Shown one piece after another: positions 1 to 64,000 of a stretch of 64,000 nt of DNA. The notes beneath the pieces were generated by a model. It was not told the origin of the DNA. It saw only the letters and a program-made list of their open reading frames with translations, and did not search any database. Source of the DNA: Candidatus Elulimicrobiales bacterium (lineage in GTDB: Bacteria > Patescibacteriota > Minisyncoccia > Phycocordibacterales > UBA5272). The stretch lies in contig JAYFPW010000006.1 in assembly GCA_034927475.1 (NCBI GenBank), positions 9,197-73,196 on the forward strand, written 5' to 3'. Every line of letters starts with the position of its first letter. Positions within the stretch are counted from its first letter, which is position 1. The position numbers were made by a program, and so were the translations under genes.

Positions 1-935
1 ACTTTTTCATTATGATAAAGTTCAACAATATCTCTAGCTAGTTTTAATTTTAAGTCTCTTGGATTATTGTTTTTATCAGCTAAAAATTTCTCAGCATTAG
101 CCAAATCTTCATAGTTAGCATCTGTACAAAGTTTTAAATACTTAACTATTAACTCATCTTTCATAGCCATGATTTTTCCAAACATATCATCTGGATCATC
201 AACAATAGAAATAATATTTCCTTGAGAAGTGCTCATTTTTACCCCGTTTGTTCCTTCAAGCATTTCGCAAGTTAAAATATGTTGCTTTTTCATTCCATAA
301 TAATCTTGAATAATTCTTCCAGCTTTAAGATTGAAAAGTTGATCGAAACCTCCAAGTTCAACATCAGCTTTAACTTCTACAGAATCATATCCTTGCATAA
401 TCGGATACAAAAATTCACGAAGAGAAATTTCTTTTCCATCTTCAAATCTTTCTTTAAAGTTTCTTCTAGCAAGCATTTGTTGAACAGAAAAACATTCTGA
501 TAATTTAATAAGTTCAGAGAAAGTTAATTTAGAAAGCCAGTCGTTGTTATAAACAAATTCGGTTTTTGATAAATCAAGAATTTTTCCAATCTGATTTTTA
601 TAGTCTTTAAGGTTTTCATCTATTTCTTGACGTGTAAGCATTGGTCTTTTTTCACTTTTATCAGAGGCGTCTCCGATTTGAGCTGTAAAATCTCCAACAA
701 TTAAAACCACTTGATGTCCAAGCTTTTGAAACTCTCTTAATTTTCTTAAAGGAATAGCTCTTCCTAAGTGGAGTTTTGGGCCGGTTGGGTCTATACCCAA
801 TTTAATTCTTAACTCGACACCACTCATTAAATCTTTTCTTAACTCTTCTTTATCAATAATGTCTTCTACACCTCTGGATAAAATATCATTAATTTTCTCT
901 TCATCTACAATAACTTTTGTCTTTTTAATAGCCAT
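1..935 (-). CDS. tyrS: Tyrosyl-tRNA synthetase, archaeal/eukaryal-type (C-terminus runs off window start)
   Basis: Reverse-strand translation from ATG at 935 gives MAIKKTK...GIDPTGPKLHLGRAIP (HIGH-type motif) and KMSTSQGNIISIVDDPDD (KMSKS-type motif). Overall it is collinear with short archaeal-type TyrRS (e.g. M. jannaschii). The frame is open to position 1. Confidence 0.7.
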   Translation of the reverse strand, partial: MAIKKTKVIVDEEKINDILSRGVEDIIDKEELRKDLMSGVELRIKLGIDPTGPKLHLGRAIPLRKLREFQKLGHQVVLIVGDFTAQIGDASDKSEKRPMLTRQEIDENLKDYKNQIGKILDLSKTEFVYNNDWLSKLTFSELIKLSECFSVQQMLARRNFKERFEDGKEISLREFLYPIMQGYDSVEVKADVELGGFDQLFNLKAGRIIQDYYGMKKQHILTCEMLEGTNGVKMSTSQGNIISIVDDPDDMFGKIMAMKDELIVKYLKLCTDANYEDLANAEKFLADKNNNPRDLKLKLARDIVELYHNEK

Positions 936-983
936 AAAATTATAATTATTTATCAAGTATAACATAAAGAACCTTTTTGAAAA

Positions 984-3368
984 ATGATTATTTTTGATCT
1001 GTGTGATAAAATATATTTACTTAACAATCGTTTATTATCAAGTATGAAAAATTATAAAAGCACAAAAAACTATGTCAGAGAAGAAGAGGACACTTCTCTG
1101 TTTTCCGAAGAAGATCCATTTTCTTTTTCAAGAAAAAAGAAAAAGAAAATAAACACAAACTCAAAAAAGAGGAAAAAAATGATTCATCGTTGGGTAAAGA
1201 ATCTATTTTTTATTTTTATCTCACTCTTATTGATTGGTATAACAGCTATAGCTATATACATATCTACTGTAAATATTCCAGATTTTTCTAATTTTGCAAA
1301 CAGAAAAATTGATAACTCCACTCAAATCTATGATAAAACTGGAAAAATTTTACTTTACGATGTTCATGGTGAAGTAAAAAGAACCCAAGTTTCTTCTGCT
1401 GAAATTTCTAAATTTTCTAAAGATGCTACTGTTGCTATTGAGGACAAATACTTTTATGAACATAAAGGTGTAAGACCAACCTCAATTATAAGAGCGATGA
1501 TAGCTAACTTGAAAGCTGGATCTTTTGTACAAGGAGGTTCAACAATCGATCAACAAGTTATAAAAAACGCTCTTTTAACTAGAGAAAAAAGTATTATTCG
1601 TAAAATCACAGAGTGGGCAATGGCTATTAAATTAGACTCTCAGGTCTCTAAAGATGATATTTTAACTATTTATTTGAATGATGCTGCTTTTGGGGGAACA
1701 ATTTATGGTATTCAAACGGCTTCAAAATTCTTTTTTAATAAAGACGCAAAAGATATAACTTTAGCTGAAGCTGCTTATTTAGCAGCCTTACCAAACGCTC
1801 CTTCTTACTATTCTCCTTACGGAACTCATATTGATGAACTAGAAGAAAGAAAAAACTTGATTCTAAAACTAATGCTTGAACAAGAAAAAATTAACGAACA
1901 GCAATACAATGAAGCAAAATCTGAAAAAGTTATTTGGCAAAAAAATAGTGAGAATGGAAAAGCTATGCATTTTGTATTTTATGTAAGAGATTATCTTGAA
2001 AAAAAATATGGAAAAGATGTGGTTGATAAAGGTGGTTTGAAAGTTGTGACCACTCTTGATTATGAATTACAATCTCAAGGAGAAACTATTGTTAATAAAT
2101 ACGCTTTAGAGAACGCTCAAAAATATCACGCAACAAACGCAGCTTTAGTAGCTATCGATCCTAGAACAGGGCAGATTTTGACAATGGTGGGCTCTAGAGA
2201 TTATTTTGAAGTTGATGCAATTCCTGGAAACTTTAATGTTGCTACAGCTCCAAGACAACCTGGCTCCGCTTTTAAACCTATTGTGTATGCTACCGCCTTT
2301 ATGGAAGGATACACACCGGAGACTGTACTTTTTGATGTTCCAACACAATTTAGTACAACCTGTTCTTATGACGGAACTCCTCTTCCAGGATATTCTGCAA
2401 ATAGTTGTTATACTCCTAGCAACTACGACGGTTCTTTTAGAGGTCCGGTTACTATGAGAGAAGCTTTGGCTCAGTCTTTAAATATTCCAGCAGTTAAAGC
2501 TTTATATTTGGTTGGTGTAAAAAATGCTATTTCTACAGCTCAAAAACTTGGTATTACCAGTTTAAACACAAACGGTGATTATGGTCTTTCTTTGGTGCTT
2601 GGTTCTGGAGAAACTTCCCTTTTACAACTAACCAATGCTTATGGGGTTTTTGCAAATGGAGGAATTTATAATCCCCCAGCTTTTATATTGTCTATTACAG
2701 ATCTTGATGGTAATGTTCTTGAAGAATATAAACAAAATAATGCTAGTGTAATACCTAGTTTTGTAGCTAGTTATATAAACAGTGTTCTTTCTGATAATAA
2801 TGCTCGCGCTCCACTTTATGGATACAGTTCAGGGTTGTATTTTCCAGGTAAGGCTGTAGCTGCAAAAACAGGTACTACAAACGAATATAGAGATACTTGG
2901 ACTATTGGATACTCTCCCTCTGTTGTGGTCGGTGTCTGGGCAGGAAATAATGACAACAGCAGAATTAATAAAGGAATGTCTGGAATGGTGGCTGTACCTA
3001 TGTGGAATGAGTTTATGCGCTATGCTGTAAAAGACGAAACAGCTTCTTCTTTTAAAGATGGCTATCAGCCAGCTGATTTAGCTATTAAAAATACAAACCC
3101 TCCAACCAAAGGACTTTATTGTTATACTGAAAATGGTTTAAATTATAGTTACTCTATTCTAAATCAAAATGACTCTCAGTATGAACTCTGGAAAATTCCT
3201 TCAGATTTATGGATGCAAAGTACTTTTTGCCCATTTACAAACACAATGAATGGTACAAGCACAGACCCGAATTCATCTTCTACCGAAATAGTTATCCTGG
3301 TACAAGATCCGAACAACCCAACCGTTCCTCCTGTTATCATACCAACCACAACTCTTCAAACTAACTAG
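984..3368 (+). CDS. Class A penicillin-binding protein (bifunctional glycosyltransferase/transpeptidase, PBP1A-like)
   Basis: GT51 motifs (GGSTIDQQV, RKITEWAMA), transpeptidase SxxK (GSAFKP), KTGT (AAKTGTT), and an N-terminal TM helix. A likely alternative start is ATG 1179 (MIHRW...) preceded by an AAGAGGA RBS. The 65 aa upstream of it are a K-rich basic tail. Confidence 0.85.
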   Translation: MIIFDLCDKIYLLNNRLLSSMKNYKSTKNYVREEEDTSLFSEEDPFSFSRKKKKKINTNSKKRKKMIHRWVKNLFFIFISLLLIGITAIAIYISTVNIPDFSNFANRKIDNSTQIYDKTGKILLYDVHGEVKRTQVSSAEISKFSKDATVAIEDKYFYEHKGVRPTSIIRAMIANLKAGSFVQGGSTIDQQVIKNALLTREKSIIRKITEWAMAIKLDSQVSKDDILTIYLNDAAFGGTIYGIQTASKFFFNKDAKDITLAEAAYLAALPNAPSYYSPYGTHIDELEERKNLILKLMLEQEKINEQQYNEAKSEKVIWQKNSENGKAMHFVFYVRDYLEKKYGKDVVDKGGLKVVTTLDYELQSQGETIVNKYALENAQKYHATNAALVAIDPRTGQILTMVGSRDYFEVDAIPGNFNVATAPRQPGSAFKPIVYATAFMEGYTPETVLFDVPTQFSTTCSYDGTPLPGYSANSCYTPSNYDGSFRGPVTMREALAQSLNIPAVKALYLVGVKNAISTAQKLGITSLNTNGDYGLSLVLGSGETSLLQLTNAYGVFANGGIYNPPAFILSITDLDGNVLEEYKQNNASVIPSFVASYINSVLSDNNARAPLYGYSSGLYFPGKAVAAKTGTTNEYRDTWTIGYSPSVVVGVWAGNNDNSRINKGMSGMVAVPMWNEFMRYAVKDETASSFKDGYQPADLAIKNTNPPTKGLYCYTENGLNYSYSILNQNDSQYELWKIPSDLWMQSTFCPFTNTMNGTSTDPNSSSTEIVILVQDPNNPTVPPVIIPTTTLQTN

Positions 3369-3628
3369 TTTAAATCAAAACCGGTTCTATCTTTAATAAT
3401 AGAAGATATATTATCTTCTATTATTTTATTTTGCAAAGCGTATCTTAAGCTAGATTTAAGATTAGTTATTTTTACTATTTTATTTTTTGTGTTTATTTTT
3501 AAATTTTTTGGTTCTAATTTTAAATTTGTATTTTCTTTTATTATATATATAAGTTGATTTTCAATATCTTTTTTTGAGACTAAATTATTTTTATATTTGG
3601 AAAATAAGTTTTGAATATTATTAATCAT
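3365..3628 (-). CDS. Small hypothetical protein downstream of dnaN (low-complexity, K/N-rich)
   Basis: 87-aa ORF immediately 3' of dnaN on the same strand. No recognisable motif. Confidence 0.25.
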   Translation of the reverse strand: MINNIQNLFSKYKNNLVSKKDIENQLIYIIKENTNLKLEPKNLKINTKNKIVKITNLKSSLRYALQNKIIEDNISSIIKDRTGFDLN

Positions 3629-3630
3629 AA

Positions 3631-4752
3631 TTACTTATTAAGAGGCATTAAAAGGTATGTAAAACTTTCATCTTTTGCGTCTTTTATAAACATTGGCCTA
3701 TTTCCTTGTGTAAAAAGTAATTCTACTTCGTCACTTACAATATGAGAAATACCGTCTAAGAAATAATTACTGTTATAGCTAGCTAAAATATTTTCACCAG
3801 TCATTTCGTTTGGAACAATATCTTTATCCAAAGCTCCAATTTTGTCATTTTTAGACTTTGTTTTAATAACTTTCTCTTCAGTGTTTATATCAAAATCTAC
3901 ATAAGAATAATTATTAACAAAAATAGTAGATAAATTAAGGGTGTTTCTTAATTCTTGCTTATCAACTTTAATTTTTGTAGTCCATTCTTTAGGAAAGAGT
4001 TGTTTATAATCTGGAAAATTTCCGTTGATTGATCTAATAGATAAAGTTGTATTGTTATTTTGAATGGTTAAAATATTTTCACTGTTATAGATCTCTATTT
4101 CACTTTCTTCTTCCTCATTTTCTTCTTGTAAACTTTCAAGAATAGAAACTTTTTCATTAATATTTTTCTGTGAAATTAAAATATTAATATCTTCACTATT
4201 ATTAAAAACTATTTTCTTCTCTGCTAACCTAAAAGAGTCAGTTGCTACAGAAAAAAGTTCTTCATTTTTAGAGTATAAATAAACCGATGAAATCTCTGGT
4301 TTAATTTCAGAAGTAGAAGCGCAAAAAGAAACTGATTTTATAAGGTTTATATAAGTTTTTAAATTAATATTTGTTAAATAATTTCCAGAATTAGGCATTT
4401 TTGGAAAGTCTTCTAGTTTAGTAGTTTTAAGTTGAACTTTATTTTTTAAATATAAAATATTAAAAACGTCATCAACTAGTTCACAAGTAATATTGGTATC
4501 AATATTTGAAAAATAATTTGAAATTTTTGTTAAAACATCTCCATTAATTAAACACTCTCCATTTACAACACCTTTCATAGGAATAGTTTTTTCACAAGTA
4601 AGTTCAAGGTTTGTAGCACGCATAGTCAAACTGTTATTTTCACTTTTAATATAAATATTATTTAAATAAGAGTTTAAAGTACTTTTATTTCTAGCTTTAC
4701 TAACTTGATTAATAATTTTAAAAAGTTTAATGGAGTTGATTTCAAATTTCAT
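3631..4752 (-). CDS. dnaN: DNA polymerase III beta sliding clamp
   Basis: 373 aa. N-terminus is MKFEINSIKLFKIINQVSKA...ATNLELT (typical DnaN). It has a three-domain length and sits directly downstream of dnaA. Confidence 0.85.
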   Translation of the reverse strand: MKFEINSIKLFKIINQVSKARNKSTLNSYLNNIYIKSENNSLTMRATNLELTCEKTIPMKGVVNGECLINGDVLTKISNYFSNIDTNITCELVDDVFNILYLKNKVQLKTTKLEDFPKMPNSGNYLTNINLKTYINLIKSVSFCASTSEIKPEISSVYLYSKNEELFSVATDSFRLAEKKIVFNNSEDINILISQKNINEKVSILESLQEENEEEESEIEIYNSENILTIQNNNTTLSIRSINGNFPDYKQLFPKEWTTKIKVDKQELRNTLNLSTIFVNNYSYVDFDINTEEKVIKTKSKNDKIGALDKDIVPNEMTGENILASYNSNYFLDGISHIVSDEVELLFTQGNRPMFIKDAKDESFTYLLMPLNK

Positions 4753-5089
4753 ATTTTTATAAATTAATTATATAGGATTTTTTTAAATATCAAAACTTAA
4801 AAAGTTATTCAGGTTTTAGTTTTTTATTTTTATATATCAAATACTTAATATAATTAATTTATGTTGATAAAGTTGAAAACTCTAAAACAATATTGTATTT
4901 AAATGCTAAATTCTTAATTTAAAAAACTAAAAGCGTGGAAGATGAACAAGTAAAACCTGAAATACATTTTACAGAAAATAGTATCTGTTTTAGAATAATA
5001 AAAAAAGTAAAAAGTTATCCTAAAGTTTTACACAAATATTTTTCAAATTTAAAGAGTGTTATCTAAACAATTCACAAGTTATAAACAGG
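4753..5089. other. AT-rich dnaA-dnaN intergenic region (candidate oriC/DUE component)
   Basis: 337 bp, >80% A+T, between dnaA and dnaN. It contains only degenerate DnaA-box-like 9-mers (TTATCCTAA, TTATCTAAA, TTATAAACA). Assigned by position, not by a strong motif. Confidence 0.35.
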
Positions 5090-6436
5090 TTATTTTAGAA
5101 TGTTATAAATTTCTTCTATTTCTTTATTTAAATAAGGATCCTCTTTTCTTTCTTTTTTAATTTTTTCGTAAGAGTGAATTACAGTGGTATGATCTTTTCC
5201 TCCAAGCTTTTCCCCTATTGTTGGATAAGAAACATCGAAATATTCTCTTAAAATATACATAATTACTTGTCTAGGTTTAACAATATCTTTTCTTCTAGTT
5301 TTATTGTAAATAAAAGAAGCGTGAATATTGTAGTATTCAGAAACAATTTTTACCACCTCAGAAATAGAAACTGATTTTTTAGAACGAACATTATTTTTAA
5401 TAAGATTTTTAATACTTTGTAAAGTAACTTTTTGATCAAAAAGTTCTATTTGAGCTTGTATAAAGTTGATAATTCCTTCTAACTCTCTAATGTTTCCGCT
5501 AATATTTTCAGCCACATATTCTATAACCCCTTCTTCTACTTTTTCTCTATTTTTAATTTTAGATCTTAGAATATTAATTCTAGATTCATAATCCGGAACC
5601 CCAATATCCACAATCATTCCTTGATTAAAACGAGATTTAAGTCTGTCTTCTAGTCCCACAATAAAGTTTGGATGTTTATCAGAAGAGAAGATAATTTGTT
5701 TATTATCATTATGAAGACTGTTAAATAAATGAAAGAGTTCGTCTTGAGTTTTTTCTTTCCCATTAATAAATTGAATATCATCCATTATAAAAACGTCGTA
5801 TTTTTTATACTTTTCTTTAAAATTATTAATTTTTTGACTATTTATAGCGGAAACAAATTCTAAATAATATTTTTCAAGAGAAGTATAAAAGACTTTTTTA
5901 TCAGGATAGTTATTTTTGACAGTGTTTCCGATAGCCTGAATTAAGTGTGTTTTTCCTAGGCCTGTATTTCCATAAATAAATAAAGGGTTATAAACAATAC
6001 CAGGGTTTTTTATAATAGCCTGAGAAGCTGCATGAGCTAATTCATTAAAACTTCCAACAACAAAGTTGTTAAAAGTGTATTTTTGATTTAAGCCGTCATC
6101 TTTGTTTATGTAAAGATCTTGAAGAGGAAGAGAACTGGTTGGCTCTATAATCTTGTTTTTCGCTTGCACAGCCTTCTTTTGAAGGGTTTCTAATTTTACA
6201 GTATGAAAATCTACCCCTCTCACATCTTCATGTATTTCTCTTAAAACTCTTAATATAAATTTATGATGTTTTTGAAGAAGCCACTCTTTAACAAAATCAT
6301 TTGGAACCCCTATTATTACAATACCGTCTTTATAATTAATAATTTGAGTGTTTCTAAACCAAGTGTTGAAATTTACACGTGACAATTCTAATTCTATTCT
6401 CGATAATGCCATGTCCCAAATTTGCTTGTAATCCAT
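5090..6436 (-). CDS. dnaA: Chromosomal replication initiator protein DnaA
   Basis: Walker A GNTGLGKTHL, AAA+ core, and a C-terminal DNA-binding domain (VSYPTIGEKLGGKDHTTVIHSYEKI). Confidence 0.95.
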   Translation of the reverse strand: MDYKQIWDMALSRIELELSRVNFNTWFRNTQIINYKDGIVIIGVPNDFVKEWLLQKHHKFILRVLREIHEDVRGVDFHTVKLETLQKKAVQAKNKIIEPTSSLPLQDLYINKDDGLNQKYTFNNFVVGSFNELAHAASQAIIKNPGIVYNPLFIYGNTGLGKTHLIQAIGNTVKNNYPDKKVFYTSLEKYYLEFVSAINSQKINNFKEKYKKYDVFIMDDIQFINGKEKTQDELFHLFNSLHNDNKQIIFSSDKHPNFIVGLEDRLKSRFNQGMIVDIGVPDYESRINILRSKIKNREKVEEGVIEYVAENISGNIRELEGIINFIQAQIELFDQKVTLQSIKNLIKNNVRSKKSVSISEVVKIVSEYYNIHASFIYNKTRRKDIVKPRQVIMYILREYFDVSYPTIGEKLGGKDHTTVIHSYEKIKKERKEDPYLNKEIEEIYNILK

Positions 6437-6588
6437 AATGTTTTGTTTCTAGAATAATTAAGAAATGAAGTTATTTTTTATTATACAAAAGTTTAGAAAA
6501 ATAAACAAACAAAAAAGATTAAAAATAATAAAAACTTGTTTTTTAGAGAGTTTTATTGTATATTATACGAAATTAATTAAATAAATTT

Positions 6589-6819
6589 ATGGCATCAGGT
6601 GGAGTAACTTATAAACCAAAAAACAAAAAAAGATATACAACTCACGGTTTTCTTTCAAGAATGGAAACTGAAGGAGGAAAAAAGGTTATTAAGAACAGAA
6701 GAAGAAAAGGAAGAGTAAAACTTTCTGTTTCAGAAGAAAAGAAATTTTTAGTAAAAAGAATGAATACTGTTAAATCAAGTAAAGCTTCTGCTCTTAAAAA
6801 ATCAAACAAAAAGAAATAA
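6589..6819 (+). CDS. rpmH: 50S ribosomal protein L34 with ~30 aa lysine-rich C-terminal extension
   Basis: The first ~45 aa match the L34 consensus ([40 protein letters not shown]). The ORF continues to 76 aa. It lies upstream of rnpA. Confidence 0.85.
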
Positions 6820-6828
6820 TTTATTTAA

Positions 6829-7194
6829 ATGTTAAAGAAATTATATAAATTAACATCTTTAGAAATAAAAAGTCTTTTTACAAAAGATACACCTAACAAA
6901 GTAGTTCGAGGTGTATTTTTTGATATAAAATACGTCTCTAAGAAAGAAGAAAGTAGTAAAGAAAATTTTAAGTTTGCAATAGTTCTTTCTCAAAAAAACT
7001 TTAAAAAAGCGGTAGAAAGAAATAAAATTAGAAGACAAATTTTTTCTATTTTAGAAAATTATTTAAAACAACAAAATTTAAAAAAAGAAGCAAATATTTA
7101 TTTTTTAATATATCCAAAAAAAGAAATACGAAAATTAAAGTTTCTTGATTTAAAGAAAGAAGTGTATAATGTTTTAGATAAAATAATCAAATAA
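6829..7194 (+). CDS. rnpA: RNase P protein component
   Basis: 121 aa with the KAVERNKIRRQI motif typical of RnpA. It is in the rpmH-rnpA-yidC context. Confidence 0.85.
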   Translation: MLKKLYKLTSLEIKSLFTKDTPNKVVRGVFFDIKYVSKKEESSKENFKFAIVLSQKNFKKAVERNKIRRQIFSILENYLKQQNLKKEANIYFLIYPKKEIRKLKFLDLKKEVYNVLDKIIK

Positions 7195-7210
7195 TACTTA
7201 ATAAATTTTT

Positions 7211-7966
7211 ATGTTTAACACATTTTTTTTAGCACCGGTTTATAATGTTGTGGTTTTCTTTTTAAACCTTTTTCCTTCTCACGATATAGGTGTGGCTATT
7301 ATTCTTACAACAATCGCAATTAAGATCATTCTGTTGAAATTAAATCTGTCCTCTCAAAGAAGTGCATATTTAATTAAAGATGCACAAACAGAACTTGCTG
7401 AAATTAAAAAGAAATATGAAGGTGATAGTAAAAAAATAGCCGAAGAAACAATGAGGATTTATAAAGAGAAAAAAATTAAACCTTTTTCTAGTATTTTGGT
7501 TGTTTTAATACAGATTCCAATATTTTTCGCTTTGTTTTATGTTTTTAGAGATGGTGGTGTAACTTTAAGACCTGATTTAATATATTCTTTTAATAATTTC
7601 CCTGAAACAGTAAAAAATTTAGCTTTTGGTTTTATGAATTTGTCCCAAAAATATATTTGGGTAGGAGTTTTGACTGGAATCACAATGTTTATTCTTTCCA
7701 AAAGACAAAGTTTAGGATTAGCAAAAACAAAGGATGATAAAAAGACAACAAATAAAAAAGAAGATTTCCAAGCCGTCTTTTCTAAAACAATGCAAATGCA
7801 AATGACTTATTTCTTGCCAGTAATTTCTGGAATATCTGCAGCAGTACTCCCTTCTGCTATTGGGGTTTATTGGACAACAAATAATATACTCTCTCTCTTT
7901 CAAGATATTTATATAAAAAGAAAATTAAAAAAAGAAGGAGAAGCAAAAAGAATAGAAAACAAATAA
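7211..7966 (+). CDS. yidC: Membrane protein insertase YidC/Oxa1 (short form)
   Basis: 251 aa, multi-TM, with a K-rich C-terminal tail. Position is conserved after rnpA. Confidence 0.85.
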   Translation: MFNTFFLAPVYNVVVFFLNLFPSHDIGVAIILTTIAIKIILLKLNLSSQRSAYLIKDAQTELAEIKKKYEGDSKKIAEETMRIYKEKKIKPFSSILVVLIQIPIFFALFYVFRDGGVTLRPDLIYSFNNFPETVKNLAFGFMNLSQKYIWVGVLTGITMFILSKRQSLGLAKTKDDKKTTNKKEDFQAVFSKTMQMQMTYFLPVISGISAAVLPSAIGVYWTTNNILSLFQDIYIKRKLKKEGEAKRIENK

Positions 7967-7968
7967 CA

Positions 7969-9384
7969 TTAATCTCCTCCAGAATATAATATATTATCTA
8001 TGTTTAAAGTCCAAAGAGAACCGTCATTTTTATTTATAAAACCAAGATGGGATTTATAGGAGTTTATATTTAAATTTTTAGCATCAATAATATCTTCAAC
8101 TTGACCGTCTTTTTTAATATCAAACAAAAGTTTTCCATTTGGATAATCACTACTCATTACATAGAAATTGTCTTCCCAAGTGGTCATACCTTGATACCAA
8201 GCATCAGGTAAACCAGTATCATAGTTAATAATTTCTTTTGGTACAGAGCAAATTAAAAGTTGACCATTTGAGGCATTATTTTGTACACATTTATTAGCTA
8301 AAGTTGTGAAATTTAATGAAACTAAATCGTTGTCAGTGAAAGGTGTACTATTAAAGGTTGTGTTTTTATAAAGCTTTATCCCGGAGCCTGTAAAAATAGA
8401 TGTCAATAAATTATTGTTTTCTATTAAAAAGAACATTCCATTATGGTCTCCGTAAAGTTGAGAAAGGTCACCTAAAATATTTTTATGGATATTTACTTTA
8501 TAGAGCGTGTTATTTTCATATGCTGTATCAGTTGTTTGAGCAAAAAGATCACCAATATTAGAAAGAATTAATTTCCAAGAAGAAAGATCGGAGCTATAAA
8601 CTCTTCTACCATAAGAGTCATTTACGTCTTCTAATAAATACCAGTCTGTATAAGTATCGTCCTTTCCGCCAGTTTTTTTATTTTTTTGAACTATATAAGC
8701 TAAACGTGTATTGTTTTGAGAAGTTGTAATATTTTTTATATTATCCGGAAGAGTTGAAGAGTTCATTAAATTCGCAGTAGAGCCATAATATGTAGGTATT
8801 GTAGCACTCACAGTTTTTATTGTATTATCAGCATTTAAATATTGGAAAAATACTCTATTTTTATAACCTCCTTTTTCATTCATAAAGTAAGCTTTTACTG
8901 TATTTGGAAAAGGGGTAATCGTTACTTGATATGGACTAGAAGTTGGAGCAAGTAAATCTTTTTCATAAACAAAACCAGTTTCACTATCAACAAATTGCAG
9001 AATAGTTTTTGTAGAAGTGGCGTCTTGCTCGATACCGTCGATATCGATATATTTATAAGTAAACAGCTTATCATAAAAATTGTACCCAGCCACAGGTTTA
9101 TCCCAAATTTTTATTAAACCCTCAAAATAATAATCATGAGCAATATTTTCATCAAGATTGTTTCCGTCTGTGTCATCCCCCTTATTGTCACCAGTAAAAA
9201 AACTCAAAAGATTTTTAAAATTAAAAGCTGGTTTACCAGATAAGTCTTGCATGTTTTGAGAAGAATTTGTTTTATTTCTTAAAAAAAGAAAATAAAATAG
9301 TGAACCAAAAACGAAGATAGCAATAATAACGATAACTATTTCTTTTTTATATTTTTTAAAAAATGATTGTTTTTTAGGTTCCAT
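7969..9384 (-). CDS. Membrane-anchored extracellular protein (last gene of T4SS-like operon)
   Basis: 471 aa. It has an N-terminal TM (IVIVIIAIFVFGSLFYFLFL) followed by a large N/T/S-rich ectodomain. It is 4 bp from the upstream gene. Confidence 0.5.
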   Translation of the reverse strand: MEPKKQSFFKKYKKEIVIVIIAIFVFGSLFYFLFLRNKTNSSQNMQDLSGKPAFNFKNLLSFFTGDNKGDDTDGNNLDENIAHDYYFEGLIKIWDKPVAGYNFYDKLFTYKYIDIDGIEQDATSTKTILQFVDSETGFVYEKDLLAPTSSPYQVTITPFPNTVKAYFMNEKGGYKNRVFFQYLNADNTIKTVSATIPTYYGSTANLMNSSTLPDNIKNITTSQNNTRLAYIVQKNKKTGGKDDTYTDWYLLEDVNDSYGRRVYSSDLSSWKLILSNIGDLFAQTTDTAYENNTLYKVNIHKNILGDLSQLYGDHNGMFFLIENNNLLTSIFTGSGIKLYKNTTFNSTPFTDNDLVSLNFTTLANKCVQNNASNGQLLICSVPKEIINYDTGLPDAWYQGMTTWEDNFYVMSSDYPNGKLLFDIKKDGQVEDIIDAKNLNINSYKSHLGFINKNDGSLWTLNIDNILYSGGD

Positions 9385-9388
9385 AAGG

Positions 9389-10888
9389 CTATTTTCCAGT
9401 TAGTGACCAATGAACATTATCAGTTGTTCCTAGTTTATTATAAAAACCCCATCTACCACCATTTTCTTTAAGCCATAAAAATTCTTTTGTATTACAAGCT
9501 CCCACCTTTCCGCAACCTCCTATACTTGCATTTGTTAGATCTATCGCGGTACCATTTGAATGATTCGAACCGTTTCCGCCCATACTACAAGGTGTAGCCA
9601 CAGCACTCTTTCCTTTCATTTGATTATATAAACAAACTTGGGCGGCATCATCTCTATATCCAACATAAGCTTCTAATTTTATATTGGCCTCTGACAATGC
9701 AGCTGCTTGCATTTCTTTAAATTTTTGAGCAACGTCTTTTCTTAAATAGATTGGTCCAGCGGGAACACAACCACCATCTCTTTTTGTACCAACTTGTTCT
9801 AATTGATCATTTGTTAAGGCTACACAACCACCTTTACCACCATTGCTTGAAAAAAGCGACATACTTTCTGCTAATTCTTTCTGATATTCCACACAATATT
9901 GTGGAGCTGCTAAATTTGCTAAACGAGAACATCTTCCACCAACCTGACCACAATATCTACTATCCACAATTTCTCTAGCTACTCCCATATAATCTCCCAC
10001 ATCTAAGGCTTTTTTAAGATTTACAAAGCTAGATATACCACCAGACCCCATATTAAAAGTCATATTAATTAAAACGTTTTGGATATTTTCAGGGTGTTCA
10101 CTGAATCTTGATTGTCCTCCAGCAAAAGCTATAGCCATTTGTTTATGTGACTCAAAATCAGCCTCTAAAAGCTTTTTAATGTGCCTTTCTTCAATGGTTA
10201 CAGTTCTGTCGTAATTAAGAAGTTTGTTTACAGTATCCTCAGGTATTTCAGCTCTAAGTAAGTCGTTTTTAACAGTAGCCGCATCCGCTCTTTTTAAATT
10301 AAAACCAACTCCAATACTAGGGTTTCCTGTCGTGTCTGTGTAGATACTATTTCTGCTACCTTCGTCCTGCATGAGCATATCCATAATATTATTTGGACTT
10401 TTATATTTATCATTAGGATTACAAGTTTCAGTGTTAGGAGACATTCTTCTTAATGCGGTATTTGCGTATTTTGTCGCCAAGGTCCAACCTGTTAATTTAG
10501 GGTTGATAAAAGATAAAATCGCATAAGAGAAAATAAAAATTATTAAAGCTATTCCTGCATTTTGTATAAAACTCCTACCTTTTGTTTGTTGATAAATATT
10601 ATCTAAAGTTCCTTTTATAACAGCTCCTTGTATTACACGAAAAACAATTAAAACTATAATAACTACAGCCAAAATAGTTAAAAGATAATTCATTGTACTA
10701 GAAATTCCTCCTGTGTCAGTGTTGTCAAAGGTGGTAGAACTAGATGTACCATCAAAAGAAGAAACATAGTCATAGGTTTCCTGTCTAGAATAAACATCGG
10801 TTTGGTCCTGGCTTTGATTTTGAGAAAAAGAAATATTAAAAGAAAAGAGTGTAAAAATCAAAAAGAAAAAAACAAAAAACTTTTTCAT
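9389..10888 (-). CDS. Bifunctional cell-wall hydrolase: GH24 (T4-type) lysozyme domain + M15/VanY-type D-Ala-D-Ala peptidase domain; VirB1/PrgK-like role
   Basis: Signal peptide plus TM helices. The MLMQDEGSRNSIYTDTTGNPSIGVGF motif matches the T4 lysozyme catalytic E...D...T motif, and VLINMTFNMGSGGISSF matches ALINMVFQMGETGVAGF. The C-terminus has the SNHSNGTAIDL (SxHxxGxAxD) and ...VHW motifs of zinc D,D-carboxypeptidases. Confidence 0.7.
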   Translation of the reverse strand: MKKFFVFFFLIFTLFSFNISFSQNQSQDQTDVYSRQETYDYVSSFDGTSSSTTFDNTDTGGISSTMNYLLTILAVVIIVLIVFRVIQGAVIKGTLDNIYQQTKGRSFIQNAGIALIIFIFSYAILSFINPKLTGWTLATKYANTALRRMSPNTETCNPNDKYKSPNNIMDMLMQDEGSRNSIYTDTTGNPSIGVGFNLKRADAATVKNDLLRAEIPEDTVNKLLNYDRTVTIEERHIKKLLEADFESHKQMAIAFAGGQSRFSEHPENIQNVLINMTFNMGSGGISSFVNLKKALDVGDYMGVAREIVDSRYCGQVGGRCSRLANLAAPQYCVEYQKELAESMSLFSSNGGKGGCVALTNDQLEQVGTKRDGGCVPAGPIYLRKDVAQKFKEMQAAALSEANIKLEAYVGYRDDAAQVCLYNQMKGKSAVATPCSMGGNGSNHSNGTAIDLTNASIGGCGKVGACNTKEFLWLKENGGRWGFYNKLGTTDNVHWSLTGK

Positions 10889-10917
10889 ATATGACTATAT
10901 TTTAACACAAGAATAAG

Positions 10918-11688
10918 CTAATTTTGCTTCAATAGAAAATTTAAAAGAGTTTCCCCTTTTTGTAAAAGTTTAGAATCGTTAGTTATTGTTAAACCTATAC
11001 CAAAATCTCCATAAGCTGTCACTGGTGCTCTATAATCAAAAACATTGGAGCGGTTTATGTTGCCAGGAATACCATTTAAAGACCATGTATAGCTTAAATT
11101 TTCATCTCTAGGAGATTTGGCTGAGAAGAAATATGGTTCTGCTAAAATCTCAAGAGACTCACCTCTATTAACCGCATAATGTTCATATTTTTTATTTAAA
11201 GCGTTGGAGTAAGTAATAATAGGGCTAGAGCTTTTTTTATACAAAATAGGTGTAATTTTTTTAGGATAAATTCTAATAATTTTCTCAGCTAGAAGATTTT
11301 CTTGTCTATTATTTTCATAAACTTTTAACCTGATAACATTCTCAGTTTTTAAAGGATCAAGAGTAATATAAATAATATTTCCTCCAGTTTTTGAATAGTT
11401 GTGCACATAATAGTCATTATATGTCCAAGCGTAAAAGAGTTTACTTTTATCCAAAACTCCAACAGGGGTAAAAATTTCTGCGTCAGCAATAGCTTTTATA
11501 TCGGCTTGTTCAGCTGCCAAACTCTTACCTTCATAAAAAGGAGGTGTATAACTATTTAAAACTTCCCAATCTATAGTGACTTTAGAAGAGATAGTATATA
11601 CCTGTGCTTTTATTATTGAAAAAGTGGCTATAAATAAGAAAGTAAATACTAAAAACAAAAAAGAGAAATATCTTTTATTTTTTTTCAT
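10918..11688 (-). CDS. Secreted hypothetical protein (T4SS-like operon)
   Basis: 256 aa with an N-terminal signal/anchor (FSFLFLVFTFLFIATFSIIKA). It is co-operonic. Confidence 0.5.
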   Translation of the reverse strand: MKKNKRYFSFLFLVFTFLFIATFSIIKAQVYTISSKVTIDWEVLNSYTPPFYEGKSLAAEQADIKAIADAEIFTPVGVLDKSKLFYAWTYNDYYVHNYSKTGGNIIYITLDPLKTENVIRLKVYENNRQENLLAEKIIRIYPKKITPILYKKSSSPIITYSNALNKKYEHYAVNRGESLEILAEPYFFSAKSPRDENLSYTWSLNGIPGNINRSNVFDYRAPVTAYGDFGIGLTITNDSKLLQKGETLLNFLLKQN

Positions 11689-11707
11689 TAAATATATTAT
11701 ATCAGAA

Positions 11708-13540
11708 TTATGCGGCCCGTTGTCTTTTTTTCTTAGCTTCCAAAAGCTGTGCCGGATTAGTTGTAACTATTTGATCTTCAACATAAGAAGAAATAACTTT
11801 TATAGCCACATGTTTTTGCCCAGCAAAGAATATTCCTTCCCCTACTCCAGAACTAAGTAATAAATACTTTTCTTCATCTGTAAGATTAAAAGTTTTTTGG
11901 ACCAGATCTATACTAGAAGGAGATTGTTTTAAAAGTAAAAGCATACTTGAGTTAGTAATAATAGGTAAACCGTAAGCTGAACGCAAAAAGTCTCCTACGT
12001 CTTGAGAAATTACAGACAAACCTAAATAATATTTTCTTCCCCTTTTTGCCATTCCAAACAAAAAGGATGCAGTGTCTTCATTTTTCATCATTATCCAAGC
12101 CTCGTCTATAATTAAAAGCCTTTTCTTTAACTCTTTTCTAATCTCTCCCCAAATATAATGAGTAATAATATACATAGCGACAGGCTTAAGCTCATCCTCC
12201 ATGTCACGAATAGAAAAACAGATTAATTTTTTATTAATATCAATATTAGAAGGTTGCCCAATAAATCCTGACCAGACCCCTTCTGTATATTTAGAAAGTC
12301 TTTGTAAAACACTTTCAGATCCCTCAATACCAGAAAGTACTTCAGCAAAATCTCCTAAGACAGGAAATTCTATACCATCTAAACTTTCGGTTGCCGAGGT
12401 TATATCTTTTATCGCATAAGTTTCTGTTAAAGCTCTATCGACAATAGAATCCTCTTCAGGAGTAAGTCCGCCAAGCATTACTCGCATGAGCCCTACCAAG
12501 TGAATAATATTACTTCTCAAAACATCACCAACAGATTCATCTTCTCCGGGTATTGCTAAATCGAAAGGATTAATGTGATGATCTGAATTTAAAGATATAT
12601 TAAAATATCTACCACCAACAGATTCCGCTAAATATTCATACTCTCTTTCAGGGTCGATGATAATAACATTGGTATCAAACATTAAAGTACGTAAAATTTC
12701 AAGTTTTGTGTAATAAGATTTACCAGATCCAGAAGTAGCAAAAACCATACTGTTGTAGTTCTCAAGAGAAAATCTATCAAATAAAATTAAAGAGCCATTA
12801 TGTCTATTTAAACCATATAAAATACCACTATTTGTTGAAAGGTCGAAAGAAAGAAATGGAAAGAAAGAAGAAAGTGGAGAAGTATTTAGCTGAGTAGTGA
12901 TTTTTATTTCATCTACACAAAAAGGCATTATAGTTTTTAAAGCTTCAGCTTGCTGAAAGAGAGCTGGTCTTAAATAAATAAGCTTACTTTCTAAAATATT
13001 TTTAATTTCAGTTTCTACTTTTTTTAATTCATCATCGGTATCTCCAAAAATCGTAATATAAAGACCAACTTCAAACATCTTTTCACTGGATTGTTGAAGA
13101 GAGTCTCTCAAGTCTTCCAGGTCTCTTAAAGCTGTTTCTAATTTTGGATCACGAACTTCACCTTTTTCTTGCTTTACATAAATTTGACTCTCTATTTCTA
13201 CCACTTTCTTTTGAAATTTTTTCATCATTTCAGCTGTAGCTAAAGGGGTGATATGAATAGAAACATTAAAAATTTTGTCTAGATTAATAATTGGGGCCAA
13301 CCAAGAATCATCTAAATATCTAGGATAAGATATAACAAAAAAACTTTTAGCTAATTTTCCAGAAAGATTTAATTGTTGTGCGTCGACTTTTAAGCCGGCT
13401 GGAGCTATAAAATTTTTCAATTCTGAACTAGCCTCATCATAAACTTCTTCTTTAGAAGGTTCTTCATTTAAATTTTGTTTATTATTTTTTGAAAAAATAT
13501 CTAAAATACCCATAGCTTTATAATTTTTTTGTATTAACAT
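11708..13540 (-). CDS. virB4: VirB4/TrbE/CagE-family T4SS ATPase (C-terminal ATPase part)
   Basis: Walker A FATSGSGKSYY, Walker B LLIIDEAWIMM, and the motif GRKYYLGLSVISQDVGDF. Confidence 0.85.
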   Translation of the reverse strand: MLIQKNYKAMGILDIFSKNNKQNLNEEPSKEEVYDEASSELKNFIAPAGLKVDAQQLNLSGKLAKSFFVISYPRYLDDSWLAPIINLDKIFNVSIHITPLATAEMMKKFQKKVVEIESQIYVKQEKGEVRDPKLETALRDLEDLRDSLQQSSEKMFEVGLYITIFGDTDDELKKVETEIKNILESKLIYLRPALFQQAEALKTIMPFCVDEIKITTQLNTSPLSSFFPFLSFDLSTNSGILYGLNRHNGSLILFDRFSLENYNSMVFATSGSGKSYYTKLEILRTLMFDTNVIIIDPEREYEYLAESVGGRYFNISLNSDHHINPFDLAIPGEDESVGDVLRSNIIHLVGLMRVMLGGLTPEEDSIVDRALTETYAIKDITSATESLDGIEFPVLGDFAEVLSGIEGSESVLQRLSKYTEGVWSGFIGQPSNIDINKKLICFSIRDMEDELKPVAMYIITHYIWGEIRKELKKRLLIIDEAWIMMKNEDTASFLFGMAKRGRKYYLGLSVISQDVGDFLRSAYGLPIITNSSMLLLLKQSPSSIDLVQKTFNLTDEEKYLLLSSGVGEGIFFAGQKHVAIKVISSYVEDQIVTTNPAQLLEAKKKRQRAA

Positions 13541-14105
13541 CTAACTCATTTGGATTAAATAATTTATAAAATAGTCCAACAATTTCTTCCGTGTCTATCA
13601 GTTTTAATTTTAATCCTAAAGCGGTAAGTCCGCTAACCACAATAGAAACTCTTTGCATTAATTGATTTTCATTTTTTATAAAATCCATTTCATTCATTCT
13701 TTTTGTATTTCCAACAAGTGTTGGAATATCATAAGGAACAACTATGTAAAAATTTTTCGTCATAATATTTTGTTCCTCAGTAAATTTTTGTATAAAATCC
13801 GTATATTCTTTTATTTGAATCTTTAAAAGCTCTTCAGAAGCCTCTCTTTCCCTCTCCTTTAAACTTTTTATATAATCACGAATGTCAATTTTTTTAGATT
13901 GAACAAAAATTTGAACATTAAAATCCAAAGAGTTTAAAAAGCTTTGAAAAGCGGTAATAATTCCCATTTGTTCATCCTCACTTTTTAAAGACAAGTTTAA
14001 AGAAGTGGTCGAAAGAATAGCTCTCATGTTGCCACTATTTAAAATAATCACCCCGCTTCTAATTTCTCTAATTGGGACAAAATTTTGAGAAGAGTTTTTT
14101 GCCAT
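13518..14105 (-). CDS. VirB4 N-terminal domain encoded as a separate ORF (overlaps ATPase ORF by 23 nt, different frame)
   Basis: 195 aa resembling the N-terminal region of VirB4/TraC proteins (IPIREIRSGVIILNSG..., SLKSEDEQ...FQSFLNSL). Together with 11708-13540 it sums to ~800 aa, the normal VirB4 length. Confidence 0.55.
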   Translation of the reverse strand: MAKNSSQNFVPIREIRSGVIILNSGNMRAILSTTSLNLSLKSEDEQMGIITAFQSFLNSLDFNVQIFVQSKKIDIRDYIKSLKEREREASEELLKIQIKEYTDFIQKFTEEQNIMTKNFYIVVPYDIPTLVGNTKRMNEMDFIKNENQLMQRVSIVVSGLTALGLKLKLIDTEEIVGLFYKLFNPNELDVNTKKL

Positions 14106-14134
14106 GCTTCTATTATAGCATCAGAAAATAGATA

Positions 14135-14614
14135 CTAAGAATTTTTTGTCTGATTTCTTTTAATAAGTTCTTCTCTTAAATTGACAGCGTGTTTTTTATC
14201 TTCGTCTAAAATATCTAATTTTCCAGACAACTCTCTAATTTTATCAAAAGGACTTTTTTCTTCCTCAATTTTATTTTTCTTTAAAAGATCGATAGCTCTT
14301 AAGTCTTTTTTAGGCTCTTCTTTTTCGATTTTTTTCTCTTGATACCAAACATAAGTTTTGTTTCCAATTAAAAATTTATAAGCTGATTCTAAAATGTCAG
14401 CAAAAGGTCTATTATTTATTTTGACAAAAGCTAGAGCCACAAAAGTTCCAGAAAAAATAAGAATTAAAGGCACAGCTATAATTTTTGCAGGAATAATTCT
14501 CCAAAAAAGATATCCAAAAGCTATAGCCCCCAACAGATACCCAAATTGTTTGAGAGTAAAAGGACCAAAAATCTTATCTTCAATGTCCAAGAATTGAGGA
14601 AGTCTAAATTGCAT
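14135..14614 (-). CDS. PrgI-family / VirB3-like small membrane protein
   Basis: 159 aa with LPQFLDIEDKIFGPFTLKQFGYLLG followed by two TM helices. It sits immediately upstream of VirB4, as in Gram-positive T4SS. Confidence 0.55.
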   Translation of the reverse strand: MQFRLPQFLDIEDKIFGPFTLKQFGYLLGAIAFGYLFWRIIPAKIIAVPLILIFSGTFVALAFVKINNRPFADILESAYKFLIGNKTYVWYQEKKIEKEEPKKDLRAIDLLKKNKIEEEKSPFDKIRELSGKLDILDEDKKHAVNLREELIKRNQTKNS

Positions 14615-14644
14615 GTTTATATTCTATCATTTTTAGCAAAGAAT

Positions 14645-15781
14645 CTAAAAAGCTTCTCTATAGGGATCAAAATTTTCATCAACACTTTCTGGAATCTCTT
14701 CAGACAAAGTACTTTTATAATAGTCATTATTTTTAGCTTTTTGAATTTCTATCTCCTCTTTCTCTCTTTGTTGTCTTAAGGTATCTAAATTTGTTTTCTC
14801 ATCCTCATTTGCAGACAGCTTCTCTTTTAAGTTTTCGACAAGTATTTGACTGAAATCTTCATTTTTGAGAGCTAAAGGATTTTCTTCTGGATATTCTAAT
14901 TCTTCTTCAATTTCCTTTCTCTTAGTCTCCTCTTCTTTTTCTTTGTTTCTTATTTCAGCAACCCTTTCTTCCTCTCTTTTTTCTTTAGCTAAAACTCTTT
15001 GCATTCTTTCATCTTCCTCTCTTTTAATTTGAATCATTCTTTCTTTTATTTTATCCGTATCAGACACATTCTGCATATTTATTTTTGCCAACAAAGAATC
15101 TCTATTCATTTCTTGAACCTTTTTTTCTTCTTCTTTCTTTTTTTCTTCCTCTTTAATAAGCTCTTGTTCAGTCTTCTCTCTTTCTTTATACTGAATTAGA
15201 GGTTCCCCTTTGCCAGTTATAGTACCAGTTCTTTGTAGAAGAATTTTTCTTAGCTCTTCTTTTTCAGCTTCTTCCCTTTTTTCTTTTAAAGTAAGATGTC
15301 TTATTTCTCTTTTGTTTTCAAGTTTACTTTCTAAAATATTTTTACGAATATCAGTAAGAATATAAGTGTCTATACTTTTCAAAATCGAACTTGCTGTAAA
15401 AGATTCCAGCATGATACCGCTAGAGCTAAAACTTTCAACCAGAGTTTCTTTGGCTTCATTAATAGGAAGAAGCCCAACTAAAATTGAAACAGCAATATTT
15501 TCAACAATAACTCTCGCTTTTTCTCCTTCTAATTTTTCTATTTTGCAAATCAAGCGAACACTCTCTTCAAGCTTGTCTCCTAAAATATAGTCTTGTATCA
15601 CTTTTGAAGAATTTGAAAAAGCGGTATCAAATTGAGTAAGGACAATATTTTCATTTTTTTGTGGAGGTTTTTCAGGTTCCTTTTCAGGATTTAAAAAATC
15701 ATAGTCAAAGTCAGCCTCCGTTTCATTTAAAGAATAATCGCCCTCTTTTAGTTCTAAAGCTAATTTATTTTCTTCCGACAT
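14645..15781 (-). CDS. Glu/Lys-rich coiled-coil protein (T4SS-like operon)
   Basis: 378 aa, acidic N-terminus and a long charged coiled-coil region. No catalytic motifs. Confidence 0.5.
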   Translation of the reverse strand: MSEENKLALELKEGDYSLNETEADFDYDFLNPEKEPEKPPQKNENIVLTQFDTAFSNSSKVIQDYILGDKLEESVRLICKIEKLEGEKARVIVENIAVSILVGLLPINEAKETLVESFSSSGIMLESFTASSILKSIDTYILTDIRKNILESKLENKREIRHLTLKEKREEAEKEELRKILLQRTGTITGKGEPLIQYKEREKTEQELIKEEEKKKEEEKKVQEMNRDSLLAKINMQNVSDTDKIKERMIQIKREEDERMQRVLAKEKREEERVAEIRNKEKEEETKRKEIEEELEYPEENPLALKNEDFSQILVENLKEKLSANEDEKTNLDTLRQQREKEEIEIQKAKNNDYYKSTLSEEIPESVDENFDPYREAF

Positions 15782-15815
15782 AAAATAATTATATCAAATA
15801 AATTAGGTTTTTTAA

Positions 15816-18659
15816 TTAAGAGGCGTTTTTTAGAGGTTCCTCAGGTGTCATATTTTTAGTTTTTGTATTAGTATTTTCTCCAGTTTTTTCTCGTAAGTGT
15901 TCAATAATTCTTTTTTTACTTGCAAAATTTGCTTGCTTAAATTCATCTCCAAACTGTTGCTCATTATTGTCTAGTATTTCCCTTACAGTATTACTTTGAA
16001 TAGTTTTTGGAGCTTCTGCTGTACTTTTTGTGCCACCACGATTTACTACGACAACTTCAGGTTTGCTAGAAGTTTTTTTCTCTTTAATATCAGAGCTCTC
16101 TTTTTTTTCTTTTCCCAGTTTTGATTTTCTCTCCAATCTCTCCCTTTCTCTTTCAGATACTCTAAAGTCTGCTAAAACTTTGGAAAGGCTCATATAGGCT
16201 TCTCTCGGATTGAGTTCTTTTAATGCATTTAAGAATTCAGTTTTTAATTTTTCGTTTTCAGGTTTTTCTAGATTTTGTGAAAAATAGTTCTCTCCTTTAC
16301 CTTCTTTTAGAAATTCTTTATCTATAGAAGCTTTTATCTCTTCTTCTTTGTTTTTCATACTCTCAGCACCTGTGCCAGGGTTATCTTTAAAAGTTTGATT
16401 AACATCCTGGAGGAGGTTTTGGGATTTTTTATCTCCAAATAAATCTTTTTCTAATTCCCCTTTCCTCTTTTCTGAATTTCCTAGTACAGTATTCCAGTGC
16501 TTTTTATCAGACTCAGAAATATCTTTTTCGCTTAATTTTTTTCTAGCATAAGCTATATCAGACTGAACTGTACGCAACTCCGATTTCTTTTGTACATTTT
16601 CTTCCAAAGCTTGTTTGTTAGGATTTTTCTTTCCAATATTTCTTGCGTCAAACGAAGAGGTGCTTAATGTCCTGTCAAGCTGACGTCCTCCAGCGGCTAA
16701 TATTTGATTTACACGCTTAGTTCCATCTTCATTTTTTCTTATCCAACCTTGGAATTTGTCCGAATTTGATACAGCTGTAGCTCCACGTCTCATAACAGCC
16801 CCCGTGGTACCAAGTGCAAAATTACCTACAAAGCCACCTACTTTTCCAGCGACTTGACCACCAAGATCAGAACTCATTTTTTTAGAAACTGTAATAGCTA
16901 ATTGTAAAACTACTATAATAATTGCGGAAGCCACACTAGCCCCCATAAAAGTATTTCCTGCTTCACCAGCTCCAGCCATACCAGTAGAAAGTGAATTTAA
17001 TTGAGGATTATTTTGTAAAGAATCTCTAATGGCAGCACCTATTTGTAAAGCTATCAAAACTATAAACATAAAAATCGGAGCAGAGATTACAGAAGTGGTA
17101 AAGCTTTTAATTACCATGTCTCTATATTTATCAATATATTCATTTATACCAGCAGGTAAAAGCATTAATGGAGAAAAAATTAAAACTAGAAGTAAAATTA
17201 TGGCTCGCATAAGTAGTAGAACCATACCTTGAACCAACACGAGAACAGCTACACCATTAATAACTATTTTTATGGCTTGGAATAAAGTAAAACCCCAATC
17301 AGCTCTAGCTGCTCCCAAAGATCTAGTATCGATAGCTAAAACATCAGCCAAAGCATCACCCAAAGTTTCTCCAGGATTATGCATACTTCTATAAATATAA
17401 ATAGAAAGAACGTTTGTTTGATCTATAATCCAGCCAACAATAGCAAAAGAGAAATATACAAATAGAGCTGTAATTAAAATTCTTGGAAGTATTTTTTTAA
17501 TTTTAGAAGTGTCATTATCAATAAGCATTCTAATAAGCATGTAAAACACTATAGGCAGAAGTAGGGATGTTACTAAAGATAAAATAACATTCCTCCAAAC
17601 TAAATAAGCATTTGAATTAACTACCCAGTCATTAAAATTGTAAATACTAAAACGGACAACCCAGTCAAAAATTCCACCAACAAGTTTTGTTAGTCCTTGT
17701 AGTAAAGAATTTATTCCTTCTAAAACTAGATTTACTAAATAAGCCGCAACAGAACAGTTTGGACTTTGCATAACACCCCAAAGACCTGTCGCCTCACAAA
17801 CAGTTGGGGTTTCGTAAGATTCCACCATAACTTCCCCTGAAGGGTTAGTTATAGGACTAGAGGGATTAGTTTTAGGTCCCCCACTAGTTTCTGTTGGGAC
17901 AAAAAAGGTTTCTCCTTTATAAGGAAACTCTGCACCAGTTTTTTCGGCGTCGCTCAAAGTCTTTTTATCTTCACCTCCCAACCAATTCCAACCAGAAGGA
18001 TTTTCGGTTTGATTTTTTATTTCATTTGCAATATCTTTAATACCTTGAGGTATTTTTTCTAACTCTAACACAGTCCGGCCTTCTGTAAGAAAGTCATTAA
18101 TTTCTCTATATATATAGATACGCATTAATTTTGCTGAAGCCCCATCAACATCACCCTCAACAAAGTTATTGGAGACAGCCGAATTTTTCATTTTATTATA
18201 AATAGATAAATAGCTATTGTTGTGAATAGTTTTTGCCTGGTCAAATATCTCTAATAAATATTTTTTAGCCTCAGGGTAAGACGTGGAATCTACAGCATCT
18301 AATTGGTTTTTATATCCAGTAAATAATGAGTCGTATTTAGAAGAGTTATCTGTCTCATTTTTTTTAATTTTCTCTTCAACTTGATTTTGAATAGAAAGAA
18401 GATCTGATGATGGTATTGGTATGTAATCAGTAGAGTATGAGCCAGCACCAAAACTTCCACCTGGAATATATGTGCTTTCTACTTTATAAGATGTTGTTGC
18501 CGTCATCAAAACAGACGTGTCTTTATTGTCTAACTTTATTCCAACAACTATTTTGGCTTCCGTGTTTTTTATACCTAAACTAAAAAATCCTAGAACTATA
18601 AATAAAATAATTCCAAGTGTTTTTGTGGAGAAAATAGAAGAAAACTTTTTCCTTTTCAT
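15816..18659 (-). CDS. VirB6/TrbL-like polytopic membrane protein with large N-terminal ectodomain and charged C-terminal extension
   Basis: 947 aa. It has a signal/TM, a ~400 aa extracellular region, a central block of >=6 TM helices (VILSLVTSLLLPIVFYMLIRML ... AIILLLVLIFSPLMLLPAG ...), and a K/E-rich ~300 aa tail. Confidence 0.5.
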   Translation of the reverse strand: MKRKKFSSIFSTKTLGIILFIVLGFFSLGIKNTEAKIVVGIKLDNKDTSVLMTATTSYKVESTYIPGGSFGAGSYSTDYIPIPSSDLLSIQNQVEEKIKKNETDNSSKYDSLFTGYKNQLDAVDSTSYPEAKKYLLEIFDQAKTIHNNSYLSIYNKMKNSAVSNNFVEGDVDGASAKLMRIYIYREINDFLTEGRTVLELEKIPQGIKDIANEIKNQTENPSGWNWLGGEDKKTLSDAEKTGAEFPYKGETFFVPTETSGGPKTNPSSPITNPSGEVMVESYETPTVCEATGLWGVMQSPNCSVAAYLVNLVLEGINSLLQGLTKLVGGIFDWVVRFSIYNFNDWVVNSNAYLVWRNVILSLVTSLLLPIVFYMLIRMLIDNDTSKIKKILPRILITALFVYFSFAIVGWIIDQTNVLSIYIYRSMHNPGETLGDALADVLAIDTRSLGAARADWGFTLFQAIKIVINGVAVLVLVQGMVLLLMRAIILLLVLIFSPLMLLPAGINEYIDKYRDMVIKSFTTSVISAPIFMFIVLIALQIGAAIRDSLQNNPQLNSLSTGMAGAGEAGNTFMGASVASAIIIVVLQLAITVSKKMSSDLGGQVAGKVGGFVGNFALGTTGAVMRRGATAVSNSDKFQGWIRKNEDGTKRVNQILAAGGRQLDRTLSTSSFDARNIGKKNPNKQALEENVQKKSELRTVQSDIAYARKKLSEKDISESDKKHWNTVLGNSEKRKGELEKDLFGDKKSQNLLQDVNQTFKDNPGTGAESMKNKEEEIKASIDKEFLKEGKGENYFSQNLEKPENEKLKTEFLNALKELNPREAYMSLSKVLADFRVSERERERLERKSKLGKEKKESSDIKEKKTSSKPEVVVVNRGGTKSTAEAPKTIQSNTVREILDNNEQQFGDEFKQANFASKKRIIEHLREKTGENTNTKTKNMTPEEPLKNAS

Positions 18660-18680
18660 TTATTTATTTTATCATAAATA

Positions 18681-18718
18681 AAAAACAAAAAGCGGAAAAT
18701 TCCGCTTTTTGTTTTTTA
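18681..18718. terminator. Symmetric hairpin flanked by A/T runs inside the T4SS-like operon
   Basis: AAAAGCGGAAAATTCCGCTTTTT lies between the 803-aa gene and the VirB6-like gene. It could terminate or attenuate in either direction. Confidence 0.5.
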
Positions 18719-18731
18719 AAAGAAAGCAATA

Positions 18732-21143
18732 TTATTCAGCTGCACACTCTTTAATTGCTGAGGTTATTGCGGCTTGAATAGAAGTTTCGTCTTTACAGTG
18801 ATTTCTAAGTTCAAGGTCGTCAGTATTAGCTGACTGGGCACAAATATTTCTGATTGAAATTTCCGGAGATATACAAGGGTCTGGCTGGCCTTCTAGTGGA
18901 TCTGGAATTGGTTCATTATAATCTTTCAAGGAATCAGTAAGTATTTGTAGTTCTGCATTATTACAAATACCAATCTTTAGTTGGTTACAATAAGACAGTT
19001 CAGAAAAAGTTTTTGAGCTGCTAGAGTCTATCACAGCAGTATTTTTTGCGGAAGGTCTTGGTAAATTTGGATCCAAATACTCTAGATTTTTAATACCATA
19101 AGCTGAAAACATTCCTGTATCTTTTGCTGGAATTGTTGAAGGAGATCCCGCCTTTAAAGAATCTCTTAACATTAAGTATGCCCTAACTCTTAAGTACCCT
19201 AAAACGTGTTTTGTATAAGGTCCTTCCACTTCTCTTCTTGATGGAACATAATAGGAAGCGTCTTCTTCTATTGCTGCAACAGGGTCAGAAGTTAGTTCGG
19301 AGTATTCTGGAATATATTGCCAATCGGAGATAAGATATTCATAATCTTTTTCTGTATAAGCCCCATCCAAAGCTTGCGCTAAAGCTTCTTGATTATTTTG
19401 CGTATCAACATCTTTTGTGTCTCTTAAATCCATTAAAAGTTTTCTCATTTGTTGTTCGCGATAATTATTTTTTGCCATTTCTTTGATGAGATCTCTTGTT
19501 TCCATTGTTTGATTTACCAAAGCTACAGTTAATTTTTTTGCAGCGTCCGTCTTATTTGTAGCAGATTTTCGAATATTTTTACTTTTTCTAGGATAGAAAA
19601 TACTTTTCCAAAAACCTACATTCATAGCATCCTGTTGAGCATTTACGACGGCTGTTTTAGCTCTTTCTACAGAAGTTTTTAATACTAAGTAAGTATATGA
19701 ATTAGTGTTTAACCTTTCAGTATTTACTATTCTTATATTTTCATAAATATCTAAAGCTCTTTGCAAGTCATCTGAAGAATATTTTTCTGAACCAAAAGCA
19801 TACTCTCTTGAAGCTTCTTCTGTGCTAACCCAAAGAAGATTTTGAGTGTCTTGGGTTTTTTGTAAAGCACCTAGAGATGTTGCTAGTCCACTATAAGGGT
19901 TGTCATAAGGATTATTTGTCACGGCATAAATATCTTTTCTACCAACATTTATTATTGAGGAGATTAAGTTCATTGTATCAGCAGCGCCAGTAAGATCTCC
20001 ATTTTTTAATTTATTATGAATAGAGTCTAGTCTGGCTTTTATACTATCGTAAGGTGCGTTTGCAGCAGCGGAAACTTTTTCTTGCAAAACAGCACCACTT
20101 CCTTGAGCTGTAGAGGTTTGTTGAGAGCAGAATTGTGTAGCGTCTTCAGGGTTAAATTTTACCTCTTTACCATCTTTATCTACACATTTTTGGTCCCCTA
20201 AAAACATTCCTGTAGCTTCAGTTTGTTTTGATGTAGCGTCAACGACTTTATCTTTTTGGGCTAAAATATTAGAGATAGCTAAGTTAACAACCCCTGAAGG
20301 TGTGTTAGCTGGATTAGCAAGAGCTTCACTGGTTCTTGGTCCTCCATAGCCAGCGTTAGCTAAACCAATAAATACAGCTTGAGCTCTAGCGGCTTCTTTT
20401 TGTGGTTTTTGTAAACTAGTATTACATAATTTATCTATATCTACATCACCAACTGCTTTTTTTGGGCGAGCAAAAGTTTCTGGTTCTCCATTTTTTATTA
20501 TATTTTTTAATTCAGGACTATTACAAATTTCATCTTTTACTATATAAGGCAAACTAAAGTTTACGACTTTTCCTAAAGCTGTATCTGAAGTATTTTTTGT
20601 AAAATCAGCAATGTCTTTATAGATGTCTGCTGTGTATGGAGTCGTGTTTACCGTAAGTTGTATATTAGATAGACCCTTTTTAATTTCATTTACAGAAATC
20701 ATGTCTAAATAATTTCCAAAATTAGTTACAACTTGCTGACCTTGTGTATAAATGTTTGTAGCCTGATCTCTGGTTATTCCTAAATTAGTCATAACTGCAT
20801 CGCCGACACGATTAAGGACATCGCTAGAAGCATTTTTTGCAAAAGTCTCTGCGTCAAAATTTTTTATTCCTTGCACAAGTTGTTTTGCCGCTAAAGTGTT
20901 TTGGTAAATAACCATACTGTCATTTATAAGCTCTTTAGCTTGAACAGCTTTATCTGCTATCCATTTTGCTGTATCTTGACCAAAAATAGCCCCGAGTATT
21001 ACATCTCCAGTATCTCCTACACCTAAAAAAGCAGAAGCTTTTTTAGGTAATAAGCTAGGAGTCAAAAACGAAAAAATTAAAATCAGAGCCAATATTTTTT
21101 TAGAAATTTGTTTTATATTTATCATATTTTTATTTTTAGTCAT
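18732..21143 (-). CDS. Large secreted protein (candidate surface/pilus-associated component of T4SS-like system)
   Basis: 803 aa with a signal peptide (ILALILIFSFLTPSLLPKKASA) and a Cys-rich C-terminal ~80 aa. No enzymatic motif. Confidence 0.5.
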   Translation of the reverse strand: MTKNKNMINIKQISKKILALILIFSFLTPSLLPKKASAFLGVGDTGDVILGAIFGQDTAKWIADKAVQAKELINDSMVIYQNTLAAKQLVQGIKNFDAETFAKNASSDVLNRVGDAVMTNLGITRDQATNIYTQGQQVVTNFGNYLDMISVNEIKKGLSNIQLTVNTTPYTADIYKDIADFTKNTSDTALGKVVNFSLPYIVKDEICNSPELKNIIKNGEPETFARPKKAVGDVDIDKLCNTSLQKPQKEAARAQAVFIGLANAGYGGPRTSEALANPANTPSGVVNLAISNILAQKDKVVDATSKQTEATGMFLGDQKCVDKDGKEVKFNPEDATQFCSQQTSTAQGSGAVLQEKVSAAANAPYDSIKARLDSIHNKLKNGDLTGAADTMNLISSIINVGRKDIYAVTNNPYDNPYSGLATSLGALQKTQDTQNLLWVSTEEASREYAFGSEKYSSDDLQRALDIYENIRIVNTERLNTNSYTYLVLKTSVERAKTAVVNAQQDAMNVGFWKSIFYPRKSKNIRKSATNKTDAAKKLTVALVNQTMETRDLIKEMAKNNYREQQMRKLLMDLRDTKDVDTQNNQEALAQALDGAYTEKDYEYLISDWQYIPEYSELTSDPVAAIEEDASYYVPSRREVEGPYTKHVLGYLRVRAYLMLRDSLKAGSPSTIPAKDTGMFSAYGIKNLEYLDPNLPRPSAKNTAVIDSSSSKTFSELSYCNQLKIGICNNAELQILTDSLKDYNEPIPDPLEGQPDPCISPEISIRNICAQSANTDDLELRNHCKDETSIQAAITSAIKECAAE

Positions 21144-22022
21144 TTATCTCATTTTTACATTAAATTCATTAAAATAATTAAAGAATAAAAGAGCGGTATT
21201 GGAAAGTTCTTTTTGGAAATCTTCAGCAAAAAGATCCCCGTTAATTAGAATATATTTAGCTGGGTCAGCATCTATTTGCTGAATAGAGTTATAGTAAGCT
21301 ATATCTTTTGAAATTAAATTTATTAACTCGAGTTGATATGTTGCTCCTCTTTCTGTAGCTGGAATAGAAATTAAATTATTAATTAAAGTGTTGTTTATGT
21401 TTATATTCTTTTGCATCATATTTTTCATTTCTTCCCAAAGAGAAAGGAACGTATTTTCGTCTATAGAGGTTGCGTTAGAATATGAAGAGAAAGGGTTTTT
21501 GGGTAGCTTATTTAATTCTTGTCCATATATTTGAAAAGTATTATAAATATCGTCATAATACTCTTGTAAACTCTCTTTATTTTCTTCGCGGATAATATTT
21601 AAATTATCTAAAGTGTATTTTTTGCCTACAAGTTGTTCTTGATAATTAAAAATAATATCAGCCAAGATTTTTCCTCTAGCTGTAGGATCAGTCATTCCGT
21701 TTTGTTCTAAATAAAGATTAGTTAAATATAGAGATCTAGATAAATCTTCAGTTAAATTTGCATCAGTATTATTTGTATAATCTTTCCCCTCTTCTACAGT
21801 AGGGTTTAGGTTAATACCATAATCGGAAGCAATTTTTTGTATATCTAAATAGAATTTTCCATCTTTTTTCACATTCCCATACTTTGAATAGGAATTTGAA
21901 GTTAATATAATCATAACTATTGCCGCAATAACCCCTAAAGCATATAAATATATTTTTATATCTACTTTAGAAAGCTTGTCTCGCAAGTTATTCCAAAAAA
22001 CAGCAAGATTTTCATTTTTCAT
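21144..22022 (-). CDS. Bitopic membrane protein (first gene of T4SS-like operon; possibly VirB8-like)
   Basis: 292 aa with a single N-terminal TM (IYLYALGVIAAIVMIILT). The stop and start abut the next gene. Confidence 0.45.
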   Translation of the reverse strand: MKNENLAVFWNNLRDKLSKVDIKIYLYALGVIAAIVMIILTSNSYSKYGNVKKDGKFYLDIQKIASDYGINLNPTVEEGKDYTNNTDANLTEDLSRSLYLTNLYLEQNGMTDPTARGKILADIIFNYQEQLVGKKYTLDNLNIIREENKESLQEYYDDIYNTFQIYGQELNKLPKNPFSSYSNATSIDENTFLSLWEEMKNMMQKNININNTLINNLISIPATERGATYQLELINLISKDIAYYNSIQQIDADPAKYILINGDLFAEDFQKELSNTALLFFNYFNEFNVKMR

Positions 22023-22090
22023 ATTAATTAATAATTTTTAATAAGCTTAATTTACTAATTAATTTTAACATGAAAAACTAGAGAAATTAT

Positions 22091-22876
22091 TTAGATTAGT
22101 TCTTTTGTAATATTTAAAAATGACTCTATTTCTAAATCTTCCGCTCTCACTTTTTTATCTAAACCTAGTTTTTCAAAAATTTTATCCCAATCCTGCTCAG
22201 AATATTCTTTTTTTAAGTTATTCAACATAACTTTTCTTTTATGAGAGAATGATTTTTTGATTAATTTAAAATATCTTTCTTCAAACTCTTTTTTAAAAAC
22301 AACATTATTATCAGTTTCAATTTTTAAAACAGCGCTATCAACTTTTGGTTTTGGAAAAAAACTTCCAGCAGATACTTTATAAATAATTTTTGGATTTCCG
22401 TAAAATTTAACAGCCAAAGAAAGTATGGATTCTTTTTTGTCACGTGCGACTATCCTTTCAGCCACTTCTTTTTGTACTAAAAGCACAAGTTTTTCTGGTT
22501 TTTTAGTTGCAGATAAAAATTTTTCTATAATCATTCCGGTAATATAGTAAGGAATATTGGCTATAAGTTTATAAGAGTCTTTTTTAAACAGCTTTTCTAT
22601 TTCAAAATCCAAAATATCCCCTTCTATTAAAATTAGGCGACTAGTTTTTATTTCTTCTATAAATTTTTCAGTAAGAAAAGGTATTAATTTCTTATCTTTT
22701 TCTATAGCAATAATTTTCTTTGCTGAACTTTTTAAAAGCTCTTCAGTTAAAGCCCCTTTTCCTGGTCCGATTTCAAGAATAGTATCTCTCTCTTCAATAT
22801 CTCCAGCTTTTACAATTTCAAAAATCGCCTTTTTATTAGTTAGAAAATTTTGACCAAGAGATTTTTTAGGTTTCAT
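22091..22876 (-). CDS. rsmA: 16S rRNA (adenine1518/1519-N6)-dimethyltransferase
   Basis: LGQNFL, EIGPGKGALT SAM-binding motif; 261 aa. Confidence 0.9.
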   Translation of the reverse strand: MKPKKSLGQNFLTNKKAIFEIVKAGDIEERDTILEIGPGKGALTEELLKSSAKKIIAIEKDKKLIPFLTEKFIEEIKTSRLILIEGDILDFEIEKLFKKDSYKLIANIPYYITGMIIEKFLSATKKPEKLVLLVQKEVAERIVARDKKESILSLAVKFYGNPKIIYKVSAGSFFPKPKVDSAVLKIETDNNVVFKKEFEERYFKLIKKSFSHKRKVMLNNLKKEYSEQDWDKIFEKLGLDKKVRAEDLEIESFLNITKELI

Positions 22877-22892
22877 TTTTATGATTTTAGCA

Positions 22893-24929
22893 CTAAATTT
22901 CTAAAAAGTCTTCTTCCCATTCGTCATCGGCAAATTCCCAATTTTTCTTTTTTGGTTTAAAAAAATTAGTTTCTGGATCACTTTGATAATAAATATCGTG
23001 GTAAATAACCTGTTCTTCTTTAAGCTCATTCACATCTTCTAAAAATTCACTAGGAATATTAATTCTCTTTTCGCCATAAATTGTTCTCATTTCTGCAAAA
23101 CAAAGATATAGTTTTTTCTTGGCTCTAGTGATGGCAACATAAAAAAGTCTTCTTTCCTCTTCTGTTTCCTCTAAACTTTTTTTACTATTACCGATATCTA
23201 TATGAGGAAATAGATCTTGCTCAAGTCCAGCGACAAAAACATAATCAAACTCCAAACCTTTCGCTGCGTGTATAGTCATAAGCCTTACACCATCTTTAGC
23301 CCCCTCCTCATCCTGATCACTTTTTAAAGAAGTTTCATCAATAAATATTTCAAAAGCTTCGAATGATGGTAAATCGTCAAACTTTTTTGTAATAGTCACA
23401 AGTTCTCTTACATTTTCCAATCTTTCTTTATCCTCACTAGATCCATTTAAAAGCTCCTCTTCAATACCGGAGTCTTTAATTATGCTCATGATTATTTCTG
23501 AAAGATTTTTTCTATTATTCTCTATGTCGTCTTTTATTTTATCTAAAAATTCATAAAGAGAGTGAATTTTTTGTAGAGTAGAAGCGGAGATCGAGCTCAT
23601 ATCTCCGGCAAAAACTTTAGCGATACTAGCTTTACCAATTCCCCTTTTCGGAGTTTCAAAAACTCTTTTTAAATCTGCTAAATTATTTCTATTTAAGCTA
23701 ACCCTTAAATAGCTCATCACATCTTTTATTTCTTTTCTTTCAAAGAATTTTGTACCAAGCAAGTTGTAAGCTATATTATTTTTAATAAAATATTCTTCTA
23801 AAATTCTAGATTGAAAATTTGTTCTAAAAAGTACAGCTATATCTTTTAAATCTACACCTTTTTCTCTCACAAGTTCTTTAATTTTTTGTACTATAAAATC
23901 AGCTTCAGCTTTTTCATCAAAAGTTGGACAAATTTCTATTTCGTCCCCAGTACTTTTATTTGTAAAAAGATTTTTTGGAAATCTAGCTTTATTTTTTTGA
24001 ATAGAAACATTGGCTAAATCTAAAATATTTTTAGTCGATCGATAGTTTTCTTCTAAAAGTACAACTTTTCCATCTGGAAAATCTTTTTCAAAATTTAAAA
24101 TATTTCTTAAATTGGCACCACGCCAAGAATAAATATTTTGATCAATATCTCCTACGACGCAGATATTTTTTTCCTCAGTATTTAGTAGTTCTTTTATAAG
24201 CTCGTATTGAGAATTGTTTGTATCCTGATATTCGTCTATATGAATGTATCTAAATTTATCTTGATAGTATTTTTTTGCTTCAGAATTTGTCTTAAAAAGT
24301 TCAATAGTTTTTATGATTAAATCATCAAAATCAACAGAACCTTGCTTAATAAGTTCTTTTTCATAAAGCCTCCAGACTTTTTCAATAATCTCCATATTGT
24401 AACTAGAAACTTTTTTGGCATAGTCATCGACCGTTTGCCAAGAAGTTTTTTCTCTACTGATTGCATTTCTAATTTTTGTAGCATCATGAAGTTTTGGATC
24501 TAAGCCAAGCTCATTTAAAAGACTTTTGATAACTTGATTCGTATCGGAAGTGTCTAAAACTGTAAGATTTTTTGTAAAGCCAAACTCTTTTCCAAATTGT
24601 CGTAGAATAGAAAGCCCTAAAGAGTGAAAAGTTTTTATAGTTGGTAAATTCTGATTTAGCCAAATATTTTTTTCGTATTTTTCTATAAGATTTTCTTCGT
24701 TTAAGCGAGACAAAACTCTTTCCAACATTTCTTTCGCGGCTTTATTGGTAAAAGTGACACAGAGTATATTTTTTGGTTCTACTCCGTCTTTAATTATTTT
24801 AACTACTCTTTCAGTAATGGTTTTTGTTTTTCCAGCTCCAGCTCCAGCCAAAATTAAAAGCGGACCTTTTGTAGTTTGTACCGCTTCTAACTGTTTTTCG
24901 TTTAGTAAGATTTTCTCCATAAAAGACAT
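22893..24929 (-). CDS. uvrD: UvrD/PcrA-family ATP-dependent DNA helicase
   Basis: Walker A AGAGAGKTKT, and the helicase motifs HIDEYQDTN and TIHAAKGLEFD. Confidence 0.9.
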   Translation of the reverse strand: MSFMEKILLNEKQLEAVQTTKGPLLILAGAGAGKTKTITERVVKIIKDGVEPKNILCVTFTNKAAKEMLERVLSRLNEENLIEKYEKNIWLNQNLPTIKTFHSLGLSILRQFGKEFGFTKNLTVLDTSDTNQVIKSLLNELGLDPKLHDATKIRNAISREKTSWQTVDDYAKKVSSYNMEIIEKVWRLYEKELIKQGSVDFDDLIIKTIELFKTNSEAKKYYQDKFRYIHIDEYQDTNNSQYELIKELLNTEEKNICVVGDIDQNIYSWRGANLRNILNFEKDFPDGKVVLLEENYRSTKNILDLANVSIQKNKARFPKNLFTNKSTGDEIEICPTFDEKAEADFIVQKIKELVREKGVDLKDIAVLFRTNFQSRILEEYFIKNNIAYNLLGTKFFERKEIKDVMSYLRVSLNRNNLADLKRVFETPKRGIGKASIAKVFAGDMSSISASTLQKIHSLYEFLDKIKDDIENNRKNLSEIIMSIIKDSGIEEELLNGSSEDKERLENVRELVTITKKFDDLPSFEAFEIFIDETSLKSDQDEEGAKDGVRLMTIHAAKGLEFDYVFVAGLEQDLFPHIDIGNSKKSLEETEEERRLFYVAITRAKKKLYLCFAEMRTIYGEKRINIPSEFLEDVNELKEEQVIYHDIYYQSDPETNFFKPKKKNWEFADDEWEEDFLEI

Positions 24930-24957
24930 TCTAACATGAAGAGAATTCTTTCAAAAA

Positions 24958-26004
24958 TTAATTCTTTTTTTCGTATTCTTTTCTATAAATTCTTTTTAGA
25001 AAATGTTTTATGGTCTCATCTTTTTTAGGCTCAGTGTCAAAATCATCAACTAAATCTTTTAAAATATCAAGCATTTTTTCTCTATCTTTTTCATCTACAC
25101 CTTCAAGCTCTTTCTTATCTTTCAAAAAATCTTTAGCATTTAAATTCTCTAAAGAGCTTAGGAAAATATTTTTCTTAAAAAGAAAACCGTTTCTTTCAAA
25201 TTTATCTACAATCTTTTTAATTTTTTCTTTTACGTATTTTTCTTTTTTATCGTATTCTGGCTCTTCTTTTTCACACTTATCACTATATTTTTCCTTGTTT
25301 TCCTCTAGTTTTGCTTTTTCTTTATCTTCATCATACTCCTCATTTTCATCTTCATTCTCTTCTTTTAATTCTCTTTCTCTTTCATTTTTTTTCTCTTCTT
25401 TTTCTTCCGCTTCTTCCTCCTCTATCTCCACTTCTTCTTTTTCTTCTTTAATATTTTTAGATAAATTTAAAGTATAGTCTTTCTCAGTAATTTCTGAATG
25501 TATTTCTCTTTTTTCACTCTCTTCTTTTTCTATTTTATTTTCTGAAATAGAATAAACCTCCAAATCTTTTATTCGACTCTCCATTTGTTCAAGAACAGAA
25601 TTTAACTCCGAGAGTTTTAAATTTATTTTCTCTTGTATATTTTCTTCAGAAACGGATAAATTTTCATTTTGTAGTAAAAGATTATTATTTAAATTTTCTT
25701 CTAAGTCTTCAATTTTTTTGTCTAGAGACTTTTGGAGTTTTTCAAATTCTCCAGAAATTTCTGTGCTAGCAATTTCGGCGAATTTTCGAATTTCTTCCCC
25801 CACAATTCTTTTGCTGACTTTTTGTATTTTGGAATCTAAAAGATTATCACTTTCTTCTCGACTTTTATTAGACAAAGAGAGTGTATTTCTAGTTTCTTCA
25901 GAATCGCTCGACGCTCTTTTTGCAATACGTCTCCTTACATCTTCAAGATTTTCAACATCTTTTTTTATGTAAGGGCTTTTTATATCCAATTTGTCGTTAT
26001 ACAT
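24958..26004 (-). CDS. Highly acidic E/K-rich coiled-coil protein
   Basis: 348 aa of low-complexity charged repeats. Coding potential is supported by length and codon periodicity only. Confidence 0.4.
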   Translation of the reverse strand: MYNDKLDIKSPYIKKDVENLEDVRRRIAKRASSDSEETRNTLSLSNKSREESDNLLDSKIQKVSKRIVGEEIRKFAEIASTEISGEFEKLQKSLDKKIEDLEENLNNNLLLQNENLSVSEENIQEKINLKLSELNSVLEQMESRIKDLEVYSISENKIEKEESEKREIHSEITEKDYTLNLSKNIKEEKEEVEIEEEEAEEKEEKKNERERELKEENEDENEEYDEDKEKAKLEENKEKYSDKCEKEEPEYDKKEKYVKEKIKKIVDKFERNGFLFKKNIFLSSLENLNAKDFLKDKKELEGVDEKDREKMLDILKDLVDDFDTEPKKDETIKHFLKRIYRKEYEKKN

Positions 26005-26119
26005 ATTTTTAAGAAATAATAATCAATAAATAAACTAATAAAAAGTTTTTTCTTATAGAAATTATAACATAATAGCTTTGTTTATTTATGGTTCACCTTT
26101 TGCTTGCGTTATGTTATAA

Positions 26120-27268
26120 TTGTTATTACCAAAAAGACGGACTATTTCCCTTCGGGGATCAGTCAACAGAACAAGTCAAAGACGACAAAAAAGACTGAAA
26201 TTGCTTGTTCAAATGTTTATGAAAAAAAATAAAACGATAAAGAAAACTTTTTATCCCCCATTCTTACTTTTGGCGGTTTTTATTTTGGTCTTTGGTTTTA
26301 TCCACAAGGCTGACGCGTCTATTTTTAGCGGAATGCTAAGTCTTTTTACTAAAGAAAAAAATATCAATAATATTGAATCTGTTGATGTGACCCCTTTTCT
26401 CCTTCGTCCTAGTTTAGCTAAAGCTTCTTCTTCGCTAAATGAAGTTCCAGACACTTTGGATATAGAAAAAGATGGAGCGCTTAGAGTTCAATCTGGATCG
26501 ATGCGTGTTTCTACAGAAAAAGAAAAAGTCGTCGACGGAACCATTAGCGTCTATGAAGTAAAATCTGGGGACACTTTAGATACTATAGCTAAACTTTTTA
26601 ATGTTAATAAGAATACTATTATCTGGGCAAATGATTTGTCTGGTAAAACTATAAAATCTGGCGACACGCTTCTTATTTTCCCTATGGACGGAATTCAATA
26701 CACAGTTAAAAATTCTGGAACAATAGAAGATATTGCTAAAAAATATAAAGTAGATGCAGTCGAAGTCGCTGCTTACAACGGTATGACTATAGATACTAAA
26801 CTTGGCAAAGGAGATACTTTGTTTATTCCAGATGCCGAAGCTGAGATTAAAGTTGCTGCAAAACCTGCAAATAAAAAGAATAATACAAGTAAGCCAGTTT
26901 ATAAAACTAATGCTACAAATGGTTACTTTATGATGCCGGTAGTTGGTTGTGTTCGAACACAAGGTCTTCATGGTCCATATAGTACTGCTGTAGACTATGG
27001 ATGTAGGATAGGGACTCAAACTGTTGCAGCTGCAGCTGGTACAGTCTTGAGGGCTACCGCTGAAGGATATAATGGTGGATATGGAGGAGTCATTATTATT
27101 TCACATCCAAATAAAACCCAAACAATTTATTCTCATATGGATACCGTTAGTGTTTCAGTAGGACAAAGTGTAGAACAAGGACAAGTAATCGGAACAACTG
27201 GGAACACTGGACGTTCTACTGGCCCACATCTTCACTTTGAAACTCGTGGTACCGGAAATCCATTCTAG
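26120..27268 (+). CDS. LysM-domain M23 (lysostaphin-type) peptidoglycan endopeptidase
   Basis: TM/signal, LysM (VKSGDTLDTIAKLFNV), and a C-terminal M23 motif (TGNTGRSTGPHLHFE). The true start is probably an internal Met (MFMKKNK). Confidence 0.8.
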   Translation: MLLPKRRTISLRGSVNRTSQRRQKRLKLLVQMFMKKNKTIKKTFYPPFLLLAVFILVFGFIHKADASIFSGMLSLFTKEKNINNIESVDVTPFLLRPSLAKASSSLNEVPDTLDIEKDGALRVQSGSMRVSTEKEKVVDGTISVYEVKSGDTLDTIAKLFNVNKNTIIWANDLSGKTIKSGDTLLIFPMDGIQYTVKNSGTIEDIAKKYKVDAVEVAAYNGMTIDTKLGKGDTLFIPDAEAEIKVAAKPANKKNNTSKPVYKTNATNGYFMMPVVGCVRTQGLHGPYSTAVDYGCRIGTQTVAAAAGTVLRATAEGYNGGYGGVIIISHPNKTQTIYSHMDTVSVSVGQSVEQGQVIGTTGNTGRSTGPHLHFETRGTGNPF

Positions 27269-27289
27269 ATTAAAGCTAAAGAAGCTATA

Positions 27290-27324
27290 AAATCACCCTT
27301 AAGAAATAAGGGTGATTTTATTTT
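27290..27324. terminator. Bidirectional rho-independent terminator
   Basis: ATCACCCTTaagaaatAAGGGTGAT plus a T-run, between the convergent M23 and comM genes. Confidence 0.6.
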
Positions 27325-27333
27325 AGAGGGCAA

Positions 27334-28893
27334 TTAATTTACTTTTGGTCTATATTGAAGAGCCTCTAAAATATGCCCCAACTCTATAGTGTCTTTTTCT
27401 TCCAAATCAGCAATAGTTCTAGCTACACGAAGAATACGATGATAAGCTCTTGGAGATAAGTGAAGTTTGGTAGCATAGATATCAAGCTCCTTTTTAATTT
27501 TTGGATCGAGTTCTGCAAAGATACTTATATCTTTAGAGCTCATGTCTCTATTTATTTCTATTCTTTCATTACAGTTTTCAAAACGGCATTTCATTTTTTC
27601 TCTAGCTTTTAAAATTCTTTCTTTAAAGATTAAACTACTTTCACCGTCTTTTTCTTTAGAACCAAGTTGTTCATAAGAGATATTTGAAACATTAACCCAC
27701 ATATCTATTCTATCCATAATTGGTCCAGAAAGTCTTCTTTCGTATCTTGCTATATCGTTTGGTGTACAAATACATTTTTTATCTTTATTTCCCCTATTAC
27801 CACAAGGGCATGGATTCATAGCAGCAATTAAAATAAATTTTGCTGGAAATTTTTCTGTACCTTTGGCTCTGGAAATAGAAACGTGCCCTTCTTCGAGTGG
27901 CTCACGAAGAGCTTCTATACTTTTTCTTTCAAACTCTGGAAATTCATCTAAAAATAAAACTCCTCCATGGGCTAATGTTACTTCTCCAGGTTTAGGAATA
28001 GATCCTCCACCAACCAGAGACACATAGCTGGAAGTGTGATGTGGAGAGCGAAAAGGGGCTTCTAATATTAAATTTGTATTTACTAAATCTCCAGAACCAG
28101 CTATAGAGTGAATCTTTGTAACCTCTAAAATATTTTTATAATTTAAATGTGGAAGTAAAGATCTAGTTGCTCTAGCTAACATAGTTTTTCCAGTCCCCGG
28201 TGGTCCATAGAGAGCGATATTGTGTCCACCTGCAGCAGCAATTAAAAGCGCTCTTTTAGCTACAGCTTGCCCCTTAATATCTTGCATATCAATATCAATT
28301 TTAAGTTCAGAAGATTTTTCTATAAATAAACTTATATCAGTTGGCTTTTGTTTCTCTAATCTCTTTTTCCCAGATAAATGATTAATAACTTCTTCTAAAG
28401 TTTCTACGCCATAAACATTTAAGTTTTGAATTAAAGCAGCTTCTTCCGCGTTTTCTTTTGGTAAAAATATATTTTTTAAATTATTATTTTCTGCTAATTC
28501 TGCAATAGCTAAAGCCCCTTTTAATTTTGCTAAATGTCCTTTTAGAGATAATTCGCCAACAAATAAAGATTCATTTAATTCTTTTTCTGCCACTAGAATT
28601 TCTTTGTTGGCTATTAAGTAAGATAGGGCTATCGGTAAATCAAAACCTGAACCTTCTTTCTTTAAATCTCCCGGCGCTAAAGAAACAGTGGTTCTTTGAT
28701 TAACTTGTTTTGGATTAGTAAAACCAGCATTTCTCAAAGCTGAACATACTCTATCTTTACTTTCATCGATCGCTTTATCCCCAAGACCAATTAAAGAAAA
28801 AGCGTTTATGCCTCTCCCGATATCACATTCCACTTTTATTAAGTAAGCTTTTAATCCTATAACCAAACTTGATTTAATAGAAGCAAAAGACAT
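27334..28893 (-). CDS. comM: YifB/ComM-family Mg-chelatase-like AAA+ ATPase
   Basis: Walker A LYGPPGTGKTML, an N-terminal Lon-like domain, and a C-terminal ChlI-like domain; 519 aa. Confidence 0.9.
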   Translation of the reverse strand: MSFASIKSSLVIGLKAYLIKVECDIGRGINAFSLIGLGDKAIDESKDRVCSALRNAGFTNPKQVNQRTTVSLAPGDLKKEGSGFDLPIALSYLIANKEILVAEKELNESLFVGELSLKGHLAKLKGALAIAELAENNNLKNIFLPKENAEEAALIQNLNVYGVETLEEVINHLSGKKRLEKQKPTDISLFIEKSSELKIDIDMQDIKGQAVAKRALLIAAAGGHNIALYGPPGTGKTMLARATRSLLPHLNYKNILEVTKIHSIAGSGDLVNTNLILEAPFRSPHHTSSYVSLVGGGSIPKPGEVTLAHGGVLFLDEFPEFERKSIEALREPLEEGHVSISRAKGTEKFPAKFILIAAMNPCPCGNRGNKDKKCICTPNDIARYERRLSGPIMDRIDMWVNVSNISYEQLGSKEKDGESSLIFKERILKAREKMKCRFENCNERIEINRDMSSKDISIFAELDPKIKKELDIYATKLHLSPRAYHRILRVARTIADLEEKDTIELGHILEALQYRPKVN

Positions 28894-28899
28894 AGAAAG

Positions 28900-29706
28900 T
28901 TAATTTACTTGTATCGATCTGACAGTTTCTAGGAAATCAAATTGTGAGGTAGTCATTATCAAATATTTTTTATTAACATAACCATAAAGAATGGTCATTA
29001 AACCAGCATCAGCGATTTCAAAATCTTGATTGTTTAAAGTTTTAGATTCCCAAACAACATCATTTGAAGACATTGGTTTAGCTGTAATAATTATCGGCGT
29101 TAAAGTATTTTGATCTATAGAGGTAGAAGAAGTGGCGTCATTTGTGAATGGTGTAGTAACAATATCACCAAAACTTTCCATACCAGATGAAATATTTTGA
29201 ATTTTAAATGCGTGGAATAAGTCGCTATTTAAATCTCTTTTATTAGCTAAAATATAAGCGAACAAAGCAGAGTAATTGTCTATATTAGTATTATTTGGGC
29301 GAATAGTTAATACAATAATATTATTTTTCTGAACAACAGCTTCTATATAAGGAGAAATTCCGGGAGCGAGTTTTGGAAGAATTTTTGATAAATCATTTTG
29401 TATACCATCTTGAGCAAGTTGCTGCTCTTGTCTTTGGTTTGCTTCAGAAATAAGTCTGGCCTCTTCTTGTCTTTCAAGATATTTATTATAAAAATAATAA
29501 CCTAAAATAGCCAAAGATGCTGCGATAAATAATATGGCAATAAAAGTTAAAACTTTTTTTGTTAAAGAAGAATCTTTTTTTTCCGGAACAAGAATATCGC
29601 TTTTTTTATTTATTTTTTCTATTCCTCCAGAAATTGGAGCTTCGTCAAAACCACGATTATCATTGATATCGTCTTCGAATGTTCGGATAGTAGGAATGTA
29701 TGCCAT
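28900..29706 (-). CDS. Membrane-anchored hypothetical protein
   Basis: 268 aa with a TM at residues ~50-72 (VLTFIAILFIAASLAILGYYF). It is 6 bp upstream of comM. Confidence 0.5.
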   Translation of the reverse strand: MAYIPTIRTFEDDINDNRGFDEAPISGGIEKINKKSDILVPEKKDSSLTKKVLTFIAILFIAASLAILGYYFYNKYLERQEEARLISEANQRQEQQLAQDGIQNDLSKILPKLAPGISPYIEAVVQKNNIIVLTIRPNNTNIDNYSALFAYILANKRDLNSDLFHAFKIQNISSGMESFGDIVTTPFTNDATSSTSIDQNTLTPIIITAKPMSSNDVVWESKTLNNQDFEIADAGLMTILYGYVNKKYLIMTTSQFDFLETVRSIQVN

Positions 29707-29762
29707 AGAAAAAGAATCTAACTATAATAAAATTATATCACAAAAGTTTTTTTAAATTCTTT

Positions 29763-30314
29763 TTATTTATTCTTTTTTATAAATCTTTTCTTAGCAATGT
29801 GTTTAGCTCTTTTATGAGAGATAACAAACTTTTCTGGATTTTCACACATATCCACAAAATCTTCGCTAACTTCTTTTAATCTAGATGAAGTCGATTTACC
29901 AAATGAAATCACTTCTACTTGGGTTGAGTTTTTTAAATATTCTACAAGAGGTTCAAAATCCCCATCACCTGTCGCAAGAATTATAGTATCCACTTTTGGT
30001 GCTAACCTGATAGCGTCGATAGCCAAACCGACATCCCAATCGCCTTTTTTATTTCCACCAAAAAAAACTTGTAAGTCTTTGATTTTTGTTTCTATTCCAA
30101 TTTTTGTTAAAGCTTCGAAAAAGTCTGTCTCGTCCCCTGCTTCTGTAGCAATCACATAAGCGATGGCTCGCACAAGATGTCTTCCAGCAAGCGCTTCTTC
30201 TAAAACGTTTTTGAAATTTACTTTTGCATTATATAAATTTTTTGCACTGTGATATAAGTTTTGAGTATCGATCAAAATCGCTACTCTTTGGTCTTTTTGT
30301 TTAATAATAGACAT
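29763..30314 (-). CDS. NYN/LabA-like (PIN-fold) domain protein
   Basis: Has the motifs VAILIDTQNLYHSAKNL and TIILATGDGDFEPLV typical of the LabA/NYN family. Confidence 0.75.
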   Translation of the reverse strand: MSIIKQKDQRVAILIDTQNLYHSAKNLYNAKVNFKNVLEEALAGRHLVRAIAYVIATEAGDETDFFEALTKIGIETKIKDLQVFFGGNKKGDWDVGLAIDAIRLAPKVDTIILATGDGDFEPLVEYLKNSTQVEVISFGKSTSSRLKEVSEDFVDMCENPEKFVISHKRAKHIAKKRFIKKNK

Positions 30315-30418
30315 ATATTTGTTGTTATTTATTTTAAATTATAAAAAATTAATTTGCACTTTTTAATATAAAAATTTACTTGTTTATTATAGCAAGATAA
30401 TAACCTTATAATTTAATT

Positions 30419-30449
30419 AAAAATCATCTTCGCTGAGAAGATGATTTTT
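30419..30449 (-). terminator. Rho-independent terminator after rpsO
   Basis: AAATCATCTTcgctgAGAAGATGATTT hairpin flanked by A/T runs. Confidence 0.6.
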
Positions 30450-30451
30450 AA

Positions 30452-30718
30452 TTATGCTCTGAGCCCTAATTTTTTAGTTACTTTTTTGTGAACTTCTGGT
30501 TGATTTTTTTCTAAATATTTTAAATGAGATCTTCTGTCTGCAACCAATTGAATTAAACCTCTTCTTGAACTGTTATCTTTTTTATGAGTTTTAAGATGAT
30601 TAGTTACTTCTTCAATTCGACGAGTCAAAATAGCGACTTGAGAGCCTGCAGAACCAGTATCTGTGTCATGCATCTGTACTTCCTTGATAGCATTTGCCTT
30701 TTTTCTTTTTGTAAGCAT
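30452..30718 (-). CDS. rpsO: 30S ribosomal protein S15
   Basis: 88 aa with HLKTHKKDNSSRRGLIQLVADRRSHLKYL, matching the S15 signature. Confidence 0.9.
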   Translation of the reverse strand: MLTKRKKANAIKEVQMHDTDTGSAGSQVAILTRRIEEVTNHLKTHKKDNSSRRGLIQLVADRRSHLKYLEKNQPEVHKKVTKKLGLRA

Positions 30719-30836
30719 ATTAGTATTAAAATTATCTTGACTTAAACAAGTTTGTATATCATATCATACTTTTCTAAAAAAAGCAAGTATAAGAAAAGTT
30801 TGAATATAAGTATTTTAACTGTGCTAAAATATAACC

Positions 30837-31874
30837 ATGTCGCACAATATCTCCATAAAAGAGCTTGAAAACCTAAAAGACAGCTTTCTAGAATATATAG
30901 AAATTGAAAGAGGTAGATCACTTTTAACTGTTAGAAATTATATTCACTATCTCGACAGGTTTATTAAATTCTTAAAAGATAATAAATTTTCGACCGTGGA
31001 TGATAGGGTTATGCGTGAGTATAGACTTTTCTTGAATCGCCTCCCCTCAAAAGGGAATTATAATTCAAAAAATAAACTTTCAGAAACTTTAGATAAAAAA
31101 ACTCAAAACTATCACTTGATAGCGCTCAGGGCTTTTTTGAAATATTGTCGCAGAAAAGAAGTAGAAGTCTATAATCCAGAAAAAATTGAATTAGCTAAAA
31201 CCTCTCAAAGAGAATTAGATTTAATCACTGAAAAAGATTTAGAAAATCTTTTAAATGCACCAGAAGAATTTTATGAAGCGAGAATTAAAGAATTAAATAA
31301 TTCAAAAAATAAAATTAAAGATTTAGAAGGGCAAAAAAAGAATCTTCTTTTAACTTCTCTGAGAGATAAAGCTATTTTAGAAACCTTTTTCTCTACCGGG
31401 CTTCGTGTTTCTGAACTTTGTTCTCTTGATAGAGATGAAGATTTGTCTCATGGAGAAATATCTATTCGCGGAAAAGGTGGAAAAGTCAGAGTCGTCTTTT
31501 TTTCGGATTTTGCTAGAAATGCTATCAGAGAATATTTAAAAGAAAGAGTTGATATCGACGACGCTATGTTTATAGATTTATCTTTTACCGCTAAAGGTAG
31601 AATTAAAGATGGAAAAGATTTAAGATTAACCACTAGAAGCGTAGAAAGAATTATAAAAAAATATGCAGAATTTGTTGGTATTTCTAAAAAATGTACCCCC
31701 CATGTTTTAAGACACTCTTTTGCTACCGATCTTTTAAAAAATGGAGCTGATATAAGGACGGTGCAAATGATGCTTGGCCACGCTTCTATCGCCACTACTC
31801 AGATTTATACAAATGTGACAAACAAATTCTTAAAAGACCAGTTTGCAAAGTATCATTCTAAAAAAAGAAGTTAA
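30837..31874 (+). CDS. xerC: Tyrosine site-specific recombinase XerC/XerD family
   Basis: C-terminal catalytic box HVLRHSFATDLLKNGADIRTVQMMLGHASIATTQIYTNV (R..HxxR..Y). It is 345 aa with an internal insertion. Confidence 0.85.
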   Translation: MSHNISIKELENLKDSFLEYIEIERGRSLLTVRNYIHYLDRFIKFLKDNKFSTVDDRVMREYRLFLNRLPSKGNYNSKNKLSETLDKKTQNYHLIALRAFLKYCRRKEVEVYNPEKIELAKTSQRELDLITEKDLENLLNAPEEFYEARIKELNNSKNKIKDLEGQKKNLLLTSLRDKAILETFFSTGLRVSELCSLDRDEDLSHGEISIRGKGGKVRVVFFSDFARNAIREYLKERVDIDDAMFIDLSFTAKGRIKDGKDLRLTTRSVERIIKKYAEFVGISKKCTPHVLRHSFATDLLKNGADIRTVQMMLGHASIATTQIYTNVTNKFLKDQFAKYHSKKRS

Positions 31875-31909
31875 TTTTCGTTTGAGATAGCTTATGTTAA
31901 AATAGTTTT

Positions 31910-32683
31910 ATGAAAATAATTACTTGGAATGTAAACGGGCTTCGCGCTATAGAAAGAAAAGGAGGATTAGATAATTTAGTAGAAAAATATTCTCCAGATA
32001 TCATCTGTTTGCAAGAAACTAAATCCCATATTGATCAATTAGAAGATAAAACAAAAGATAAACAGGGATATTATTCATTCTTTGAATCTGCAAATAATAG
32101 AAAAGGTTATTCTGGGGTGGCTATTTATACAAAAAAGCAGCCAATAAAAGTTTCTGGGACAATGGGTTATAAAGAGGAAGAATTTTTAGATAATGAAGGT
32201 AGAACTATCGTTGCTGAATACGAAGATTTTTATTTATTAAATGGATATTTTCCAAATGGAAATAAAAGTGAAGAACATTTTCAATATAAACTCGATTATT
32301 ATAAAAGATTTTTAAATTTAGCTAGAAAACTAGAAAAGAAAAAACCTGTGATTTTTTGTGGAGATGTAAATGCCACAGTCGCCGATATTGATCTTGCCCG
32401 TCCAAAAGAAAATGCAGGACAAGTTGGTTGTACTCCAGAAGAAAGAGAATTGCTTCAGGAATGGAGAAAATATTTTATTGATATTTGGAGAGAAGAAAAT
32501 CCAGAAAAGCAAGAATATACTTGGTGGGATATGAAAACTTTTGCCAGAGAGAGAAATGTCGGCTGGAGAATTGATTATTTTTTTATTTCTAAGTCTTTAA
32601 AAAGTAAAATCAAAAATGTAGAGATTTTAGGAGAAGTTTTTGGTTCAGATCATTGTCCAATAATTTTAGATATTAAGATTTAA
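31910..32683 (+). CDS. xthA: Exodeoxyribonuclease III (AP endonuclease)
   Basis: Has MKIITWNVNGLRA and a C-terminal SDHCPI; 257 aa. Confidence 0.9.
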   Translation: MKIITWNVNGLRAIERKGGLDNLVEKYSPDIICLQETKSHIDQLEDKTKDKQGYYSFFESANNRKGYSGVAIYTKKQPIKVSGTMGYKEEEFLDNEGRTIVAEYEDFYLLNGYFPNGNKSEEHFQYKLDYYKRFLNLARKLEKKKPVIFCGDVNATVADIDLARPKENAGQVGCTPEERELLQEWRKYFIDIWREENPEKQEYTWWDMKTFARERNVGWRIDYFFISKSLKSKIKNVEILGEVFGSDHCPIILDIKI

Positions 32684-32707
32684 AAATCTAGTACTGTTTA
32701 AATAAAA

Positions 32708-32745
32708 TAAAAAACACTTATAGAAAAGTGTTTTTTATTTTTTAT
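32708..32745. terminator. Bidirectional rho-independent terminator
   Basis: AAAACACTTatagaaAAGTGTTTT plus T-runs, between the convergent xthA and the 32760-34181 gene. Confidence 0.6.
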
Positions 32746-32759
32746 TAAAATTTATTTTA

Positions 32760-34181
32760 TTAGTTTACTAAGACAGAAGGAGAGGTGTTTGTTGATAAGA
32801 CCTCAAGAGGAAGAGATAGAGGAACTTCATAAAATACAATCTTACACCACCATGATGTTGTTGGGCATGTTACTGGAGGAGGAACATAAGAACTATCGCC
32901 ACCTCCACCCCCTCCACCATTCATCATAATAGTATCTGCTTCCAAAGCTTGGATTAAAGCATTAGCTTTCTTTATATTTAAGAATTTCTCTAAGTAATTA
33001 AGCATCTCGCAAGGCTTTCTAGGGTCGCTACAATCTCCAGGAACAGTTGGTAAAGGTTTTGGACAAACCTTAGTTTCTGGAACAATTGATCCATCAGGAC
33101 AGGGTTTATAACAAGTTGCAGTTGTAACAACCACAGTTCCGTCTGCACAAGTCTTAGTTGCTGGACAATTTTGAGTGGAAGGTATACTACTTCCATCAGG
33201 ACAAGTTTTAATTGTCGGAGTGGTTGGAACTGTTGGGGTTGTTGGACAATCTTCAGTAATTAAAACTCTACCTCCACTCGGACAAGATTTATATTGATCT
33301 GTAACTAAATTCCAAGAGCCTTTGTTTATGACATTTCTATTAGGGGTATAAGTTGTGTAAGATGGTCTAAATTTGAATTGGGCTACATATTGTCCAGGAT
33401 CTGCGTTTGTCGGTATAAATACAGAAGATGGAATTGCTTCACTACCATACACATAAGTTCTTGATAAAATAGGGCGCTGTCCAGTATTTACATCTATAAG
33501 AGTGGGGGTGTATGGTTCAGCATAGGCATAGCTACTAACATAAAGAGGAACATTAGCGGTATTTTTATCTACAAGGATAACGTCATGTGCTTCGCCAGAT
33601 GTATAAGTGCTACCTCCACTACCATATCGATCAGCGATATACCCAGTATATGAAAAAGTACCCTTTATATTACGCTGAGAATCTATATATACATCACTTA
33701 AGTTGGTAATTGTGAGGTCTACAATAGTATTTCCATAATTATCTCTCAGGTCTATACTACTAGCATTCCAGACGTTGAAGACCTGACGCCCCTCTAGGTA
33801 CACAGTATTTTTATTTGAGTCTAGATAAAAAACAGGAGCTTGAGAGAGTTGTTTAAGAGTTAAGAAAGAGCTTGTATCTGGTCTTCCTATTTCGAAGTTA
33901 TAATTGTACATATATAACGTTTGAGCATGGGTTGCTCCATTTGCACAACGTATATCTTGTTTAGGGTTTACATAGACATAAGGTGTGATAGTGTCTCCAG
34001 GTTTAAATTTCCCAAGACTACCACCAGTTAATCTATACTCTACAACGAGAGATGCATTTGAAGAGGATTGGGTAGGATCGGTAAAAGTTACACTAAATAC
34101 ATCTGCGCTTGCAATTTTTGCGGCGGAGAAGAATAAGATTGGAGTTAATATTGCAAAGATTATATTTTTATTAATTTTCAT
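32760..34181 (-). CDS. Secreted protein with Pro/Thr-rich linker and poly-Gly tract
   Basis: 473 aa with a signal peptide (IIFAILTPILFFSAAKIASA). The C-terminal region has repeated C-P-x-G-S/T motifs and a GGGGGGG run. Confidence 0.5.
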   Translation of the reverse strand: MKINKNIIFAILTPILFFSAAKIASADVFSVTFTDPTQSSSNASLVVEYRLTGGSLGKFKPGDTITPYVYVNPKQDIRCANGATHAQTLYMYNYNFEIGRPDTSSFLTLKQLSQAPVFYLDSNKNTVYLEGRQVFNVWNASSIDLRDNYGNTIVDLTITNLSDVYIDSQRNIKGTFSYTGYIADRYGSGGSTYTSGEAHDVILVDKNTANVPLYVSSYAYAEPYTPTLIDVNTGQRPILSRTYVYGSEAIPSSVFIPTNADPGQYVAQFKFRPSYTTYTPNRNVINKGSWNLVTDQYKSCPSGGRVLITEDCPTTPTVPTTPTIKTCPDGSSIPSTQNCPATKTCADGTVVVTTATCYKPCPDGSIVPETKVCPKPLPTVPGDCSDPRKPCEMLNYLEKFLNIKKANALIQALEADTIMMNGGGGGGGDSSYVPPPVTCPTTSWWCKIVFYEVPLSLPLEVLSTNTSPSVLVN

Positions 34182-34209
34182 ATTTTTGTTGTTAAATTTA
34201 TAATAAAGA

Positions 34210-35553
34210 TTATTTATCCTCGACCTTTTGTTTTTTAAGAAGTAGAATTCCGACAGCTATTAAAACTAGCACTAAAATTAATACCACTACATATATTGCG
34301 TTAGCATTTGCAAAAGAAAAGCTAGCTTTAGGAATATTTGCATTTATTTGTACATTTGTCACAGGATTGTTTAAATCAATCTTTGTGGTATCTAAGACAT
34401 TGCCATTATCATCTAATATACTTACTTCGGCTATAGCTCCGTCACAAGTTTTATCAATTGCCACCTTAATAAGATCTTCTCCTAAGATCTCAGGTGTGGC
34501 AACTTTTTTATTTACAGAACCACAAATATTTCCATTAGAATCTTTGATATCTATCTTAGTACGATATGTAGCATCGCTACCAGGAAGTCTTGAGAAGGAG
34601 AAGGTGTCAGCAGAAGCTGTCCAAAGAACTTTCACTTGTGCTTCATCTCCAGCTACATAATTAGTCTTATCCATTAAAACATTTTGAATAGTTGCTGATA
34701 CTCCAGAAATAACGTAGTGTAAAAATACTGAGTAAGAAACTTTTTCACCTTTACTATTAATTAAGAAAGTATCGATATCATACGCTTGTGGTGTAGTCTG
34801 AGTAGGGACTGGAAAAGTTATTGTCTGAGTACTCTTCCCTTTAATGGTAATAGGGTCTGGTAGAATTTCATTAGTCAAAATATCTCCCAACTGATCTCTT
34901 TTATGGGTAATAAGTTGTAATCTTAAATCATCTCCCTTCAAGGTATTATTTGTTATCTCACAAGAAGCAATTAATTTTTCTACTCCAGCTTTGATCGTCA
35001 CCCCTTCACCAAAGGCGTATGTAGTATTAGGATCATCACCCTCTACTTTCAAATAACACTTATCTACATCTAACCCAGAACTATTTTCAATGGTTATATA
35101 TTTTTCTGGAAAACTTGTAGGAGAAGTTGCTAAAAGTAGTCCATTTTGATTTTGAGCTACTATAAGCATTCTATAAACTCCATCAGAAATATAGTCCGGA
35201 ATTGTGTATTCCAGTGTTATTTCTTTTTGATCATTCTCTCCCAGAGTTATAGCCTTATTAACCAGGTATATATCAATAGGTTTATTATTGTATCTCCTTA
35301 TTAATTGAATACCGTATCGAATATTTGGTTGTATACCTTCTCTGTTAGTAAATACAAAAGATACAGAATAAGTCTTGTTGTTAATTTTTGTACTAGTAGC
35401 ATCGTAAATATTTACAGTTGCCAATTTGACTACTTCCATTTTCGTCTCTGGAACACTGGCTGTTGTTTGAGCAACTACTCTATAAGTATTTGCTACAGCA
35501 AAAAGTGCCAAAGCTAAGAAGGTTATAGAAAACAATTTTATAATTTTTTTCAT
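34210..35553 (-). CDS. Secreted protein with C-terminal transmembrane anchor
   Basis: 447 aa with a signal peptide (LFSITFLALALFAVANTYRVVAQ) and a C-terminal hydrophobic anchor (VVVLILVLVLIAVGILLLKKQK). It is co-directional and adjacent to 32760-34181. Confidence 0.5.
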   Translation of the reverse strand: MKKIIKLFSITFLALALFAVANTYRVVAQTTASVPETKMEVVKLATVNIYDATSTKINNKTYSVSFVFTNREGIQPNIRYGIQLIRRYNNKPIDIYLVNKAITLGENDQKEITLEYTIPDYISDGVYRMLIVAQNQNGLLLATSPTSFPEKYITIENSSGLDVDKCYLKVEGDDPNTTYAFGEGVTIKAGVEKLIASCEITNNTLKGDDLRLQLITHKRDQLGDILTNEILPDPITIKGKSTQTITFPVPTQTTPQAYDIDTFLINSKGEKVSYSVFLHYVISGVSATIQNVLMDKTNYVAGDEAQVKVLWTASADTFSFSRLPGSDATYRTKIDIKDSNGNICGSVNKKVATPEILGEDLIKVAIDKTCDGAIAEVSILDDNGNVLDTTKIDLNNPVTNVQINANIPKASFSFANANAIYVVVLILVLVLIAVGILLLKKQKVEDK

Positions 35554-35669
35554 AATTTAGTTAAAACTTAAAATATTAATAAATAAATAAATGCAAAACT
35601 TCTCATCTTATTTATAATAAAATTATAGCAAGTAATTCTTTAAATCTGACAAAAGTTATTCACATACAC

Positions 35670-35702
35670 AAAATCACACACAAATTTGTGTGTGATTTTT
35701 TA
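35670..35702. terminator. Perfect 28-bp palindrome hairpin with T-run
   Basis: AAATCACACACAAATTTGTGTGTGATTTTTT. Confidence 0.5.
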
Positions 35703-35725
35703 TTTATGAAATTTTAATTATTTAT

Positions 35726-35962
35726 TTACTCCAAAAAATTTTCTTCTCTAAGAGCGTTTTTCTTTTGCATTTTTAGGCTGGCTTTTTCTGCTCTTTTTAT
35801 CTGAGTTGCAGTTTTATTTGTCATATCTCTATTGTTTCTGGTCTGTATATCTATACTTGCCATTGTTGGGCTGGAAAAGAGCATTGTTGAAGCCAAAGTC
35901 ACTCCGGAAACTCCTAGAAGAACATCTTTTTGAAGCCTTTGCAGGCTATATCTTCTAGTCAT
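35726..35962 (-). CDS. Small hypothetical membrane protein
   Basis: 78-aa ORF with one hydrophobic segment. Weak support. Confidence 0.2.
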   Translation of the reverse strand: MTRRYSLQRLQKDVLLGVSGVTLASTMLFSSPTMASIDIQTRNNRDMTNKTATQIKRAEKASLKMQKKNALREENFLE

Positions 35963-36089
35963 ATTTATTATTTTGCTTTATTTTCAACAAAAAACTAAGT
36001 AATAAATTTGTATATAAATTTTTTTTTAATTCATATACATATTCATTGTAACAGACTTTTTAAAATTACAAAATTTTCTTAATTTTTTG

Positions 36090-37187
36090 TTAATTTAATG
36101 CTAATAAGCCAGGAAGTTTTCCGTCTTTTGCTAAATATTCGAGCATTGCGCCGCCAGCTGTAGAGATAAAGGTCTTGTTTTTTGAGACTATTTTAAGGTT
36201 CTTAACAAGAACTAAAGTATCCCCTCCTCCGATTAAAATGTTAACATTTTTATTTTTTAAAATCTTTAAAATAGCAATAGTTCCAGCATCAAACCCATCC
36301 TCGTATAAACCTAAAGGTCCATTTAATATGATATTTTTTGAGTTTTCCACTTCTTTTTTAAGAATAGCTAAAGTTGTTGGGCCAATATCTGCAATATAGT
36401 CTTTCTCTTTAAGTTTATCCACAGTTTCTACTTTTTTATTTTTTAAAATGACATCGATTGGAAGTAATAACTGCTTATTTTTAATAGAAGTTAGTAAAGT
36501 CTTTTTAATAACTGGAGAGATTTTAAAGTCTTTTTCTAAAAATGAAGAACCTGTTTCTAAATTTAAAACATCTTTTAAAATTTGATTTGCCATTCCTCCG
36601 CCAACAAAGACTTTTGCGTTTAAATCTAAAAACTTTGTTATTAAAGGTAATTTTGTAGAGATTTTTGCTCCAGAAAGAATGAGAAGCGTTTTATTTTTTT
36701 TATCTTTTGCTAATTTTAAACTCTTTTCAAGATTTTTAATTTCTATTTTTGACAAGTCTCCCAAGCTTACTTTTTTATTTTCTTTCTTAAATATTTCTGG
36801 AATGCCAACAATAGAAGCGTGTTCTCTATGCATAGTTGCAAAAGCGTCATTAATATATTCGTCCCCTAATGAAGCGAAATATTTAGCGGTCTCTTTAAAT
36901 TCTTTACTACTTTTTTTTAAAGTTTCTCCTTTCCAAAAACGAACATTATCTAAAATTTGAATATTTTCATTTTCTTTTTTATTTAATTTTTTACGTAGAT
37001 AATTTTCAACTGGCTTAAGAGAATCTTTTTTCTCCCCTTTTCCTAAATGGCTGAGAATAATGATTTTATTTTTCTCTGATAATTTTTTTATTTCTGGAAT
37101 AACAGCATCGATTCTTTCAGTGTCTCGAATGTTTCCATTTTTTTCTATTGGCACGTTTAAATCTAAACGTAAAATAATTTTTTTCAT
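36090..37187 (-). CDS. pgk: Phosphoglycerate kinase (short form)
   Basis: Has RLDLNVP, DAFATMHREHAS, and a C-terminal STAGGAMLEYLAKDGKLPGLLAL. Confidence 0.9.
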   Translation of the reverse strand: MKKIILRLDLNVPIEKNGNIRDTERIDAVIPEIKKLSEKNKIIILSHLGKGEKKDSLKPVENYLRKKLNKKENENIQILDNVRFWKGETLKKSSKEFKETAKYFASLGDEYINDAFATMHREHASIVGIPEIFKKENKKVSLGDLSKIEIKNLEKSLKLAKDKKNKTLLILSGAKISTKLPLITKFLDLNAKVFVGGGMANQILKDVLNLETGSSFLEKDFKISPVIKKTLLTSIKNKQLLLPIDVILKNKKVETVDKLKEKDYIADIGPTTLAILKKEVENSKNIILNGPLGLYEDGFDAGTIAILKILKNKNVNILIGGGDTLVLVKNLKIVSKNKTFISTAGGAMLEYLAKDGKLPGLLALN

Positions 37188-37218
37188 ATTTTTAAATTAA
37201 AAGATAATGTTGAAGAAT

Positions 37219-38223
37219 TTAAACTGTGGCTTCAACAAGTATTTTTGCTAAATCTTTTGCGGAAGAAGTTTCGTTGTTGATTAAAATTCCATCAACACTT
37301 CCTTCTTTTAAAATAGAATTAACATTGTTCAAATTAATTGGTCCACTGTATAAAATTCTGACTCTTTTAGCATTGTCTATACCAAAAAGGTTTGCTATAG
37401 CTCGTCTAATAGTGATAACTTTTTCCTGACAATCATCAACATAAACTCTGTCCATATTTAAAATCTTTTTACCAGTTTCGTAACAAATAAAAAGTTTATC
37501 AAAAAAATTATAATGAAGATTTTTCACCATTCTTTTTACGAAACTAGTGAGAAAAGTTAAATCGTCGTTATTGCTTTTAATAATTAAGACAGTTTCCATT
37601 TGATTTTGAAGAGATGTTTTTAATTTTTCCTCTAAAACTTGAAATTCTTTTTCTTTAGCTTTTAATAAAAGCTTTCTTTGTTCTTCACTTTCTTTTTCAG
37701 GATCGATTTTTTCTTCAACAACTTCTTCTTTTTTATTTTGTATATTTTTTTTACTAATACTATTTAGTCTTTGTAAAAAAACATTGTCGATTTCATTTTT
37801 CTTTTTAGATTTTTCTTTTGGTAATTCTTCTACTATTTCTGCGGGAACTTTATTTTCAAATTCGATATCGTTATTTAAAATTACAAATTTAGTACCAATA
37901 CTTTTTATTTGAGAAAAAGTCACACAGTTATTTTTATTGGTTTTATCTATTTCTTCAAAATTTTGTGCGCCAATAATTATTTTTTTTAGCTTTTCATTTT
38001 TCTTTTCTTTTACAAATTCTTGTAACGGATAAATAAAAGAAGAAGGAACAGATAAATAAAGATTCAAATCTCTTTTTTTAGGTTTCTTTTTTAATTCTAT
38101 GTCTTTTTTCCTAGCCAAGTCAGAATATTCTTTTGATAATTCTTTCAAAATGTTTTTTGCTTCTTTCAAATCAGAAACATAACCACGCCAATTTATAATA
38201 GTAATAGGAGTTTTTATTGCCAT
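37219..38223 (-). CDS. Triosephosphate isomerase-like protein, divergent, with ~80 aa charged insertion
   Basis: N-terminal ITIINWRGY is collinear with the GNWKMN motif, IIGAQN with the GAQN motif, and the C-terminal RVRILYSGPINLNNV...VDGILINNETSS with the IlYGGSV...DGaLVGGASL motif of TIM. It is immediately upstream of pgk. Confidence 0.5.
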   Translation of the reverse strand: MAIKTPITIINWRGYVSDLKEAKNILKELSKEYSDLARKKDIELKKKPKKRDLNLYLSVPSSFIYPLQEFVKEKKNEKLKKIIIGAQNFEEIDKTNKNNCVTFSQIKSIGTKFVILNNDIEFENKVPAEIVEELPKEKSKKKNEIDNVFLQRLNSISKKNIQNKKEEVVEEKIDPEKESEEQRKLLLKAKEKEFQVLEEKLKTSLQNQMETVLIIKSNNDDLTFLTSFVKRMVKNLHYNFFDKLFICYETGKKILNMDRVYVDDCQEKVITIRRAIANLFGIDNAKRVRILYSGPINLNNVNSILKEGSVDGILINNETSSAKDLAKILVEATV

Positions 38224-38321
38224 AAAGACATTTTAACATAAAAGATTTTTTAATTTTCTTTTTTTGACTTTGAAAACTTTTTTTGCTAAAATGTATCTAT
38301 TATTAAGTAAAGGTGTGAAGT

Positions 38322-39737
38322 TTGGTCGAGCTAGTGCTCGATTTTTTAATTAAAAATTTTGGAAATCAATTAGTAAAAATTAGTAAATTTAAATTTATGT
38401 TAGATATAAAAGCTTTAAATATAGCTCTTGAGACAATAGAGCAAGAAAAAAAGATTCCTCATGAGAGAGTAATCGATGCTGTAGAAAGATCTCTGGCAGC
38501 AGCTTATCAAAAAGAATACGGTAAAAAAGGGCAACTGATTCGTTGTCATATAAATTTTGATACAGGTGAAACTGCTTTTGAACAGATAAAAATAGTTGTA
38601 GATGAAACAACTGTTCGCATGGGAAGTGATGAAGATGATGAAGAGGAAGCTTTAGTTGAAGATAACCCTGAAGAAGTTTTGGTATTGCCTAAATATAATG
38701 AAGAAAAACATATTCTTTTATCTAGTGCAAAACTTTTAAAAAAGAATGTTGAGCTTGGGGATGAAATCTCATTTAACCTTGAAAATAAAAGCGATTTTGG
38801 ACGTATTGCTGCTCAGACAGCCAAGCAAGTTGTAGTTCAAAAAATTCGTGAAGCAGAAAATGAATCTATTGCTGGAGAATTTGAAGCAAGAGAAGGAAGT
38901 ATTATTTCTGGAATTGTGCAAAGAGCAGAAAGAGGAAATATTTTTGTCGATCTTGGTAGAACAACAGCTATTCTTCCTTTTGAAGAGCAAATTAGAAATG
39001 AAAAATTCCGCCCAGGACAAAGAATAAAAGCATATTTATATTCTATAGAAGAAGGTCCTCGCGGTCTTTCTATTCGCCTTTCAAGATCTCATCCAAAATT
39101 TTTAATTGAACTTTTTAAAGCGGAATCTTCTGAAATTGCCGACGGTACAGTAGAAATAATCACTGTGGCTAGAGAGCCTGGTAGTAGAAGTAAAATTGCT
39201 GTAAAAAGTAACGATCCAAGAATTGACCCAATTGGAGCTTGTGTTGGACAGAGAGGTGTGAGGGTTAACTCTATTAAAAATGAGCTTAACGGTGAAAATA
39301 TAGACATTATTAAATGGAGTGATGATGACAAAGAAAATATCGCCGCCTCCCTTTCGCCGGCTAAAGTTCATAGTATTGAAATTGATGAAGAAGAAAAGAA
39401 AGCTAAAGTTACCGTTAGTTTAGAAGAGCAATCTTTAGCTATTGGACGTGGAGGTCAAAATGTACGTTTAGCGGCAAAATTAACCGGCTGGAAAATCGAC
39501 GTTGCTGGCGAAGAGGGAGATTTAATTGTCGAAACAGATGAAGAAGGTGTAATTAATGGAGACGTTTTAGAAAATGAAACTGAAGACGGAGATGAAAATA
39601 AGGTTGAAAATCATACAGATTCTGCAGAAGCTGATAATTCAGAAGATGAGAATGCTGAAAATTTAGAAGAGAATAAAGAAGAATCAGCAGAAAATGAAGA
39701 AAAAGTTGATTCTGAGGAGGAAATTATTGAAGAATAA
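38322..39737 (+). CDS. nusA: Transcription termination/antitermination factor NusA with acidic C-terminal tail
   Basis: N-terminal domain (LNIALETIEQEKKIPHERVIDAVERSLAAAYQK), S1 domain, and two KH domains (GACVGQRGVRV, IGRGGQNVRLAAKLTGW). An alternative start is ATG 38397. Confidence 0.9.
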   Translation: MVELVLDFLIKNFGNQLVKISKFKFMLDIKALNIALETIEQEKKIPHERVIDAVERSLAAAYQKEYGKKGQLIRCHINFDTGETAFEQIKIVVDETTVRMGSDEDDEEEALVEDNPEEVLVLPKYNEEKHILLSSAKLLKKNVELGDEISFNLENKSDFGRIAAQTAKQVVVQKIREAENESIAGEFEAREGSIISGIVQRAERGNIFVDLGRTTAILPFEEQIRNEKFRPGQRIKAYLYSIEEGPRGLSIRLSRSHPKFLIELFKAESSEIADGTVEIITVAREPGSRSKIAVKSNDPRIDPIGACVGQRGVRVNSIKNELNGENIDIIKWSDDDKENIAASLSPAKVHSIEIDEEEKKAKVTVSLEEQSLAIGRGGQNVRLAAKLTGWKIDVAGEEGDLIVETDEEGVINGDVLENETEDGDENKVENHTDSAEADNSEDENAENLEENKEESAENEEKVDSEEEIIEE

Positions 39738-39751
39738 ATTTAAAAAATTAT

Positions 39752-40921
39752 ATGAAAGTAAAATTTGAAAATTTAGAAGATGGAGAAGTAAAAATGACTG
39801 TTTCTTTAGACAAAGAAGAGTTTGAAAAACATAGACAAGCTGGTTTTAAAAAGGTTCAGGAATTTATACAGATTGACGGTTTTAGAAAAGGTAATGTTCC
39901 AGAAAATGTCATTGTTGAAAAATATGGAGAAATGGTTATTTTGGAAGAAATGGCACATTTAGCCATTAACGACACTTTCTATTCTTCTATTATTAAAGAA
40001 AATGAAGATAAAAAGGATGATGAGAAAATTATCCCTCTTTCTGAGCCAAAGATTTCTATTACAAAAATTGGACAAGGGTCAGATCTCGAATATAACGCTG
40101 TTTTTTCAGTCCTTCCAAAAATAGATTTAGTAGATTATAAGAAAATAGCCAAAGAAGAGAATGAGAAGATAGAAAAAGAAGAGTTTGCTGAACTAAAAAA
40201 GAAAAACGACCAAGCTGTAAAAGAGGATATTTTAGAGGTTACCGAAGGGGAAGTTGTTGAAGTCCTTGAAAGTTTAAGAAAAACTAGATCTGGAGGAGGG
40301 CATGTTCATGAGGATGGGTCTGTACACTCTCATTCACACGAACATGTGGAAGAAGTTCCTCTAGAAGAAGGTGTAGAAAAGATAGAAAAAGAAGAACTTC
40401 CAGAATTAAACGATGAATTTGCACAAAGTTTTGGAGACCAATTTAAAACTTTAGATGAATTAAAGGCTAAGGTTAAAGAAAACTTAGTATTAGAAAAGAA
40501 ATCTAGACTACAAGAGAAAAAAAGAACCTCAATTTTAGAAAGATTGGTAACAGAAACCAAAACTGTATTACCAGAAGCTTTAATTGAAGACGAGTTAGAA
40601 AGAATGAAGTTACAAACTAAGGCTGATATTGAAAGATTTGGTAGTAAATGGGAAGAATATTTAACTCATTTAAAGAAAACCGAAGAAGATCTCAAGAGCG
40701 AATGGAGAGATATGGCTAGAAAAAGAGTAATGTCACAGCTTTTGATTAACGAAATAGCAAAAAAGGAGAAGGTGGAAGCCTCAAAAGAAGATATTGATGC
40801 CGAAGCTTTGAAAATTATGACTCAAATGCCAGAAGCAAATGAGAATAATGTGCGAGGATATGTACAGCAAATCCTGATTAACGAAAAAGTCATGAGAATG
40901 TTAGACGGAGAAGAAAAGTAA
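39752..40921 (+). CDS. tig: Trigger factor (ribosome-binding N-domain and C-domain; PPIase domain apparently replaced by His-rich segment)
   Basis: Signature GFRKGNVP in the N-domain. The middle segment is GGGHVHEDGSVHSHSHEHVEE rather than an FKBP fold. The C-terminal helical arm domain is present. Confidence 0.8.
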   Translation: MKVKFENLEDGEVKMTVSLDKEEFEKHRQAGFKKVQEFIQIDGFRKGNVPENVIVEKYGEMVILEEMAHLAINDTFYSSIIKENEDKKDDEKIIPLSEPKISITKIGQGSDLEYNAVFSVLPKIDLVDYKKIAKEENEKIEKEEFAELKKKNDQAVKEDILEVTEGEVVEVLESLRKTRSGGGHVHEDGSVHSHSHEHVEEVPLEEGVEKIEKEELPELNDEFAQSFGDQFKTLDELKAKVKENLVLEKKSRLQEKKRTSILERLVTETKTVLPEALIEDELERMKLQTKADIERFGSKWEEYLTHLKKTEEDLKSEWRDMARKRVMSQLLINEIAKKEKVEASKEDIDAEALKIMTQMPEANENNVRGYVQQILINEKVMRMLDGEEK

Positions 40922-40933
40922 GGTTATTTAAAA

Positions 40934-40968
40934 TAAAAGCCCTCATAAAAGTGAGGGTTTTTGTTTTT
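40934..40968 (+). terminator. Rho-independent terminator after tig
   Basis: AAAGCCCTCAtaaaaGTGAGGGTTTTTGTTTTT. Confidence 0.65.
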
Positions 40969-41039
40969 CTTCTATTTTTAGAACAGATGTTTTTTCTCCA
41001 CCAAGAGATTGTTTAGAACTTGTATCGAATTTAACTAAA

Positions 41040-41232
41040 ACAAAAAGACATTGCAAATATTTAAAAAGACAATATTTTTCTTAAAAATAAAAGACTTATT
41101 TTTTATAAAGGACATAAAAAGACAAAAATTTATAAAGGACATTTAAGAAAATTTACATAAAGGACAAGTTATCCACAGATATTTTCATAAAAGACATTGC
41201 ATTTAATTTAATGTCGTTTATAATATAAACAG
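41040..41232. repeat. Iteron-like array of AAAG(G)ACA(W) units with perfect DnaA box TTATCCACA (41169-41177); member of dispersed intergenic repeat family
   Basis: At least 8 copies of aaaggacat/aaaagacat within ~190 bp. It ends with ATGTCGTTTATAATATAA, which is shared with the copies at 59640, 62195, 48010 (inverted) and 49740. Confidence 0.55.
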
Positions 41233-41311
41233 GGTGAGCAGCTTAGGATAAAAGCGCAACCCGGCTTACGGGAATAATAAAAATAATATCCTATAAAGCT
41301 GGTTCTCACCA
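41232..41311 (+). other. Predicted stable ~80-nt stem-loop (possible small ncRNA; function unknown)
   Basis: GGTGAGCAGC-TTAGGATA-[...CCCGgcttaCGGG...]-TATCCTA-GCTGgttCTCACC are nested helices. It is flanked by AAACAG direct repeats. It does not match tRNA, tmRNA, SRP or RNase P signatures I can recognise. Confidence 0.3.
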
Positions 41312-41546
41312 AACAGTTCGTTACAAGCAACACAAGTTGCATAATAGCTAAAATAAACTAATAATAAATAATAGCACCCAACTTATATATTTTTGTTTGT
41401 CTTTTATAACTTTTAGACAAATAACTCAAAAGTATCTTAAATGTCTTTTATAAAAATAATAATCATCATAAAAGACATAAGCATTGAAAAATGCATCTCA
41501 AATACTAGAGGATGATACCTCACTAAAAACAATCAATATTATTCGT

Positions 41547-41589
41547 GTCCAGCGAATTAAATCCTTTCCAAAGATTTAGCTCGCTGGAC
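41547..41589. other. 43-bp near-perfect palindrome / hairpin
   Basis: GTCCAGCGAattAAATCcTTTccAAAGATTTagcTCGCTGGAC has a 9-bp outer stem and a palindromic inner stem. Confidence 0.4.
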
Positions 41590-41638
41590 ATGAGAAATAT
41601 CAAACTCTCCAATTATTCAGCGTCATGGTTGAGCCAAG

Positions 41639-41667
41639 CTCCCGGTTGAAATATGGGGAGTTTTTTA
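41639..41667 (+). terminator. Rho-independent terminator at end of the 0.96-kb noncoding region
   Basis: CTCCCggttgaaatatGGGGAG followed by TTTTTT. This implies a plus-strand transcript upstream with no ORF. Confidence 0.5.
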
Positions 41668-41884
41668 TTTGCAATTTTATATATAAAAATAACAATTATT
41701 TTAAATATTTTGTCAAGTTGTATTTTTTTCAAAAAAAGCTTTATACTATAAGGGTATTCTTGAAATTCGTTTTTTAAAATAAAAGCGAAAGAAAAGAATG
41801 TGCGCATATTAATAATATTTAAGATAATCCTAGGAAAATATCTTAAATTTAATTTTAAAAAACAAATTTAATTTAAATAAAAAT

Positions 41885-42157
41885 ATGAATAAAGTAGCAC
41901 TTGCAGAAGAGATCAATAAAATCTTAAATACTTCTAAAGCAGAATCAGAAAGAGTTGTTGAAGCTTTGTTTGATTCAATTGCTCACGCTCTTAAAAAAGG
42001 AGAAGAAGTATCAGTAGCAGGATTTGGAAAATTCTCTGTTAAACACAGAAAAGCTAGAGAAGCCAGAAATCCTAAGACTGGAGAAACTGTAAAAGTTCCA
42101 GCATCAAACGCTGTAAAGTTTTCAGTTGCTAAAGCTCTCAAAGAAGCTGTAAAGTAA
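41885..42157 (+). CDS. hup: DNA-binding protein HU
   Basis: 90 aa with GFGKFSVKHRKAREARNPKTGETVKVPA, the canonical HU arm. Confidence 0.9.
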   Translation: MNKVALAEEINKILNTSKAESERVVEALFDSIAHALKKGEEVSVAGFGKFSVKHRKAREARNPKTGETVKVPASNAVKFSVAKALKEAVK

Positions 42158-42178
42158 TTTACTTTTAGATAAAAATAA

Positions 42179-42212
42179 AAGACCGACTATTTTAGTTGGT
42201 CTTTTGTTTTTT
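42179..42212. terminator. Bidirectional terminator after hup
   Basis: AGACCGACTattttAGTTGGTCT followed by TTTTGTTTTTTTT. Confidence 0.6.
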
Positions 42213-42219
42213 TTAAATC

Positions 42220-42804
42220 TTAGTTTTCCAAAAACATATTGTCTGGAAGGTGAGAAAGTTTAATTATATATCCCCTCCTTCTTTTTTCAGTTTTTGAAAT
42301 TTGAGCAGATGCATGTTTACTTGTTTTGTTTAAATAAGTTTCTGAGTAGATATGATCATAATAATCATCTCCAAGATAAGTTCCTAAATATGTAGGAATA
42401 TATTTGTCGATAATATCTTTTTCAACCTGTTCGAGCCATCTTATATTTGCTTCCTTCGTTGAACGTCTGTCATAAACAAACAGAGGAGAAGAAATACTGT
42501 TAACCCAAGAATATTTTAAAAATTCTGGATTATCGGTTACAAAGATAATCTTTTTAAACAACAAGGCTTTAAGAAGAAACTTTTTAAAAGATTTTCTCTC
42601 AGAGTCTTTAACAGACATATTTTTGCTTTTAAACGCCAGAAAGTAGTCGGAGTAAAATATTTTATACCCTTCGTCTTTCCACTCTTCAATCGAATTAATC
42701 ATTCGCTGAGACCTTGTCCCAACCAAGATTTTTGCTCTTAGTTTTAAGCTATATAAAATGTACAGCGTTAAAAGTAGCAATAAAATAAACACTAAAGTTC
42801 CCAT
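42220..42804 (-). CDS. Membrane-anchored hypothetical protein
   Basis: 194 aa with an N-terminal TM (LVFILLLLLTLYILYSL). No recognisable domain. Confidence 0.45.
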   Translation of the reverse strand: MGTLVFILLLLLTLYILYSLKLRAKILVGTRSQRMINSIEEWKDEGYKIFYSDYFLAFKSKNMSVKDSERKSFKKFLLKALLFKKIIFVTDNPEFLKYSWVNSISSPLFVYDRRSTKEANIRWLEQVEKDIIDKYIPTYLGTYLGDDYYDHIYSETYLNKTSKHASAQISKTEKRRRGYIIKLSHLPDNMFLEN

Positions 42805-43018
42805 TTTTAATTTTTTTAAAAGTTAATATTATTTTTTAAGTACTATTCTAAAAGAAAATTACCATAATTATATAGTAATGTCAAATATACCCATTTCTAA
42901 AAATCCCCTTCTGTGGTATAGTAATTTCATACAGAAAGGTTGCTAGACTTTATTGTTCTGAATGAGATTACGAAAGAATTTGATTATTAATTGAAATTTT
43001 GAAACTAAAAAATAAAAT

Positions 43019-43603
43019 ATGTTAATACCAACAGTCTTGGAAAAGACACAAAATGGCGAGCGTGCTTATGATATTTACTCTCGCCTCTTAAAAGAAAGGA
43101 TTATTTTTCTAGGAGAAGAAATAAATGAGCACACTTCTAATCTAGTTATAGCGCAGCTACTTTTTTTAGAAGCAGAAGATTCTAAAAAGGACATTACTTT
43201 ATACATTTCATCTCCCGGAGGACTAGTATCTGGGACACTTGCAATGATAGATACCATTAATCACATTAAATGTGACGTCTCTACTGTTTGTGTAGGGATG
43301 GCGGCTTCTGGAGGAGCTTGGCTTCTTTCTTCTGGAACAAAAGGAAAAAGATTTATACTTCCAAATGCGGAAGTGATGATTCATCAACCTCTTGGTGGAG
43401 CACAAGGACAAACTACAGATATTCTCATTACCGCTGAACAATATAGAAAACATCGTGAACTTTTAGCAGAAATGATGGCAAAGAATACTGGACAAAAGAA
43501 AGAAAAAGTTCTAAAAGACTTGGAAAGAGACTATTGGATGAGTGGAGAAGAAGCAAAAAAATACGGCATCGTTGATGAAGTTTTAAAACCAAAGAAGAAA
43601 TAA
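43019..43603 (+). CDS. clpP: ATP-dependent Clp protease proteolytic subunit
   Basis: Has [13 protein letters not shown], the catalytic Ser in [11 protein letters not shown], and MIHQP. Confidence 0.95.
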
Positions 43604-43632
43604 TACTCTTCAGTATATTTTAATTTAAAAAT

Positions 43633-45141
43633 ATGAAAGAAGTATTTTTTATAAACTTTAACTTATTATTTATTTTGTTGGCAGCTATTGCTGGACTTGT
43701 GCTTGGTTATGTCGGAAGACATTATGTGGCTTTACTTAGAAAAAATTCAGTAGAAAATGAAATTGAGAGAAGACTTGAAGACGCTAAGAAAAATGCAAAA
43801 GAAATCGAAGACGCATCAAAAAAAGATGCTGACGAAATGAAACAAAGATTAGATAAAACAGAAGCTAGGTTAGATAAAAAAGAAGACGAATTAGAATCTC
43901 GCGAAGAAGCTGTCAAATTAGAAAAAGAAAAACTTTTCTCTGCAGCAGAAGAAGTAAAAAATATACAAGAAAGAGTTTTAGAAAAAGAAAAAGGTATTAA
44001 CAAAGAACTTGAAAAAGTCGCATCTCTTTCCGAAGAAGAGGCTAGAAAAATTTTAATAGAAAAAGTTGAGAGGGATAGCGGGGAAGATATTAAGTCTCGC
44101 CTATTAAAAATTTCTCGTGATGGGGAGAAAAAAATAGAAGAAAAAGCCAAAGATATTTTAGTTTCTGTAATACACAGATTAGCCAATTCAAATATTACAG
44201 AATTCATGACTTCTGTAGTAGAAATCGAAGATGAAGAAATCAAAGGTAAAATAATTGGTAAAGAAGGAAGAAATATTAAAACTTTTGAAAGGGCAAGTGG
44301 AGTAGAATTATTAATCGATGAAATTCCAAACGCTGTAGTCATTTCTTGTTTCGATCCAATTAGAAGAGCTATAGCAAAAAATGCTTTAGAAGGTCTTATA
44401 AAAGACGGAAGAATTCAACCAGCTCGCATTGAAGAATTTTTAGAAAAATCAAAAAGAGAAATAGGAACATTTATTCGCCAAAAAGGAGAAGAAGCTATCA
44501 GGGAAACTGGAATTTTAAATATTCCAGATGACATATTGCCGATTTTAGGAAGGCTTTATTTTAGAACAAGTTATGGACAGAATGTTTTAGATCACTCTAT
44601 AGAAATGTCTCATATTGCAGGTATGCTCGCCAGTGAGCTTGGTGCAGATGTGCAAGTAGCCAAAGCCGGAGCCTTACTTCACGATATTGGAAAAACTGTC
44701 GATCATGAAATTACTGGTACACATGTAGAAATTGGAAGAAGAATTTTGATGAAATACGGTGTAGATGAAAAAGTTATTTTAGCAATGCAAGCCCATCATG
44801 AAGAATATCCTTACGAAACTTTAGAATCTGTAATAGTTCAAGTAGCTGATACAATTTCTGGATCTCGTCCAGGAGCTAGAAGAGATTCTATAGAAAATTA
44901 TATTAAAAGACTTTCCGATTTAGAAAATTTAGCCATGAGTTTTCTTGGTATAGAAAAAGTTTATGCTTTGCAAGCTGGTAGAGAAATAAGAGTTTTTGTG
45001 GAGCCAAAATTGGTTAGTGATTTAGAAGCTTTATCTTTAGCTAGAAATATTGCTCTTAAAATTGAAACTGAAATTAAGTATCCAGGTGAGATTAAAATTA
45101 ATGTGATTCGTGAGAGTAGAGTGATAGAATTTGCGAGATAG
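43633..45141 (+). CDS. rny: Ribonuclease Y
   Basis: N-terminal TM, coiled coil, KH (IGKEGRNIKTFERASGVEL), and HD domain (LLHDIGK, HHEEY); 502 aa. Confidence 0.9.
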   Translation: MKEVFFINFNLLFILLAAIAGLVLGYVGRHYVALLRKNSVENEIERRLEDAKKNAKEIEDASKKDADEMKQRLDKTEARLDKKEDELESREEAVKLEKEKLFSAAEEVKNIQERVLEKEKGINKELEKVASLSEEEARKILIEKVERDSGEDIKSRLLKISRDGEKKIEEKAKDILVSVIHRLANSNITEFMTSVVEIEDEEIKGKIIGKEGRNIKTFERASGVELLIDEIPNAVVISCFDPIRRAIAKNALEGLIKDGRIQPARIEEFLEKSKREIGTFIRQKGEEAIRETGILNIPDDILPILGRLYFRTSYGQNVLDHSIEMSHIAGMLASELGADVQVAKAGALLHDIGKTVDHEITGTHVEIGRRILMKYGVDEKVILAMQAHHEEYPYETLESVIVQVADTISGSRPGARRDSIENYIKRLSDLENLAMSFLGIEKVYALQAGREIRVFVEPKLVSDLEALSLARNIALKIETEIKYPGEIKINVIRESRVIEFAR

Positions 45142-45155
45142 GGTTTAAAAAATAA

Positions 45156-45186
45156 AAAACTACCTTTAAGGTAGTTTTTTATTTTT
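45156..45186. terminator. Rho-independent terminator after rny
   Basis: AAAAACTACCTTtaaGGTAGTTTTTTATTTTT. Confidence 0.65.
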
Positions 45187-45208
45187 ATACTTAATAAGTT
45201 TCTTTTAA

Positions 45209-45550
45209 TTATTGATTAGCCATTTCTATGACTACTCCCGTTGCTTCTGGAAGATTATTACTAAATATATAGATGTAACCATCCCAGTCAGTTGCCACCA
45301 ATTTTGTTCCATCGGCAGAGGATGTGATAGAAGACCAGTATGGCATTAAACTCTCAGCTCCCCCCTCCTTCCAAGTTTCGCCACCATCTATTGACATATA
45401 AATTACTCCATCATATGTTGTTGCAGCCAACCTTGCGTCGCTAGCAGAAGATGTAACGGAAGCTTAATAAGACTCACTATTCGAAGCTTCACTCTCAGTC
45501 CATTTTTTCCCATCGTCTGCAGAGTGATAGAGTTTGCCAGGTAGTTTTAA
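45209..45550 (-). pseudogene. Remnant of a BNR/Asp-box repeat protein gene, interrupted by in-frame TAA (45464-45466)
   Basis: The reverse-strand reading ...LPGKLYHSADDGKKWTESEASNSESY*ASVTSSASDARLAATTYDGVIYMSIDGGETWKEGG... contains Asp-box motifs (SxDxGxxW) like the neighbouring 763-aa paralogue. It has no N-terminal signal region. Confidence 0.5.
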
Positions 45551-45628
45551 AAAATAAATATAAATTTAAAAATACAAATTCAAAAGCCCACGCCTTCAGT
45601 ACGGATCTTTTCTTCTTTAAAAAAATTC

Positions 45629-47920
45629 TTATTTCCTAATTTTTGCAACTACGCCTCTGGCTTGAGGAAGTTCATTGTACAACCTGTAAATCTTTGGTGT
45701 CTCTGTATTATCAGAATATTCCCATCTGACAAACATACTTTCTCCAGATCCAGACATGCTAACAATTGGGCTGTACCCCTTCGGAACACCAATCTCCTTA
45801 TTCCAAGTTTCTCCACAGTCTAAAGAAGAGTAAATATCTCCATCCCAATCAGAAATCAAAATCTTGTATCCATCATCAGAAATAGCCACACCGTTCCAAT
45901 AATCGGAACCGAGAGAGGTTATCTCTTTCCACGTCGCCCCTCCATCTCTAGATATAAGTGAGTAACCAGGATTTACACCTTCTATTGGTAACGGTTTGGT
46001 AATAACTATGGTCTTGCCATCTTTAGACGCATCTATTCCAGTAACAAGAGATAATAAAGGAGGATTTGTGTCTACCCAAGTTTTTCCTTCATCAGTAGAA
46101 ATATAAACACTGTCTGTAAAAGCAATAAATTTACTTCCACTATTTTCTACAAAAAGTTTTTTATTATACCAATATCCGCCTCTAGCAAGCTCTTCATGTT
46201 CTTCATATTCAATGTCTTCTAGTATAAAGTTTTCATCTAAAAGACTCTGTATTTCTAATTTGAAGAAATATAAGTAACCTATAAAATAGAGATATTTACC
46301 ATCAGGAGAAATATCGAAAGCGTCAAAAAAGATAGGAAAATCTGGAGGAAAATCATTCCAGGTATCACCACCGTCTAGAGAGAATATTGAATCTTCTGTT
46401 ATTCCATAAATCTTGTTTCCAAGAAATATAACTTCTCCATTTTCAGACATCTTTAAATCTACCCAATCGCCTAATGGAGCGCTACTGAGATTCCAATCTT
46501 GACCATAGTTATTAGAAATATAGACACTACCTTCTGATAAGGCCACAACCTTGTCTCCTTTCTTAGAAATTGCTAAAGAATCCAAAGACATTTGTCCAAT
46601 TTCTAACCAATCATTATATGTTAAAAGAAAGATATTATCTTCACTATAAGCAATACCTTTTTCATTCTCTACGAAAAATCTATAACGATAATAAGAGTTG
46701 GGTGTTAAATTTGTTGCGGTAGCTGTAAAAGTTCCCACATTAAAACTATCTGCTTCTTCTAAGATTTCATACGTACAAGAACTTTCCAGTGTAGCGCTTG
46801 AACAATATTCTACTCCTCGCCTTGTATGATTTGTGTTAATAAAAGCAGAAAAAGAAACTTCTGTTTGATTTCTAATAGCATAGGATAACGAAAATATTTT
46901 CGGTTTTTCTAATTCACCATATGAGTAAATATATCCATTTTGAAATCCAACAAAAAAATTCTTACCTTCACCATCTACAGAAATAGTTGTAGCTGACCAT
47001 TCTTCATCAGGTTTTAATACCTCTTTCCAACTTTTTCCACCATCAATAGAAAGTCCTATTTGATAGGCATTAATGGTCATTGATTTATTCCCGTCTCTAG
47101 AAGTGGCTAGTCCAGATGCTGCATAGCTCGGAGATTCAGCTTTATGCCAAGTATCTCCTCCATCTGTAGAATATGAGACAACTGCACCATTGGTTGCGGT
47201 TATTATTATGTTGTTTTCATCATCAGAGACTGATAAATCTTCCCAATACCAATAACCATCGTCATAAGTATAAGTGGTTATTGGTTTAGATATCCAAGTG
47301 GCTCCGTAATTATTTGAGATGAAAAAAGCGTCAGACCATCCGACAGATAGGATCTTTTCCCCATTTGGGGATACGTAAATATCTTTAGGATTTATGGGAT
47401 CAGTAGAACTTGCCCAACTTTCTCCAGAATCAGTTGACACATAAACCCTTATGCGATAATCATTTCTGTTATGAGCTATAGTCCCAATGGTTTTTCCATC
47501 ATCTGATAAGGATATATTGTGCCAATAGTCAACTTCAGGCGGATTATTTAAAGAGCTCCATGTTGCTCCAAAATCGGAAGATAGGTATATATAATTTTTT
47601 CCAGAAGCTATTACATATTTTCCGTCTGGAGAAGAATTAATATCTGACCAATGTTGAACGGGAAAACTTTTTAATTCCCAGGTATTTCCTTTGTCTTTAG
47701 ATATATAAATATTTTCACCATAATTTTCAATTGCAGCCAGTTGATTTCCGTCAGAAGAAGAGGTTATGGCTTTCCAATTTCTTTTGCCTGCATTAGTTTT
47801 AGCAGTCCAAACCATAGATATATTTGTCGTAGTAGCTTCTTGCGCAAAACTAAGACCAAAAGAAAAAAGTAGAGAAAGGATAAAGGCAGTAATAGTGAGT
47901 TTTTTAATAATATTTTTCAT
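45629..47920 (-). CDS. Secreted BNR/Asp-box repeat beta-propeller protein with Fn3-like insert
   Basis: Signal peptide plus >=10 Asp-box motifs (SKDKGNTW, SSDFGATW, STDSGESW, STDGGDTW, SIDGGKSW, SLDGGDTW, STDEGKTW, SRDGGATW, SLDCGETW). The TATATNLTPNSYYRYRFFVENEKG segment is shared with the 62378+ paralogue. Confidence 0.7.
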   Translation of the reverse strand: MKNIIKKLTITAFILSLLFSFGLSFAQEATTTNISMVWTAKTNAGKRNWKAITSSSDGNQLAAIENYGENIYISKDKGNTWELKSFPVQHWSDINSSPDGKYVIASGKNYIYLSSDFGATWSSLNNPPEVDYWHNISLSDDGKTIGTIAHNRNDYRIRVYVSTDSGESWASSTDPINPKDIYVSPNGEKILSVGWSDAFFISNNYGATWISKPITTYTYDDGYWYWEDLSVSDDENNIIITATNGAVVSYSTDGGDTWHKAESPSYAASGLATSRDGNKSMTINAYQIGLSIDGGKSWKEVLKPDEEWSATTISVDGEGKNFFVGFQNGYIYSYGELEKPKIFSLSYAIRNQTEVSFSAFINTNHTRRGVEYCSSATLESSCTYEILEEADSFNVGTFTATATNLTPNSYYRYRFFVENEKGIAYSEDNIFLLTYNDWLEIGQMSLDSLAISKKGDKVVALSEGSVYISNNYGQDWNLSSAPLGDWVDLKMSENGEVIFLGNKIYGITEDSIFSLDGGDTWNDFPPDFPIFFDAFDISPDGKYLYFIGYLYFFKLEIQSLLDENFILEDIEYEEHEELARGGYWYNKKLFVENSGSKFIAFTDSVYISTDEGKTWVDTNPPLLSLVTGIDASKDGKTIVITKPLPIEGVNPGYSLISRDGGATWKEITSLGSDYWNGVAISDDGYKILISDWDGDIYSSLDCGETWNKEIGVPKGYSPIVSMSGSGESMFVRWEYSDNTETPKIYRLYNELPQARGVVAKIRK

Positions 47921-47989
47921 AAAAATTTTTATAATTTGTTTTTATTTTTTAATTAGATAATTTATACAAAGAAAAAGATGCCTAGAACA

Positions 47990-48100
47990 AAAAGCTCTAA
48001 GCACCCTTACTTATATATTTATATTATAAACGACATTTTATAAAAGACAAGTTTTCATAAAGGACAAGATGGGGATAACTTCTTTGTTAAGTTTGTTAAA
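47990..48100. repeat. Inverted copy of dispersed promoter-proximal repeat (DnaA-box-like TTATCCCCA + TGTCCTTTAT/TGTCTTTTATAAAA/TGTCGTTTATAATATAA + 5'UTR hairpin)
   Basis: Its reverse complement matches 62213-62320 at ~90% over >100 bp. It sits upstream of the minus-strand BNR gene. Confidence 0.6.
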
Positions 48101-48153
48101 GATAAACTTTTACTTTTTATTTTTTTATATATACTTATATTTGTAAACACAGT

Positions 48154-48690
48154 ATGAATTATTATAAGAGTATTATCTATATTTCGCTTTTAGCTCTCAC
48201 AGTCAGTGTGGGAGTTACTTTTGCGCAAACTACAACCCCAGCTTCTTCTACAGAAGAGACTTCTGTAGAAGTCTCTTTACCTATGGATAAATCAGAATTT
48301 CTTTTATATTATGGTATTACTGAAAAAGATGAGATAAATACGGAAATTGCGACCTTAAGAAAAGATTTTATTCAAAAAGTCGAAAATTTAAAGACTGAAT
48401 ATCAAAAAAACTTTGAAAAAACAGTTCAAAATCAAGATTTAAAACTTCCTAATTCTACTCAAGTAGAAAATGTTGAATCAGAAAAATCTGAAACAACTAA
48501 AGCTGAAGCTTCGAAAAGATCTATAGAAATAAAGCCTCTTCAAAGCAAAACCACTACTGCAAAAGTCACTTTGACAGATAAAAAAGAAATATTAATGGCT
48601 CCTATTATAAATATTACCAGCACTAAAGCTACTCCATACACAGAAAATAGTTCTTGGTTCCAAAAAATAAAATCATTGTTCAAGTGGTAA
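48154..48690 (+). CDS. Secreted hypothetical protein
   Basis: 178 aa with a signal peptide (IIYISLLALTVSVGVTFAQ) and a T/S/E/K-rich low-complexity body. Confidence 0.45.
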   Translation: MNYYKSIIYISLLALTVSVGVTFAQTTTPASSTEETSVEVSLPMDKSEFLLYYGITEKDEINTEIATLRKDFIQKVENLKTEYQKNFEKTVQNQDLKLPNSTQVENVESEKSETTKAEASKRSIEIKPLQSKTTTAKVTLTDKKEILMAPIINITSTKATPYTENSSWFQKIKSLFKW

Positions 48691-48760
48691 AATAAAAGGA
48701 CAGAAAAAAGACTTTCAGATACATTGAAAGTCTTTTTCTTTATATTTTATAAGGTTTTTG

Positions 48761-48833
48761 TCGGAGTGCAGGGATTCGAACCCTGAGTCGCTGGTACCCA
48801 AAACCAGAATGTTAGCCGTTACACCACACTCCG
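48761..48833 (-). tRNA. tRNA-Pro (anticodon TGG)
   Basis: Reverse complement is CGGAGTGTGGTGTAACGGCTAACATTCTGGTTTTGGGTACCAGCGACTCAGGGTTCGAATCCCTGCACTCCGA. It has a 7-bp acceptor stem, a TTCGAAT T-loop, and a TTTGGGT anticodon loop. Confidence 0.8.
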
Positions 48834-48894
48834 TTATTTTATTTTAAATCTTGCAGAATATTTTGTAGACACAGTTGTTGACTAGTTTATTTGC

Positions 48895-48930
48895 AAAACC
48901 AGTCTATGTTAGCCACTACACCACACTCTG
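48895..48930 (-). repeat. Partial duplicate of the 5' half of tRNA-Pro (36 nt, ~85% identity)
   Basis: aaaaccagtctatgttagccactacaccacactctg matches aaaaccagaatgttagccgttacaccacactccg at 48800-48833. It is truncated at the anticodon stem. Confidence 0.5.
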
Positions 48931-48985
48931 AATGAATACTATTTTATCACAAATCTATTTGTAATTCAATTGTTGCCAAAGATTT

Positions 48986-49411
48986 TTAAAGAATAAATTC
49001 TTCATAGAATCTTATTTTAGCTTGTTTGGTATTTACATTTAAAAATACAATTATAGCCATGACTTTTATATCTATTTCCCCTTCCGATATTTTTCTAAAA
49101 GACAAATAATGTTTTATAGCTTTTAATATTCTTTGTCTTTTAGTTTTGGTTAGATTATTTTCTGGAGAATAAGCAAAATCATTTATTTTCTCGAAACTAG
49201 CTATTTTTTTAGTTTTTACCTCTATAAAAGCTAGGTTTTGTAGTTTCACGTGTAAATATTTTTGTCTTTCATTGAAATTCTTGCTAGCAATAATGTCTAT
49301 TTCCCCTCCTTTCACGTGAAAATTCCTTTCAATTATAGAGAAATCTTTATTTTTTAAATATTTCACAGCTAATTCTTCACCCAATTTACCTATTTCATTA
49401 TGTTCAGCCAT
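48986..49411 (-). CDS. yraN: YraN/UPF0102-family predicted endonuclease
   Basis: 141 aa with GKLGEELAVKYLKNKDFSIIERNFHVKGGEIDIIA...FIEVKTKK, matching the UPF0102 pattern. Confidence 0.7.
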   Translation of the reverse strand: MAEHNEIGKLGEELAVKYLKNKDFSIIERNFHVKGGEIDIIASKNFNERQKYLHVKLQNLAFIEVKTKKIASFEKINDFAYSPENNLTKTKRQRILKAIKHYLSFRKISEGEIDIKVMAIIVFLNVNTKQAKIRFYEEFIL

Positions 49412-49435
49412 ATATTCATCTTTATTTTATCATAA

Positions 49436-49463
49436 GTTTCACATGAAATTTTCATGTGAAATC
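49436..49463. promoter_or_regulatory. Perfect 25-bp palindrome TTTCACATGAAA-T-TTTCATGTGAAA; core of a cluster of TTTCAC(A/G)TGAAA sites
   Basis: Additional half-sites are at 49596-49607, 49531-49545 (TTTTACGTGAAAA), 50680-50691, and inside yraN at ~49245 and ~49308 (TTTCACGTGAAA). All lie in or near the yraN-ung divergent region. Confidence 0.45.
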
Positions 49464-49885
49464 ACTTTTTAAGTAAAATATTTAATTTAGAAATTAAAAA
49501 ATAATGTTTGTTTTTAGAATAAACAAAAACGTTTTACGTGAAAAATAAGAAAAACAAAAGAAAAAATAGTAGAACTATAGGAATTAATATTTTTGTTTCA
49601 CATGAAACAAAAAAGACATAAAATTGAGCAAAAAAGCCTTAAAAATAAAGACTTAAGGAATAAGCCTTATTTTAAGGACTTATTTGAAATAAACCTAGTG
49701 TCTTTTAGAAAATGTCTTTTAGAAAATGTCTCTTAAAAACATGTCGTTTATACACATTTGCACGGACTTTTCCACTATATTTTATAAAAGACAAGATTTT
49801 TTTCAAATGTCTTTTTGTTTAAAAAGTCTTTTATTATTCTTCAAATAACCTGAGAGAATATGCTAAGATTTTATATATAACAATT

Positions 49886-50587
49886 ATGAGTAACGATTCT
49901 AAATTTTTATCTAAAAAAGAAATTGTTCTAAATCCAGAATGGAAGCTGATTTTAAAAGATTTTTTCGATACTGAAGATTGGAAGAACTTAACTAGCTTCG
50001 TTAAGGAAGAATATTTAAATAAAAAACAAGAAATATATCCTGACCCCAAAAATCTTTTTAAAGCTTTTGATTTAACGCCATTCTCTAAAGTAAAAGTCAT
50101 AATTTTAGGACAAGATCCATATCACGATAAAGGACAGGCGCACGGACTTTGTTTTTCTGTTCCTGAAAATATTAATCTGCCACCATCTTTAAAAAACATT
50201 TATAAAGAAATAGAAAAAGATTTGAATATCAAAAAAGATTATACAAAAGGGAATTTAGAAAATTGGGCAAAAGAAGGAGTTTTTCTTTTAAATAGTATTT
50301 TAACTGTTATTGCTCATAATCCAGCTTCACATAGAAATAAGGGTTGGGAGAAATTTACTGATCACATAATTTCAATTTTGTCTGATAAAAGAGAAAATCT
50401 TGTCTTTTTGTTGTGGGGGAATTATGCTCGCAGCAAAAAAAGTCTTATAGACTCTAAACGACATTTAATTTTAGAATCCGTGCACCCATCACCATTTTCT
50501 GCAAATAACGGATTCTTTGGTTGTAAGCATTTTTCTAAAACTAACAAATATTTAAAAGAGTATAATATTAAAGAAATAAATTGGTAA
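49886..50587 (+). CDS. ung: Uracil-DNA glycosylase (family 1)
   Basis: Has GQDPYH and HPSPFS motifs; 233 aa. Confidence 0.9.
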   Translation: MSNDSKFLSKKEIVLNPEWKLILKDFFDTEDWKNLTSFVKEEYLNKKQEIYPDPKNLFKAFDLTPFSKVKVIILGQDPYHDKGQAHGLCFSVPENINLPPSLKNIYKEIEKDLNIKKDYTKGNLENWAKEGVFLLNSILTVIAHNPASHRNKGWEKFTDHIISILSDKRENLVFLLWGNYARSKKSLIDSKRHLILESVHPSPFSANNGFFGCKHFSKTNKYLKEYNIKEINW

Positions 50588-50784
50588 TTTTTTAATTTAC
50601 AAAAATAAATATCTTTCAAATTGCTTTCCGTTTTGCAAAAGATTTTTAAAAACTCTTTATTTTTAAATGTTTAATGATGTTTCACATGAAAGTTATAGTT
50701 ATAAACAGGGGAGTGTTCTCTAAAAATATTTTTTATGATATATTATTACAAGTCGCCTTCGTTATAGGCTTTGGTGTACTGAAT

Positions 50785-50855
50785 GCGGTGTTGGTTTAGT
50801 GGTAGAACACGTCCTTGCCAAGGATGAGACAGGAGTTCGATTCTCCTACGCCGCA
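50785..50855 (+). tRNA. tRNA-Gly (anticodon GCC)
   Basis: Sequence GCGGTGTtggtttagtggtagaacacgtccTTGCCAAggatgagacaggaGTTCGATtctcctACGCCGCa has cloverleaf pairing and a TTCGATT T-loop. Confidence 0.85.
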
Positions 50856-50896
50856 CAAAATAATCAATAATTATGATTTCTTCTTTTAATTTCAAT

Positions 50897-50967
50897 GCGA
50901 TATTGGTCTAATGGTATGACGCAAGCTTCCCAAGCTTGAAACAAGAGTTCGATTCTCTTATGTCGCA
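50897..50967 (+). tRNA. tRNA-Gly (anticodon CCC)
   Basis: Sequence GCGATATtggtctaatggtatgacgcaagcTTCCCAAgcttgaaacaagaGTTCGATtctcttATGTCGCa has a CAAGC/GCTTG anticodon stem. Confidence 0.8.
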
Positions 50968-51017
50968 CATAGTTAAGAGTTTATTGCTATTTTTTTGATT
51001 TTTATTATAATTATTAT

Positions 51018-51300
51018 CTCTTTCCCAAATGATTACAGATTTTATTTTTTTAAAATCTGAGGAAAGTCGGAACACATACCTCTTCTTTGAAAGTTAAAAA
51101 GGTAGCGGGTAACGCCCGTCCATCGTGAGATGAGAGTTGCGAACAGTGACGAACCTATTTATTTAGGGTGAAACGGCTAAATACTTACCTGTGTGTAAGG
51201 TCGTGCTTTGATTTATTTCAAAGAGTGCCGCTAGAATTTTGAAGTAATTCAAAATCCAGATAAATAATCATATAAACAGAATTCCGCTTATGTGAAAGAG
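51018..51300 (+). ncRNA. rnpB: RNase P RNA (bacterial type, minimal ~283 nt)
   Basis: P1 CTCTTTC/GAAAGAG, P2 ATGATT/AATCAT, a P3 hairpin, and the conserved blocks GAGGAAAGTCGG, GGTAACGCCCG, AGGGTGAAACGG and ACAGAATTCCGCTTAT (P4 strands). It is followed by a terminator. Confidence 0.75.
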
Positions 51301-51305
51301 AATAT

Positions 51306-51340
51306 GAAAAACCACTTGTTAAAGACAAGTGGTTTTTCTT
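51306..51340 (+). terminator. Rho-independent terminator after rnpB
   Basis: AAAAACCACTTGTtaaagACAAGTGGTTTTTCTTTT. Confidence 0.65.
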
Positions 51341-51363
51341 TTGAATCAAGATTTGTTAAATTA

Positions 51364-51687
51364 TTATTTAACGACTTTTTTAGTTGTTGTTTTCTTAGGA
51401 GAGGTCTTTTTTATTTCAACTTTTTTCGTTGTTGGTTTTTTAGCGACAACTTTTTTTACTTCAACTTTCTTTGTCTCATCTTTTTTAATTGGAGCCTTTT
51501 TAGGAATAACGATTGTCTCGTCAACTTCTTCAATTTCAGCAGCTAAAGCTTTATCTTTCAAAGAATTAATTGCTTTCATCGCGGAAGCTTTTTTTGTATA
51601 ACTTTCTGTCCAGAAAATAACTTCTTTTCTGTAAACAAATTGAACCCTAAAACCATTTTCATTCTTAATTAATTTAAATTTGTGCAT
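51364..51687 (-). CDS. DUF1508/YegP-family domain protein with lysine-rich histone-H1-like C-terminal tail
   Basis: The N-terminal ~55 aa (KFKLIKNENGFRVQFVYRKEVIFWTESYTKKASAMKAINSLKD) follows the YegP repeat pattern. The C-terminus is (K/T/V/P)-rich: KKVVAKKPTTKKVEIKKTSPKKTTTKKVVK. Confidence 0.65.
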   Translation of the reverse strand: MHKFKLIKNENGFRVQFVYRKEVIFWTESYTKKASAMKAINSLKDKALAAEIEEVDETIVIPKKAPIKKDETKKVEVKKVVAKKPTTKKVEIKKTSPKKTTTKKVVK

Positions 51688-51790
51688 AATGTTTAAAAAT
51701 TTTTAATACAGAGAATATTATAATACAGATTTCTTAAAAAAAGTTTTTTGTTTTACTTGTGTTAATTTTTATGCTAAAATACTTCTGAAT

Positions 51791-51861
51791 GCGGTGTTGG
51801 TTTAGTGGTAGAATACCTGCCTTCCAAGCAGGGGACAAGGGTTCGATTCCCTTACGCCGCA
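51791..51861 (+). tRNA. tRNA-Gly (anticodon TCC)
   Basis: Sequence GCGGTGTtggtttagtggtagaatacctgcCTTCCAAgcaggggacaaggGTTCGATtcccttACGCCGCa. Confidence 0.85.
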
Positions 51862-51890
51862 CAAAAAAATTTGCTAAACTATATTTAGCT

Positions 51891-51962
51891 GCTCCCGTGG
51901 TGAAATGGATATCACATCGGTCTTCGGAACCGCTGTTCTGGGTTCGAATCCTGGCGGGAGCA
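51891..51962 (+). tRNA. tRNA-Arg (anticodon TCG)
   Basis: Sequence GCTCCCGtggtgaaatggatatcacatcggtCTTCGGAaccgctgttctgGGTTCGAATcctggCGGGAGCa has a 7-bp acceptor stem and a TTCGAAT T-loop. The anticodon-stem call is less certain. Confidence 0.65.
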
Positions 51963-52100
51963 CTGAAAATTTTATTAAAGACAAAACTTAATATAAAAGT
52001 TGTCTTTTAGAAATATATCTTTTTAAGATGTCTTTTATATTTTTTGCTATATAATAGAAGCATTATTAATCTTAATTAAATATAAATATAAAAATTAAAT

Positions 52101-52496
52101 ATGTCATACATAACAAATATTGAAAAAGATACATTAGAAAATTCAAATTTTAGAAAAGTTCTCTTTACCGCAAAACATATGCAACTCGTAGTAATGAGCA
52201 TTCCAGTGGGAGGGGATATTGGAATGGAAACTCACGGAGATGTTGACCAATTTATTAGAGTAGAAAAAGGAAAAGCAAAATCTATCCTTAATGGAGTAGA
52301 AACAGAATTAGAAGATGATTTTTCAGTAATTGTTCCAGCTGGTACAGAACATAATATTGTAAATATTGGAGATGAAGATTTGAAAGTTTATACAATTTAC
52401 GCAAGACCTGAACATAAAAAAGGAACAATTCATACAACTAAAGAAGACGCAATGGCTAATGAGGAACATTTTGACGGTGCGACAGATGTAGAATAA
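52101..52496 (+). CDS. Cupin-domain protein
   Basis: 131 aa. The G(x)5HxH...E...H-like cupin motifs (METHGDVDQFIRVEKG; VPAGTEHNIVN) follow the RmlC-like cupin pattern. Confidence 0.65.
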   Translation: MSYITNIEKDTLENSNFRKVLFTAKHMQLVVMSIPVGGDIGMETHGDVDQFIRVEKGKAKSILNGVETELEDDFSVIVPAGTEHNIVNIGDEDLKVYTIYARPEHKKGTIHTTKEDAMANEEHFDGATDVE

Positions 52497-52519
52497 AAAA
52501 TAAAATAAAATGAAAACAG

Positions 52520-54022
52520 ATGACAAATATTTCACAAGAAACGATAAATAAAAAAAATATTCCTGAAGAAGTTCTTTGGGTGTGTGAAATGTTGTCAAAA
52601 AATAACTTCGATAGTTATTTGGTTGGGGGTTGTGTTAGAGATTTATTTCTTTCACGTGAACCAGGAGACTGGGATATCACAACTAATGCAACTCCAGACG
52701 AGATAATTAACATTTTTGGTGAAGATGAAACGGTTTATGAAAATCCTTTTGGAACTGTTGGTGTAAAAATAAGAAAAAATGATAGTGAAACGGAAGAAGT
52801 TGAAATCATAGAAGTTACAACTTATAGAAAAGAAGGAGAATATGAAGATTTTCGTAGACCAAATAAATTAGAATGGGGTAAAACCATAGAAGAAGATTTA
52901 GAGAGAAGGGATTTCACAATGAATGCTATAGCTTATAATCCTATAAACGACATTCTAAAAGACATTTATAAAGGACAAAATGATATAAAGGACAAAATTA
53001 TTAGAACAGTCGGAGAGGCGGAAGAAAGGTTTAATGAGGACGCTCTTCGCATGCTTAGAGCTGTACGCTTTTCAGCTCAATTGAATTTTGTGATTTCTAA
53101 TGAAACCTTAGAGGCTATTTTTCGCTTGGCATCAAATTTAGAAAAAATCTCTAAAGAAAGAATTCGTGATGAATTCATAAAAATAATTATGTCTTCTAAT
53201 CCAATGCAAGGATTACTCATTTCACAAAAATTGGGAATGTTGAAATATATTTCATCTGAGTTAGAAAGTGCCGTTGGAATAGAACAAAACGGACACCACG
53301 CTTTTGATGTTTTCGAGCATTCTCTTCGATCTTTGAATCACGCGGCTTCTCGGGAGTTTGATTTAGAAATTAAGTTAGCAGCTTTGTTCCACGATATCGG
53401 AAAAGTTAAAACCAGAAGATTTGATGAAACGAAAAAAGATTACACTTTTTATGGACATGAAGTGGTTAGCGAAAGAGTGACTAAGAAAATTTTAGAAGAA
53501 TTAAAAGTAGAAAAGAAAGTTATAGAAAAAACTTGTAAGCTAGTGCGATATCATATGTTCTTTTCTGATCCGAATGAAGTTAAGCTTTCTTCTGTCAGGA
53601 GACTTATTGTAAATATCGGAAAAGAAAATATTTGGGATTTAATTAATCTAAGACTTTGCGATAGAATGGGATCTGGAACAAAGAAAGAAGAACCTTGGAG
53701 ACTGCGAAAATTTGAAAGCATGATAGAAGAAGCTCTTCGTGATCCGATTTCTCTCAAAACTTTAAAAATAGATGGAGAAAAAATTATGACTATTCTAAAT
53801 GAAAAACCAGGGAAAAAGATTGGGTTAATTTTGCACGCGCTTTTTGAAGAAGTGATAGACAATGCATCCAAAAATAATTTAGAATATTTAGAGAAGAGGG
53901 TTTTAGAATTAAATAAATTAAGTGAGATAGAATTAGAAAGTTTAGGAACTTCTGGAAAAGATAAAATGCAAAATTTAAACGAAGAAGAATTGGTAGAAAT
54001 AAAGAAAAAGTTTAAAGTTTAA
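52520..54022 (+). CDS. cca: CCA-adding tRNA nucleotidyltransferase with HD domain
   Basis: Has GGCVRDLFLSREPGDWDITT (polβ-type NTase head), RDFTMNAIAY, and HD motifs (HHAFDVFEHS, LFHDIGK); 500 aa. Confidence 0.85.
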   Translation: MTNISQETINKKNIPEEVLWVCEMLSKNNFDSYLVGGCVRDLFLSREPGDWDITTNATPDEIINIFGEDETVYENPFGTVGVKIRKNDSETEEVEIIEVTTYRKEGEYEDFRRPNKLEWGKTIEEDLERRDFTMNAIAYNPINDILKDIYKGQNDIKDKIIRTVGEAEERFNEDALRMLRAVRFSAQLNFVISNETLEAIFRLASNLEKISKERIRDEFIKIIMSSNPMQGLLISQKLGMLKYISSELESAVGIEQNGHHAFDVFEHSLRSLNHAASREFDLEIKLAALFHDIGKVKTRRFDETKKDYTFYGHEVVSERVTKKILEELKVEKKVIEKTCKLVRYHMFFSDPNEVKLSSVRRLIVNIGKENIWDLINLRLCDRMGSGTKKEEPWRLRKFESMIEEALRDPISLKTLKIDGEKIMTILNEKPGKKIGLILHALFEEVIDNASKNNLEYLEKRVLELNKLSEIELESLGTSGKDKMQNLNEEELVEIKKKFKV

Positions 54023-54026
54023 AATA

Positions 54027-54052
54027 AAAAACCGCGTAAGCGGTTTTATTCT
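54027..54052. terminator. Bidirectional terminator between convergent cca and 54046-54378
   Basis: AAAAACCGCgtaaGCGGTTTTATT. Confidence 0.6.
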
Positions 54053-54378
54053 TTGATGAAGAACGGTAAAGAAACATAATCGTAAAGGTAGTTTCCGGCA
54101 TTTTTGTTGTGAGCAGGATATTCACCCTTATCGACGTAATTTTTTCCCATTGTACTTCTGGCGATCTTTTTCCAGAGTTGAAACATTTGAGTTTTTCTGA
54201 TTGTAACTTTTCTTTTTTGCACCCACCAAGCTAAAATATCTGAAGCAGAGTGAATTTCGGAAGGGAGATTGTGGTTGTAAGCCTTACTTCCTTCTATCAG
54301 AGCTTCGTCTATTACCCGTGTGTCAAAATCAGAGATGATCTTTTGTACATCAATCTTCTTAAAATTTTTAGTTTTCAT
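54046..54378 (-). CDS. Hypothetical protein
   Basis: 110-aa ORF between terminators. No recognisable motif. Confidence 0.35.
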   Translation of the reverse strand: MKTKNFKKIDVQKIISDFDTRVIDEALIEGSKAYNHNLPSEIHSASDILAWWVQKRKVTIRKTQMFQLWKKIARSTMGKNYVDKGEYPAHNKNAGNYLYDYVSLPFFIKE

Positions 54379-54477
54379 ATAAAGAACAATTTAAAGGTTT
54401 ATAATCTAGGCGAATTATGACAAAAATAAAAAAGTTTAGCAAGTGCTGAAAAAGTTGCTATAATCTTTATTACGACT

Positions 54478-56121
54478 ATGATTCTTACTCCATTACAAAA
54501 TAAAATTCTAGAACAAAAAGGATTTGATTTAGAGAATAAAGCTGAGCTAGAAAAATTTTTATTTCCAAATTGGGATAGAGATTTGTTGGATACAAAAAAA
54601 ATAAAAGACATAGACAAAAGCATCAAAAGAATTAAAAAGGCGATAGATGAAAATGAAAAAATTATTATCTATGCAGACTACGATTGCGATGGAATACCAG
54701 GAGCGGTAATTTTAAATGATTTTTTTGAAAAGATAAATTATAAAAATTTTTCAGTTTATATTCCACACAGACACAATGAAGGCTATGGTTTAAATAAAAA
54801 TGCGATTCAGAAATTTATTGAAGCCGAAGTTTCTTTACTTATTACAGTAGATGTCGGTATTACCAATTTAGAAGAAATAAAATTTGCAGAAGAAAATGGA
54901 ATTAACGTAATTGTCACAGATCATCATCTCCCAATTTTAGACGATAAAGCTAAACAGATTTTACCTAAAGCTTTTTCTATAATAAACACAAAGCAAATAG
55001 GAGATAAGTCCGAAGAAAAGTTTTTGTGTGGAGCTTCGACTGCTTGGAAATTGGTGAATGCTTTTTTAAATAAATATAGAAAAGAATTTGGTATAGGGGA
55101 AGGATGGGAAAAATGGTTGCTGGACATGGTGGGGATTGCAACTATTGCTGACTTGGTGCCTTTAAAAAATGAGAATAGATTATTGGCTAAATATGGTTTG
55201 GCGGTTTTAAAAAAAACTAGACGCCCAGGTCTTTTAAGAATTCTTAGTAATGCAAAAGTTAATCAGAAAAAAATAAATGAAGATGATATAGCTTTTGCTT
55301 TAGCTCCTAGAATAAATGCGGCTTCTCGTATGGCTGAGCCAATACACGCTTTTTATGCTTTACTTCAAAATGAAGAAGCTGTTAATTATGCGAATGAATT
55401 AGAAAAATATAATTCTGCCAGAAAGCAAGAATCTAAAGACGCAGAGACTATTATTGATTATGAAAAATTTTCCGAAGAAAAAATAATTTTGATTGGTGAT
55501 GAAAAGTGGACACCTGGAATAATTGGATTAGTTGCTAGTAGAGTTTGTGAGACAGTCAAGAAGACAACTTTTGTCTGGGGAGTAGGGGAAGATGAAAATA
55601 TTTTAAAAGGATCTGTGAGAGCAGGAGAAGATGGATACAATGTGGTAGAAATCATGACAAGTTGTCAGTATCTTTTTGAAAATTTTGGTGGACATGAGAT
55701 GGCTGGTGGATTTGCAATTCATAAAAATAATTTAGGAAAGTTTCAGGAATTTTTAAGAGAATATAAAATTGAAAGAAAAGAAAATCAAGAAATAGAAGAG
55801 AAGAAAAATTTAGAATTTATTGATATAGAGATTAAAGATGTAAATAGAAAACTTTTTGACCAAATAAAAATTTTTGCTCCGTTTGGAATGCAAAACGAAA
55901 AAATAATTTTTAAAATAAAATTAAAAGAAAATGATTTTGTTCAAAGTAAGAGATTCGGTAAAAATTTAGAACACTTAGAAATTTCTATTAATGGAATTCG
56001 AGGTATAGAATTTTTTGTCAGCGAAGAGAGAGAAAATAAACTTTTAGCTCAAAAAGAATTTTTAATAAATTTGGAATGGGATAATTTTCGAGGAGACATT
56101 GTGATGAGATTTGTAAAATAA
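54478..56121 (+). CDS. recJ: Single-stranded-DNA-specific exonuclease RecJ
   Basis: DHH motifs (IIYADYDCDGIPGAV, VIVTDHHLP) and a DHHA1 domain (GGHEMAGGF). Confidence 0.9.
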   Translation: MILTPLQNKILEQKGFDLENKAELEKFLFPNWDRDLLDTKKIKDIDKSIKRIKKAIDENEKIIIYADYDCDGIPGAVILNDFFEKINYKNFSVYIPHRHNEGYGLNKNAIQKFIEAEVSLLITVDVGITNLEEIKFAEENGINVIVTDHHLPILDDKAKQILPKAFSIINTKQIGDKSEEKFLCGASTAWKLVNAFLNKYRKEFGIGEGWEKWLLDMVGIATIADLVPLKNENRLLAKYGLAVLKKTRRPGLLRILSNAKVNQKKINEDDIAFALAPRINAASRMAEPIHAFYALLQNEEAVNYANELEKYNSARKQESKDAETIIDYEKFSEEKIILIGDEKWTPGIIGLVASRVCETVKKTTFVWGVGEDENILKGSVRAGEDGYNVVEIMTSCQYLFENFGGHEMAGGFAIHKNNLGKFQEFLREYKIERKENQEIEEKKNLEFIDIEIKDVNRKLFDQIKIFAPFGMQNEKIIFKIKLKENDFVQSKRFGKNLEHLEISINGIRGIEFFVSEERENKLLAQKEFLINLEWDNFRGDIVMRFVK

Positions 56122-56233
56122 TAGTTCTTATAAGAAATAACATAAAAGAGGTATTTTAAAACGGGCCCAGCAAGTGAAAGTCAAAAAATATTCTTTGTTT
56201 TTTAGAGATATCTAAATATGCTAAAATGTTTTT

Positions 56234-56764
56234 ATGAAATTGACTTTCTATACCGATGGGGCGAGTCGCGAAAATCCTGGAAGGGGAGGTTGGGGTGTTT
56301 ATGCGGAAATTTTAGGTAGCGGTGGAGAAGAGAAAACTTTTAAACTCTCTGGCGCAAATCCATACACGACTAATAATAGAATGGAATTAACAGCCTGTAT
56401 ACAAGCTTTAAGATTTTTAGACATGGTAGTTTTAAATAAATATTTTGTAGATAAAAAAAATCTAGGAAAAGAATTTTTAGTAACCATAAAAACAGATTCT
56501 CAATATGTAAAAAAAGGAATAACTGAATGGATAGAAAATTGGCAAAAAAATAATTGGAAGGGAGCAAATAAAAAACCAGTTTTAAATAAAGAGCTTTGGC
56601 AAAAGTTTTTAAAAATAAAAAATACTATTAACGATAAACTTTTAGAAAATAATTTTCCGGAAATTAAATTTGAATATGTAGCTGGACACGCTGGAATTAA
56701 AGGAAATGAGATCGCTGACGAACTTGCGACAGAAGCAGCAGATAAATTATTAGCTGAAGAATAA
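56234..56764 (+). CDS. rnhA: Ribonuclease HI
   Basis: Has FYTDGASRENPGRGGWGV, TDSQYVKKGI, and AGHAGIKGNEIADELA. Confidence 0.9.
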   Translation: MKLTFYTDGASRENPGRGGWGVYAEILGSGGEEKTFKLSGANPYTTNNRMELTACIQALRFLDMVVLNKYFVDKKNLGKEFLVTIKTDSQYVKKGITEWIENWQKNNWKGANKKPVLNKELWQKFLKIKNTINDKLLENNFPEIKFEYVAGHAGIKGNEIADELATEAADKLLAEE

Positions 56765-56772
56765 AATTATCC

Positions 56773-58329
56773 ATGCCTCTAAAATATTTTATTGCTATAG
56801 CGCTTGGAATATTTTTAGGAATAAATATCGCCTACTCTTTAAATTTTTCTACAGAGATATTTTTTGTTTCACTCGTTATTTGTTTCATAAATTTTTTAAT
56901 CTTTAAATTTTTCAAAAAGAACAGCGGAAAAGAAAAAAGTGAAACACCTATTTTTCTTAGTATTTTATTTTTAAGCTTAGCTTTTGGAATAATTCTAGGA
57001 CAAATTTCAATTTCTAAATCTGTTTTACAAAAAGAGAGATTTAATAATTTCATTTCACAAAAAGAAAATTTTATTGGATTAATCTCCAACGTGAAACAAT
57101 CTGAAAAATCTCAGCAACTTATTTTAAAAATAAAAAACGAGGATAATGATTTCAAAATTAAAATTGTTACAGCAAAATTTCCAGAGTTTAAGGTCGGAGA
57201 ATTTATTAAAGTTGAAGGAAAAATTGGAGAGGGTAAAATTTTATTACCAAATACGGAAAATAAAATAAATAAGTCTTTCGATCTAGAGATTCAAGATAAG
57301 CTAAAAAATATTGATGGAGAAATTGCTTTTCCTAAAATTTTAACTATAGAAAATTTAGAAACAAAAGTGTCTCTTTTTGAAAAATTTTCTTTTTATTTAC
57401 AAAATCAAAAAAGTAATTTTGTCAAAAAACTAGATACTTTAGCTCCGAGAGTTGTAGCCTCACTTACAGCTGGAACAACTTTAGGTGATGATTCTTTATT
57501 TTCTAAAGAAGAGATAAATAATTTTCGAATTTCAGGACTTTCTCATATCATCGTACTCTCTGGTTTTAATATAACTATTTTGATAGTCTTTTTCTCATTC
57601 TTATTTTTAAATTTAAATTTGAGATTAAAATTGCGCATATTTCTAACTCTAGTCTCTATTATTATTTTTATAATTTTTGTCGGCGCAGAACCCTCTATTT
57701 TGAGAGCGGCGATAATGGGAGGAGTCTTACTTTTGGGAAATATCTCTGGTAGACAATATGTCGCCAAACAGGCTCTCTTTTTAGCTGCTTTATTTATGAT
57801 GATACTTAATCCAAAAATTGCAGTTTTTGATATTTCTTTTCATCTCTCATTTTTAGCAACTTTTGGCATACTTTATCTTTTACCAATTTTTGATGAATAT
57901 AAATTTTTTAGCCAAGAAAGATTTAAAAATAAATTTGCAAAAAATCTTTTAGAAATTTTCAAACTTACTTTAGCGGTACAGATTTTAGTCTCGCCATATA
58001 TTATTTTTAAGTTTAGTAATTTATCTCTCTTTGGAATAGTTGGAAATCTTTTAGTGGTGCCAGTGATACCGATAATTATGTTTTTGGCTTTCTTAATAAT
58101 TTTATTTTCTTTTCTTCCAGGTCTTTCTATTTTCTTTGGATATTTATCTTTTATTTTTTCTAAATATATTTTTCTGGTAGTAGAATTTATTTCTAGTTTT
58201 TCTTTTTCGAAATTAGATTTTTCAATATCAAGTTTAGAAATGTTTTTGATTTATTTCTTAATTATATTTTATCTTTCTTTTGAAAAGAAAAGAATTAAGA
58301 TTCAAAAATATTTAAAAGAAGAAAAATAA
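56773..58329 (+). CDS. comEC: ComEC/Rec2 competence channel, membrane (DUF4131 + competence) portion
   Basis: Multi-TM with the signature RISGLSHIIVLSGFNITIL. It is followed 17 bp later by a separate MBL-domain ORF. Confidence 0.85.
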   Translation: MPLKYFIAIALGIFLGINIAYSLNFSTEIFFVSLVICFINFLIFKFFKKNSGKEKSETPIFLSILFLSLAFGIILGQISISKSVLQKERFNNFISQKENFIGLISNVKQSEKSQQLILKIKNEDNDFKIKIVTAKFPEFKVGEFIKVEGKIGEGKILLPNTENKINKSFDLEIQDKLKNIDGEIAFPKILTIENLETKVSLFEKFSFYLQNQKSNFVKKLDTLAPRVVASLTAGTTLGDDSLFSKEEINNFRISGLSHIIVLSGFNITILIVFFSFLFLNLNLRLKLRIFLTLVSIIIFIIFVGAEPSILRAAIMGGVLLLGNISGRQYVAKQALFLAALFMMILNPKIAVFDISFHLSFLATFGILYLLPIFDEYKFFSQERFKNKFAKNLLEIFKLTLAVQILVSPYIIFKFSNLSLFGIVGNLLVVPVIPIIMFLAFLIILFSFLPGLSIFFGYLSFIFSKYIFLVVEFISSFSFSKLDFSISSLEMFLIYFLIIFYLSFEKKRIKIQKYLKEEK

Positions 58330-58346
58330 AAAGTAAAAAGAAAAAT

Positions 58347-59330
58347 ATGAGCAATAAAATTTTTTCAGAAATCATTTACTCTATTAAAAATAAAAATAGA
58401 AAAATATTTTCAGATTATTTTTATTTAATTTTAATTTCTTTTTTCCTTATTTTATTTTTTATCACTCTCTTATTATTTACTAAAGTCTACTCTTCAAGAG
58501 AACTGAAAGTTATTTTTTTAGATGTTGGACAAGGAGACTCGATTTTGATTCAAACTCCAGACGGGCAGAAAATTTTAATTGATGCTGGGCCAGATGACAA
58601 AGTGATTCGCAAAATAGAAAGTTATCTTTCTATTTTTAATAAAGAAATAGATTTAGTTATTATGAGTCACGGAGATTCTGATCATATTACCGGCTTTCTC
58701 TATCTTTTCCCAAAATATAATGTTAAAAATATTTTAGTGAATGGAGATCAAAATAAAGAGAGCTCAATATATTTAATTAATCAAGAAAAAATAGAACAAG
58801 AAATTGAATTCGATGAATCTAAAACTTATATAGCCAACTGTGGAGATATTTTATCTTTTGGAAAAGGTGAGGATTTGATAGAGGTGTATATTTTAAATCC
58901 AGTCAAGGGAGGTCTTATTATAAATGATAGCAATGAAAATTCTGTCGTCTTGCTTTTGGTATATAAAGATTACAGCTTTTTATTTTTAGGGGACGCCAGT
59001 CAAGAAATAGAGAATAAACTCTTTTTAAATATAGAAAATTGTTTTGAAAAAACTGTCTCTTTATCTTTAAAAGAGAAATTACAAGATTTAACGGTCTTAA
59101 AGGTTTCACACCACGGATCAAACACTGGTAGTTCAGCAAGCTTTTTAAAGCTCATTAAACCAGAATATGCAGTTATTAGCGCTGGAAAAGACAATAGATT
59201 TAATCATCCACACAAAGAAGTTGTAGAAATCTTAGAAAAATATAGTAAAAACATCTTAAACACTGTAAATACTGGAGATATTATTTTTCAGACTGACGGG
59301 AAAAATTTAGAAATAATAAAAGCAAAATAA
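58347..59330 (+). CDS. ComEC C-terminal metallo-beta-lactamase domain encoded as separate ORF
   Basis: N-terminal TM, then VIFLDVGQGDSILIQTPDGQKILIDAG and MSHGDSDHITG (HxHxDH) and SHHGS, matching the ComEC-type MBL. Confidence 0.8.
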   Translation: MSNKIFSEIIYSIKNKNRKIFSDYFYLILISFFLILFFITLLLFTKVYSSRELKVIFLDVGQGDSILIQTPDGQKILIDAGPDDKVIRKIESYLSIFNKEIDLVIMSHGDSDHITGFLYLFPKYNVKNILVNGDQNKESSIYLINQEKIEQEIEFDESKTYIANCGDILSFGKGEDLIEVYILNPVKGGLIINDSNENSVVLLLVYKDYSFLFLGDASQEIENKLFLNIENCFEKTVSLSLKEKLQDLTVLKVSHHGSNTGSSASFLKLIKPEYAVISAGKDNRFNHPHKEVVEILEKYSKNILNTVNTGDIIFQTDGKNLEIIKAK

Positions 59331-59360
59331 AAACGCCTTATTTTAAGGCGTTTTTGATTT
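59330..59360. terminator. Bidirectional terminator between ComEC-MBL ORF and rpmB
   Basis: AAAACGCCTTAttttAAGGCGTTTTT. Confidence 0.6.
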
Positions 59361-59564
59361 TTAAGCATTTACATTGAGATGAACTCCTTTTTTCATACAG
59401 CTGGTGCAGATTTTTACTCTAGGACCATTAGGAATTCTTGCCCACTGTAGATTGGGGTATTTTCTTCTCTTCCCTGCAGGATTAAATTTGGTAGCACGAA
59501 CTCTGTTGGAGTATTTTCCTACCACCTTTGTTCCTTTTTGGCATGCTGGACAAATGTTTGACAT
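59361..59564 (-). CDS. rpmB: 50S ribosomal protein L28
   Basis: 67 aa with a C..C...TKFNPAGKRRKYPNLQ...C..C pattern typical of L28. Confidence 0.75.
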   Translation of the reverse strand: MSNICPACQKGTKVVGKYSNRVRATKFNPAGKRRKYPNLQWARIPNGPRVKICTSCMKKGVHLNVNA

Positions 59565-59639
59565 AAATTTAGTTTCTTTAATATTTCAAAATATTATCAT
59601 AAGTTGTCTTTTTTTACAAGGTTGTTAAAAATATTTGAG

Positions 59640-59790
59640 AGTTTTTTTAAGGGTGTCTATAAAAACAAAGACTCATAAAGGACACTTATCCACAACTTGT
59701 CCTTTATAAAAACTTGTCTTTTATAAGATGTCGTTTATAATATAAGTATATAAGTAATGGGTTGCTAATTGAGCTTTTAGTTCTCTTGGC
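59640..59790. repeat. Dispersed promoter-proximal repeat copy with perfect DnaA box TTATCCACA (59676-59684) between inverted ATAAAGGACA / TGTCCTTTAT arms
   Basis: cATAAAGGACActTATCCACAacTTGTCCTTTATAAAAACTTGTCTTTTATAAGATGTCGTTTATAATATAAGTATATAAGTAA is ~90% identical to 62213-62290. Confidence 0.6.
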
Positions 59791-59841
59791 AGCCTTTTTA
59801 TTTGTAAATTTTATTTAACTTTTTAATTAAGAACAAAAATC

Positions 59842-60666
59842 ATGAAAAAAAAATTAGTAACAATATTAACTTTAATATTTGTTTTCACCATGTTTTCTGC
59901 TGTGGCTAATGCACAAAAACCAGGCGAGGTTTTAGTCGGTGAATACACATATTATGACGCAGAAGGAGATTTAGAATATGGGTCAACTTATCAATGGTAT
60001 AGAGGAGACACTCCTATACCAGGAGCTACAGATATAAATTATACTATTACTGAAGAAGATATAGGAACAATTCTATATTTTGAGGTGACTCCTAGATCTT
60101 TGACAGGAATTTCTCCAGGAGAGCCATTTAAGAGTGAGGGAATAGAAATTTCTAAAAAGTCTTCAGAAAAGCCTTCAGGCTTATTACCTTTACCTATACC
60201 GGTAAAAGCTTCTACTTCTACTCCAGTTGTGATTCAGGCAACTTCTACCGCCACTACCACTATCGTAACCCCTACAACTCCTAAGACAGGTATAGTTTCA
60301 GGAAATGGTTCATATGTCTCTCCTTTAGATCAAAAGACTTACACTTGTAATGCAGACAGCAAACCATTCAACTCATTTATGAGATTAAACTCTAAAAACA
60401 ATGATGTGAATCAAGTTAAGCTTTGGCAGGCATTCTTAAATGCAGATTTAGGTCTTAATATACCTATTACAGGTTTCTTTGGACAACAAACTTTTGAAGC
60501 TACTAAAGCTTTTCAAAAAAAATATGCTTCTGAAATCTTAACTCCATGGGATATTCAAGATGCAACAGGATATTTCTATAAATCAACACAATATAAAGCT
60601 AATAACCTCTTATCATGTTCAGGAATGACTCTAACTTTAGATAATGGTGTAGTTCTTAATTACTAA
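59842..60666 (+). CDS. Secreted hypothetical protein
   Basis: 274 aa with a signal peptide (LTLIFVFTMFSAVANA) and a T/S/P-rich linker. Confidence 0.45.
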   Translation: MKKKLVTILTLIFVFTMFSAVANAQKPGEVLVGEYTYYDAEGDLEYGSTYQWYRGDTPIPGATDINYTITEEDIGTILYFEVTPRSLTGISPGEPFKSEGIEISKKSSEKPSGLLPLPIPVKASTSTPVVIQATSTATTTIVTPTTPKTGIVSGNGSYVSPLDQKTYTCNADSKPFNSFMRLNSKNNDVNQVKLWQAFLNADLGLNIPITGFFGQQTFEATKAFQKKYASEILTPWDIQDATGYFYKSTQYKANNLLSCSGMTLTLDNGVVLNY

Positions 60667-60690
60667 GAAGTTTCAAATAAAATCTTAAGA

Positions 60691-60720
60691 AAACTGCCTT
60701 AATGGCAGTTTTTGTTTTGT
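60691..60720 (+). terminator. Rho-independent terminator
   Basis: AAAACTGCCttaatGGCAGTTTTTGTTTTG. Confidence 0.6.
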
Positions 60721-60748
60721 TGCGTGGTATATTATAGAAACAATAATT

Positions 60749-61459
60749 ATGGATATACTATTTTTAATTTTCTTTTTTATTATTATCTTTTATTCTATCA
60801 TTTTACATGAAATAGCGCATGGTTATGCAGCCTATAGAAATGGGGATGCGACAGCTTACAATGCGGGGCGATTAACTTTGAACCCCATCTCTCATATTGA
60901 TGCGATAGGCTCTATTGTAGTTCCTATTTTTTCATATTTAGTATTGAAATTTCCTTTTGGTTGGGCAAAACCTGTTCCCTATAATCCAAACAATATACAA
61001 GGTAAAAAATATGCAGAATTAGAAATTTCAGCAGCTGGGATTTTAACTAATTTCACAATAGCTCTTTTAGCTGTAGTTGTTTTTTATATATTAAGATTTT
61101 TTGGTTTAGGAACAGAGTCAGTATTTTTAATACTTCAAACCATTACTTCAGTAAATTTATTTTTAGGATTATTTAATTTATTACCATTTCCACCAGCAGA
61201 TGGTTTTTCAGTTTTTACAGAACTTTTTTCTTTAGCAAAAGATTTTTGGTTAAAAATTAAAAATAGTTTTTCGAAAAAGAAAGAATATGAAGTGAGGTAT
61301 ATGGGCAAAACAAATTCTTTTAAAAATACAAGCTATAGAATAAAAGCTTTATTTTCCAACCCTTTAATGATGATAATTATAATTATAGTTGCTGTGAATA
61401 TTTTTCAGTTACTTGTCCCTTATATAATGTCCTTTATAAATTTTTTATACTCATTTTAG
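60749..61459 (+). CDS. Site-2 protease family (peptidase M50) membrane metalloprotease
   Basis: Has the HExxH motif (ILHEIAHGYAAY) in TM1, LNPISHID, and the NLLPFPPADGF (LDG-type) motif; multi-TM, 236 aa. Confidence 0.7.
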   Translation: MDILFLIFFFIIIFYSIILHEIAHGYAAYRNGDATAYNAGRLTLNPISHIDAIGSIVVPIFSYLVLKFPFGWAKPVPYNPNNIQGKKYAELEISAAGILTNFTIALLAVVVFYILRFFGLGTESVFLILQTITSVNLFLGLFNLLPFPPADGFSVFTELFSLAKDFWLKIKNSFSKKKEYEVRYMGKTNSFKNTSYRIKALFSNPLMMIIIIIVAVNIFQLLVPYIMSFINFLYSF

Positions 61460-61521
61460 TTTTCCCCACTTTTGTCCTTTATAAATATTGTCTTTTATAA
61501 AATGTCCTTTATAATATATAT
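61455..61521. repeat. Degenerate copy of dispersed promoter-proximal repeat (TGTCCTTTATAAA / TGTCTTTTATAAAA / TGTCCTTTATAATATAT)
   Basis: It has the same three-unit tandem architecture as the 59640 and 62195 copies, but the DnaA-box position reads TTTCCCCAC. Confidence 0.45.
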
Positions 61522-62193
61522 ATGTATAGAAATACTAAAAAAATTCTAGTTTTTTCATTTTTAATAATGTCCTTTATAGGTTTTGGTTTTTATAATGTAG
61601 ACGCGCAAGTAGAACAAAAGTTTTCTCCTATAGCTGATAGTGTTTCATGTATTGATGCACAATATGATTTAAGTTTTGGCTCTAGAGATTACGCGCTTTA
61701 TGGAAATGTACAAAAACTTCAACACTTCCTTTTTGAAAATGGAATTATGTATCATGCTCCAACTGGATATTTTGGTCCAATCACTCAAGCTTCCTTAATT
61801 AAGTATCAAACCCTGAGAAACCTTTATCCTACAGGCTTTTTTGATTCAAATACCAGAAAAGCTGTAGCTAGAGAGACTTGTGAACAAAATGAAATAGTTA
61901 ATAATGTTAGACTTATTACTAATTACAATCCACAATATCCAAATACTCAACAACCAAACCCGACTTATTCTCCACAAACTCAATATCCAGATAATACCAA
62001 CACTCAAATTCCTAATTCCACAAATACTTCTAGCAATCAAAGTCCTTATTATTATGTCCCTCAGACCACAAATCCTTACTACAGCACCACTACCACAAAC
62101 ACCCCCACTTTAGATAAACAGATTTATTATCAAATAACTGAACAGATGCTAGGATTTAAGCTTAACTCTACAACCCCAAATGTTCTTCCATAA
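61522..62193 (+). CDS. Secreted protein with putative peptidoglycan-binding (PG_binding_1-like) domain and Q/P/T/N-rich tail
   Basis: Signal peptide, then TGYFGPITQASLIKYQ (compare the DGxFGPxT...FQ motif), and a C-terminal low-complexity YP(N/Q)TQ repeat region. Confidence 0.5.
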   Translation: MYRNTKKILVFSFLIMSFIGFGFYNVDAQVEQKFSPIADSVSCIDAQYDLSFGSRDYALYGNVQKLQHFLFENGIMYHAPTGYFGPITQASLIKYQTLRNLYPTGFFDSNTRKAVARETCEQNEIVNNVRLITNYNPQYPNTQQPNPTYSPQTQYPDNTNTQIPNSTNTSSNQSPYYYVPQTTNPYYSTTTTNTPTLDKQIYYQITEQMLGFKLNSTTPNVLP

Positions 62194-62194
62194 T

Positions 62195-62335
62195 AAACGA
62201 TAAACGACAAAGTTATCCACATCTTGTCCTTTACAAAATATTGTCTTTTATAAAATGTCGTTTATAATATAAGTATATAAGTAAGGGTGCTTAGAGCTTT
62301 TTGCTCTAGGCATCTTTTCTTTGTATAAAATATCC
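62195..62335. repeat. Dispersed promoter-proximal repeat copy with perfect DnaA box TTATCCACA (62213-62221) and conserved 5'UTR hairpin
   Basis: Same architecture as the other copies. The GCTTAGAGCtttttGCTCTAGGC hairpin is shared with the inverted copy at 47990-48020. Confidence 0.6.
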
Positions 62336-62377
62336 AATTAAAAATAAAAATAAATTATAAAACATTATAAAAATTTT

Positions 62378-64000
62378 ATGAAAAAACTATTATTTACTTT
62401 CTTTGCTTTCGCAATAATATTATCTTCTTTTTCTTTTACTTTTGCGGAAGGGGCAACAAGTACAGCTACCAGTACTTATGGGTGGGTAGCAGAAGTAGCA
62501 TCTGGAGAAAGGAGATGGACTTCCATCACCTCATCCTTTGACGGCACGAAATTGGCTGCAGTTTTAAATGATGGTTACATCTATACCTCCACCGACTCTG
62601 GAGTAACTTGGACAGAACAAACAAGTTCTGGTTCAAGAGAATGGTCTTCCATCACCTCTTCTTCTGATGGAACAAAATTAGCGGCAGCGGTATATGATGG
62701 TTATATTTACAGCTCCACCGACTCTGGAGTAACTTGGACAGAACAAACTGGTTCTGGACAAAGACCTTGGAAATCCATCACTTCTTCTACTGACGGAACA
62801 AAATTAGCGGCAGCGGTATATGATGGTTATATTTACACCTCCACCGACTCTGGAGTAACTTGGACAGAACAAACTGGTTCTGGACAAAGACCTTGGGAAT
62901 CCATCACCTCATCTGCTGACGGTAGTAAATTAGCAGCAGTAGGAGCTAGTGGCTATATCTACACCTCCACTGACTCTGGGGCTACTTGGACAGAACAAAC
63001 TGGTTCTGGACAAAGACCTTGGAAATCCATCACCTCTTCCGCTGACGGAACAAAACTTGCGGCAGCACCATATTATGGTTACATCTACACCTCCACCACT
63101 TCTGGAGTAACTTGGACAGAACAAACTGGTTCTGGACAAAGACCTTGGGAATCCATCACCTCTTCTGCTGACGGAACAAAACTTTCAGCAGTAGTAAGAT
63201 ATGATGGTTACATCTACACCTCCACCACTTCTGGAGTAACTTGGACAGAACAAACAAGTGCTGGACAAAGAGGGATGTGGAAATCCATCACCTCTTCTGC
63301 TGACGGTACAAAGTTGGCAGCAGTAGCATATTATGATTACATCTACACCTACGGTCCTATTCCTTTACCAACAGTTGTTTCTAATCCTACATCTATAACA
63401 AATAGAACTTCTTTAGTGTTTAATGGCTATGTGAACACTTCGCACACTATACATGGAGTAGAATACTGTATTACAGGAGCATCTAATACACCTTGTGATT
63501 TTGCTAATGCCGAAAGAATAGAAGAAGAAGGATCTTATAGTTTAGGAGATATTGCTTTTACTGTTGATAATGTAACCCCTAACTCTTTCTTGCATTATAG
63601 ATTTTATGCTGAGAATGAAGAAGGTAGAAGTTATTCAGATGTTCAAACTATTTTTTTTGAATATAAAGAATTCAGACAGCAAACAAGTTCTGGTTCAAGA
63701 GACTGGTCTTCCATCACCTCTTCTTCTGATGGAACAAAATTAGCGGCAGCGGTATATGATGGGTATATTTACACCTCCACCGATTCTGGAGCTACTTGGA
63801 CAGAACGAACAAGTGCTGGTTCAAGAAGTTGGGTTTCCATCACCTCTTCTGCTGATGGAACAAAATTAGTGGCAGTAGTAGAGGGTGGCTACATCTACAC
63901 CTCCACCGACTCTGGATTAAATTGGGCACGGCAAGAAAGTGCTGGTTCAAGAAGTTGGACTTCCATCACCTCATCCTTTGACGGCACGAAATTGGCTGCA
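62378..64000 (+). CDS. Secreted BNR/Asp-box-like tandem-repeat surface protein (N-terminal part; continues beyond window)
   Basis: ATG at 62378 with a signal peptide (LLFTFFAFAIILSSFSFTFA). It then has >=9 near-identical 42-aa units (W.SITSS.DGTKLAAAVYDGYIYTSTDSGVTWTEQTGSGQRP), an Fn3-like unique segment (TPNSFLHYRFYAENEEGRSY) also present in 45629-47920, and further repeats. The frame is open to 64000. Confidence 0.7.
   Translation, partial: MKKLLFTFFAFAIILSSFSFTFAEGATSTATSTYGWVAEVASGERRWTSITSSFDGTKLAAVLNDGYIYTSTDSGVTWTEQTSSGSREWSSITSSSDGTKLAAAVYDGYIYSSTDSGVTWTEQTGSGQRPWKSITSSTDGTKLAAAVYDGYIYTSTDSGVTWTEQTGSGQRPWESITSSADGSKLAAVGASGYIYTSTDSGATWTEQTGSGQRPWKSITSSADGTKLAAAPYYGYIYTSTTSGVTWTEQTGSGQRPWESITSSADGTKLSAVVRYDGYIYTSTTSGVTWTEQTSAGQRGMWKSITSSADGTKLAAVAYYDYIYTYGPIPLPTVVSNPTSITNRTSLVFNGYVNTSHTIHGVEYCITGASNTPCDFANAERIEEEGSYSLGDIAFTVDNVTPNSFLHYRFYAENEEGRSYSDVQTIFFEYKEFRQQTSSGSRDWSSITSSSDGTKLAAAVYDGYIYTSTDSGATWTERTSAGSRSWVSITSSADGTKLVAVVEGGYIYTSTDSGLNWARQESAGSRSWTSITSSFDGTKLAA
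62459..64000 (+). repeat. Near-perfect 126-bp tandem repeats inside coding sequence (interrupted 63340-63690)
   Basis: Unit starts at 62585, 62711 and 62837 are exactly 126 bp apart with >90% nucleotide identity. 63940-64000 re-matches 62500-62560 exactly. Confidence 0.7.

Follow-up and report, generated by a model that had tools for sequence, protein, structure and literature searches.

A type IV secretion system (T4SS) of Patescibacteria has already been described. It is derived from MPF_FATA, includes TrsD and VirB4, and is located near dnaA, ksgA and rnpA (Wang et al., 2023, Cell, PMC10633639; Quiñonero-Coronel et al., 2025, Microb Genom, PMC12102498). The Patescibacteria VirB4 clade is nested in MPF_FATA, TrsD was identified in 2,221 assemblies, and relaxases are rare (PMC12102498). 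In Paceibacteria, the T4SS genes are found near dnaA, dnaN, rnpA, ksgA and rpmH (PMC12102498). S. epibionticum cannot grow epibiotically without the T4SS, and comEC is dispensable (PMC10633639; as summarised in PMC12857230), these essentiality data coming from Saccharimonadia, a class other than Paceibacteria. The one genetically tractable CPR bacterium depends on its T4SS for an epibiotic life, and the substrate of the system is a question of real interest.

The ten ORFs at 7969-22022 very probably encode a chromosomally fixed, origin-proximal T4SS of Paceibacteria (Parcubacteria/OD1, CPR) that belongs to this published, MPF_FATA-derived lineage and that most likely serves host interaction, not conjugation. 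The cluster is therefore one more Paceibacteria case of a published system. The initial annotation of this DNA had implied novelty, but the system, the TrsD and VirB4 split, the absence of relaxase and the origin-side position were all previously reported (PMC12102498; PMC10633639).

Gene organization and chromosomal setting

The window, i.e., the whole 64-kb stretch of DNA that was analysed, was searched for ORFs. Ten co-directional minus-strand ORFs span exactly 7969-22022, with gaps of 0 to 72 nt between neighbours, confirming the almost gapless arrangement reported initially. ORF6 and ORF7, which lie in different frames, overlap by 23 nt. The features of the cluster are as follows.

ORF1: 21144-22022, minus strand, 292 aa, bitopic membrane protein
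ORF2: 18732-21143, minus strand, 803 aa, putative secreted or surface protein
Intrinsic-terminator-like hairpin: 18679-18718, minus strand, in the 72-nt ORF2-ORF3 gap, perfect 19-nt arms followed by a T-run
ORF3: 15816-18659, minus strand, 947 aa, tentatively VirB6-like polytopic protein
ORF3 core of about six TM segments: about 16725-17657, minus strand, from the topology scan
ORF4: 14645-15781, minus strand, 378 aa, probably coiled-coil protein
ORF5: 14135-14614, minus strand, 159 aa, PrgI/VirB3-like protein
ORF6: 13518-14105, minus strand, 195 aa, TrsD-like protein by profile match
ORF7: 11708-13540, minus strand, 610 aa, VirB4 ATPase
ORF8: 10918-11688, minus strand, 256 aa, protein with predicted Ig-like domains
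ORF9: 9389-10888, minus strand, 499 aa, predicted peptidoglycan hydrolase
ORF10: 7969-9384, minus strand, 471 aa, protein with a predicted beta-propeller

The hairpin comprises 18 pairs and a loop of 4, and the repeat search found its arms to be 100% complementary. It is terminator-like by sequence and presumably functions as such. This strong hairpin between ORF2 and ORF3 corrects the initial description of ten almost gapless ORFs. Since it divides ORF2 from ORF3, ORF1 and ORF2 may form a separate transcription unit; they are counted among the apparatus parts by their conserved position only.

One flank of the cluster contains dnaN, dnaA, rpmH, rnpA and yidC, and the other contains ksgA and uvrD. 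These gene calls agree with the chromosomal setting between ksgA/uvrD and the dnaA origin region that had been proposed. The G+C content of the cluster equals that of its flanks. No flanking direct repeats were found in the repeat search, and no tRNA adjoins the cluster. Identical proteins are encoded on contigs assembled from independent sequencing runs, and the arrangement is kept in 80 related genomes, indicating that the ten ORFs are genuine genes and not chance reading frames.

Conservation across Paceibacteria

At least 549 VirB4 relatives were confirmed in species-representative genomes, and the loci of the best 80, with 64-86% VirB4 identity, were compared. All 80 come from Patescibacteria-type MAGs, nearly all of them carrying titles such as Paceibacterota, Parcubacteria or Nomurabacteria, and some the automatic title 'Saccharibacteria'. 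Together with the monoderm CD1110 family as best curated VirB4 model, this gives indirect support for a place of ORF7 in the Patescibacteria VirB4 clade nested within MPF_FATA. The synteny comparison proposed in the initial annotation showed that the arrangement is kept in these 80 related Paceibacteria genomes. The conserved gene order is uvrD, ksgA, four genes encoding bitopic, secreted, polytopic and soluble proteins, PrgI, TrsD, VirB4, Ig protein, pilin-domain protein, propeller protein, yidC, rnpA, rpmH, dnaA and dnaN. The four genes after ksgA, at the positions of ORF1 to ORF4, form a variable module in related genomes. About 60 species-level genomes are represented among the related loci with conserved synteny, and the 36 related loci with both flanks were used for position-by-position comparison.

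The VirB4, TrsD and PrgI core

ORF7 was identified as a VirB4 ATPase, with 380.2 bits against the NCBIfam model NF045971 (cut-off 325; profile positions 182-734). The best curated VirB4 model for ORF7 is the monoderm CD1110 family. ORF7 also matches VirB4 (PDB 4ag5; E=1.6e-38), TrwK in the PDB (E=2e-5) and PrgJ of pCF10 (phmmer; E=3e-44). Its Walker A motif (ATSGSGKS at residue 268) and Walker B motif (LLIIDE at residue 475) are both intact. An FtsK-type or other ATPase had been named as the finding that would speak against the T4SS assignment; the NF045971 and 4ag5 matches support VirB4.

[quoted passage not shown] It also matches the TrsD model NF041427 (E=3.3e-9) with 36.8 bits, below the curated cut-off of 200. 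Judged from these profile matches, ORF6 is a TrsD-like protein, the predicted detached N-terminal domain of VirB4. The 752-position CD1110 model is covered jointly by ORF6 (positions 2-171) and ORF7 (positions 182-734), consistent with the earlier call of a VirB4 split into N-domain and ATPase ORFs. The genes of ORF6 and ORF7, with their 23-nt overlap, are probably translationally coupled.

ORF5, whose gene lies directly upstream of the TrsD and VirB4 genes, has two TM segments in the hydropathy scan. The Pfam scan confirmed the PrgI/VirB3-like assignment made initially (PF12666; 43 bits against a cut-off of 27; E=6.6e-11). PrgI is present in 77 of the 80 related loci.

The wall hydrolase and its pilin-like module

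The initial annotation had recognized ORF9 as a GH24-lysozyme/M15-peptidase wall hydrolase, and both Pfam domains score above their cut-offs (PF00959 Phage_lysozyme, 25.5 bits against 22.3; PF02557 VanY, 49.8 against 25). The protein starts with a signal peptide, and the catalytic motifs DEG...YTD...S and H-x6-D...H were both found. Three domains are assigned to ORF9.

Putative VirB2-like pilin module: residues 52-133, 10490-10735, minus strand, by a profile built from orthologs
GH24 lysozyme: residues 175-309, 9962-10366, minus strand, PF00959
VanY/LAS peptidase: residues 380-485, 9434-9751, minus strand, PF02557

ORF9 is the predicted dedicated peptidoglycan hydrolase of the cluster and takes the role of VirB1 by analogy; it is not homologous to VirB1/SLT.

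No pilin had been recognized in the window, and none of its small intergenic ORFs shows the leader-plus-two-TM pattern of a stand-alone pilin. This view needs revision, as ORF9 itself opens with a VirB2-like module. A pilin-module profile from 39 positional orthologs matches residues 52-133 (E=5.6e-13), and the match persists when the INP motif is left out of the profile (E=2.9e-6). The modules of the positional orthologs match PF18895 T4SS_pilin in 33 of 35 cases, several of them reaching the cut-off of 26.6 bits, and 12 match TrbC/VirB2. ORF9 itself matches PF18895 at residues 69-128 with 9.9 bits against that cut-off (E=1), which is not significant. In the hydropathy scan, the module shows a leader and two hydrophobic helices, a topology that fits a VirB2-like pilin. 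Together, the ortholog profile and the topology indicate that the N-terminus of ORF9 is a divergent VirB2-like pilin module.

Single orthologous proteins also join the pilin module to VanY or to NlpC/P60. Among the module-bearing proteins scanned, 63 of 64 have an extension of at least 118 aa after the module, and many also have a domain of up to 486 aa before it. We found no mention of a pilin-hydrolase fusion in PMC12102498, and a pilin-like membrane module on a wall hydrolase is apparently unreported.

Other membrane and surface components

ORF3 has a signal, an ectodomain of ~320 aa, about six TM segments (residues 353-594) and a K/E-rich tail in the hydropathy and charge scan. A protein of 607-1202 aa with 6-11 TM segments is found at this position in 35 of 36 loci. 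This supports the polytopic protein with a large ectodomain and charged tail of the initial annotation, whereas the evidence for VirB6 is weak. The precomputed match to PF19590 TrbL_3 was graded 'weak', and hmmscan of ORF3, including the TM core alone, found no Pfam match at E≤0.1. One of 36 orthologs matches PF04610 TrbL (E=0.0034), the TM-core profile retrieved 17 homologs only, two of which carry PF19590, and hhalign with PrgH of pCF10 gave E=0.009 over 140 columns (4.5% probability). Matches of the ORF3 profile to LGR4 among PDB sequences were rejected as low-complexity or TM noise. By topology and position, ORF3 is tentatively considered an extended VirB6-like protein.

The hydropathy and Cys scan agrees with the earlier descriptions of ORF1 as bitopic, ORF2 as Cys-tailed and ORF10 as a membrane-anchored ectodomain protein. 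ORF1 has one TM segment (residues ~22-40) followed by an ectodomain, and most of the 36 loci with both flanks have a one-TM protein of ~270-345 aa after ksgA. Bacterial TSP3 repeats occur in 11 of 29 ORF1 positional orthologs and are absent from ORF1 itself, which matches nothing in Pfam or the PDB. The N-terminus of ORF2 is signal-like and its residues 719-800 include six Cys; Pfam, NCBIfam and PDB searches with ORF2 gave no match. Related loci have at this position a protein of 310-840 aa with either a signal or one TM segment, and sequence similarity to ORF2 is detectable in only 3 of 80 loci. ORF2 is predicted to be a fast-evolving protein, secreted or at the surface, whose C-terminus is rich in Cys. 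ORF4, without a family match in the Pfam and NCBIfam scans, has K+E of up to 52% per 50-aa window; this K/E-rich cytoplasmic protein is probably a coiled-coil protein, as the initial annotation had stated without qualification. In related loci, a 144-383-aa protein with 0-1 TM lies between the polytopic protein and PrgI.

ORF8 had been described as a secreted protein. AlphaFold2 (pLDDT 88) predicts an N-terminal TM helix and two tandem Ig/FnIII-like beta-sandwich domains. Every Foldseek match in the PDB is an Ig/FnIII tandem, and counterparts of ORF8 immediately follow VirB4 in 68 of the 80 related loci. ORF10 is predicted to have one TM segment as an N-terminal helix, a disordered linker (residues 37-86) and a seven-bladed beta-propeller ectodomain.

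Three proteins were considered as the missing VirB8. ORF8 was rejected because its two predicted Ig/FnIII domains are not the NTF2 fold, and ORF10, a VirB8/PrgL analogue by position, because its seven-bladed propeller is of a generic kind and matched no T4SS-specific structure. The ORF1 profile showed no sequence signal to PrgL or any PDB chain. No VirB8-like (NTF2-fold) bitopic protein was thus found by the predicted folds of ORF8 and ORF10 and the ORF1 profile, and searches of PDB sequences with the family profiles of ORF8, ORF10, ORF3 and ORF1 returned nothing meaningful.

Possible functions of the cluster

No relaxase or VirD4/T4CP family was identified among any ORF ≥100 aa in the window, in agreement with the initial annotation. 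PcfC and PcfG of pCF10 also had no tblastn match in the window or in the 80 related loci (1.48 Mb), so that the relaxase and VirD4 which had been expected of an ordinary conjugative element were found in neither. A coupling protein or relaxase could be encoded elsewhere in the genome, the searches here covering the window and the related loci. On a rival reading, the cluster is an ordinary integrated conjugative element (ICE) or its remnant, transferring DNA between cells with a distant relaxase, oriT and coupling protein. ORF7 does fall in the CD1110 conjugal-transfer family and is homologous to PrgJ of pCF10, a tyrosine recombinase gene is located at 30837-31874, and VirD4-like genes lie far from virB4 in most Patescibacteria (PMC12102498). 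Nevertheless, an ICE is very unlikely, because it would not stay in one place, between ksgA and yidC/dnaA, in about 60 species-level genomes that span 64-86% VirB4 identity. The uniform G+C content and the lack of direct repeats also argue against it, the recombinase is XerC/D-like and about 9 kb off, beyond uvrD, and relaxases occur in only 103 of 3,035 Patescibacteria genomes (PMC12102498). Still more improbable, and hardly credible, is a decaying cluster in which the VirB4 split marks a frameshifted pseudogene or an error of assembly and the unassigned ORFs are noise. The ORF6/ORF7 overlap in different frames looks like a frameshifted gene, but 78 of 79 related loci likewise have TrsD and VirB4 as separate genes, overlapping by a median of about 17 nt, which effectively refutes the pseudogene reading. 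The split also recurs in independently assembled runs, stand-alone TrsD-type N-domains are known from pGO1-type systems and the 2,221 Patescibacteria assemblies (PMC12102498), the Walker motifs of ORF7 are intact, and in related genomes each of the ten positions is taken by a protein similar in size and topology. The gene order kept in 80 genomes and the split kept in 78 of 79 loci thus indicate a fixed chromosomal system, neither an ICE nor a pseudogene.

A DNA-uptake machine like ComB (Helicobacter) or Ced (Sulfolobales), feeding ComEC, ComM and RecJ for competence or nucleotide scavenging, is also unlikely, though less so than an ICE. Uptake has been proposed in the literature (PMC11665869), and a 2026 preprint ties Patescibacteria T4SS-like tubes to host RNA acquisition. 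As the initial annotation had noted, ComM (27334-28893), RecJ (54478-56121) and a split ComEC (56773-59330) lie in the window. However, ComM is about 5 kb and RecJ and ComEC are 32-37 kb from the cluster, and none of these genes occurs in the ±10-kb neighbourhood conserved around related loci. In S. epibionticum, deletion of comEC costs the cells their competence but leaves them viable, whereas the T4SS is indispensable (Wang et al., 2023, as summarised in PMC12857230), which argues that the two are not functionally coupled; competence in this species relies on type IV pili. The archaeal DNA importer CedB is weakly similar to ORF7 (E=2.3e-10; 39.7 bits against a cut-off of 700), a similarity that goes no further than the shared ATPase fold.

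Given the lack of a relaxase or coupling protein nearby and the fixed chromosomal position, host-cell interaction appears most likely, rather than conjugation or ComEC-linked DNA uptake. Such an interaction could involve protein export or import of host macromolecules. The initial annotation had suggested a domesticated T4SS with a Gram-positive-type core, used for uptake or attachment and not for conjugation. The core type is upheld, and synteny conserved over about 60 species-level genomes speaks for a domesticated system that does not conjugate; the ComEC-linked uptake is not retained.

In the proposed host-interaction T4SS, ORF6 and ORF7 would form a two-polypeptide VirB4 ATPase, as judged from knowledge of these families. 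The ATPase would dock on the membrane via ORF5 and the extended VirB6-like ORF3, which together would make up the membrane translocon. ORF9 would be anchored by its two-helix pilin module, placing the lysozyme and D-Ala-D-Ala-type peptidase domains outside the membrane, where they would cut peptidoglycan and let the apparatus cross the wall; it may also join, or prime, a short pilus-like conduit. ORF8, ORF10, ORF1 and the secreted ORF2 would constitute a wall-spanning or surface part replacing the missing VirB8 and adhesins.

A more far-reaching possibility is that the Paceibacteria T4SS 'pilin' is, instead of a free subunit, a fixed-position modular protein, in which a VirB2-like two-helix module carries exchangeable wall-degrading domains (GH24 and VanY here; NlpC/P60, VanY, SLT or Amidase_5 elsewhere). 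Should this module polymerise, or occupy the conduit's tip, it would bring the enzyme up against the cell wall of the host and not only that of the bacterium itself. The T4SS would then be a wall-breaching device extracting host macromolecules, with the Ig-like ORF8 and the propeller ORF10 as lineage-specific replacements for VirB8 and adhesins. Taken as a whole, this extended reading is speculative and improbable.

The present analysis provides a ten-gene parts list for the Paceibacteria version of the system, with all positions conserved across about 60 species, and predicted folds for two unnamed conserved components (ORF8 and ORF10). The finding of a VirB2-like module habitually fused to variable peptidoglycan hydrolases could guide work on how these cells cross their own or their host's wall.

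Comparison with known systems

The cluster and the published Patescibacteria T4SS share an MPF_FATA-type VirB4, a separate TrsD, PrgI/VirB3 and, tentatively for ORF3, a VirB6-like protein. In both, a lysozyme/peptidase is encoded downstream of virB4, no relaxase or T4CP is nearby, and the chromosomal site is beside dnaA, dnaN, rnpA, rpmH and ksgA, as is typical of Paceibacteria. The locus described for S. epibionticum carries six stand-alone VirB2-like pilins in an array; the 64-kb window has no stand-alone pilin, and the cluster instead has a single pilin-like module fused to a hydrolase. The Ig-like and beta-propeller components are not named in the published description.

The Prg/Pcf system of pCF10 (Enterococcus faecalis), the MPF_FATA prototype, has the same order of VirB6-like PrgH (tentatively ORF3 in the cluster), VirB3 PrgI, VirB4 PrgJ and hydrolase PrgK. 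PrgK and ORF9 are both membrane-anchored with two catalytic domains, but those of PrgK are SLT/CHAP-type, whereas ORF9 has GH24 plus VanY and a pilin module that pCF10 lacks. PrgJ is a single polypeptide, in contrast to the two of the cluster, and PcfC (T4CP), the relaxase PcfG, PrgL (VirB8-like) and the adhesins PrgB/PrgC have no detectable counterpart. In direct phmmer comparison of the ten cluster proteins with the pCF10 Prg/Pcf proteins, VirB4 was the only match. The Trs system of pGO1/pSK41 (Staphylococcus aureus; TrsD and TrsE) represents the only MPF_FATA subclass in which a stand-alone TrsD, homologous to the N-domain of VirB4, lies beside the VirB4 ATPase (PMC12102498), as in ORF6/ORF7. 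Unlike the cluster, it has no VirB6 homolog and is plasmid-borne and conjugative, and the TrsD score of ORF6 is far below the cut-off. Canonical VirB2/TrbC pilins (PF04956; PF18895) share with ORF9-type modules a leader, two hydrophobic helices and a short basic loop; they are about 70-120 aa without an appended enzyme, whereas the Paceibacteria module carries extensions.

Gene content and layout of the cluster

The ten co-directional ORFs described in the initial annotation lie exactly as placed there:

7969–22022, minus strand: ORF1–ORF10, with ORF1 nearest ksgA (22022 end) and ORF10 nearest yidC

They encode proteins of 292, 803, 947, 378, 159, 195, 610, 256, 499, and 471 aa, in that order, with intergenic gaps of 0–72 nt and a 23-nt overlap between ORF6 and ORF7. 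Records of these proteins exist for a bioreactor metagenome and also for several independent sequencing runs, in which the genes are called identically. Their described features were reproduced by hydropathy, cysteine, and charge scans. A single TM segment lies at the N-terminus of each of ORF1, ORF8, and ORF10, and two TM segments are present in ORF5. ORF2 begins with a signal-like stretch and contains six cysteines within its final 85 residues, and ORF4 reaches 52% K+E per 50-residue window. In the profile scan, ORFs 1, 2, 3, 4, 8, and 10 gave no significant match to Pfam or NCBIfam.

The VirB4, TrsD, and PrgI core

ORF5 is a PrgI/VirB3 protein scoring above the Pfam threshold (PF12666, 43 bits vs 27), as had been proposed. 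The VirB4 ATPase is likewise secure, with ORF7 exceeding the NCBIfam equivalog cut-off for CD1110-type VirB4 (380 bits vs 325) over profile positions 182–734. ORF7 is similar to the VirB4 C-terminal domain of known structure, 4ag5 (E=1.6e-38), and to TrwK (E=2e-5), resembles PrgJ, the VirB4 of the Enterococcus faecalis plasmid pCF10, the MPF_FATA prototype (E=3e-44), and has intact Walker A and Walker B motifs. ORF6 aligns to positions 2–171 of the same CD1110 model, to positions 101–285 of the mycoplasma VirB4 model, and to TrsD (E=3.3e-9). Because ORF6 and ORF7 cover parts of one model, together they make up one complete VirB4, bearing out the proposed split into N-domain and ATPase ORFs. 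A frameshift artefact or pseudogene could also produce two adjoining partial ORFs; it is ruled out because the TrsD/VirB4 split is kept in 78/79 related loci, where the two ORFs overlap by a median of about 17 nt.

Conservation in related genomes

Relatives of ORF7 were sought in one genome per species, giving at least 549 loci, and the best 80 of these (64–86% identity to ORF7) were compared in detail. Nearly all of the 80 are from MAGs labelled Paceibacterota, Parcubacteria, Nomurabacteria, and similar. Many MAGs with a Paceibacteria-type locus bear the title "uncultured Candidatus Saccharibacteria bacterium" (TPA_asm series), which is probably a generic automatic label and not the true class.

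Window proteins with a tblastn match in the best 80 related loci
TrsD (ORF6): 79/80
PrgI (ORF5): 77/80
ORF8: 68/80
yidC: 59/80
ORF10: 58/80
dnaA: 57/80
ksgA: 36/80

The order and orientation of every match are those of the window. ORFs 1–4 and 9 have a sequence match in few of the 80 loci, yet their position is kept. The upstream interval was examined in the 36 loci having both ksgA and PrgI. It typically encodes a one-TM protein of about 300 aa, a secreted protein of 310–840 aa, and a soluble protein of 144–383 aa, and in 35 of the 36 a protein of 607–1202 aa with 6–11 TM segments. Bacterial thrombospondin type-3 (Ca-binding) repeats directly follow the TM helix in 11 of 29 positional orthologs of ORF1; the window's ORF1 has no such repeats.

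A candidate VirB6

ORF3 contains a signal, an ectodomain of about 320 aa, about six TM segments (residues 353–594), and a K/E-rich tail, as indicated by the hydropathy scan. This architecture and the position of the gene fit the "extended VirB6" type (PMC12857230). In pCF10, the VirB6-like PrgH is encoded upstream of PrgI, as ORF3 is here; unlike the pCF10 order, ORF4 separates the two. The precomputed TrbL_3 match of ORF3 is graded weak, one of its 36 positional orthologs matches TrbL (0.0034), and two of 17 profile homologs are annotated TrbL_3, both matching TrbL at about 0.01. Alignment to PrgH by hhalign is co-linear with low probability (E=0.009, probability 4.5%). The proposed VirB6-like identity of ORF3 thus agrees with topology and position, whereas the family matches are weak; on this thin evidence it is probable but unproven.

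A pilin module in the wall hydrolase

ORF9 passes the thresholds for Phage_lysozyme (25.5 vs 22.3 bits) and VanY (49.8 vs 25), confirming the lysozyme/peptidase reading, and retains the T4-lysozyme-type E...D...S/T residues and the H-x6-D...H zinc ligands. Its signal peptide is followed by hydrophobic helices at residues 68–86 and 110–128 with a basic loop between them. Of 99 ORFs located between VirB4 and yidC, ORF9 being one and the other 98 coming from related loci, 42 match PF18895 (T4SS_pilin); hydrolase domains in this set include NlpC/P60 (7), VanY (5), SLT (4), Amidase_5 (2), and others. In related loci, the interval between the Ig protein (ORF8) and the propeller protein (ORF10) nearly always encodes a protein that has about three TM-like segments.

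A profile of the 87-residue pilin module from 39 positional orthologs of ORF9 matches ORF9 residues 52–133 (E=5.6e-13), and still does without the conserved INP motif (E=2.9e-6); no other window protein scores below 0.2. PF18895 is matched by 33/35 of the positional-ortholog modules and TrbC/VirB2 by 12. In individual ORF9 orthologs, the module and VanY or NlpC/P60 occur in a single polypeptide. At least 118 residues follow the module in 63 of 64 module-bearing proteins, and up to 486 residues precede it in many. The match of ORF9 itself to the Pfam pilin profile is not significant (E=1), so its pilin assignment is transitive. Judged by the ortholog-built profile, the family matches, and the fused orthologs, the locus holds a VirB2-like element fused to the wall hydrolase, and the earlier statement that no pilin is seen was wrong. 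VirB2 has both termini outside and its loop inside. From this topology, we infer that the lysozyme and peptidase domains of ORF9 would sit outside the membrane, fitting their function.

Two pilin modules occur in one ORF at locus L050 (13810–15231), and related loci L030 and L081 have two pilin-domain genes apiece, pointing to module duplication in some lineages.

Predicted folds of the conserved unnamed proteins

Of the unnamed components of the Paceibacteria locus, ORF8 and ORF10 are conserved best. ORF8 is predicted to form a TM helix and two Ig/FnIII-like sandwiches (pLDDT 88), with generic Ig tandems as structural neighbours; ORF10 is predicted as a TM helix and a seven-bladed beta-propeller. 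Both are probably wall-spanning or surface parts. VirB8 was considered for each, and neither predicted fold is NTF2/VirB8.

About 20 of the 59 related loci with VirB4 and yidC have an additional ORF of 115–190 aa between VirB4 and the Ig-like protein, with up to five TM-like segments (e.g., L021:11818–12219, L024:11836–12225, and L073:11789–12199). The pilin-module profile gives no match to this ORF, and the window lacks it: the corresponding gap there is 19 nt.

Chromosomal setting and transcription

The cluster is flanked by dnaN, dnaA, rpmH, rnpA, and yidC on one side and by ksgA and uvrD on the other. Housekeeping genes occupy the rest of the window: PBP1, ComM, an XerC/D-like recombinase, PGK, TIM, NusA, trigger factor, ClpP, RNase Y, CCA-adding enzyme, RecJ, RNase H, split ComEC, tRNAs, and RNase P RNA. 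An integrated mobile element would be a rival reading of a T4SS-like cluster. Among window ORFs of at least 100 aa, no relaxase or coupling protein was matched, consistent with the absence of relaxase and VirD4 noted initially. The G+C content of the cluster (0.30–0.35) is the same as that of the window, and no flanking repeats or adjacent tRNA indicating an integrated element were found. The conservation in relatives argues strongly against a mobile element, because the origin region of this class retains the cluster by vertical descent. The view of a domesticated, non-conjugative chromosomal T4SS near oriC was right on identity and nature. Its proposed tie to ComEC, ComM, and RecJ is unsupported, as these genes lie about 5 to 37 kb off and are absent from the conserved ±10-kb neighbourhood.

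Further features of the window are as follows:

7966–7969: yidC (plus strand) and ORF10 (minus strand) converge with stop codons 2 nt apart, leaving no terminator room on either strand
18679–18718, minus strand: perfect hairpin with 19-nt arms and A-run and T-run flanks, in the 72-nt ORF2–ORF3 gap, the sole sizeable gap of the cluster
24958–26004, minus strand: 348-aa protein upstream of uvrD with up to 64% K+E per 50 aa, no family match, and no tblastn match in the 80 related loci
45629–47920, minus strand: second secreted protein, BNR/sortilin-type
56773–58329, plus strand: Competence-domain ORF of the split ComEC
58347–59330, plus strand: metallo-beta-lactamase ORF of the split ComEC
62379–64000, plus strand: ORF running off the window end, with a signal peptide and about nine 42-aa (126-nt) BNR/Asp-box-like repeats

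The hairpin looks like a bidirectional intrinsic terminator. Given its location, there may be two transcription units, one joining ORF1 and ORF2 to ksgA and uvrD and the other made up of ORF3–ORF10. The two BNR-type proteins are possible surface or adhesin proteins.

Comparison with known systems

The T4SS of Southlakia epibionticum was reported to be essential (Wang et al., 2023; PMC10633639). This system is similar to Gram-positive conjugative ones and includes an array of pilins, with no coupling or relaxase protein recognisable in it. Its essentiality is not due to ComEC, because comEC deletion abolishes competence and spares viability (PMC12857230). Proposed roles of the T4SS are DNA/nucleotide uptake and effector delivery (PMC11665869), and a 2026 preprint links host RNA acquisition to T4SS-like tubes. 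In a survey of 3,035 Patescibacteria genomes (Quiñonero-Coronel et al., 2025; PMC12102498), VirB4 was present in 2,417, mainly as one clade nested in MPF_FATA. TrsD was found in 2,221 assemblies, PrgI/VirB3 was common, VirB6 was difficult to detect, VirB8 was almost absent, and relaxases occurred in just 103 genomes. The virB4 gene of Paceibacteria and Microgenomatia was located near dnaA, dnaN, rnpA, ksgA, and rpmH. We found no mention of the pilin-hydrolase fusion in that paper. The novelty implied initially has thus been overtaken by these two studies (PMC10633639; PMC12102498): this kind of system is already published, and the locus adds one further member, its modest additions being the fusion of pilin module and hydrolase and the predicted folds of ORF8 and ORF10.

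Follow-up and report, generated by a model that had tools for sequence, protein, structure and literature searches.

A predicted lysozyme–peptidase with a VirB2-like pilin module in a chromosomal type IV secretion operon of Patescibacteria

The window (the whole stretch of DNA that was analysed, 64,000 nucleotides from a Candidatus Elulimicrobiales bacterium) carries an operon with genes of a type IV secretion system (T4SS). The operon genes were annotated as follows.

7969–9384, minus strand: 471-aa membrane-anchored protein, the final gene of the operon; no Pfam match
9389–10888, minus strand: open reading frame of the 499-aa hydrolase (pilin-like module, GH24 lysozyme, M15 peptidase); stop codon at 9389–9391
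10918–11688, minus strand: 256-aa exported protein between virB4 and the hydrolase gene, a conserved operon member; no Pfam match
11708–14105, minus strand: split VirB4/TraC-like ATPase (P-loop_TraG, 7e-23; TraC_F_IV)
13518–14105 and 11708–13540, minus strand: the two VirB4 parts, a 195-aa N-terminal part and a 610-aa P-loop part
14135–14614, minus strand: PrgI (VirB3-like), 159 aa (PF12666, 6.6e-11)
14645–21143, minus strand: three upstream operon genes, for a 378-aa protein (14645–15781), a VirB6-like 947-aa protein (15816–18659) and an 803-aa protein (18732–21143)

The gene of interest was found exactly where the original prediction had placed it, at 9389–10888 on the minus strand, with an ATG start and a product of 499 aa. 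It is the second gene past virB4, in one operon with PrgI, the split VirB4 and the VirB6-like protein, and is separated by 29 nt from the upstream gene and by 4 nt from the next one. The 947-aa protein was named VirB6-like from its similarity (43% identity, 5e-140) to a protein of related locus L001 that bears a match to TrbL_3 (PF19590); the 378-aa and 803-aa proteins have no Pfam match, yet are conserved across loci.

We found orthologues of the operon genes in 12–13 related loci. The division of VirB4 into two genes is common to all of them, its large part being 80–95% identical, while the 256-aa and 471-aa proteins are 46–71% and 41–78% identical, respectively, in 12 related loci. In five loci (L001, L003, L005, L006 and L013) the genes share one order: VirB6-like, 378 aa, PrgI, split VirB4, 256 aa, hydrolase, 471 aa; beyond the 471-aa gene there lie, as in the window, yidC-rnpA and dnaA. 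The hydrolase slot is kept in every related locus of sufficient length. In locus L016 the hydrolase is broken into pieces of 196 and 279 aa, which might be taken for a natural split between the pilin module and the enzymes. We rejected this explanation, as three consecutive genes are broken there (VirB4 into 453 and 134 aa, with the gene after the hydrolase truncated) and assembly frameshifts are likelier.

The operon and the ten largest ORFs in the remainder of the window, though not every smaller ORF at 26–64 kb, were scanned for a coupling protein and a relaxase, and neither was found. The organism builds its own peptidoglycan, judged from a gene for a class A PBP at 984–3368.

Within the 499-aa protein we located the following features.

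10820–10888, minus strand: predicted Sec signal peptide, residues 1–23 (from hydropathy; MKK, hydrophobic core, SFSQ)
10475–10783, minus strand: putative VirB2-like T4SS pilin module, residues 36–138 (profile searches, hhalign)
9899–10393, minus strand: GH24 T4-type lysozyme domain, residues 166–330 (Pfam, PDB sequence matches)
10361–10363, 10334–10336 and 10316–10318, minus strand: GH24 catalytic residues E176, D185 and S191
9392–9754, minus strand: M15 (VanY/LdcB-like, LAS superfamily) zinc peptidase domain, residues 379–499 (Pfam, PDB relatives)
9560–9562, 9539–9541 and 9410–9412, minus strand: M15 zinc ligands H443, D450 and H493
9419–9421, minus strand: carboxylate D490 of the M15 domain, to which R412 also belongs

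A GH24 lysozyme joined to an M15 peptidase had been predicted for this gene, and matches to both families were indeed obtained above the curated Pfam cut-offs, with the catalytic residues in place. Phage_lysozyme (PF00959) matched residues 175–309 with an E-value of 1.9e-5 (25.5 bits against a cut-off of 22.3), and the best PDB sequence matches of this middle domain in phmmer were the lysozyme domain of T4 gp5 (2.2e-11) and T4 lysozyme (∼1e-8). E176 and D185 align with E11 and D20 of T4 lysozyme and are invariant in 15 homologues. At the position of T26 there is Ser191; relatives have Ser or Thr here and the change is conservative, so that the Glu and Asp of the E/D/T triad originally described were recovered and the triad should be written E/D/S. 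The domain has the two-lobed fold of T4 lysozyme, and judged from these comparisons it is a genuine GH24 domain with intact active-site residues.

VanY (PF02557) matched residues 380–485 with an E-value of 3.9e-13 (49.8 bits against a cut-off of 25), and this domain has the LAS / Hedgehog-DD-peptidase fold. The H443-x6-D450 pair and H493 are invariant among homologues, with R412 nearly so; by its alignment, the M15 domain too is genuine and its active-site residues are intact. It had been described as carrying the motif set of a zinc D,D-peptidase. The zinc ligands are there; nothing in the sequence shows or suggests D,D specificity. The closest solved relatives are LdcB LD-carboxypeptidases; D490 stands three residues ahead of H493 in a D-x-x-H arrangement; and the model for VanY proper (NCBIfam NF000472, VanY-A/F/M) gave 30.8 bits, far below its cut-off of 425. 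The Asp form of this carboxylate is found in M15_C L-Ala-D-Glu endopeptidases, as in EndoT5 with D130/H133 (PMC10487532), while LdcB has the Glu form, E204/H207 (PMC4087270). Both forms are found within the hydrolase family. Carboxypeptidases of LdcB type trim stem peptides without opening cross-links (PMC4087270).

With its two domains, the one 499-aa protein may cleave both glycan and peptide. No match to SLT, CHAP or NlpC/P60, the modules of VirB1, TrsG or CD419, was found in it. The best reading of its sequence is that it would be VirB1-like in role, without VirB1 homology.

Membrane association, also part of the original prediction, is borne out by three hydrophobic stretches detected by hydropathy: residues 1–23 (the signal peptide), 60–95 and 106–133. 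The N-terminal layout of the signal-peptide region is common to all homologues aligned. The segment before the first transmembrane helix is acidic (charge −6) and the loop between the helices is basic (+2); together with the signal peptide, this charge pattern is consistent with extracytoplasmic catalytic domains. Among the 10 Cys residues, C156 is invariant in the homologues, and C313 and C320 are nearly so.

The best-conserved region of the protein (60% mean pairwise identity) is the module behind the signal peptide. It has a Y-x-x-V-S-S-F-D-G motif, TM1 (∼66–85), a basic loop (QGAVIKGT.DNIY.Q.KG), TM2 (∼109–129) and an INP.LTGW motif, in this order. We searched a profile of the module against 1.84 billion representatives and observed 31 core clusters and ∼90 weak matches; among the latter, 72 of 89 belonged to PF18895 (T4SS_pilin) and four of 89 to PF04956 (TrbC/VirB2). 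A reverse HMM built from the weak matches found the 499-aa protein at 6.8e-28. In hhalign the module aligned with the PF18895-type alignment over 96 columns (99.5% probability, E-value 3e-22), a comparison that is partly circular since alignment A3 had been collected with A2. The pilin link surfaced through the exhaustive profile search only: scanned directly against Pfam, the N-terminal 160 residues yielded sub-threshold noise (PF18895 at E 2.8, 8.5 bits against a cut-off of 26.6), and hhalign against a single PF18895 sequence (the N-terminus of P0023) gave 6% probability. Of the relatives, P0020 reached E 0.087 against PF18895, and two of the 31 core members reached 1.9e-4.

The layout is that of a pilin: the signal peptide is followed by two helices that form a hairpin, with a basic loop joining them; the structural model places helices at residues 62–95 and 104–128, with low confidence (pLDDT ∼40–60). 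Judged from remote homology and layout, a divergent T4SS pilin module of VirB2 type makes up the N-terminal 'membrane' part. Like the Patescibacteria pilins of PF18895, it has a conserved N-terminal motif and two TM helices following a signal peptide, a basic GK-containing loop and INP.L after TM2; unlike them, the protein stays below the Pfam threshold and is longer than many (44 of the 89 remote pilin matches have ≤220 aa).

The catalytic part behaves differently from the anchor. Close relatives have either GH24 or SLT, and their peptidase is an M15 domain of one of two types or is C39-like: in the same slot, P0020 and P0021 carry SLT, whereas P0017 and P0022 carry a C39-like Cys peptidase. 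The VirB4 of locus L006 is 95% identical to that of the window, yet its peptidase module has no BLAST match. By these comparisons, the anchor is the constant part of the family and the catalytic domains are exchangeable cassettes. The pilin identity of the membrane part and this exchangeability had both been overlooked in the earlier reading of the locus.

What could such a protein do? We consider it fairly probable that, in a member of the Patescibacteria (Paceibacteria-like), it serves as the dedicated wall hydrolase of a T4SS that is chromosomal, non-conjugative and of monoderm type. The fixed operon slot, conserved in related loci, makes a wall-breaching enzyme of the T4SS, as originally predicted, the best reading. 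Of that prediction we thus keep the two catalytic domains, the membrane anchor and the T4SS role, but not the D,D specificity nor the degree of unusualness. Domain identities, catalytic residues, folds, hydrophobic segments with their charges, remote pilin homology, synteny and module swapping are directly established; from them we infer the in/out orientation, the enzymatic activity and the bonds cut, the docking to the T4SS and the action on the producer's own wall.

The protein would be exported by Sec and, after cleavage of the signal peptide, would sit in the cytoplasmic membrane by its VirB2-like hairpin, with the N-terminus out, the basic loop in and the C-terminus out. The GH24 muramidase and the M15 zinc peptidase would be held outside the membrane by a tether of ∼30 residues. 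The hairpin may dock the enzyme onto the membrane platform of the T4SS (VirB3/PrgI, VirB4, VirB6-like), such that it would cut the peptidoglycan of its own producer, in glycan strands and stem peptides alike, only where the channel or pilus passes. VirB1, PrgK, TraG and CwlT do the equivalent job in other T4SSs; here the anchor would stay constant while catalytic cassettes interchange. It fits with this role that some relatives have a classical VirB1-type module, SLT, or a C39-like Cys peptidase in the slot of the hydrolase. In Paceibacteria, VirB1 homologues are associated with VirB4 (PMC12102498), and in Ca. Southlakia the peptidase and lysozyme homologues located 3′ of virB4 are essential (PMC10633639; PMC12102498). 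Two observations sit less easily with a hydrolase of the own wall: fast turnover of catalytic modules among close relatives is not obviously expected with a presumably constant wall, and the nearest solved M15 relatives are carboxypeptidases that trim stem peptides.

Module turnover would be expected if the chemotype of a host wall varied, and it leads to the second reading, in which the module is a pilus subunit (minor or at the tip, or drawn out of the membrane by the T4SS) and the enzymes, carried on the filament or delivered by it, would breach the peptidoglycan of the bacterium that hosts the epibiont. The full-length homology of the module to PF18895 pilins fits with it, as does the fact that no other pilin gene or module paralogue was found in the 64-kb window or, for 16 related loci, within ±10 kb, the module thus being the sole pilin-like ORF there; stand-alone pilin genes could, however, lie elsewhere in the genome, beyond the window. 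Other PF18895 proteins also carry wall-acting domains (SLT, Amidase_2, NlpC/P60, VanY, YkuD and Tlde1). One of them, P0023, has the architecture PF18895 + VanY; no T4SS linkage was seen on its contig, which spans just 12 kb. The closest GH24 relatives are cell-puncturing lysozymes of the T4 gp5 type, and epibiotic growth requires Patescibacteria T4SS pilins (PMC10633639; PMC12857230). On the other hand, no assembled pilus is known in which a VirB2-type subunit bears a C-terminal load of ∼360 residues, the host of this lineage may be murein-free, and own-wall hydrolases of monoderm T4SSs are likewise very varied in domain content. One could also expect a neighbouring immunity gene tracking the catalytic modules; the candidates, the 256-aa and 471-aa proteins, diverge in step with the operon whatever the catalytic modules are (the 256-aa protein does not co-vary with them), and the idea of an adjacent immunity gene is not supported. 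As the neighbours remain constant when the modules change, there is no effector–immunity signature. Taken together, a host-directed role of this kind is unlikely. Its strictest form, a true pilus subunit that is itself equipped with lysozyme and peptidase and sits along the filament or at its tip, with cassettes swapped to match host walls, seems to us distinctly improbable.

We find it still harder to believe that the protein is a housekeeping autolysin or peptidoglycan trimmer, i.e. an LdcB-like carboxypeptidase plus muramidase serving growth or division and merely placed beside T4SS genes near oriC. The gene sits inside the operon with gaps of 4–29 nt, its slot is retained across the related loci, its anchor is homologous to a T4SS pilin, and module swapping would not be expected between species with 95% identical VirB4. 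A prophage remnant, that is, a captured endolysin or tail lysin with no role in secretion, is effectively refuted: both catalytic domain types are frequent in phage lysins and the best GH24 matches are phage proteins, but a tblastn search of 50,697 phage and 72,556 plasmid records (by which a plasmid-T4SS origin was rejected as well) matched the GH24 domain only (≤39% of the query), the neighbourhood is without phage genes, a signal peptide and a pilin-like hairpin precede the enzymes, and divergent species keep the gene in one chromosomal slot. The label 'phage-endolysin-like', used in the original prediction, therefore suits the domains taken singly, not the full-length protein, which has no match in the phage or plasmid records.

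A dedicated wall hydrolase would have company among known systems. In monoderm T4SS hydrolases the pairing of a glycosidase with a peptidase is standard; CwlT, for instance, pairs a muramidase with a DL-endopeptidase. Like PrgK (pCF10), TraG (pIP501) and CwlT (ICEBs1), members of a class described in PMC12102498, the 499-aa protein is coded within a VirB4-containing T4SS cluster and has an N-terminal membrane anchor followed by at least two wall-hydrolase domains that pair glycan and peptide cleavage. It differs in using GH24 with M15, where PrgK, TraG and CwlT use SLT, GH73 or LytM with CHAP or NlpC/P60. These three are anchored by simple transmembrane helices or lipoprotein signals, unreported as pilin homologues, and their T4SSs are conjugative and located on mobile elements, whereas the T4SS of the window is chromosomal and oriC-adjacent.

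A closer parallel is the T4SS of Ca. Southlakia epibionticum (Saccharibacteria), which adjoins dnaA, with SEML1_0007 and SEML1_0006 directly 3′ of virB4 (PMC10633639). One of these proteins has a C-terminal Hedgehog/DD-peptidase (M15-type) fold, the other has lysozyme-like domains, and both are essential by Tn-seq (PMC10633639; PMC12102498). Both loci are thus Patescibacteria T4SSs next to dnaA with M15-type and lysozyme-like functions just past virB4, the SEML1 proteins being compared here by description. In Southlakia, however, the activities are on separate, larger proteins of 1113 aa and 643 aa (the latter with two lysozyme-like domains and a Cys protease), and the lysozyme-like domains belong to PF18013/PF01832, not to GH24; in the window both activities are fused in 499 aa behind the pilin-like module.

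The muramidase type has its own precedent. Brucella abortus SagA is a T4-lysozyme-like muramidase with a Glu/Asp/Thr triad that opens peptidoglycan for the VirB T4SS (PMC8334348); here, as in SagA and Salmonella TtsA, this type of enzyme is tied to a secretion machine. SagA, in contrast, is a soluble, single-activity, periplasmic protein of a diderm, is encoded away from virB and has an inhibitor, PhiA; it lacks the peptidase domain and the pilin-like anchor that the 499-aa protein has. Folds and catalytic residues are shared with T4 gp5 and T4 lysozyme (GH24) and with LdcB, VanY and Ply500 (M15), none of which joins GH24 with M15. The D-x-x-H of the M15 domain matches EndoT5 and Ply500-type L-Ala-D-Glu peptidases (PMC10487532), as opposed to the E-x-x-H of LdcB and VanX (PMC4087270). 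The fusion, which had been called unusual in this role, is so in part only, given the precedents of SagA, SEML1_0006/0007 and the bifunctional PrgK and TraG. New here, as far as the sequences tell, is the combination of GH24 and M15 with a pilin-like anchor; that T4SSs carry wall-opening enzymes is already known.

Patescibacteria account for much of the bacterial diversity that is still uncultured. In their sole genetically tractable species the chromosomal T4SS is essential for epibiotic growth, while its cargo and its way across two walls are unexplained (PMC10633639, PMC12102498, PMC12857230). The 499-aa protein joins a VirB2-like pilin and a VirB1-like hydrolase, components that are scored separately in published surveys; the 2025 survey included PF18895 matches at i-E <0.001, and the hydrolase, with E 2.8, belongs to a family that would escape this criterion. 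If the hairpin recruits the hydrolase to the machine, the local confinement of wall lysis would be explained; if the protein is a filament subunit, it would point to a pilus that breaches the host wall and so to a concrete host-breaching mechanism for an essential Patescibacteria T4SS. With the anchor constant, the exchange of cassettes (GH24 against SLT, and one M15 type against the other or against a C39-like peptidase) can be viewed as a natural experiment on substrate adaptation, and the swapped cassettes are a possible source of modular lysins. An identical protein goes by the name 'hypothetical protein SDC9_21718 [bioreactor metagenome]' in public databases; the UniRef name of the 499-aa protein, D-alanyl-D-alanine carboxypeptidase, is misleading.

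The gene coordinates of the original prediction (9389..10888, minus strand, 499 aa, ATG start) were confirmed, and both catalytic domains it claimed are real, with Pfam matches to GH24 and M15 above curated cut-offs. The gene belongs to a closely packed operon on the minus strand, with 29 nt between it and the upstream stop and 4 nt to the next start. In public databases an identical protein is found as 'hypothetical protein SDC9_21718 [bioreactor metagenome]'; it is unstudied and labeled D-Ala-D-Ala carboxypeptidase in UniRef. The features discussed here are as follows.

7969-9384, minus strand: 471-aa operon protein, no Pfam match
9389..10888, minus strand: hydrolase gene, 499 aa, with Phage_lysozyme (GH24) at residues 175-309 and VanY (M15) at residues 380-485
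10918-11688, minus strand: 256-aa operon protein, no Pfam match
11708-14105, minus strand: VirB4/TraC-like ATPase split over two genes, for an N-terminal TraC-like part of 195 aa and a P-loop part of 610 aa
14645-15781, minus strand: 378-aa operon protein, no Pfam match
18732-21143, minus strand: 803-aa operon protein, no Pfam match
21144-22022, minus strand: 292-aa operon protein, no Pfam match, outside the fetched flanks of related loci

The N-terminal 140 residues of the hydrolase, overlooked in the original prediction, are by profile comparison a pilin homologue and no mere membrane anchor. No other part of the protein is as well conserved (mean pairwise identity 60%, versus 48% for GH24 and 34% for M15), and this is the only part in common with relatives carrying other enzymes. 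Searching 1.84 billion representative proteins with a profile of residues 36-138 yielded 31 core clusters, followed by a tail of ∼90 weak matches; 72 of the 89 tail proteins scanned belong to PF18895, T4SS_pilin (best E-value 1e-27), and four to TrbC/VirB2. An HMM built from the tail proteins alone recovered the hydrolase at 6.8e-28 (residues 3-156) and matched nothing else in the window. The hhalign probability of 99.5% over 96 columns is partly circular, as the tail proteins had been collected with the same profile; the alignment spans the N-terminal motif, TM1, the basic GK loop, TM2 and the INP.L motif. Two core-family members matched PF18895 directly at E-value 1.9e-4, while the direct match of the hydrolase itself was not significant (E-value 2.8). 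Since a 2025 survey required i-E < 0.001 for PF18895 (PMC12102498), its criterion would not retrieve this family, and the literature searched contained no account of a fusion between a pilin and a hydrolase. The layout (signal peptide, acidic segment, two hydrophobic helices and a basic loop) fits a VirB2-type pilin; in that orientation, with the acidic segment external, both enzymes would be outside the membrane.

Among the 89 remote pilin-like proteins, 45 are longer than 220 aa, and single members bear SLT, Amidase_2, NlpC/P60, VanY, YkuD, Tlde1 or fn3 domains. One further protein, P0023, combines PF18895 with VanY; no T4SS genes were seen on its 12-kb contig. Such cases suggest that T4SS_pilin proteins may more widely bear wall-acting domains at the C terminus.

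The best PDB sequence match of the GH24 domain was the lysozyme domain of gp5 from the T4 cell-puncturing device (2e-11), followed by T4 lysozyme, in which E11, D20 and T26 correspond to E176, D185 and S191. Across 15 aligned family members E176 and D185 never vary, and either Ser or Thr stands at position 191; the zinc ligands of the M15 domain, H443-x6-D450 and H493, are likewise invariant, and R412 is nearly so. Both domains look active. The 'D,D-peptidase' label originally given to the M15 domain is not supported: its nearest solved relatives, 4JID, 4MPH and 4OX3, are LdcB LD-carboxypeptidases (PMC4087270), with the Ply500 L-Ala-D-Glu peptidase next, and it scored 30.8 against the NCBIfam VanY model (cut-off 425). 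Three positions ahead of the last zinc His is an Asp (D490-x-x-H493), the same arrangement as in M15_C L-Ala-D-Glu endopeptidases, e.g. EndoT5 with D130/H133 (PMC10487532), whereas LdcB has Glu there (E204/H207). In the family the peptidase slot is filled by two M15 types: the majority type is marked by SNH..G.A.D...D-x-[VI]-H, and the motif S[PM]HQLG.AID...E-x-W-H identifies a second, LdcB-like one.

The catalytic modules are cassettes behind a constant anchor. Most relatives carry GH24 + M15 behind it; others have PG_binding_1 + GH24 + M15, PG_binding_1 + GH24 + a C39-like Cys peptidase, SLT + M15, or an unassigned middle region + a C39-like peptidase. Identities to the window's protein are mosaic by region: 85% in the anchor, 66% in GH24 and 25% in M15 for one homologue (P0005), and 41, 36 and 55%, respectively, for another (P0013). 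In locus L006 the VirB4 is 95% identical to that of the window, yet the peptidase module has no BLAST match. The flanking 256-aa and 471-aa genes were considered as cognate immunity genes; they do not look so, because they diverge smoothly whichever modules are present. In a further locus, L016, three consecutive genes are broken (7265-9088, 9905-11371 and 11378-12142): VirB4 into 453+134 aa, the hydrolase into 196+279 aa, with the next gene truncated, most likely by assembly frameshifts. Ahead of the M15 domain this hydrolase has, in place of GH24, a further kind of middle module marked by the motif 'RNNNPGNIR'.

The T4SS-like context proposed originally is real and conserved. Besides the split ATPase, the operon encodes PrgI (VirB3-like) and a 947-aa orthologue of a TrbL_3 (VirB6-like) protein, and related loci, from MAGs labeled Patescibacteria, Paceibacteria or Parcubacteria (some Saccharibacteria by automated naming), have identical gene order, ending at yidC-rnpA-rpmH and dnaA, with VirB4 identity of 80-95%. 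As VirB4 is split in every one of them (∼195-198 aa + 601-607 aa), the split is a conserved feature rather than a frameshift. An upstream ATG probably explains why the two VirB4 ORFs overlap by 23 nt in the ORF list; in relatives the start corresponds to Met10 (MGILDIF...). The 471-, 256-, 378- and 803-aa proteins are kept in all related loci (41-78% identity) and, together with the 292-aa protein, are candidate lineage-specific T4SS components. Neither the operon nor the ten largest ORFs elsewhere in the window include a relaxase or a coupling protein, in agreement with the published picture of the Patescibacteria T4SS, which lies on the chromosome near dnaA, lacks a relaxase and derives from the monoderm MPF-FATA class (PMC12102498).

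As to function, all of which we infer, the protein is probably the T4SS's own wall hydrolase. Tethered by the pilin-like hairpin, probably docked at the VirB3/VirB4/VirB6 platform, its muramidase and peptidase would breach the producer's peptidoglycan solely at the point through which the channel or filament has to pass. This is the job of VirB1, PrgK, TraG and CwlT, but the protein has no sequence homology to VirB1. The main rival, which we hold to be rather unlikely, takes the pilin module for a real filament subunit with enzymes aimed at the wall of a host; the swapped cassettes, the gp5-like lysozyme, the lack of another pilin gene nearby and the wall-acting domains on other PF18895 proteins speak for it. 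A housekeeping autolysin fits the data poorly and is improbable; a prophage remnant, also a poor fit, is hardly credible.

The core idea of a two-activity wall hydrolase in a T4SS was sound, but calling it 'unusual' was an overstatement, given that such enzymes are standard in monoderms (PMC12102498), that Brucella SagA is a T4L-type muramidase serving a T4SS (PMC8334348) and that in Ca. Southlakia, a Patescibacteria model, M15-fold SEML1_0007 and lysozyme-like SEML1_0006, both essential, are encoded directly downstream of virB4 (PMC10633639). What is new is the specific GH24 + M15 fusion, the conserved anchoring by a VirB2-like pilin module and the swapping of catalytic cassettes behind it.

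The window (G+C ∼30%) is chromosomal; next to the operon lie yidC, rnpA, dnaA, dnaN and a class A PBP to one side, ksgA and uvrD to the other, with RNase P RNA and tRNAs farther along. The RNase P RNA match (51017-51305, plus strand), within a cluster of three tRNA-Gly genes and one tRNA-Arg, barely passes the Rfam gathering score (102.3 versus 100) and covers only 289 nt of a 367-position model, which suggests a reduced RNA. A 763-aa protein (45629-47920, minus strand), encoded just before a tRNA-Pro, has BNR/Asp-box and Sortilin-Vps10-like repeats and may be a glycan-binding or sialidase-like surface protein. For two neighbouring large ORFs of 473 and 447 aa (32760-35553, minus strand), no Pfam family came up at E-value ≤ 1e-5. 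Natural competence has been reported for Patescibacteria, and genes for ComEC (Competence domain; 56773-58329, plus strand) and a ComM-like Mg-chelatase family ATPase (27334-28893, minus strand) fit with it.

Follow-up and report, generated by a model that had tools for sequence, protein, structure and literature searches.

The TrsD-like and VirB4 genes and their surroundings

The window, the whole 64,000-nt stretch of DNA that was analyzed, comes from a genome that NCBI assigns to Candidatus Elulimicrobiales and contains two adjoining open reading frames on the minus strand. The ORF listing returned exactly the pair described in the first-pass annotation, 13518..14105 (195 aa; ORF1) and 11708..13540 (610 aa; ORF2), with the 610-aa reading in the +1 frame relative to the 195-aa ORF and a 23-nt overlap between them. 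The junction reads ...AAT ACA AAA AAA TTA TAA agct ATG GGT.... When 78 related loci were aligned, the N-terminal stretch that is conserved in the downstream protein (M-G/S-I/L-L/F-D...) coincided with the second ATG of ORF2, at 13513, and the NCBI annotation of the identical ORF2 protein is 601 aa long. The alignment thus indicates that the true start of ORF2 is this second ATG, which leaves a 4-nt gap after the ORF1 stop and no overlap. The 23-nt overlap is an artifact, since ORF2 had been extended to its most upstream ATG under the longest-ORF rule. Because the real start is 13513, the overlap and the change of frame, which had been put forward as a feature of the locus, carry no significance.

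With the start corrected, the upstream gene is a TrsD-like gene (13518..14105, minus strand, 195 aa) and encodes, as a detached piece, the first subdomain of VirB4's N-terminal domain. The downstream gene is a VirB4-family ATPase gene (11708..13513, minus strand, 601 aa from the conserved second ATG); compared with a full-length VirB4, its product is short of the first ~175 positions. The spacer agct (13514..13517, 4 nt, minus strand) lies between the ORF1 TAA (13518-13520) and the ORF2 ATG (13511-13513). The sole homopolymer at the junction is a run of seven A (13524..13530, minus strand) in the last codons of ORF1, and this run is superfluous for explaining the split.

Directly upstream of the TrsD-like gene is a gene for a PrgI-family (VirB3-like) membrane protein (14135..14614, minus strand; Pfam PrgI, E 6.6e-11, 43 bits versus a 27-bit cut-off). 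It is preceded on the same strand by genes for a Glu/Lys-rich 378-aa protein (14645-15781) and a 947-aa protein (15816-18659); neither ORF had a Pfam or NCBIfam match, and both were assigned to the T4SS (type IV secretion system) cluster by position only. Three further cluster genes lie downstream on the minus strand (7969..11688), predicted as ORFs encoding proteins of 256, 499, and 471 aa. The 499-aa protein (9389-10888) is a cell-wall hydrolase by its Pfam Phage_lysozyme and VanY domains, consistent with a VirB1-like role. The VirB4 gene is therefore accompanied by both a PrgI-family gene and a cell-wall hydrolase gene, as in a T4SS cluster.

Also on the minus strand are dnaA (5090-6436; Pfam Bac_DnaA, DnaA_N, and Bac_DnaA_C) and dnaN (3631-4752; Pfam DNA_pol3_beta domains 1-3), which mark the region of the replication origin, ~1.5 kb from the T4SS cluster. 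A domain match identified ksgA (RrnaAD) at 22091-22876. No relaxase domain was found among the scanned ORFs, which were part of the window's ORFs. The locus has the features of the Patescibacteria clade of T4SS, namely VirB4, a TrsD-like protein, a PrgI/VirB3 protein, a chromosomal position near dnaA and ksgA, and no relaxase among the ORFs scanned.

Domain content of the two products

Residues 7-187 of ORF1 matched positions 2-171 of the 752-position CD1110 VirB4 profile (NCBIfam NF045971), in agreement with the first-pass impression that the 195-aa ORF resembles the VirB4 N-terminal domain. Residues 27-571 of ORF2 matched positions 182-734 of the same profile (380.1 bits versus a 325-bit cut-off, E 2e-113). 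A second NCBIfam profile, that of the Mycoplasma VirB4, was covered by ORF1 from 101 to 285 and by ORF2 from 276 to 892. The summed length of the two proteins (195 + 601 = 796 aa) compares with 775-807 aa for fused homologues, and the earlier statement that the two add up to a canonical VirB4 was upheld. These profile matches indicate that the two products are colinear with the single-chain VirB4 families and together make up one full-length VirB4.

ORF2 is an ATPase of the VirB4/TraC type, scoring above the curated model cut-off and carrying both Walker motifs in a RecA-like C-terminal domain. Pfam matches were P-loop_TraG, AAA_10, DUF87, and TraC_F_IV, the last over its positions 297-374, which map onto residues 130-208 of the 610-aa reading. 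By phmmer, residues 226-584 aligned to chain residues 6-388 of PDB 4AG5, a VirB4 C-terminal domain (E 1.5e-38), and this alignment places the ATPase domain at 11762..12838 on the minus strand. Walker A (ATSGSGKSY, 12713..12739, minus strand) and Walker B (RLLIIDEAW, 12095..12121, minus strand) were read off the translation and are in the downstream ORF, where they had been said to be. The TraC_F_IV match and the start of the 4AG5 alignment assign residues 1-225 of the 601-aa protein (12839..13513, minus strand) to the N-terminal domain of VirB4, as its second half. The N-terminal domain is not complete on this polypeptide, in that profile positions 1 to ~181 are missing from ORF2; these are the positions found in ORF1 (2-171). 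The pair had been described as an N-domain plus an ATPase, a description that has to be revised: by these matches, the cut bisects the N-terminal domain, away from the boundary between N-domain and ATPase, and the 601-aa protein keeps ~225 residues of the N-domain. The break itself falls in a variable linker behind a conserved ...FNP.E motif.

A sequence search of ORF1 against PDB chains returned nothing meaningful (best E 0.25), and the link between ORF1 and VirB4 came solely through fold comparison and profile searches. A structural model of the concatenated pair, built with the alignment of fused homologues, confirmed a VirB4 fold but gave no confident packing of the ORF1 domain against the rest (pTM 0.55).

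ORF1 also matched the TrsD/TraD profile NF041427 along its whole length, from position 19 to 200 of 201 (E 3.3e-9), at a score of 36.8 bits that is far under the curated 200-bit cut-off. The match of the ORF1 family to the single TrsD sequence of pGO1 was weak by hhalign (probability 7%, E 0.005), and likeness to TrsD was judged by the NCBIfam profile rather than by this comparison. Because of the low profile score and the weak hhalign match, ORF1 is better described as a remote homologue of TrsD/TraD than as a strict member of the family, which it is not at the curated cut-off. Its placement is that of a TrsD, the gene for this separate protein of ~200 aa being flanked by those for PrgI and VirB4, and it has the homology to the N-terminal portion of VirB4 that characterizes TrsD. 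TrsD is absent from the main text of Guglielmini et al. 2014 (PMC4027160).

Conservation of the two-gene arrangement

Homologues of ORF1 numbered 3298, and the best 120 were 192-232 aa long apart from two shorter fragments. The best 120 homologues of ORF2 were mostly 595-617 aa. ORF2 was 68-95% identical across the homologues listed, with Walker A and B intact. Clustering at 50% identity gave 2342 clusters, and just 2 of the top 150 exceeded 700 aa. Relatives of ORF1 were stand-alone proteins from 100% down to ~35% identity, and at least 589 species genomes contained one. An alignment of 48 ORF1 sequences, down to 50% identity, had 37 invariant columns and a mean column identity of 63%.

The first-pass annotation had proposed looking for the same split in orthologues, and it was there: in 78 of the 80 loci examined the two genes could be located, each as its own ORF. 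In these relatives a stop closes the upstream gene, and the new start of the downstream gene can lie in any of three frames, the relative frame being 0, 1, or 2 in 16, 34, and 28 of the 78 loci, respectively; the 16 in-frame pairs are parted by a stop alone. The spacer was -4 nt (an ATGA overlap) in 6 loci, 1-10 nt in 49, 11-50 nt in 10, and more than 50 nt in 13, with a maximum of ~496 nt, so that 55 of the 78 loci had a spacer of 10 nt or less, the 6 ATGA overlaps included. Neither a shared junction sequence nor a conserved slippery site was found among the 78 loci. Comparison of the loci indicates that the split is genuine and that hundreds of species have kept the arrangement while frame and spacer varied freely.

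A fused VirB4 of 775-807 aa was found in more than 115 clusters, mostly labelled Ca. Colwellbacteria. In a neighbor-joining tree, the fused forms made up a monophyletic clade whose sister was the split clade. Fission and fusion were not polarized by this simple tree, in which the clades were reciprocally monophyletic and the root was a very distant outgroup (pGO1). Two proteins of ~600 aa inside the fused clade resembled recent re-splits. As a re-split in that clade, P0411 was rejected on account of a run of N in the scaffold inside the gene.

The order of genes is the same as in trsC-trsD-trsE of the Staphylococcus aureus plasmid pGO1, the MPF_FATA prototype, where a VirB3-like protein is followed by TrsD (227 aa) and a DUF87 ATPase (672 aa). 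TrsE residues 58-617 aligned with ORF2 residues 56-573 (E 2e-33, 24% identity), with the N-termini in register. After the VirB4-type ATPase, pGO1 encodes a membrane protein and then a CHAP-domain cell-wall hydrolase, in a place equivalent to that of the 499-aa hydrolase here. The two loci differ in that pGO1 is a conjugative plasmid with a relaxase and a coupling protein, whereas the locus here is chromosomal and no relaxase was found among the scanned ORFs. Megaplasmids of Bacillus thuringiensis, Brevibacillus, and Paenibacillus have the order PrgI, hypothetical protein, DUF87 ATPase, identical to that in the window. Relatives of ORF1, 26-33% identical to it across more than 90% of its length, were found in 311 plasmids, and residues 22-645 of the VirB4 of the Bt407 plasmid aligned with ORF2 residues 14-592 (E 2e-75, 28% identity), again with the N-termini in register. 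The megaplasmid proteins are longer (~330 aa, with a C-terminal extension and annotated as hypothetical, and 635-661 aa), and their T4SS context differs. Judged from these alignments, both the cut point and the gene order (PrgI/VirB3-like, TrsD-like, VirB4) are common to pGO1 and the Bacillus and Brevibacillus megaplasmids. The split had been offered as a hint of a lineage habit of domain fission; it is instead an inherited T4SS architecture shared with these plasmids.

Single-chain VirB4, TraC, and TrwK proteins (R388 TrwK, PDB 7O41, 7O42, and 8RTB; the CD1110 family; fused Colwellbacteria proteins) have the same domain content and order as the pair. TrwK has 823 aa, close to the 796 aa here and to the fused Patescibacteria proteins. 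The difference from the single-chain proteins is that the polypeptide here is interrupted past the first ~175 positions of the N-terminal domain.

The two-gene VirB4 is already known. Quinonero-Coronel et al. (Microb Genom 2025; PMC12102498) counted 2,272 homologues of TrsD in Patescibacteria, found 1,664 of these beside virB4, and noted a T4SS cluster close to dnaA and ksgA. They described TrsD as remotely homologous to the VirB4 N-terminus and assigned it no function, and they reported that the TrsD homologue and virB4 are essential in Ca. Southlakia epibionticum. The locus shares with that system, as far as it is described there, the phylum, a TrsD-like gene directly upstream of virB4, a PrgI/VirB3-like neighbor, and a chromosomal position beside dnaA and ksgA with no relaxase among the genes scanned here, and no essential difference from that description emerged. 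Text searches of the article found that it does not spell out that the partner VirB4 is without the TrsD-like portion, so that the pair equals one VirB4, nor that the N-domain is cut midway, within a linker, nor the fused clade of Colwellbacteria. The pair is neither an error nor a new discovery, because its layout is conserved across hundreds of relatives and in some Bacillus plasmids and has already been published.

Interpretation of the pair and proposed mechanism

We consider it highly likely that ORF1 is a TrsD-like protein corresponding to the first ~175 positions of VirB4, and that ORF2, from 13513, comprises the rest of the N-domain and the Walker A/B ATPase. The first-pass annotation had left four options, a genuine split, a sequencing or assembly frameshift, a programmed frameshift, and decay, and only the first stood up to the comparative data. 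Since the split is conserved with frame and spacer variable, the other three were excluded.

A different alternative is that the 195-aa protein descends from a VirB4 N-terminus and is now an independent accessory factor, a regulator or adaptor with its own stoichiometry, and not a stable piece of the protomer. TrsD homologues of Gracilibacteria are reported not to be adjacent to virB4 (PMC12102498), the 13 loci with long spacers and the lack of confident packing in the concatenated model point the same way, and many relatives have variable C-terminal extensions that bring them to 250-440 aa (~330 aa in Bacillales plasmids). We nevertheless regard this alternative as unlikely. ORF2 is without exactly the region that ORF1 supplies, with no duplication and with contiguous profile coverage (171, then 182). 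A whole clade tolerates covalent fusion with a short linker, and therefore the two parts would be adjacent in the working protein. The tight stop-start spacing in 55 of the 78 loci also argues against independence.

Very improbable is the production of a fused VirB4, besides or instead of the two products, by programmed +1 ribosomal frameshifting or by slippage of transcription on the A run. Upstream of the conserved ATG, 9 more codons of the ORF2 frame are open, and they overlap the end of ORF1, which includes AAA AAA, although by our own estimate nine open codons would arise by chance about half the time at ~30% GC. No slippery site, overlap, or frame relation of the kind conserved in prfB or dnaX was conserved here; 16 loci are in frame and separated by a stop only, and many have spacers from 10 to about 500 nt. 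A run of seven A is also shorter than the tracts known to give appreciable transcriptional slippage.

We give next to no credence to a sequencing or assembly indel in the A run that breaks a single virB4 of ~800 aa: the run is at the junction, removal of one A joins the frames, and a fused form of ~797 aa occurs in another clade, but records of the identical 195-aa protein exist for 8 contigs that come from several sources, so that the ORF1 stop is unlikely to be a quirk of a single assembly, the same stop is present in all relatives examined, near and remote, the separate ORFs of the 78 loci occur in all three frames, and a conserved N-terminal motif starts at the ATG behind the stop. Equally negligible is a decaying virB4 pseudogene; Patescibacteria genomes are small and reduced and decay usually shows up as a long gene that is broken, yet both parts are strongly conserved (invariant columns in ORF1, Walker motifs in ORF2), the surrounding T4SS cluster is whole and intact, the arrangement is common to the species genomes counted above, orthologues showed neither relaxed selection (dN/dS near 1) nor frequent internal stops, and both genes are reported essential in Ca. 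S. epibionticum (PMC12102498). Relatives that stand alone and a break confined to a variable linker are not what a pseudogene or an assembly error would give.

On the sequence comparisons, the best reading of TrsD is that it makes up the initial segment that the VirB4 N-terminal domain is missing: what one protein lacks is exactly what the other supplies, pGO1 and the Bacillus megaplasmids are cut at the same point, and in a sister clade the parts are fused. The two polypeptides would join without a covalent bond to form a protomer like that of VirB4, with the TrsD-like piece as its membrane-proximal part, the equivalent of which sits with VirB3 in the inner-membrane complex of the R388 structure. 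For a secretion system that Patescibacteria reportedly need to grow on their hosts, this reading offers a specific hypothesis on TrsD that can be tested.

An extended -10-like box, TGCTATAAT (14112..14120, minus strand), ends 6 nt upstream of the ORF1 ATG and is a candidate promoter for a leaderless mRNA. TANAAT ending 4-10 nt before the ATG was found at 14 of 45 long ORFs, compared to 2.6% of random positions. In front of ORF2 there was neither a -10-like promoter box nor a Shine-Dalgarno sequence. A model based only on these motifs is that ORF1 may be transcribed as a leaderless mRNA from its own -10 box and that ORF2, 4 nt behind the stop, may be translated by coupling to ORF1. Such coupling would tie the amounts of the two VirB4 halves together. 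It cannot be universal, because 13 of the 78 relatives have spacers of more than 50 nt. A literature search on leaderless translation in CPR gave nothing directly relevant.

A more speculative and rather doubtful possibility is that the cut is a functional hinge rather than a neutral variation in gene structure, with a detachable TrsD-like module, expressed from its own leaderless promoter and with the ATPase translationally coupled to it, gating the time and place at which VirB4 hexamers dock on PrgI/VirB3 in the membrane. If so, the clean division between a split clade and the fused clade of Colwellbacteria would represent two ways of regulating a T4SS that the epibiotic lifestyle requires.

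For annotation, pseudogene finders and genome scans will flag the junction as a frameshifted virB4; it should be neither repaired nor called a pseudogene. ComEC is also encoded by two ORFs here, as had been reported, with the Competence domain on one ORF and the metallo-beta-lactamase domain on the other.

Two reading frames and one VirB4

The six-frame ORF list placed ORF1 (195 aa) at 13518..14105 and the longest reading of ORF2 (610 aa) at 11708..13540, both on the minus strand. Under this longest-ORF reading, the two overlapped by 23 nt, with ORF2 in the +1 frame relative to ORF1. When read instead from its second ATG at 13513 (MGILDIF...), ORF2 had 601 aa and followed the ORF1 stop after a 4-nt spacer. 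The junction sequence was ...AAT ACA AAA AAA TTA TAA agct ATG GGT ATT TTA GAT..., with an A7 run at 13524-13530 of the minus strand; GC of the window was approximately 30%. Judged from the junction comparison across 78 related loci, the second ATG at 13513 is the true start of ORF2. The first-pass annotation of VirB4 as two overlapping ORFs was therefore exact for both ORFs but not for the overlap, which is an artefact that the longest-ORF convention produces. Walker A (ATSGSGKSY) and Walker B (RLLIIDEAW) were both present in the translation of ORF2, as had been proposed.

In Pfam, ORF2 matched P-loop_TraG, AAA_10, and DUF87, as well as the TraC_F_IV N-domain model at its C-terminal end (297-374 of 375), while ORF1 weakly matched the front part of TraC_F_IV (positions 40-173). 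ORF1 residues 7-187 corresponded to positions 2-171 of the 752-position CD1110-family VirB4 model (NCBIfam), and ORF2 residues 27-571 (second-ATG numbering) corresponded to positions 182-734 (380 bits; cut-off 325). Likewise, the Mycoplasma ICE VirB4 model was divided into 101-285 for ORF1 and 276-892 for ORF2. The match of ORF1 to the TrsD/TraD family model also ran along the whole of that model (positions 19-200 of 201; E 3.3e-9), with a score of 36.8 bits that is far under the strict cut-off of 200 for that model. Structure 4AG5, the VirB4 C-terminal domain, was matched by ORF2 from residue 226 on (E 1.5e-38). Because of these profile and structure matches, ORF1 and ORF2 together amount to one VirB4, in agreement with the suggestions that the 195-aa ORF resembles the N-domain and that the two ORFs sum to a full protein. 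However, alignment to the model did not place the junction at a domain boundary. The cut, as mapped on the model between positions 171 and 182, bisects the VirB4 N-terminal domain and does not separate it from the ATPase. The C-terminal end of ORF1 is variable past a conserved FNP.E motif; therefore, the cut sits in a linker.

Conservation of the split and fused relatives

Database homologues of ORF1 numbered 3298, and the best 120 of these (to approximately 50% identity) were 192-232 aa long except for fragments of 125 and 150 aa. The best 120 homologues of ORF2 were mostly 595-617 aa, and a protein identical to ORF2, from a Candidatus Elulimicrobiales MAG, was annotated by NCBI as 601 aa. 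Searching the 50%-identity representatives exhaustively gave 2342 clusters, and among the best 150 just 2 exceeded 700 aa. When each species was represented by one genome, at least 589 genomes carried a relative. For the 80 best of these loci we analyzed the junction, and both genes were located in 78. The upstream gene terminated at a stop in all 78, and the downstream ATG opened a conserved M-(G/S)-(I/L/F)-(L/F)-(D/S) motif. The relative frame of the gene pair was 0, 1, or 2 in 16, 34, and 28 loci, respectively. Six loci had an ATGA overlap, 49 had spacers of 1-10 nt, 10 had spacers of 11-50 nt, and 13 had spacers of 53-496 nt.

These results bear on each scenario raised for the split. A genuine split into separate genes is what the loci show. 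A programmed frameshift is excluded by the use of all three frames and by the variable spacers, and transcriptional slippage is excluded since frame and spacing are free while both proteins are conserved. The same free variation rules out a sequencing indel, and gene decay is excluded by conservation of both proteins. The split VirB4 arrangement has been described before and is both conserved and functional.

The two long matches among the 50%-identity clusters led to a single-chain family. A search with one such protein, P0337, gave best 120 matches that were all 775-807 aa with both domain sets, except two entries of approximately 600 aa. At 90% identity, the family (P0337, P0393-P0511) formed over 115 clusters, and its named members were mostly Candidatus Colwellbacteria. 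A short variable linker joins the TrsD-like and ORF2-like parts, and the fused protein was colinear with TrwK (residue 451 aligned to TrwK residue 445). P0411, a 600-aa entry within the fused clade, was rejected as a split VirB4 because a run of N (1545-1647 of its scaffold, L082) interrupts the gene, making it an assembly artefact; the N-terminal part was readable upstream. On the L082 contig, T4SS genes adjoin rnpA, yidC, and dnaA. Fused and split sequences formed two clean sister clades in a simple neighbour-joining tree, and one fusion or fission event would suffice for the sampled sequences.

Proposed assembly and expression

The ORF1 and ORF2 polypeptides would most likely come together again as a VirB4-like protomer, because the region absent in one is exactly what the other supplies and because a whole clade tolerates covalent fusion via a short linker. 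The VirB4 N-domain is said, from work of Mace and colleagues in 2022, to contact VirB3. The titles of R388 structures 8RTB and 7O41 (PDB) place VirB4 with VirB3 in the inner-membrane complex, and the genes, ordered PrgI - TrsD-like - VirB4, fit this placement.

No Shine-Dalgarno sequence was found before any T4SS cluster gene. A TGnTAnAAT box, resembling an extended -10 element, ended 6-7 nt before the ATG of several cluster genes, including ORF1 (14112-14120 in the sequence). Such boxes were also observed upstream of starts 15781, 14614, 11688, 18659, 22876, 38223, 30837, 31910, and 56234. Of the 45 window ORFs with 150 aa or more, 14 had a TANAAT ending 4-10 nt ahead of the ATG (in 9 of them the distance was exactly 6 nt), compared to 2.6% of random positions. 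This pattern suggests that leaderless mRNAs may be widespread in this organism. There was no such box in front of ORF2 (start 13513), which, together with its start 4 nt past the ORF1 stop, suggests that translation of ORF2 could be coupled to that of ORF1. Coupling cannot be universal, since 13 of the 78 relatives have long spacers. Another boxless gene, of 471 aa (start 9384), likewise begins 4 nt after the preceding stop.

Comparable systems and genomic setting

The order on S. aureus pGO1 is trsC (small), trsD (227 aa), the 672-aa DUF87 ATPase TrsE, a membrane protein, and a CHAP hydrolase. The corresponding order in the window is a PrgI/VirB3-like gene (14135-14614, minus strand), ORF1, ORF2, a 256-aa protein, and a 499-aa lysozyme+VanY hydrolase. 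The N-termini of ORF2 and TrsE were in register (ORF2 residue 56 to TrsE residue 58; 24% identity, E 2e-33). A tblastn search of plasmids with ORF1 gave 311 matching records, of which 283 were Bacillus; identity was 26-33% among the matches listed. Megaplasmids of Brevibacillus (CP139434.1) and B. thuringiensis Bt407 (NC_018878.1) carry, in this order, PrgI, an ORF1-like protein (approximately 330 aa), and a DUF87 ATPase that is also in register with ORF2 at the N-terminus (28% identity, E 2e-75). The ORF1-like protein is annotated on both only as a hypothetical protein, and a plasmid-borne clpX lies a few kb upstream of each triplet.

Quinonero-Coronel et al. surveyed Patescibacteria T4SS in 2025 (PMC12102498). 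Their survey lists the TrsD homologue among the essentials of Ca. Southlakia epibionticum and describes clusters without relaxases, often close to dnaA and ksgA. The window matches this picture of a T4SS often at the replication origin: ksgA (22091-22876) is just past one end of the cluster, and dnaA (5090-6436) and dnaN (3631-4752) are approximately 1.5 kb from the other. The split VirB4 here is therefore a typical instance of the published arrangement. Three points are added by the present analysis and were not found in text searches of PMC12102498: that the two proteins are exactly complementary, that the cut falls in a mid-N-domain linker common to pGO1 and Bacillus plasmids, and that a fused Colwellbacteria clade exists.

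The 803-aa, 947-aa, and Glu/Lys-rich 378-aa proteins (14645-21143, minus strand) matched nothing in Pfam or NCBIfam at the thresholds applied; by position, they are candidate VirB6-like or other T4SS envelope components. ComEC is also split, as first noted, into a 518-aa ORF with the Competence membrane domain (56773-58329) and a 327-aa ORF with the metallo-beta-lactamase domain (58347-59330), both on the plus strand, in different frames, with 17 A-rich nt between them. A tyrosine recombinase (Phage_integrase with a SAM-like N-domain; 30837-31874, plus strand) was found among housekeeping genes, adjoining an NYN-domain protein and an Exo_endo_phos nuclease, and may represent either XerC/D or the integrase of a mobile element.
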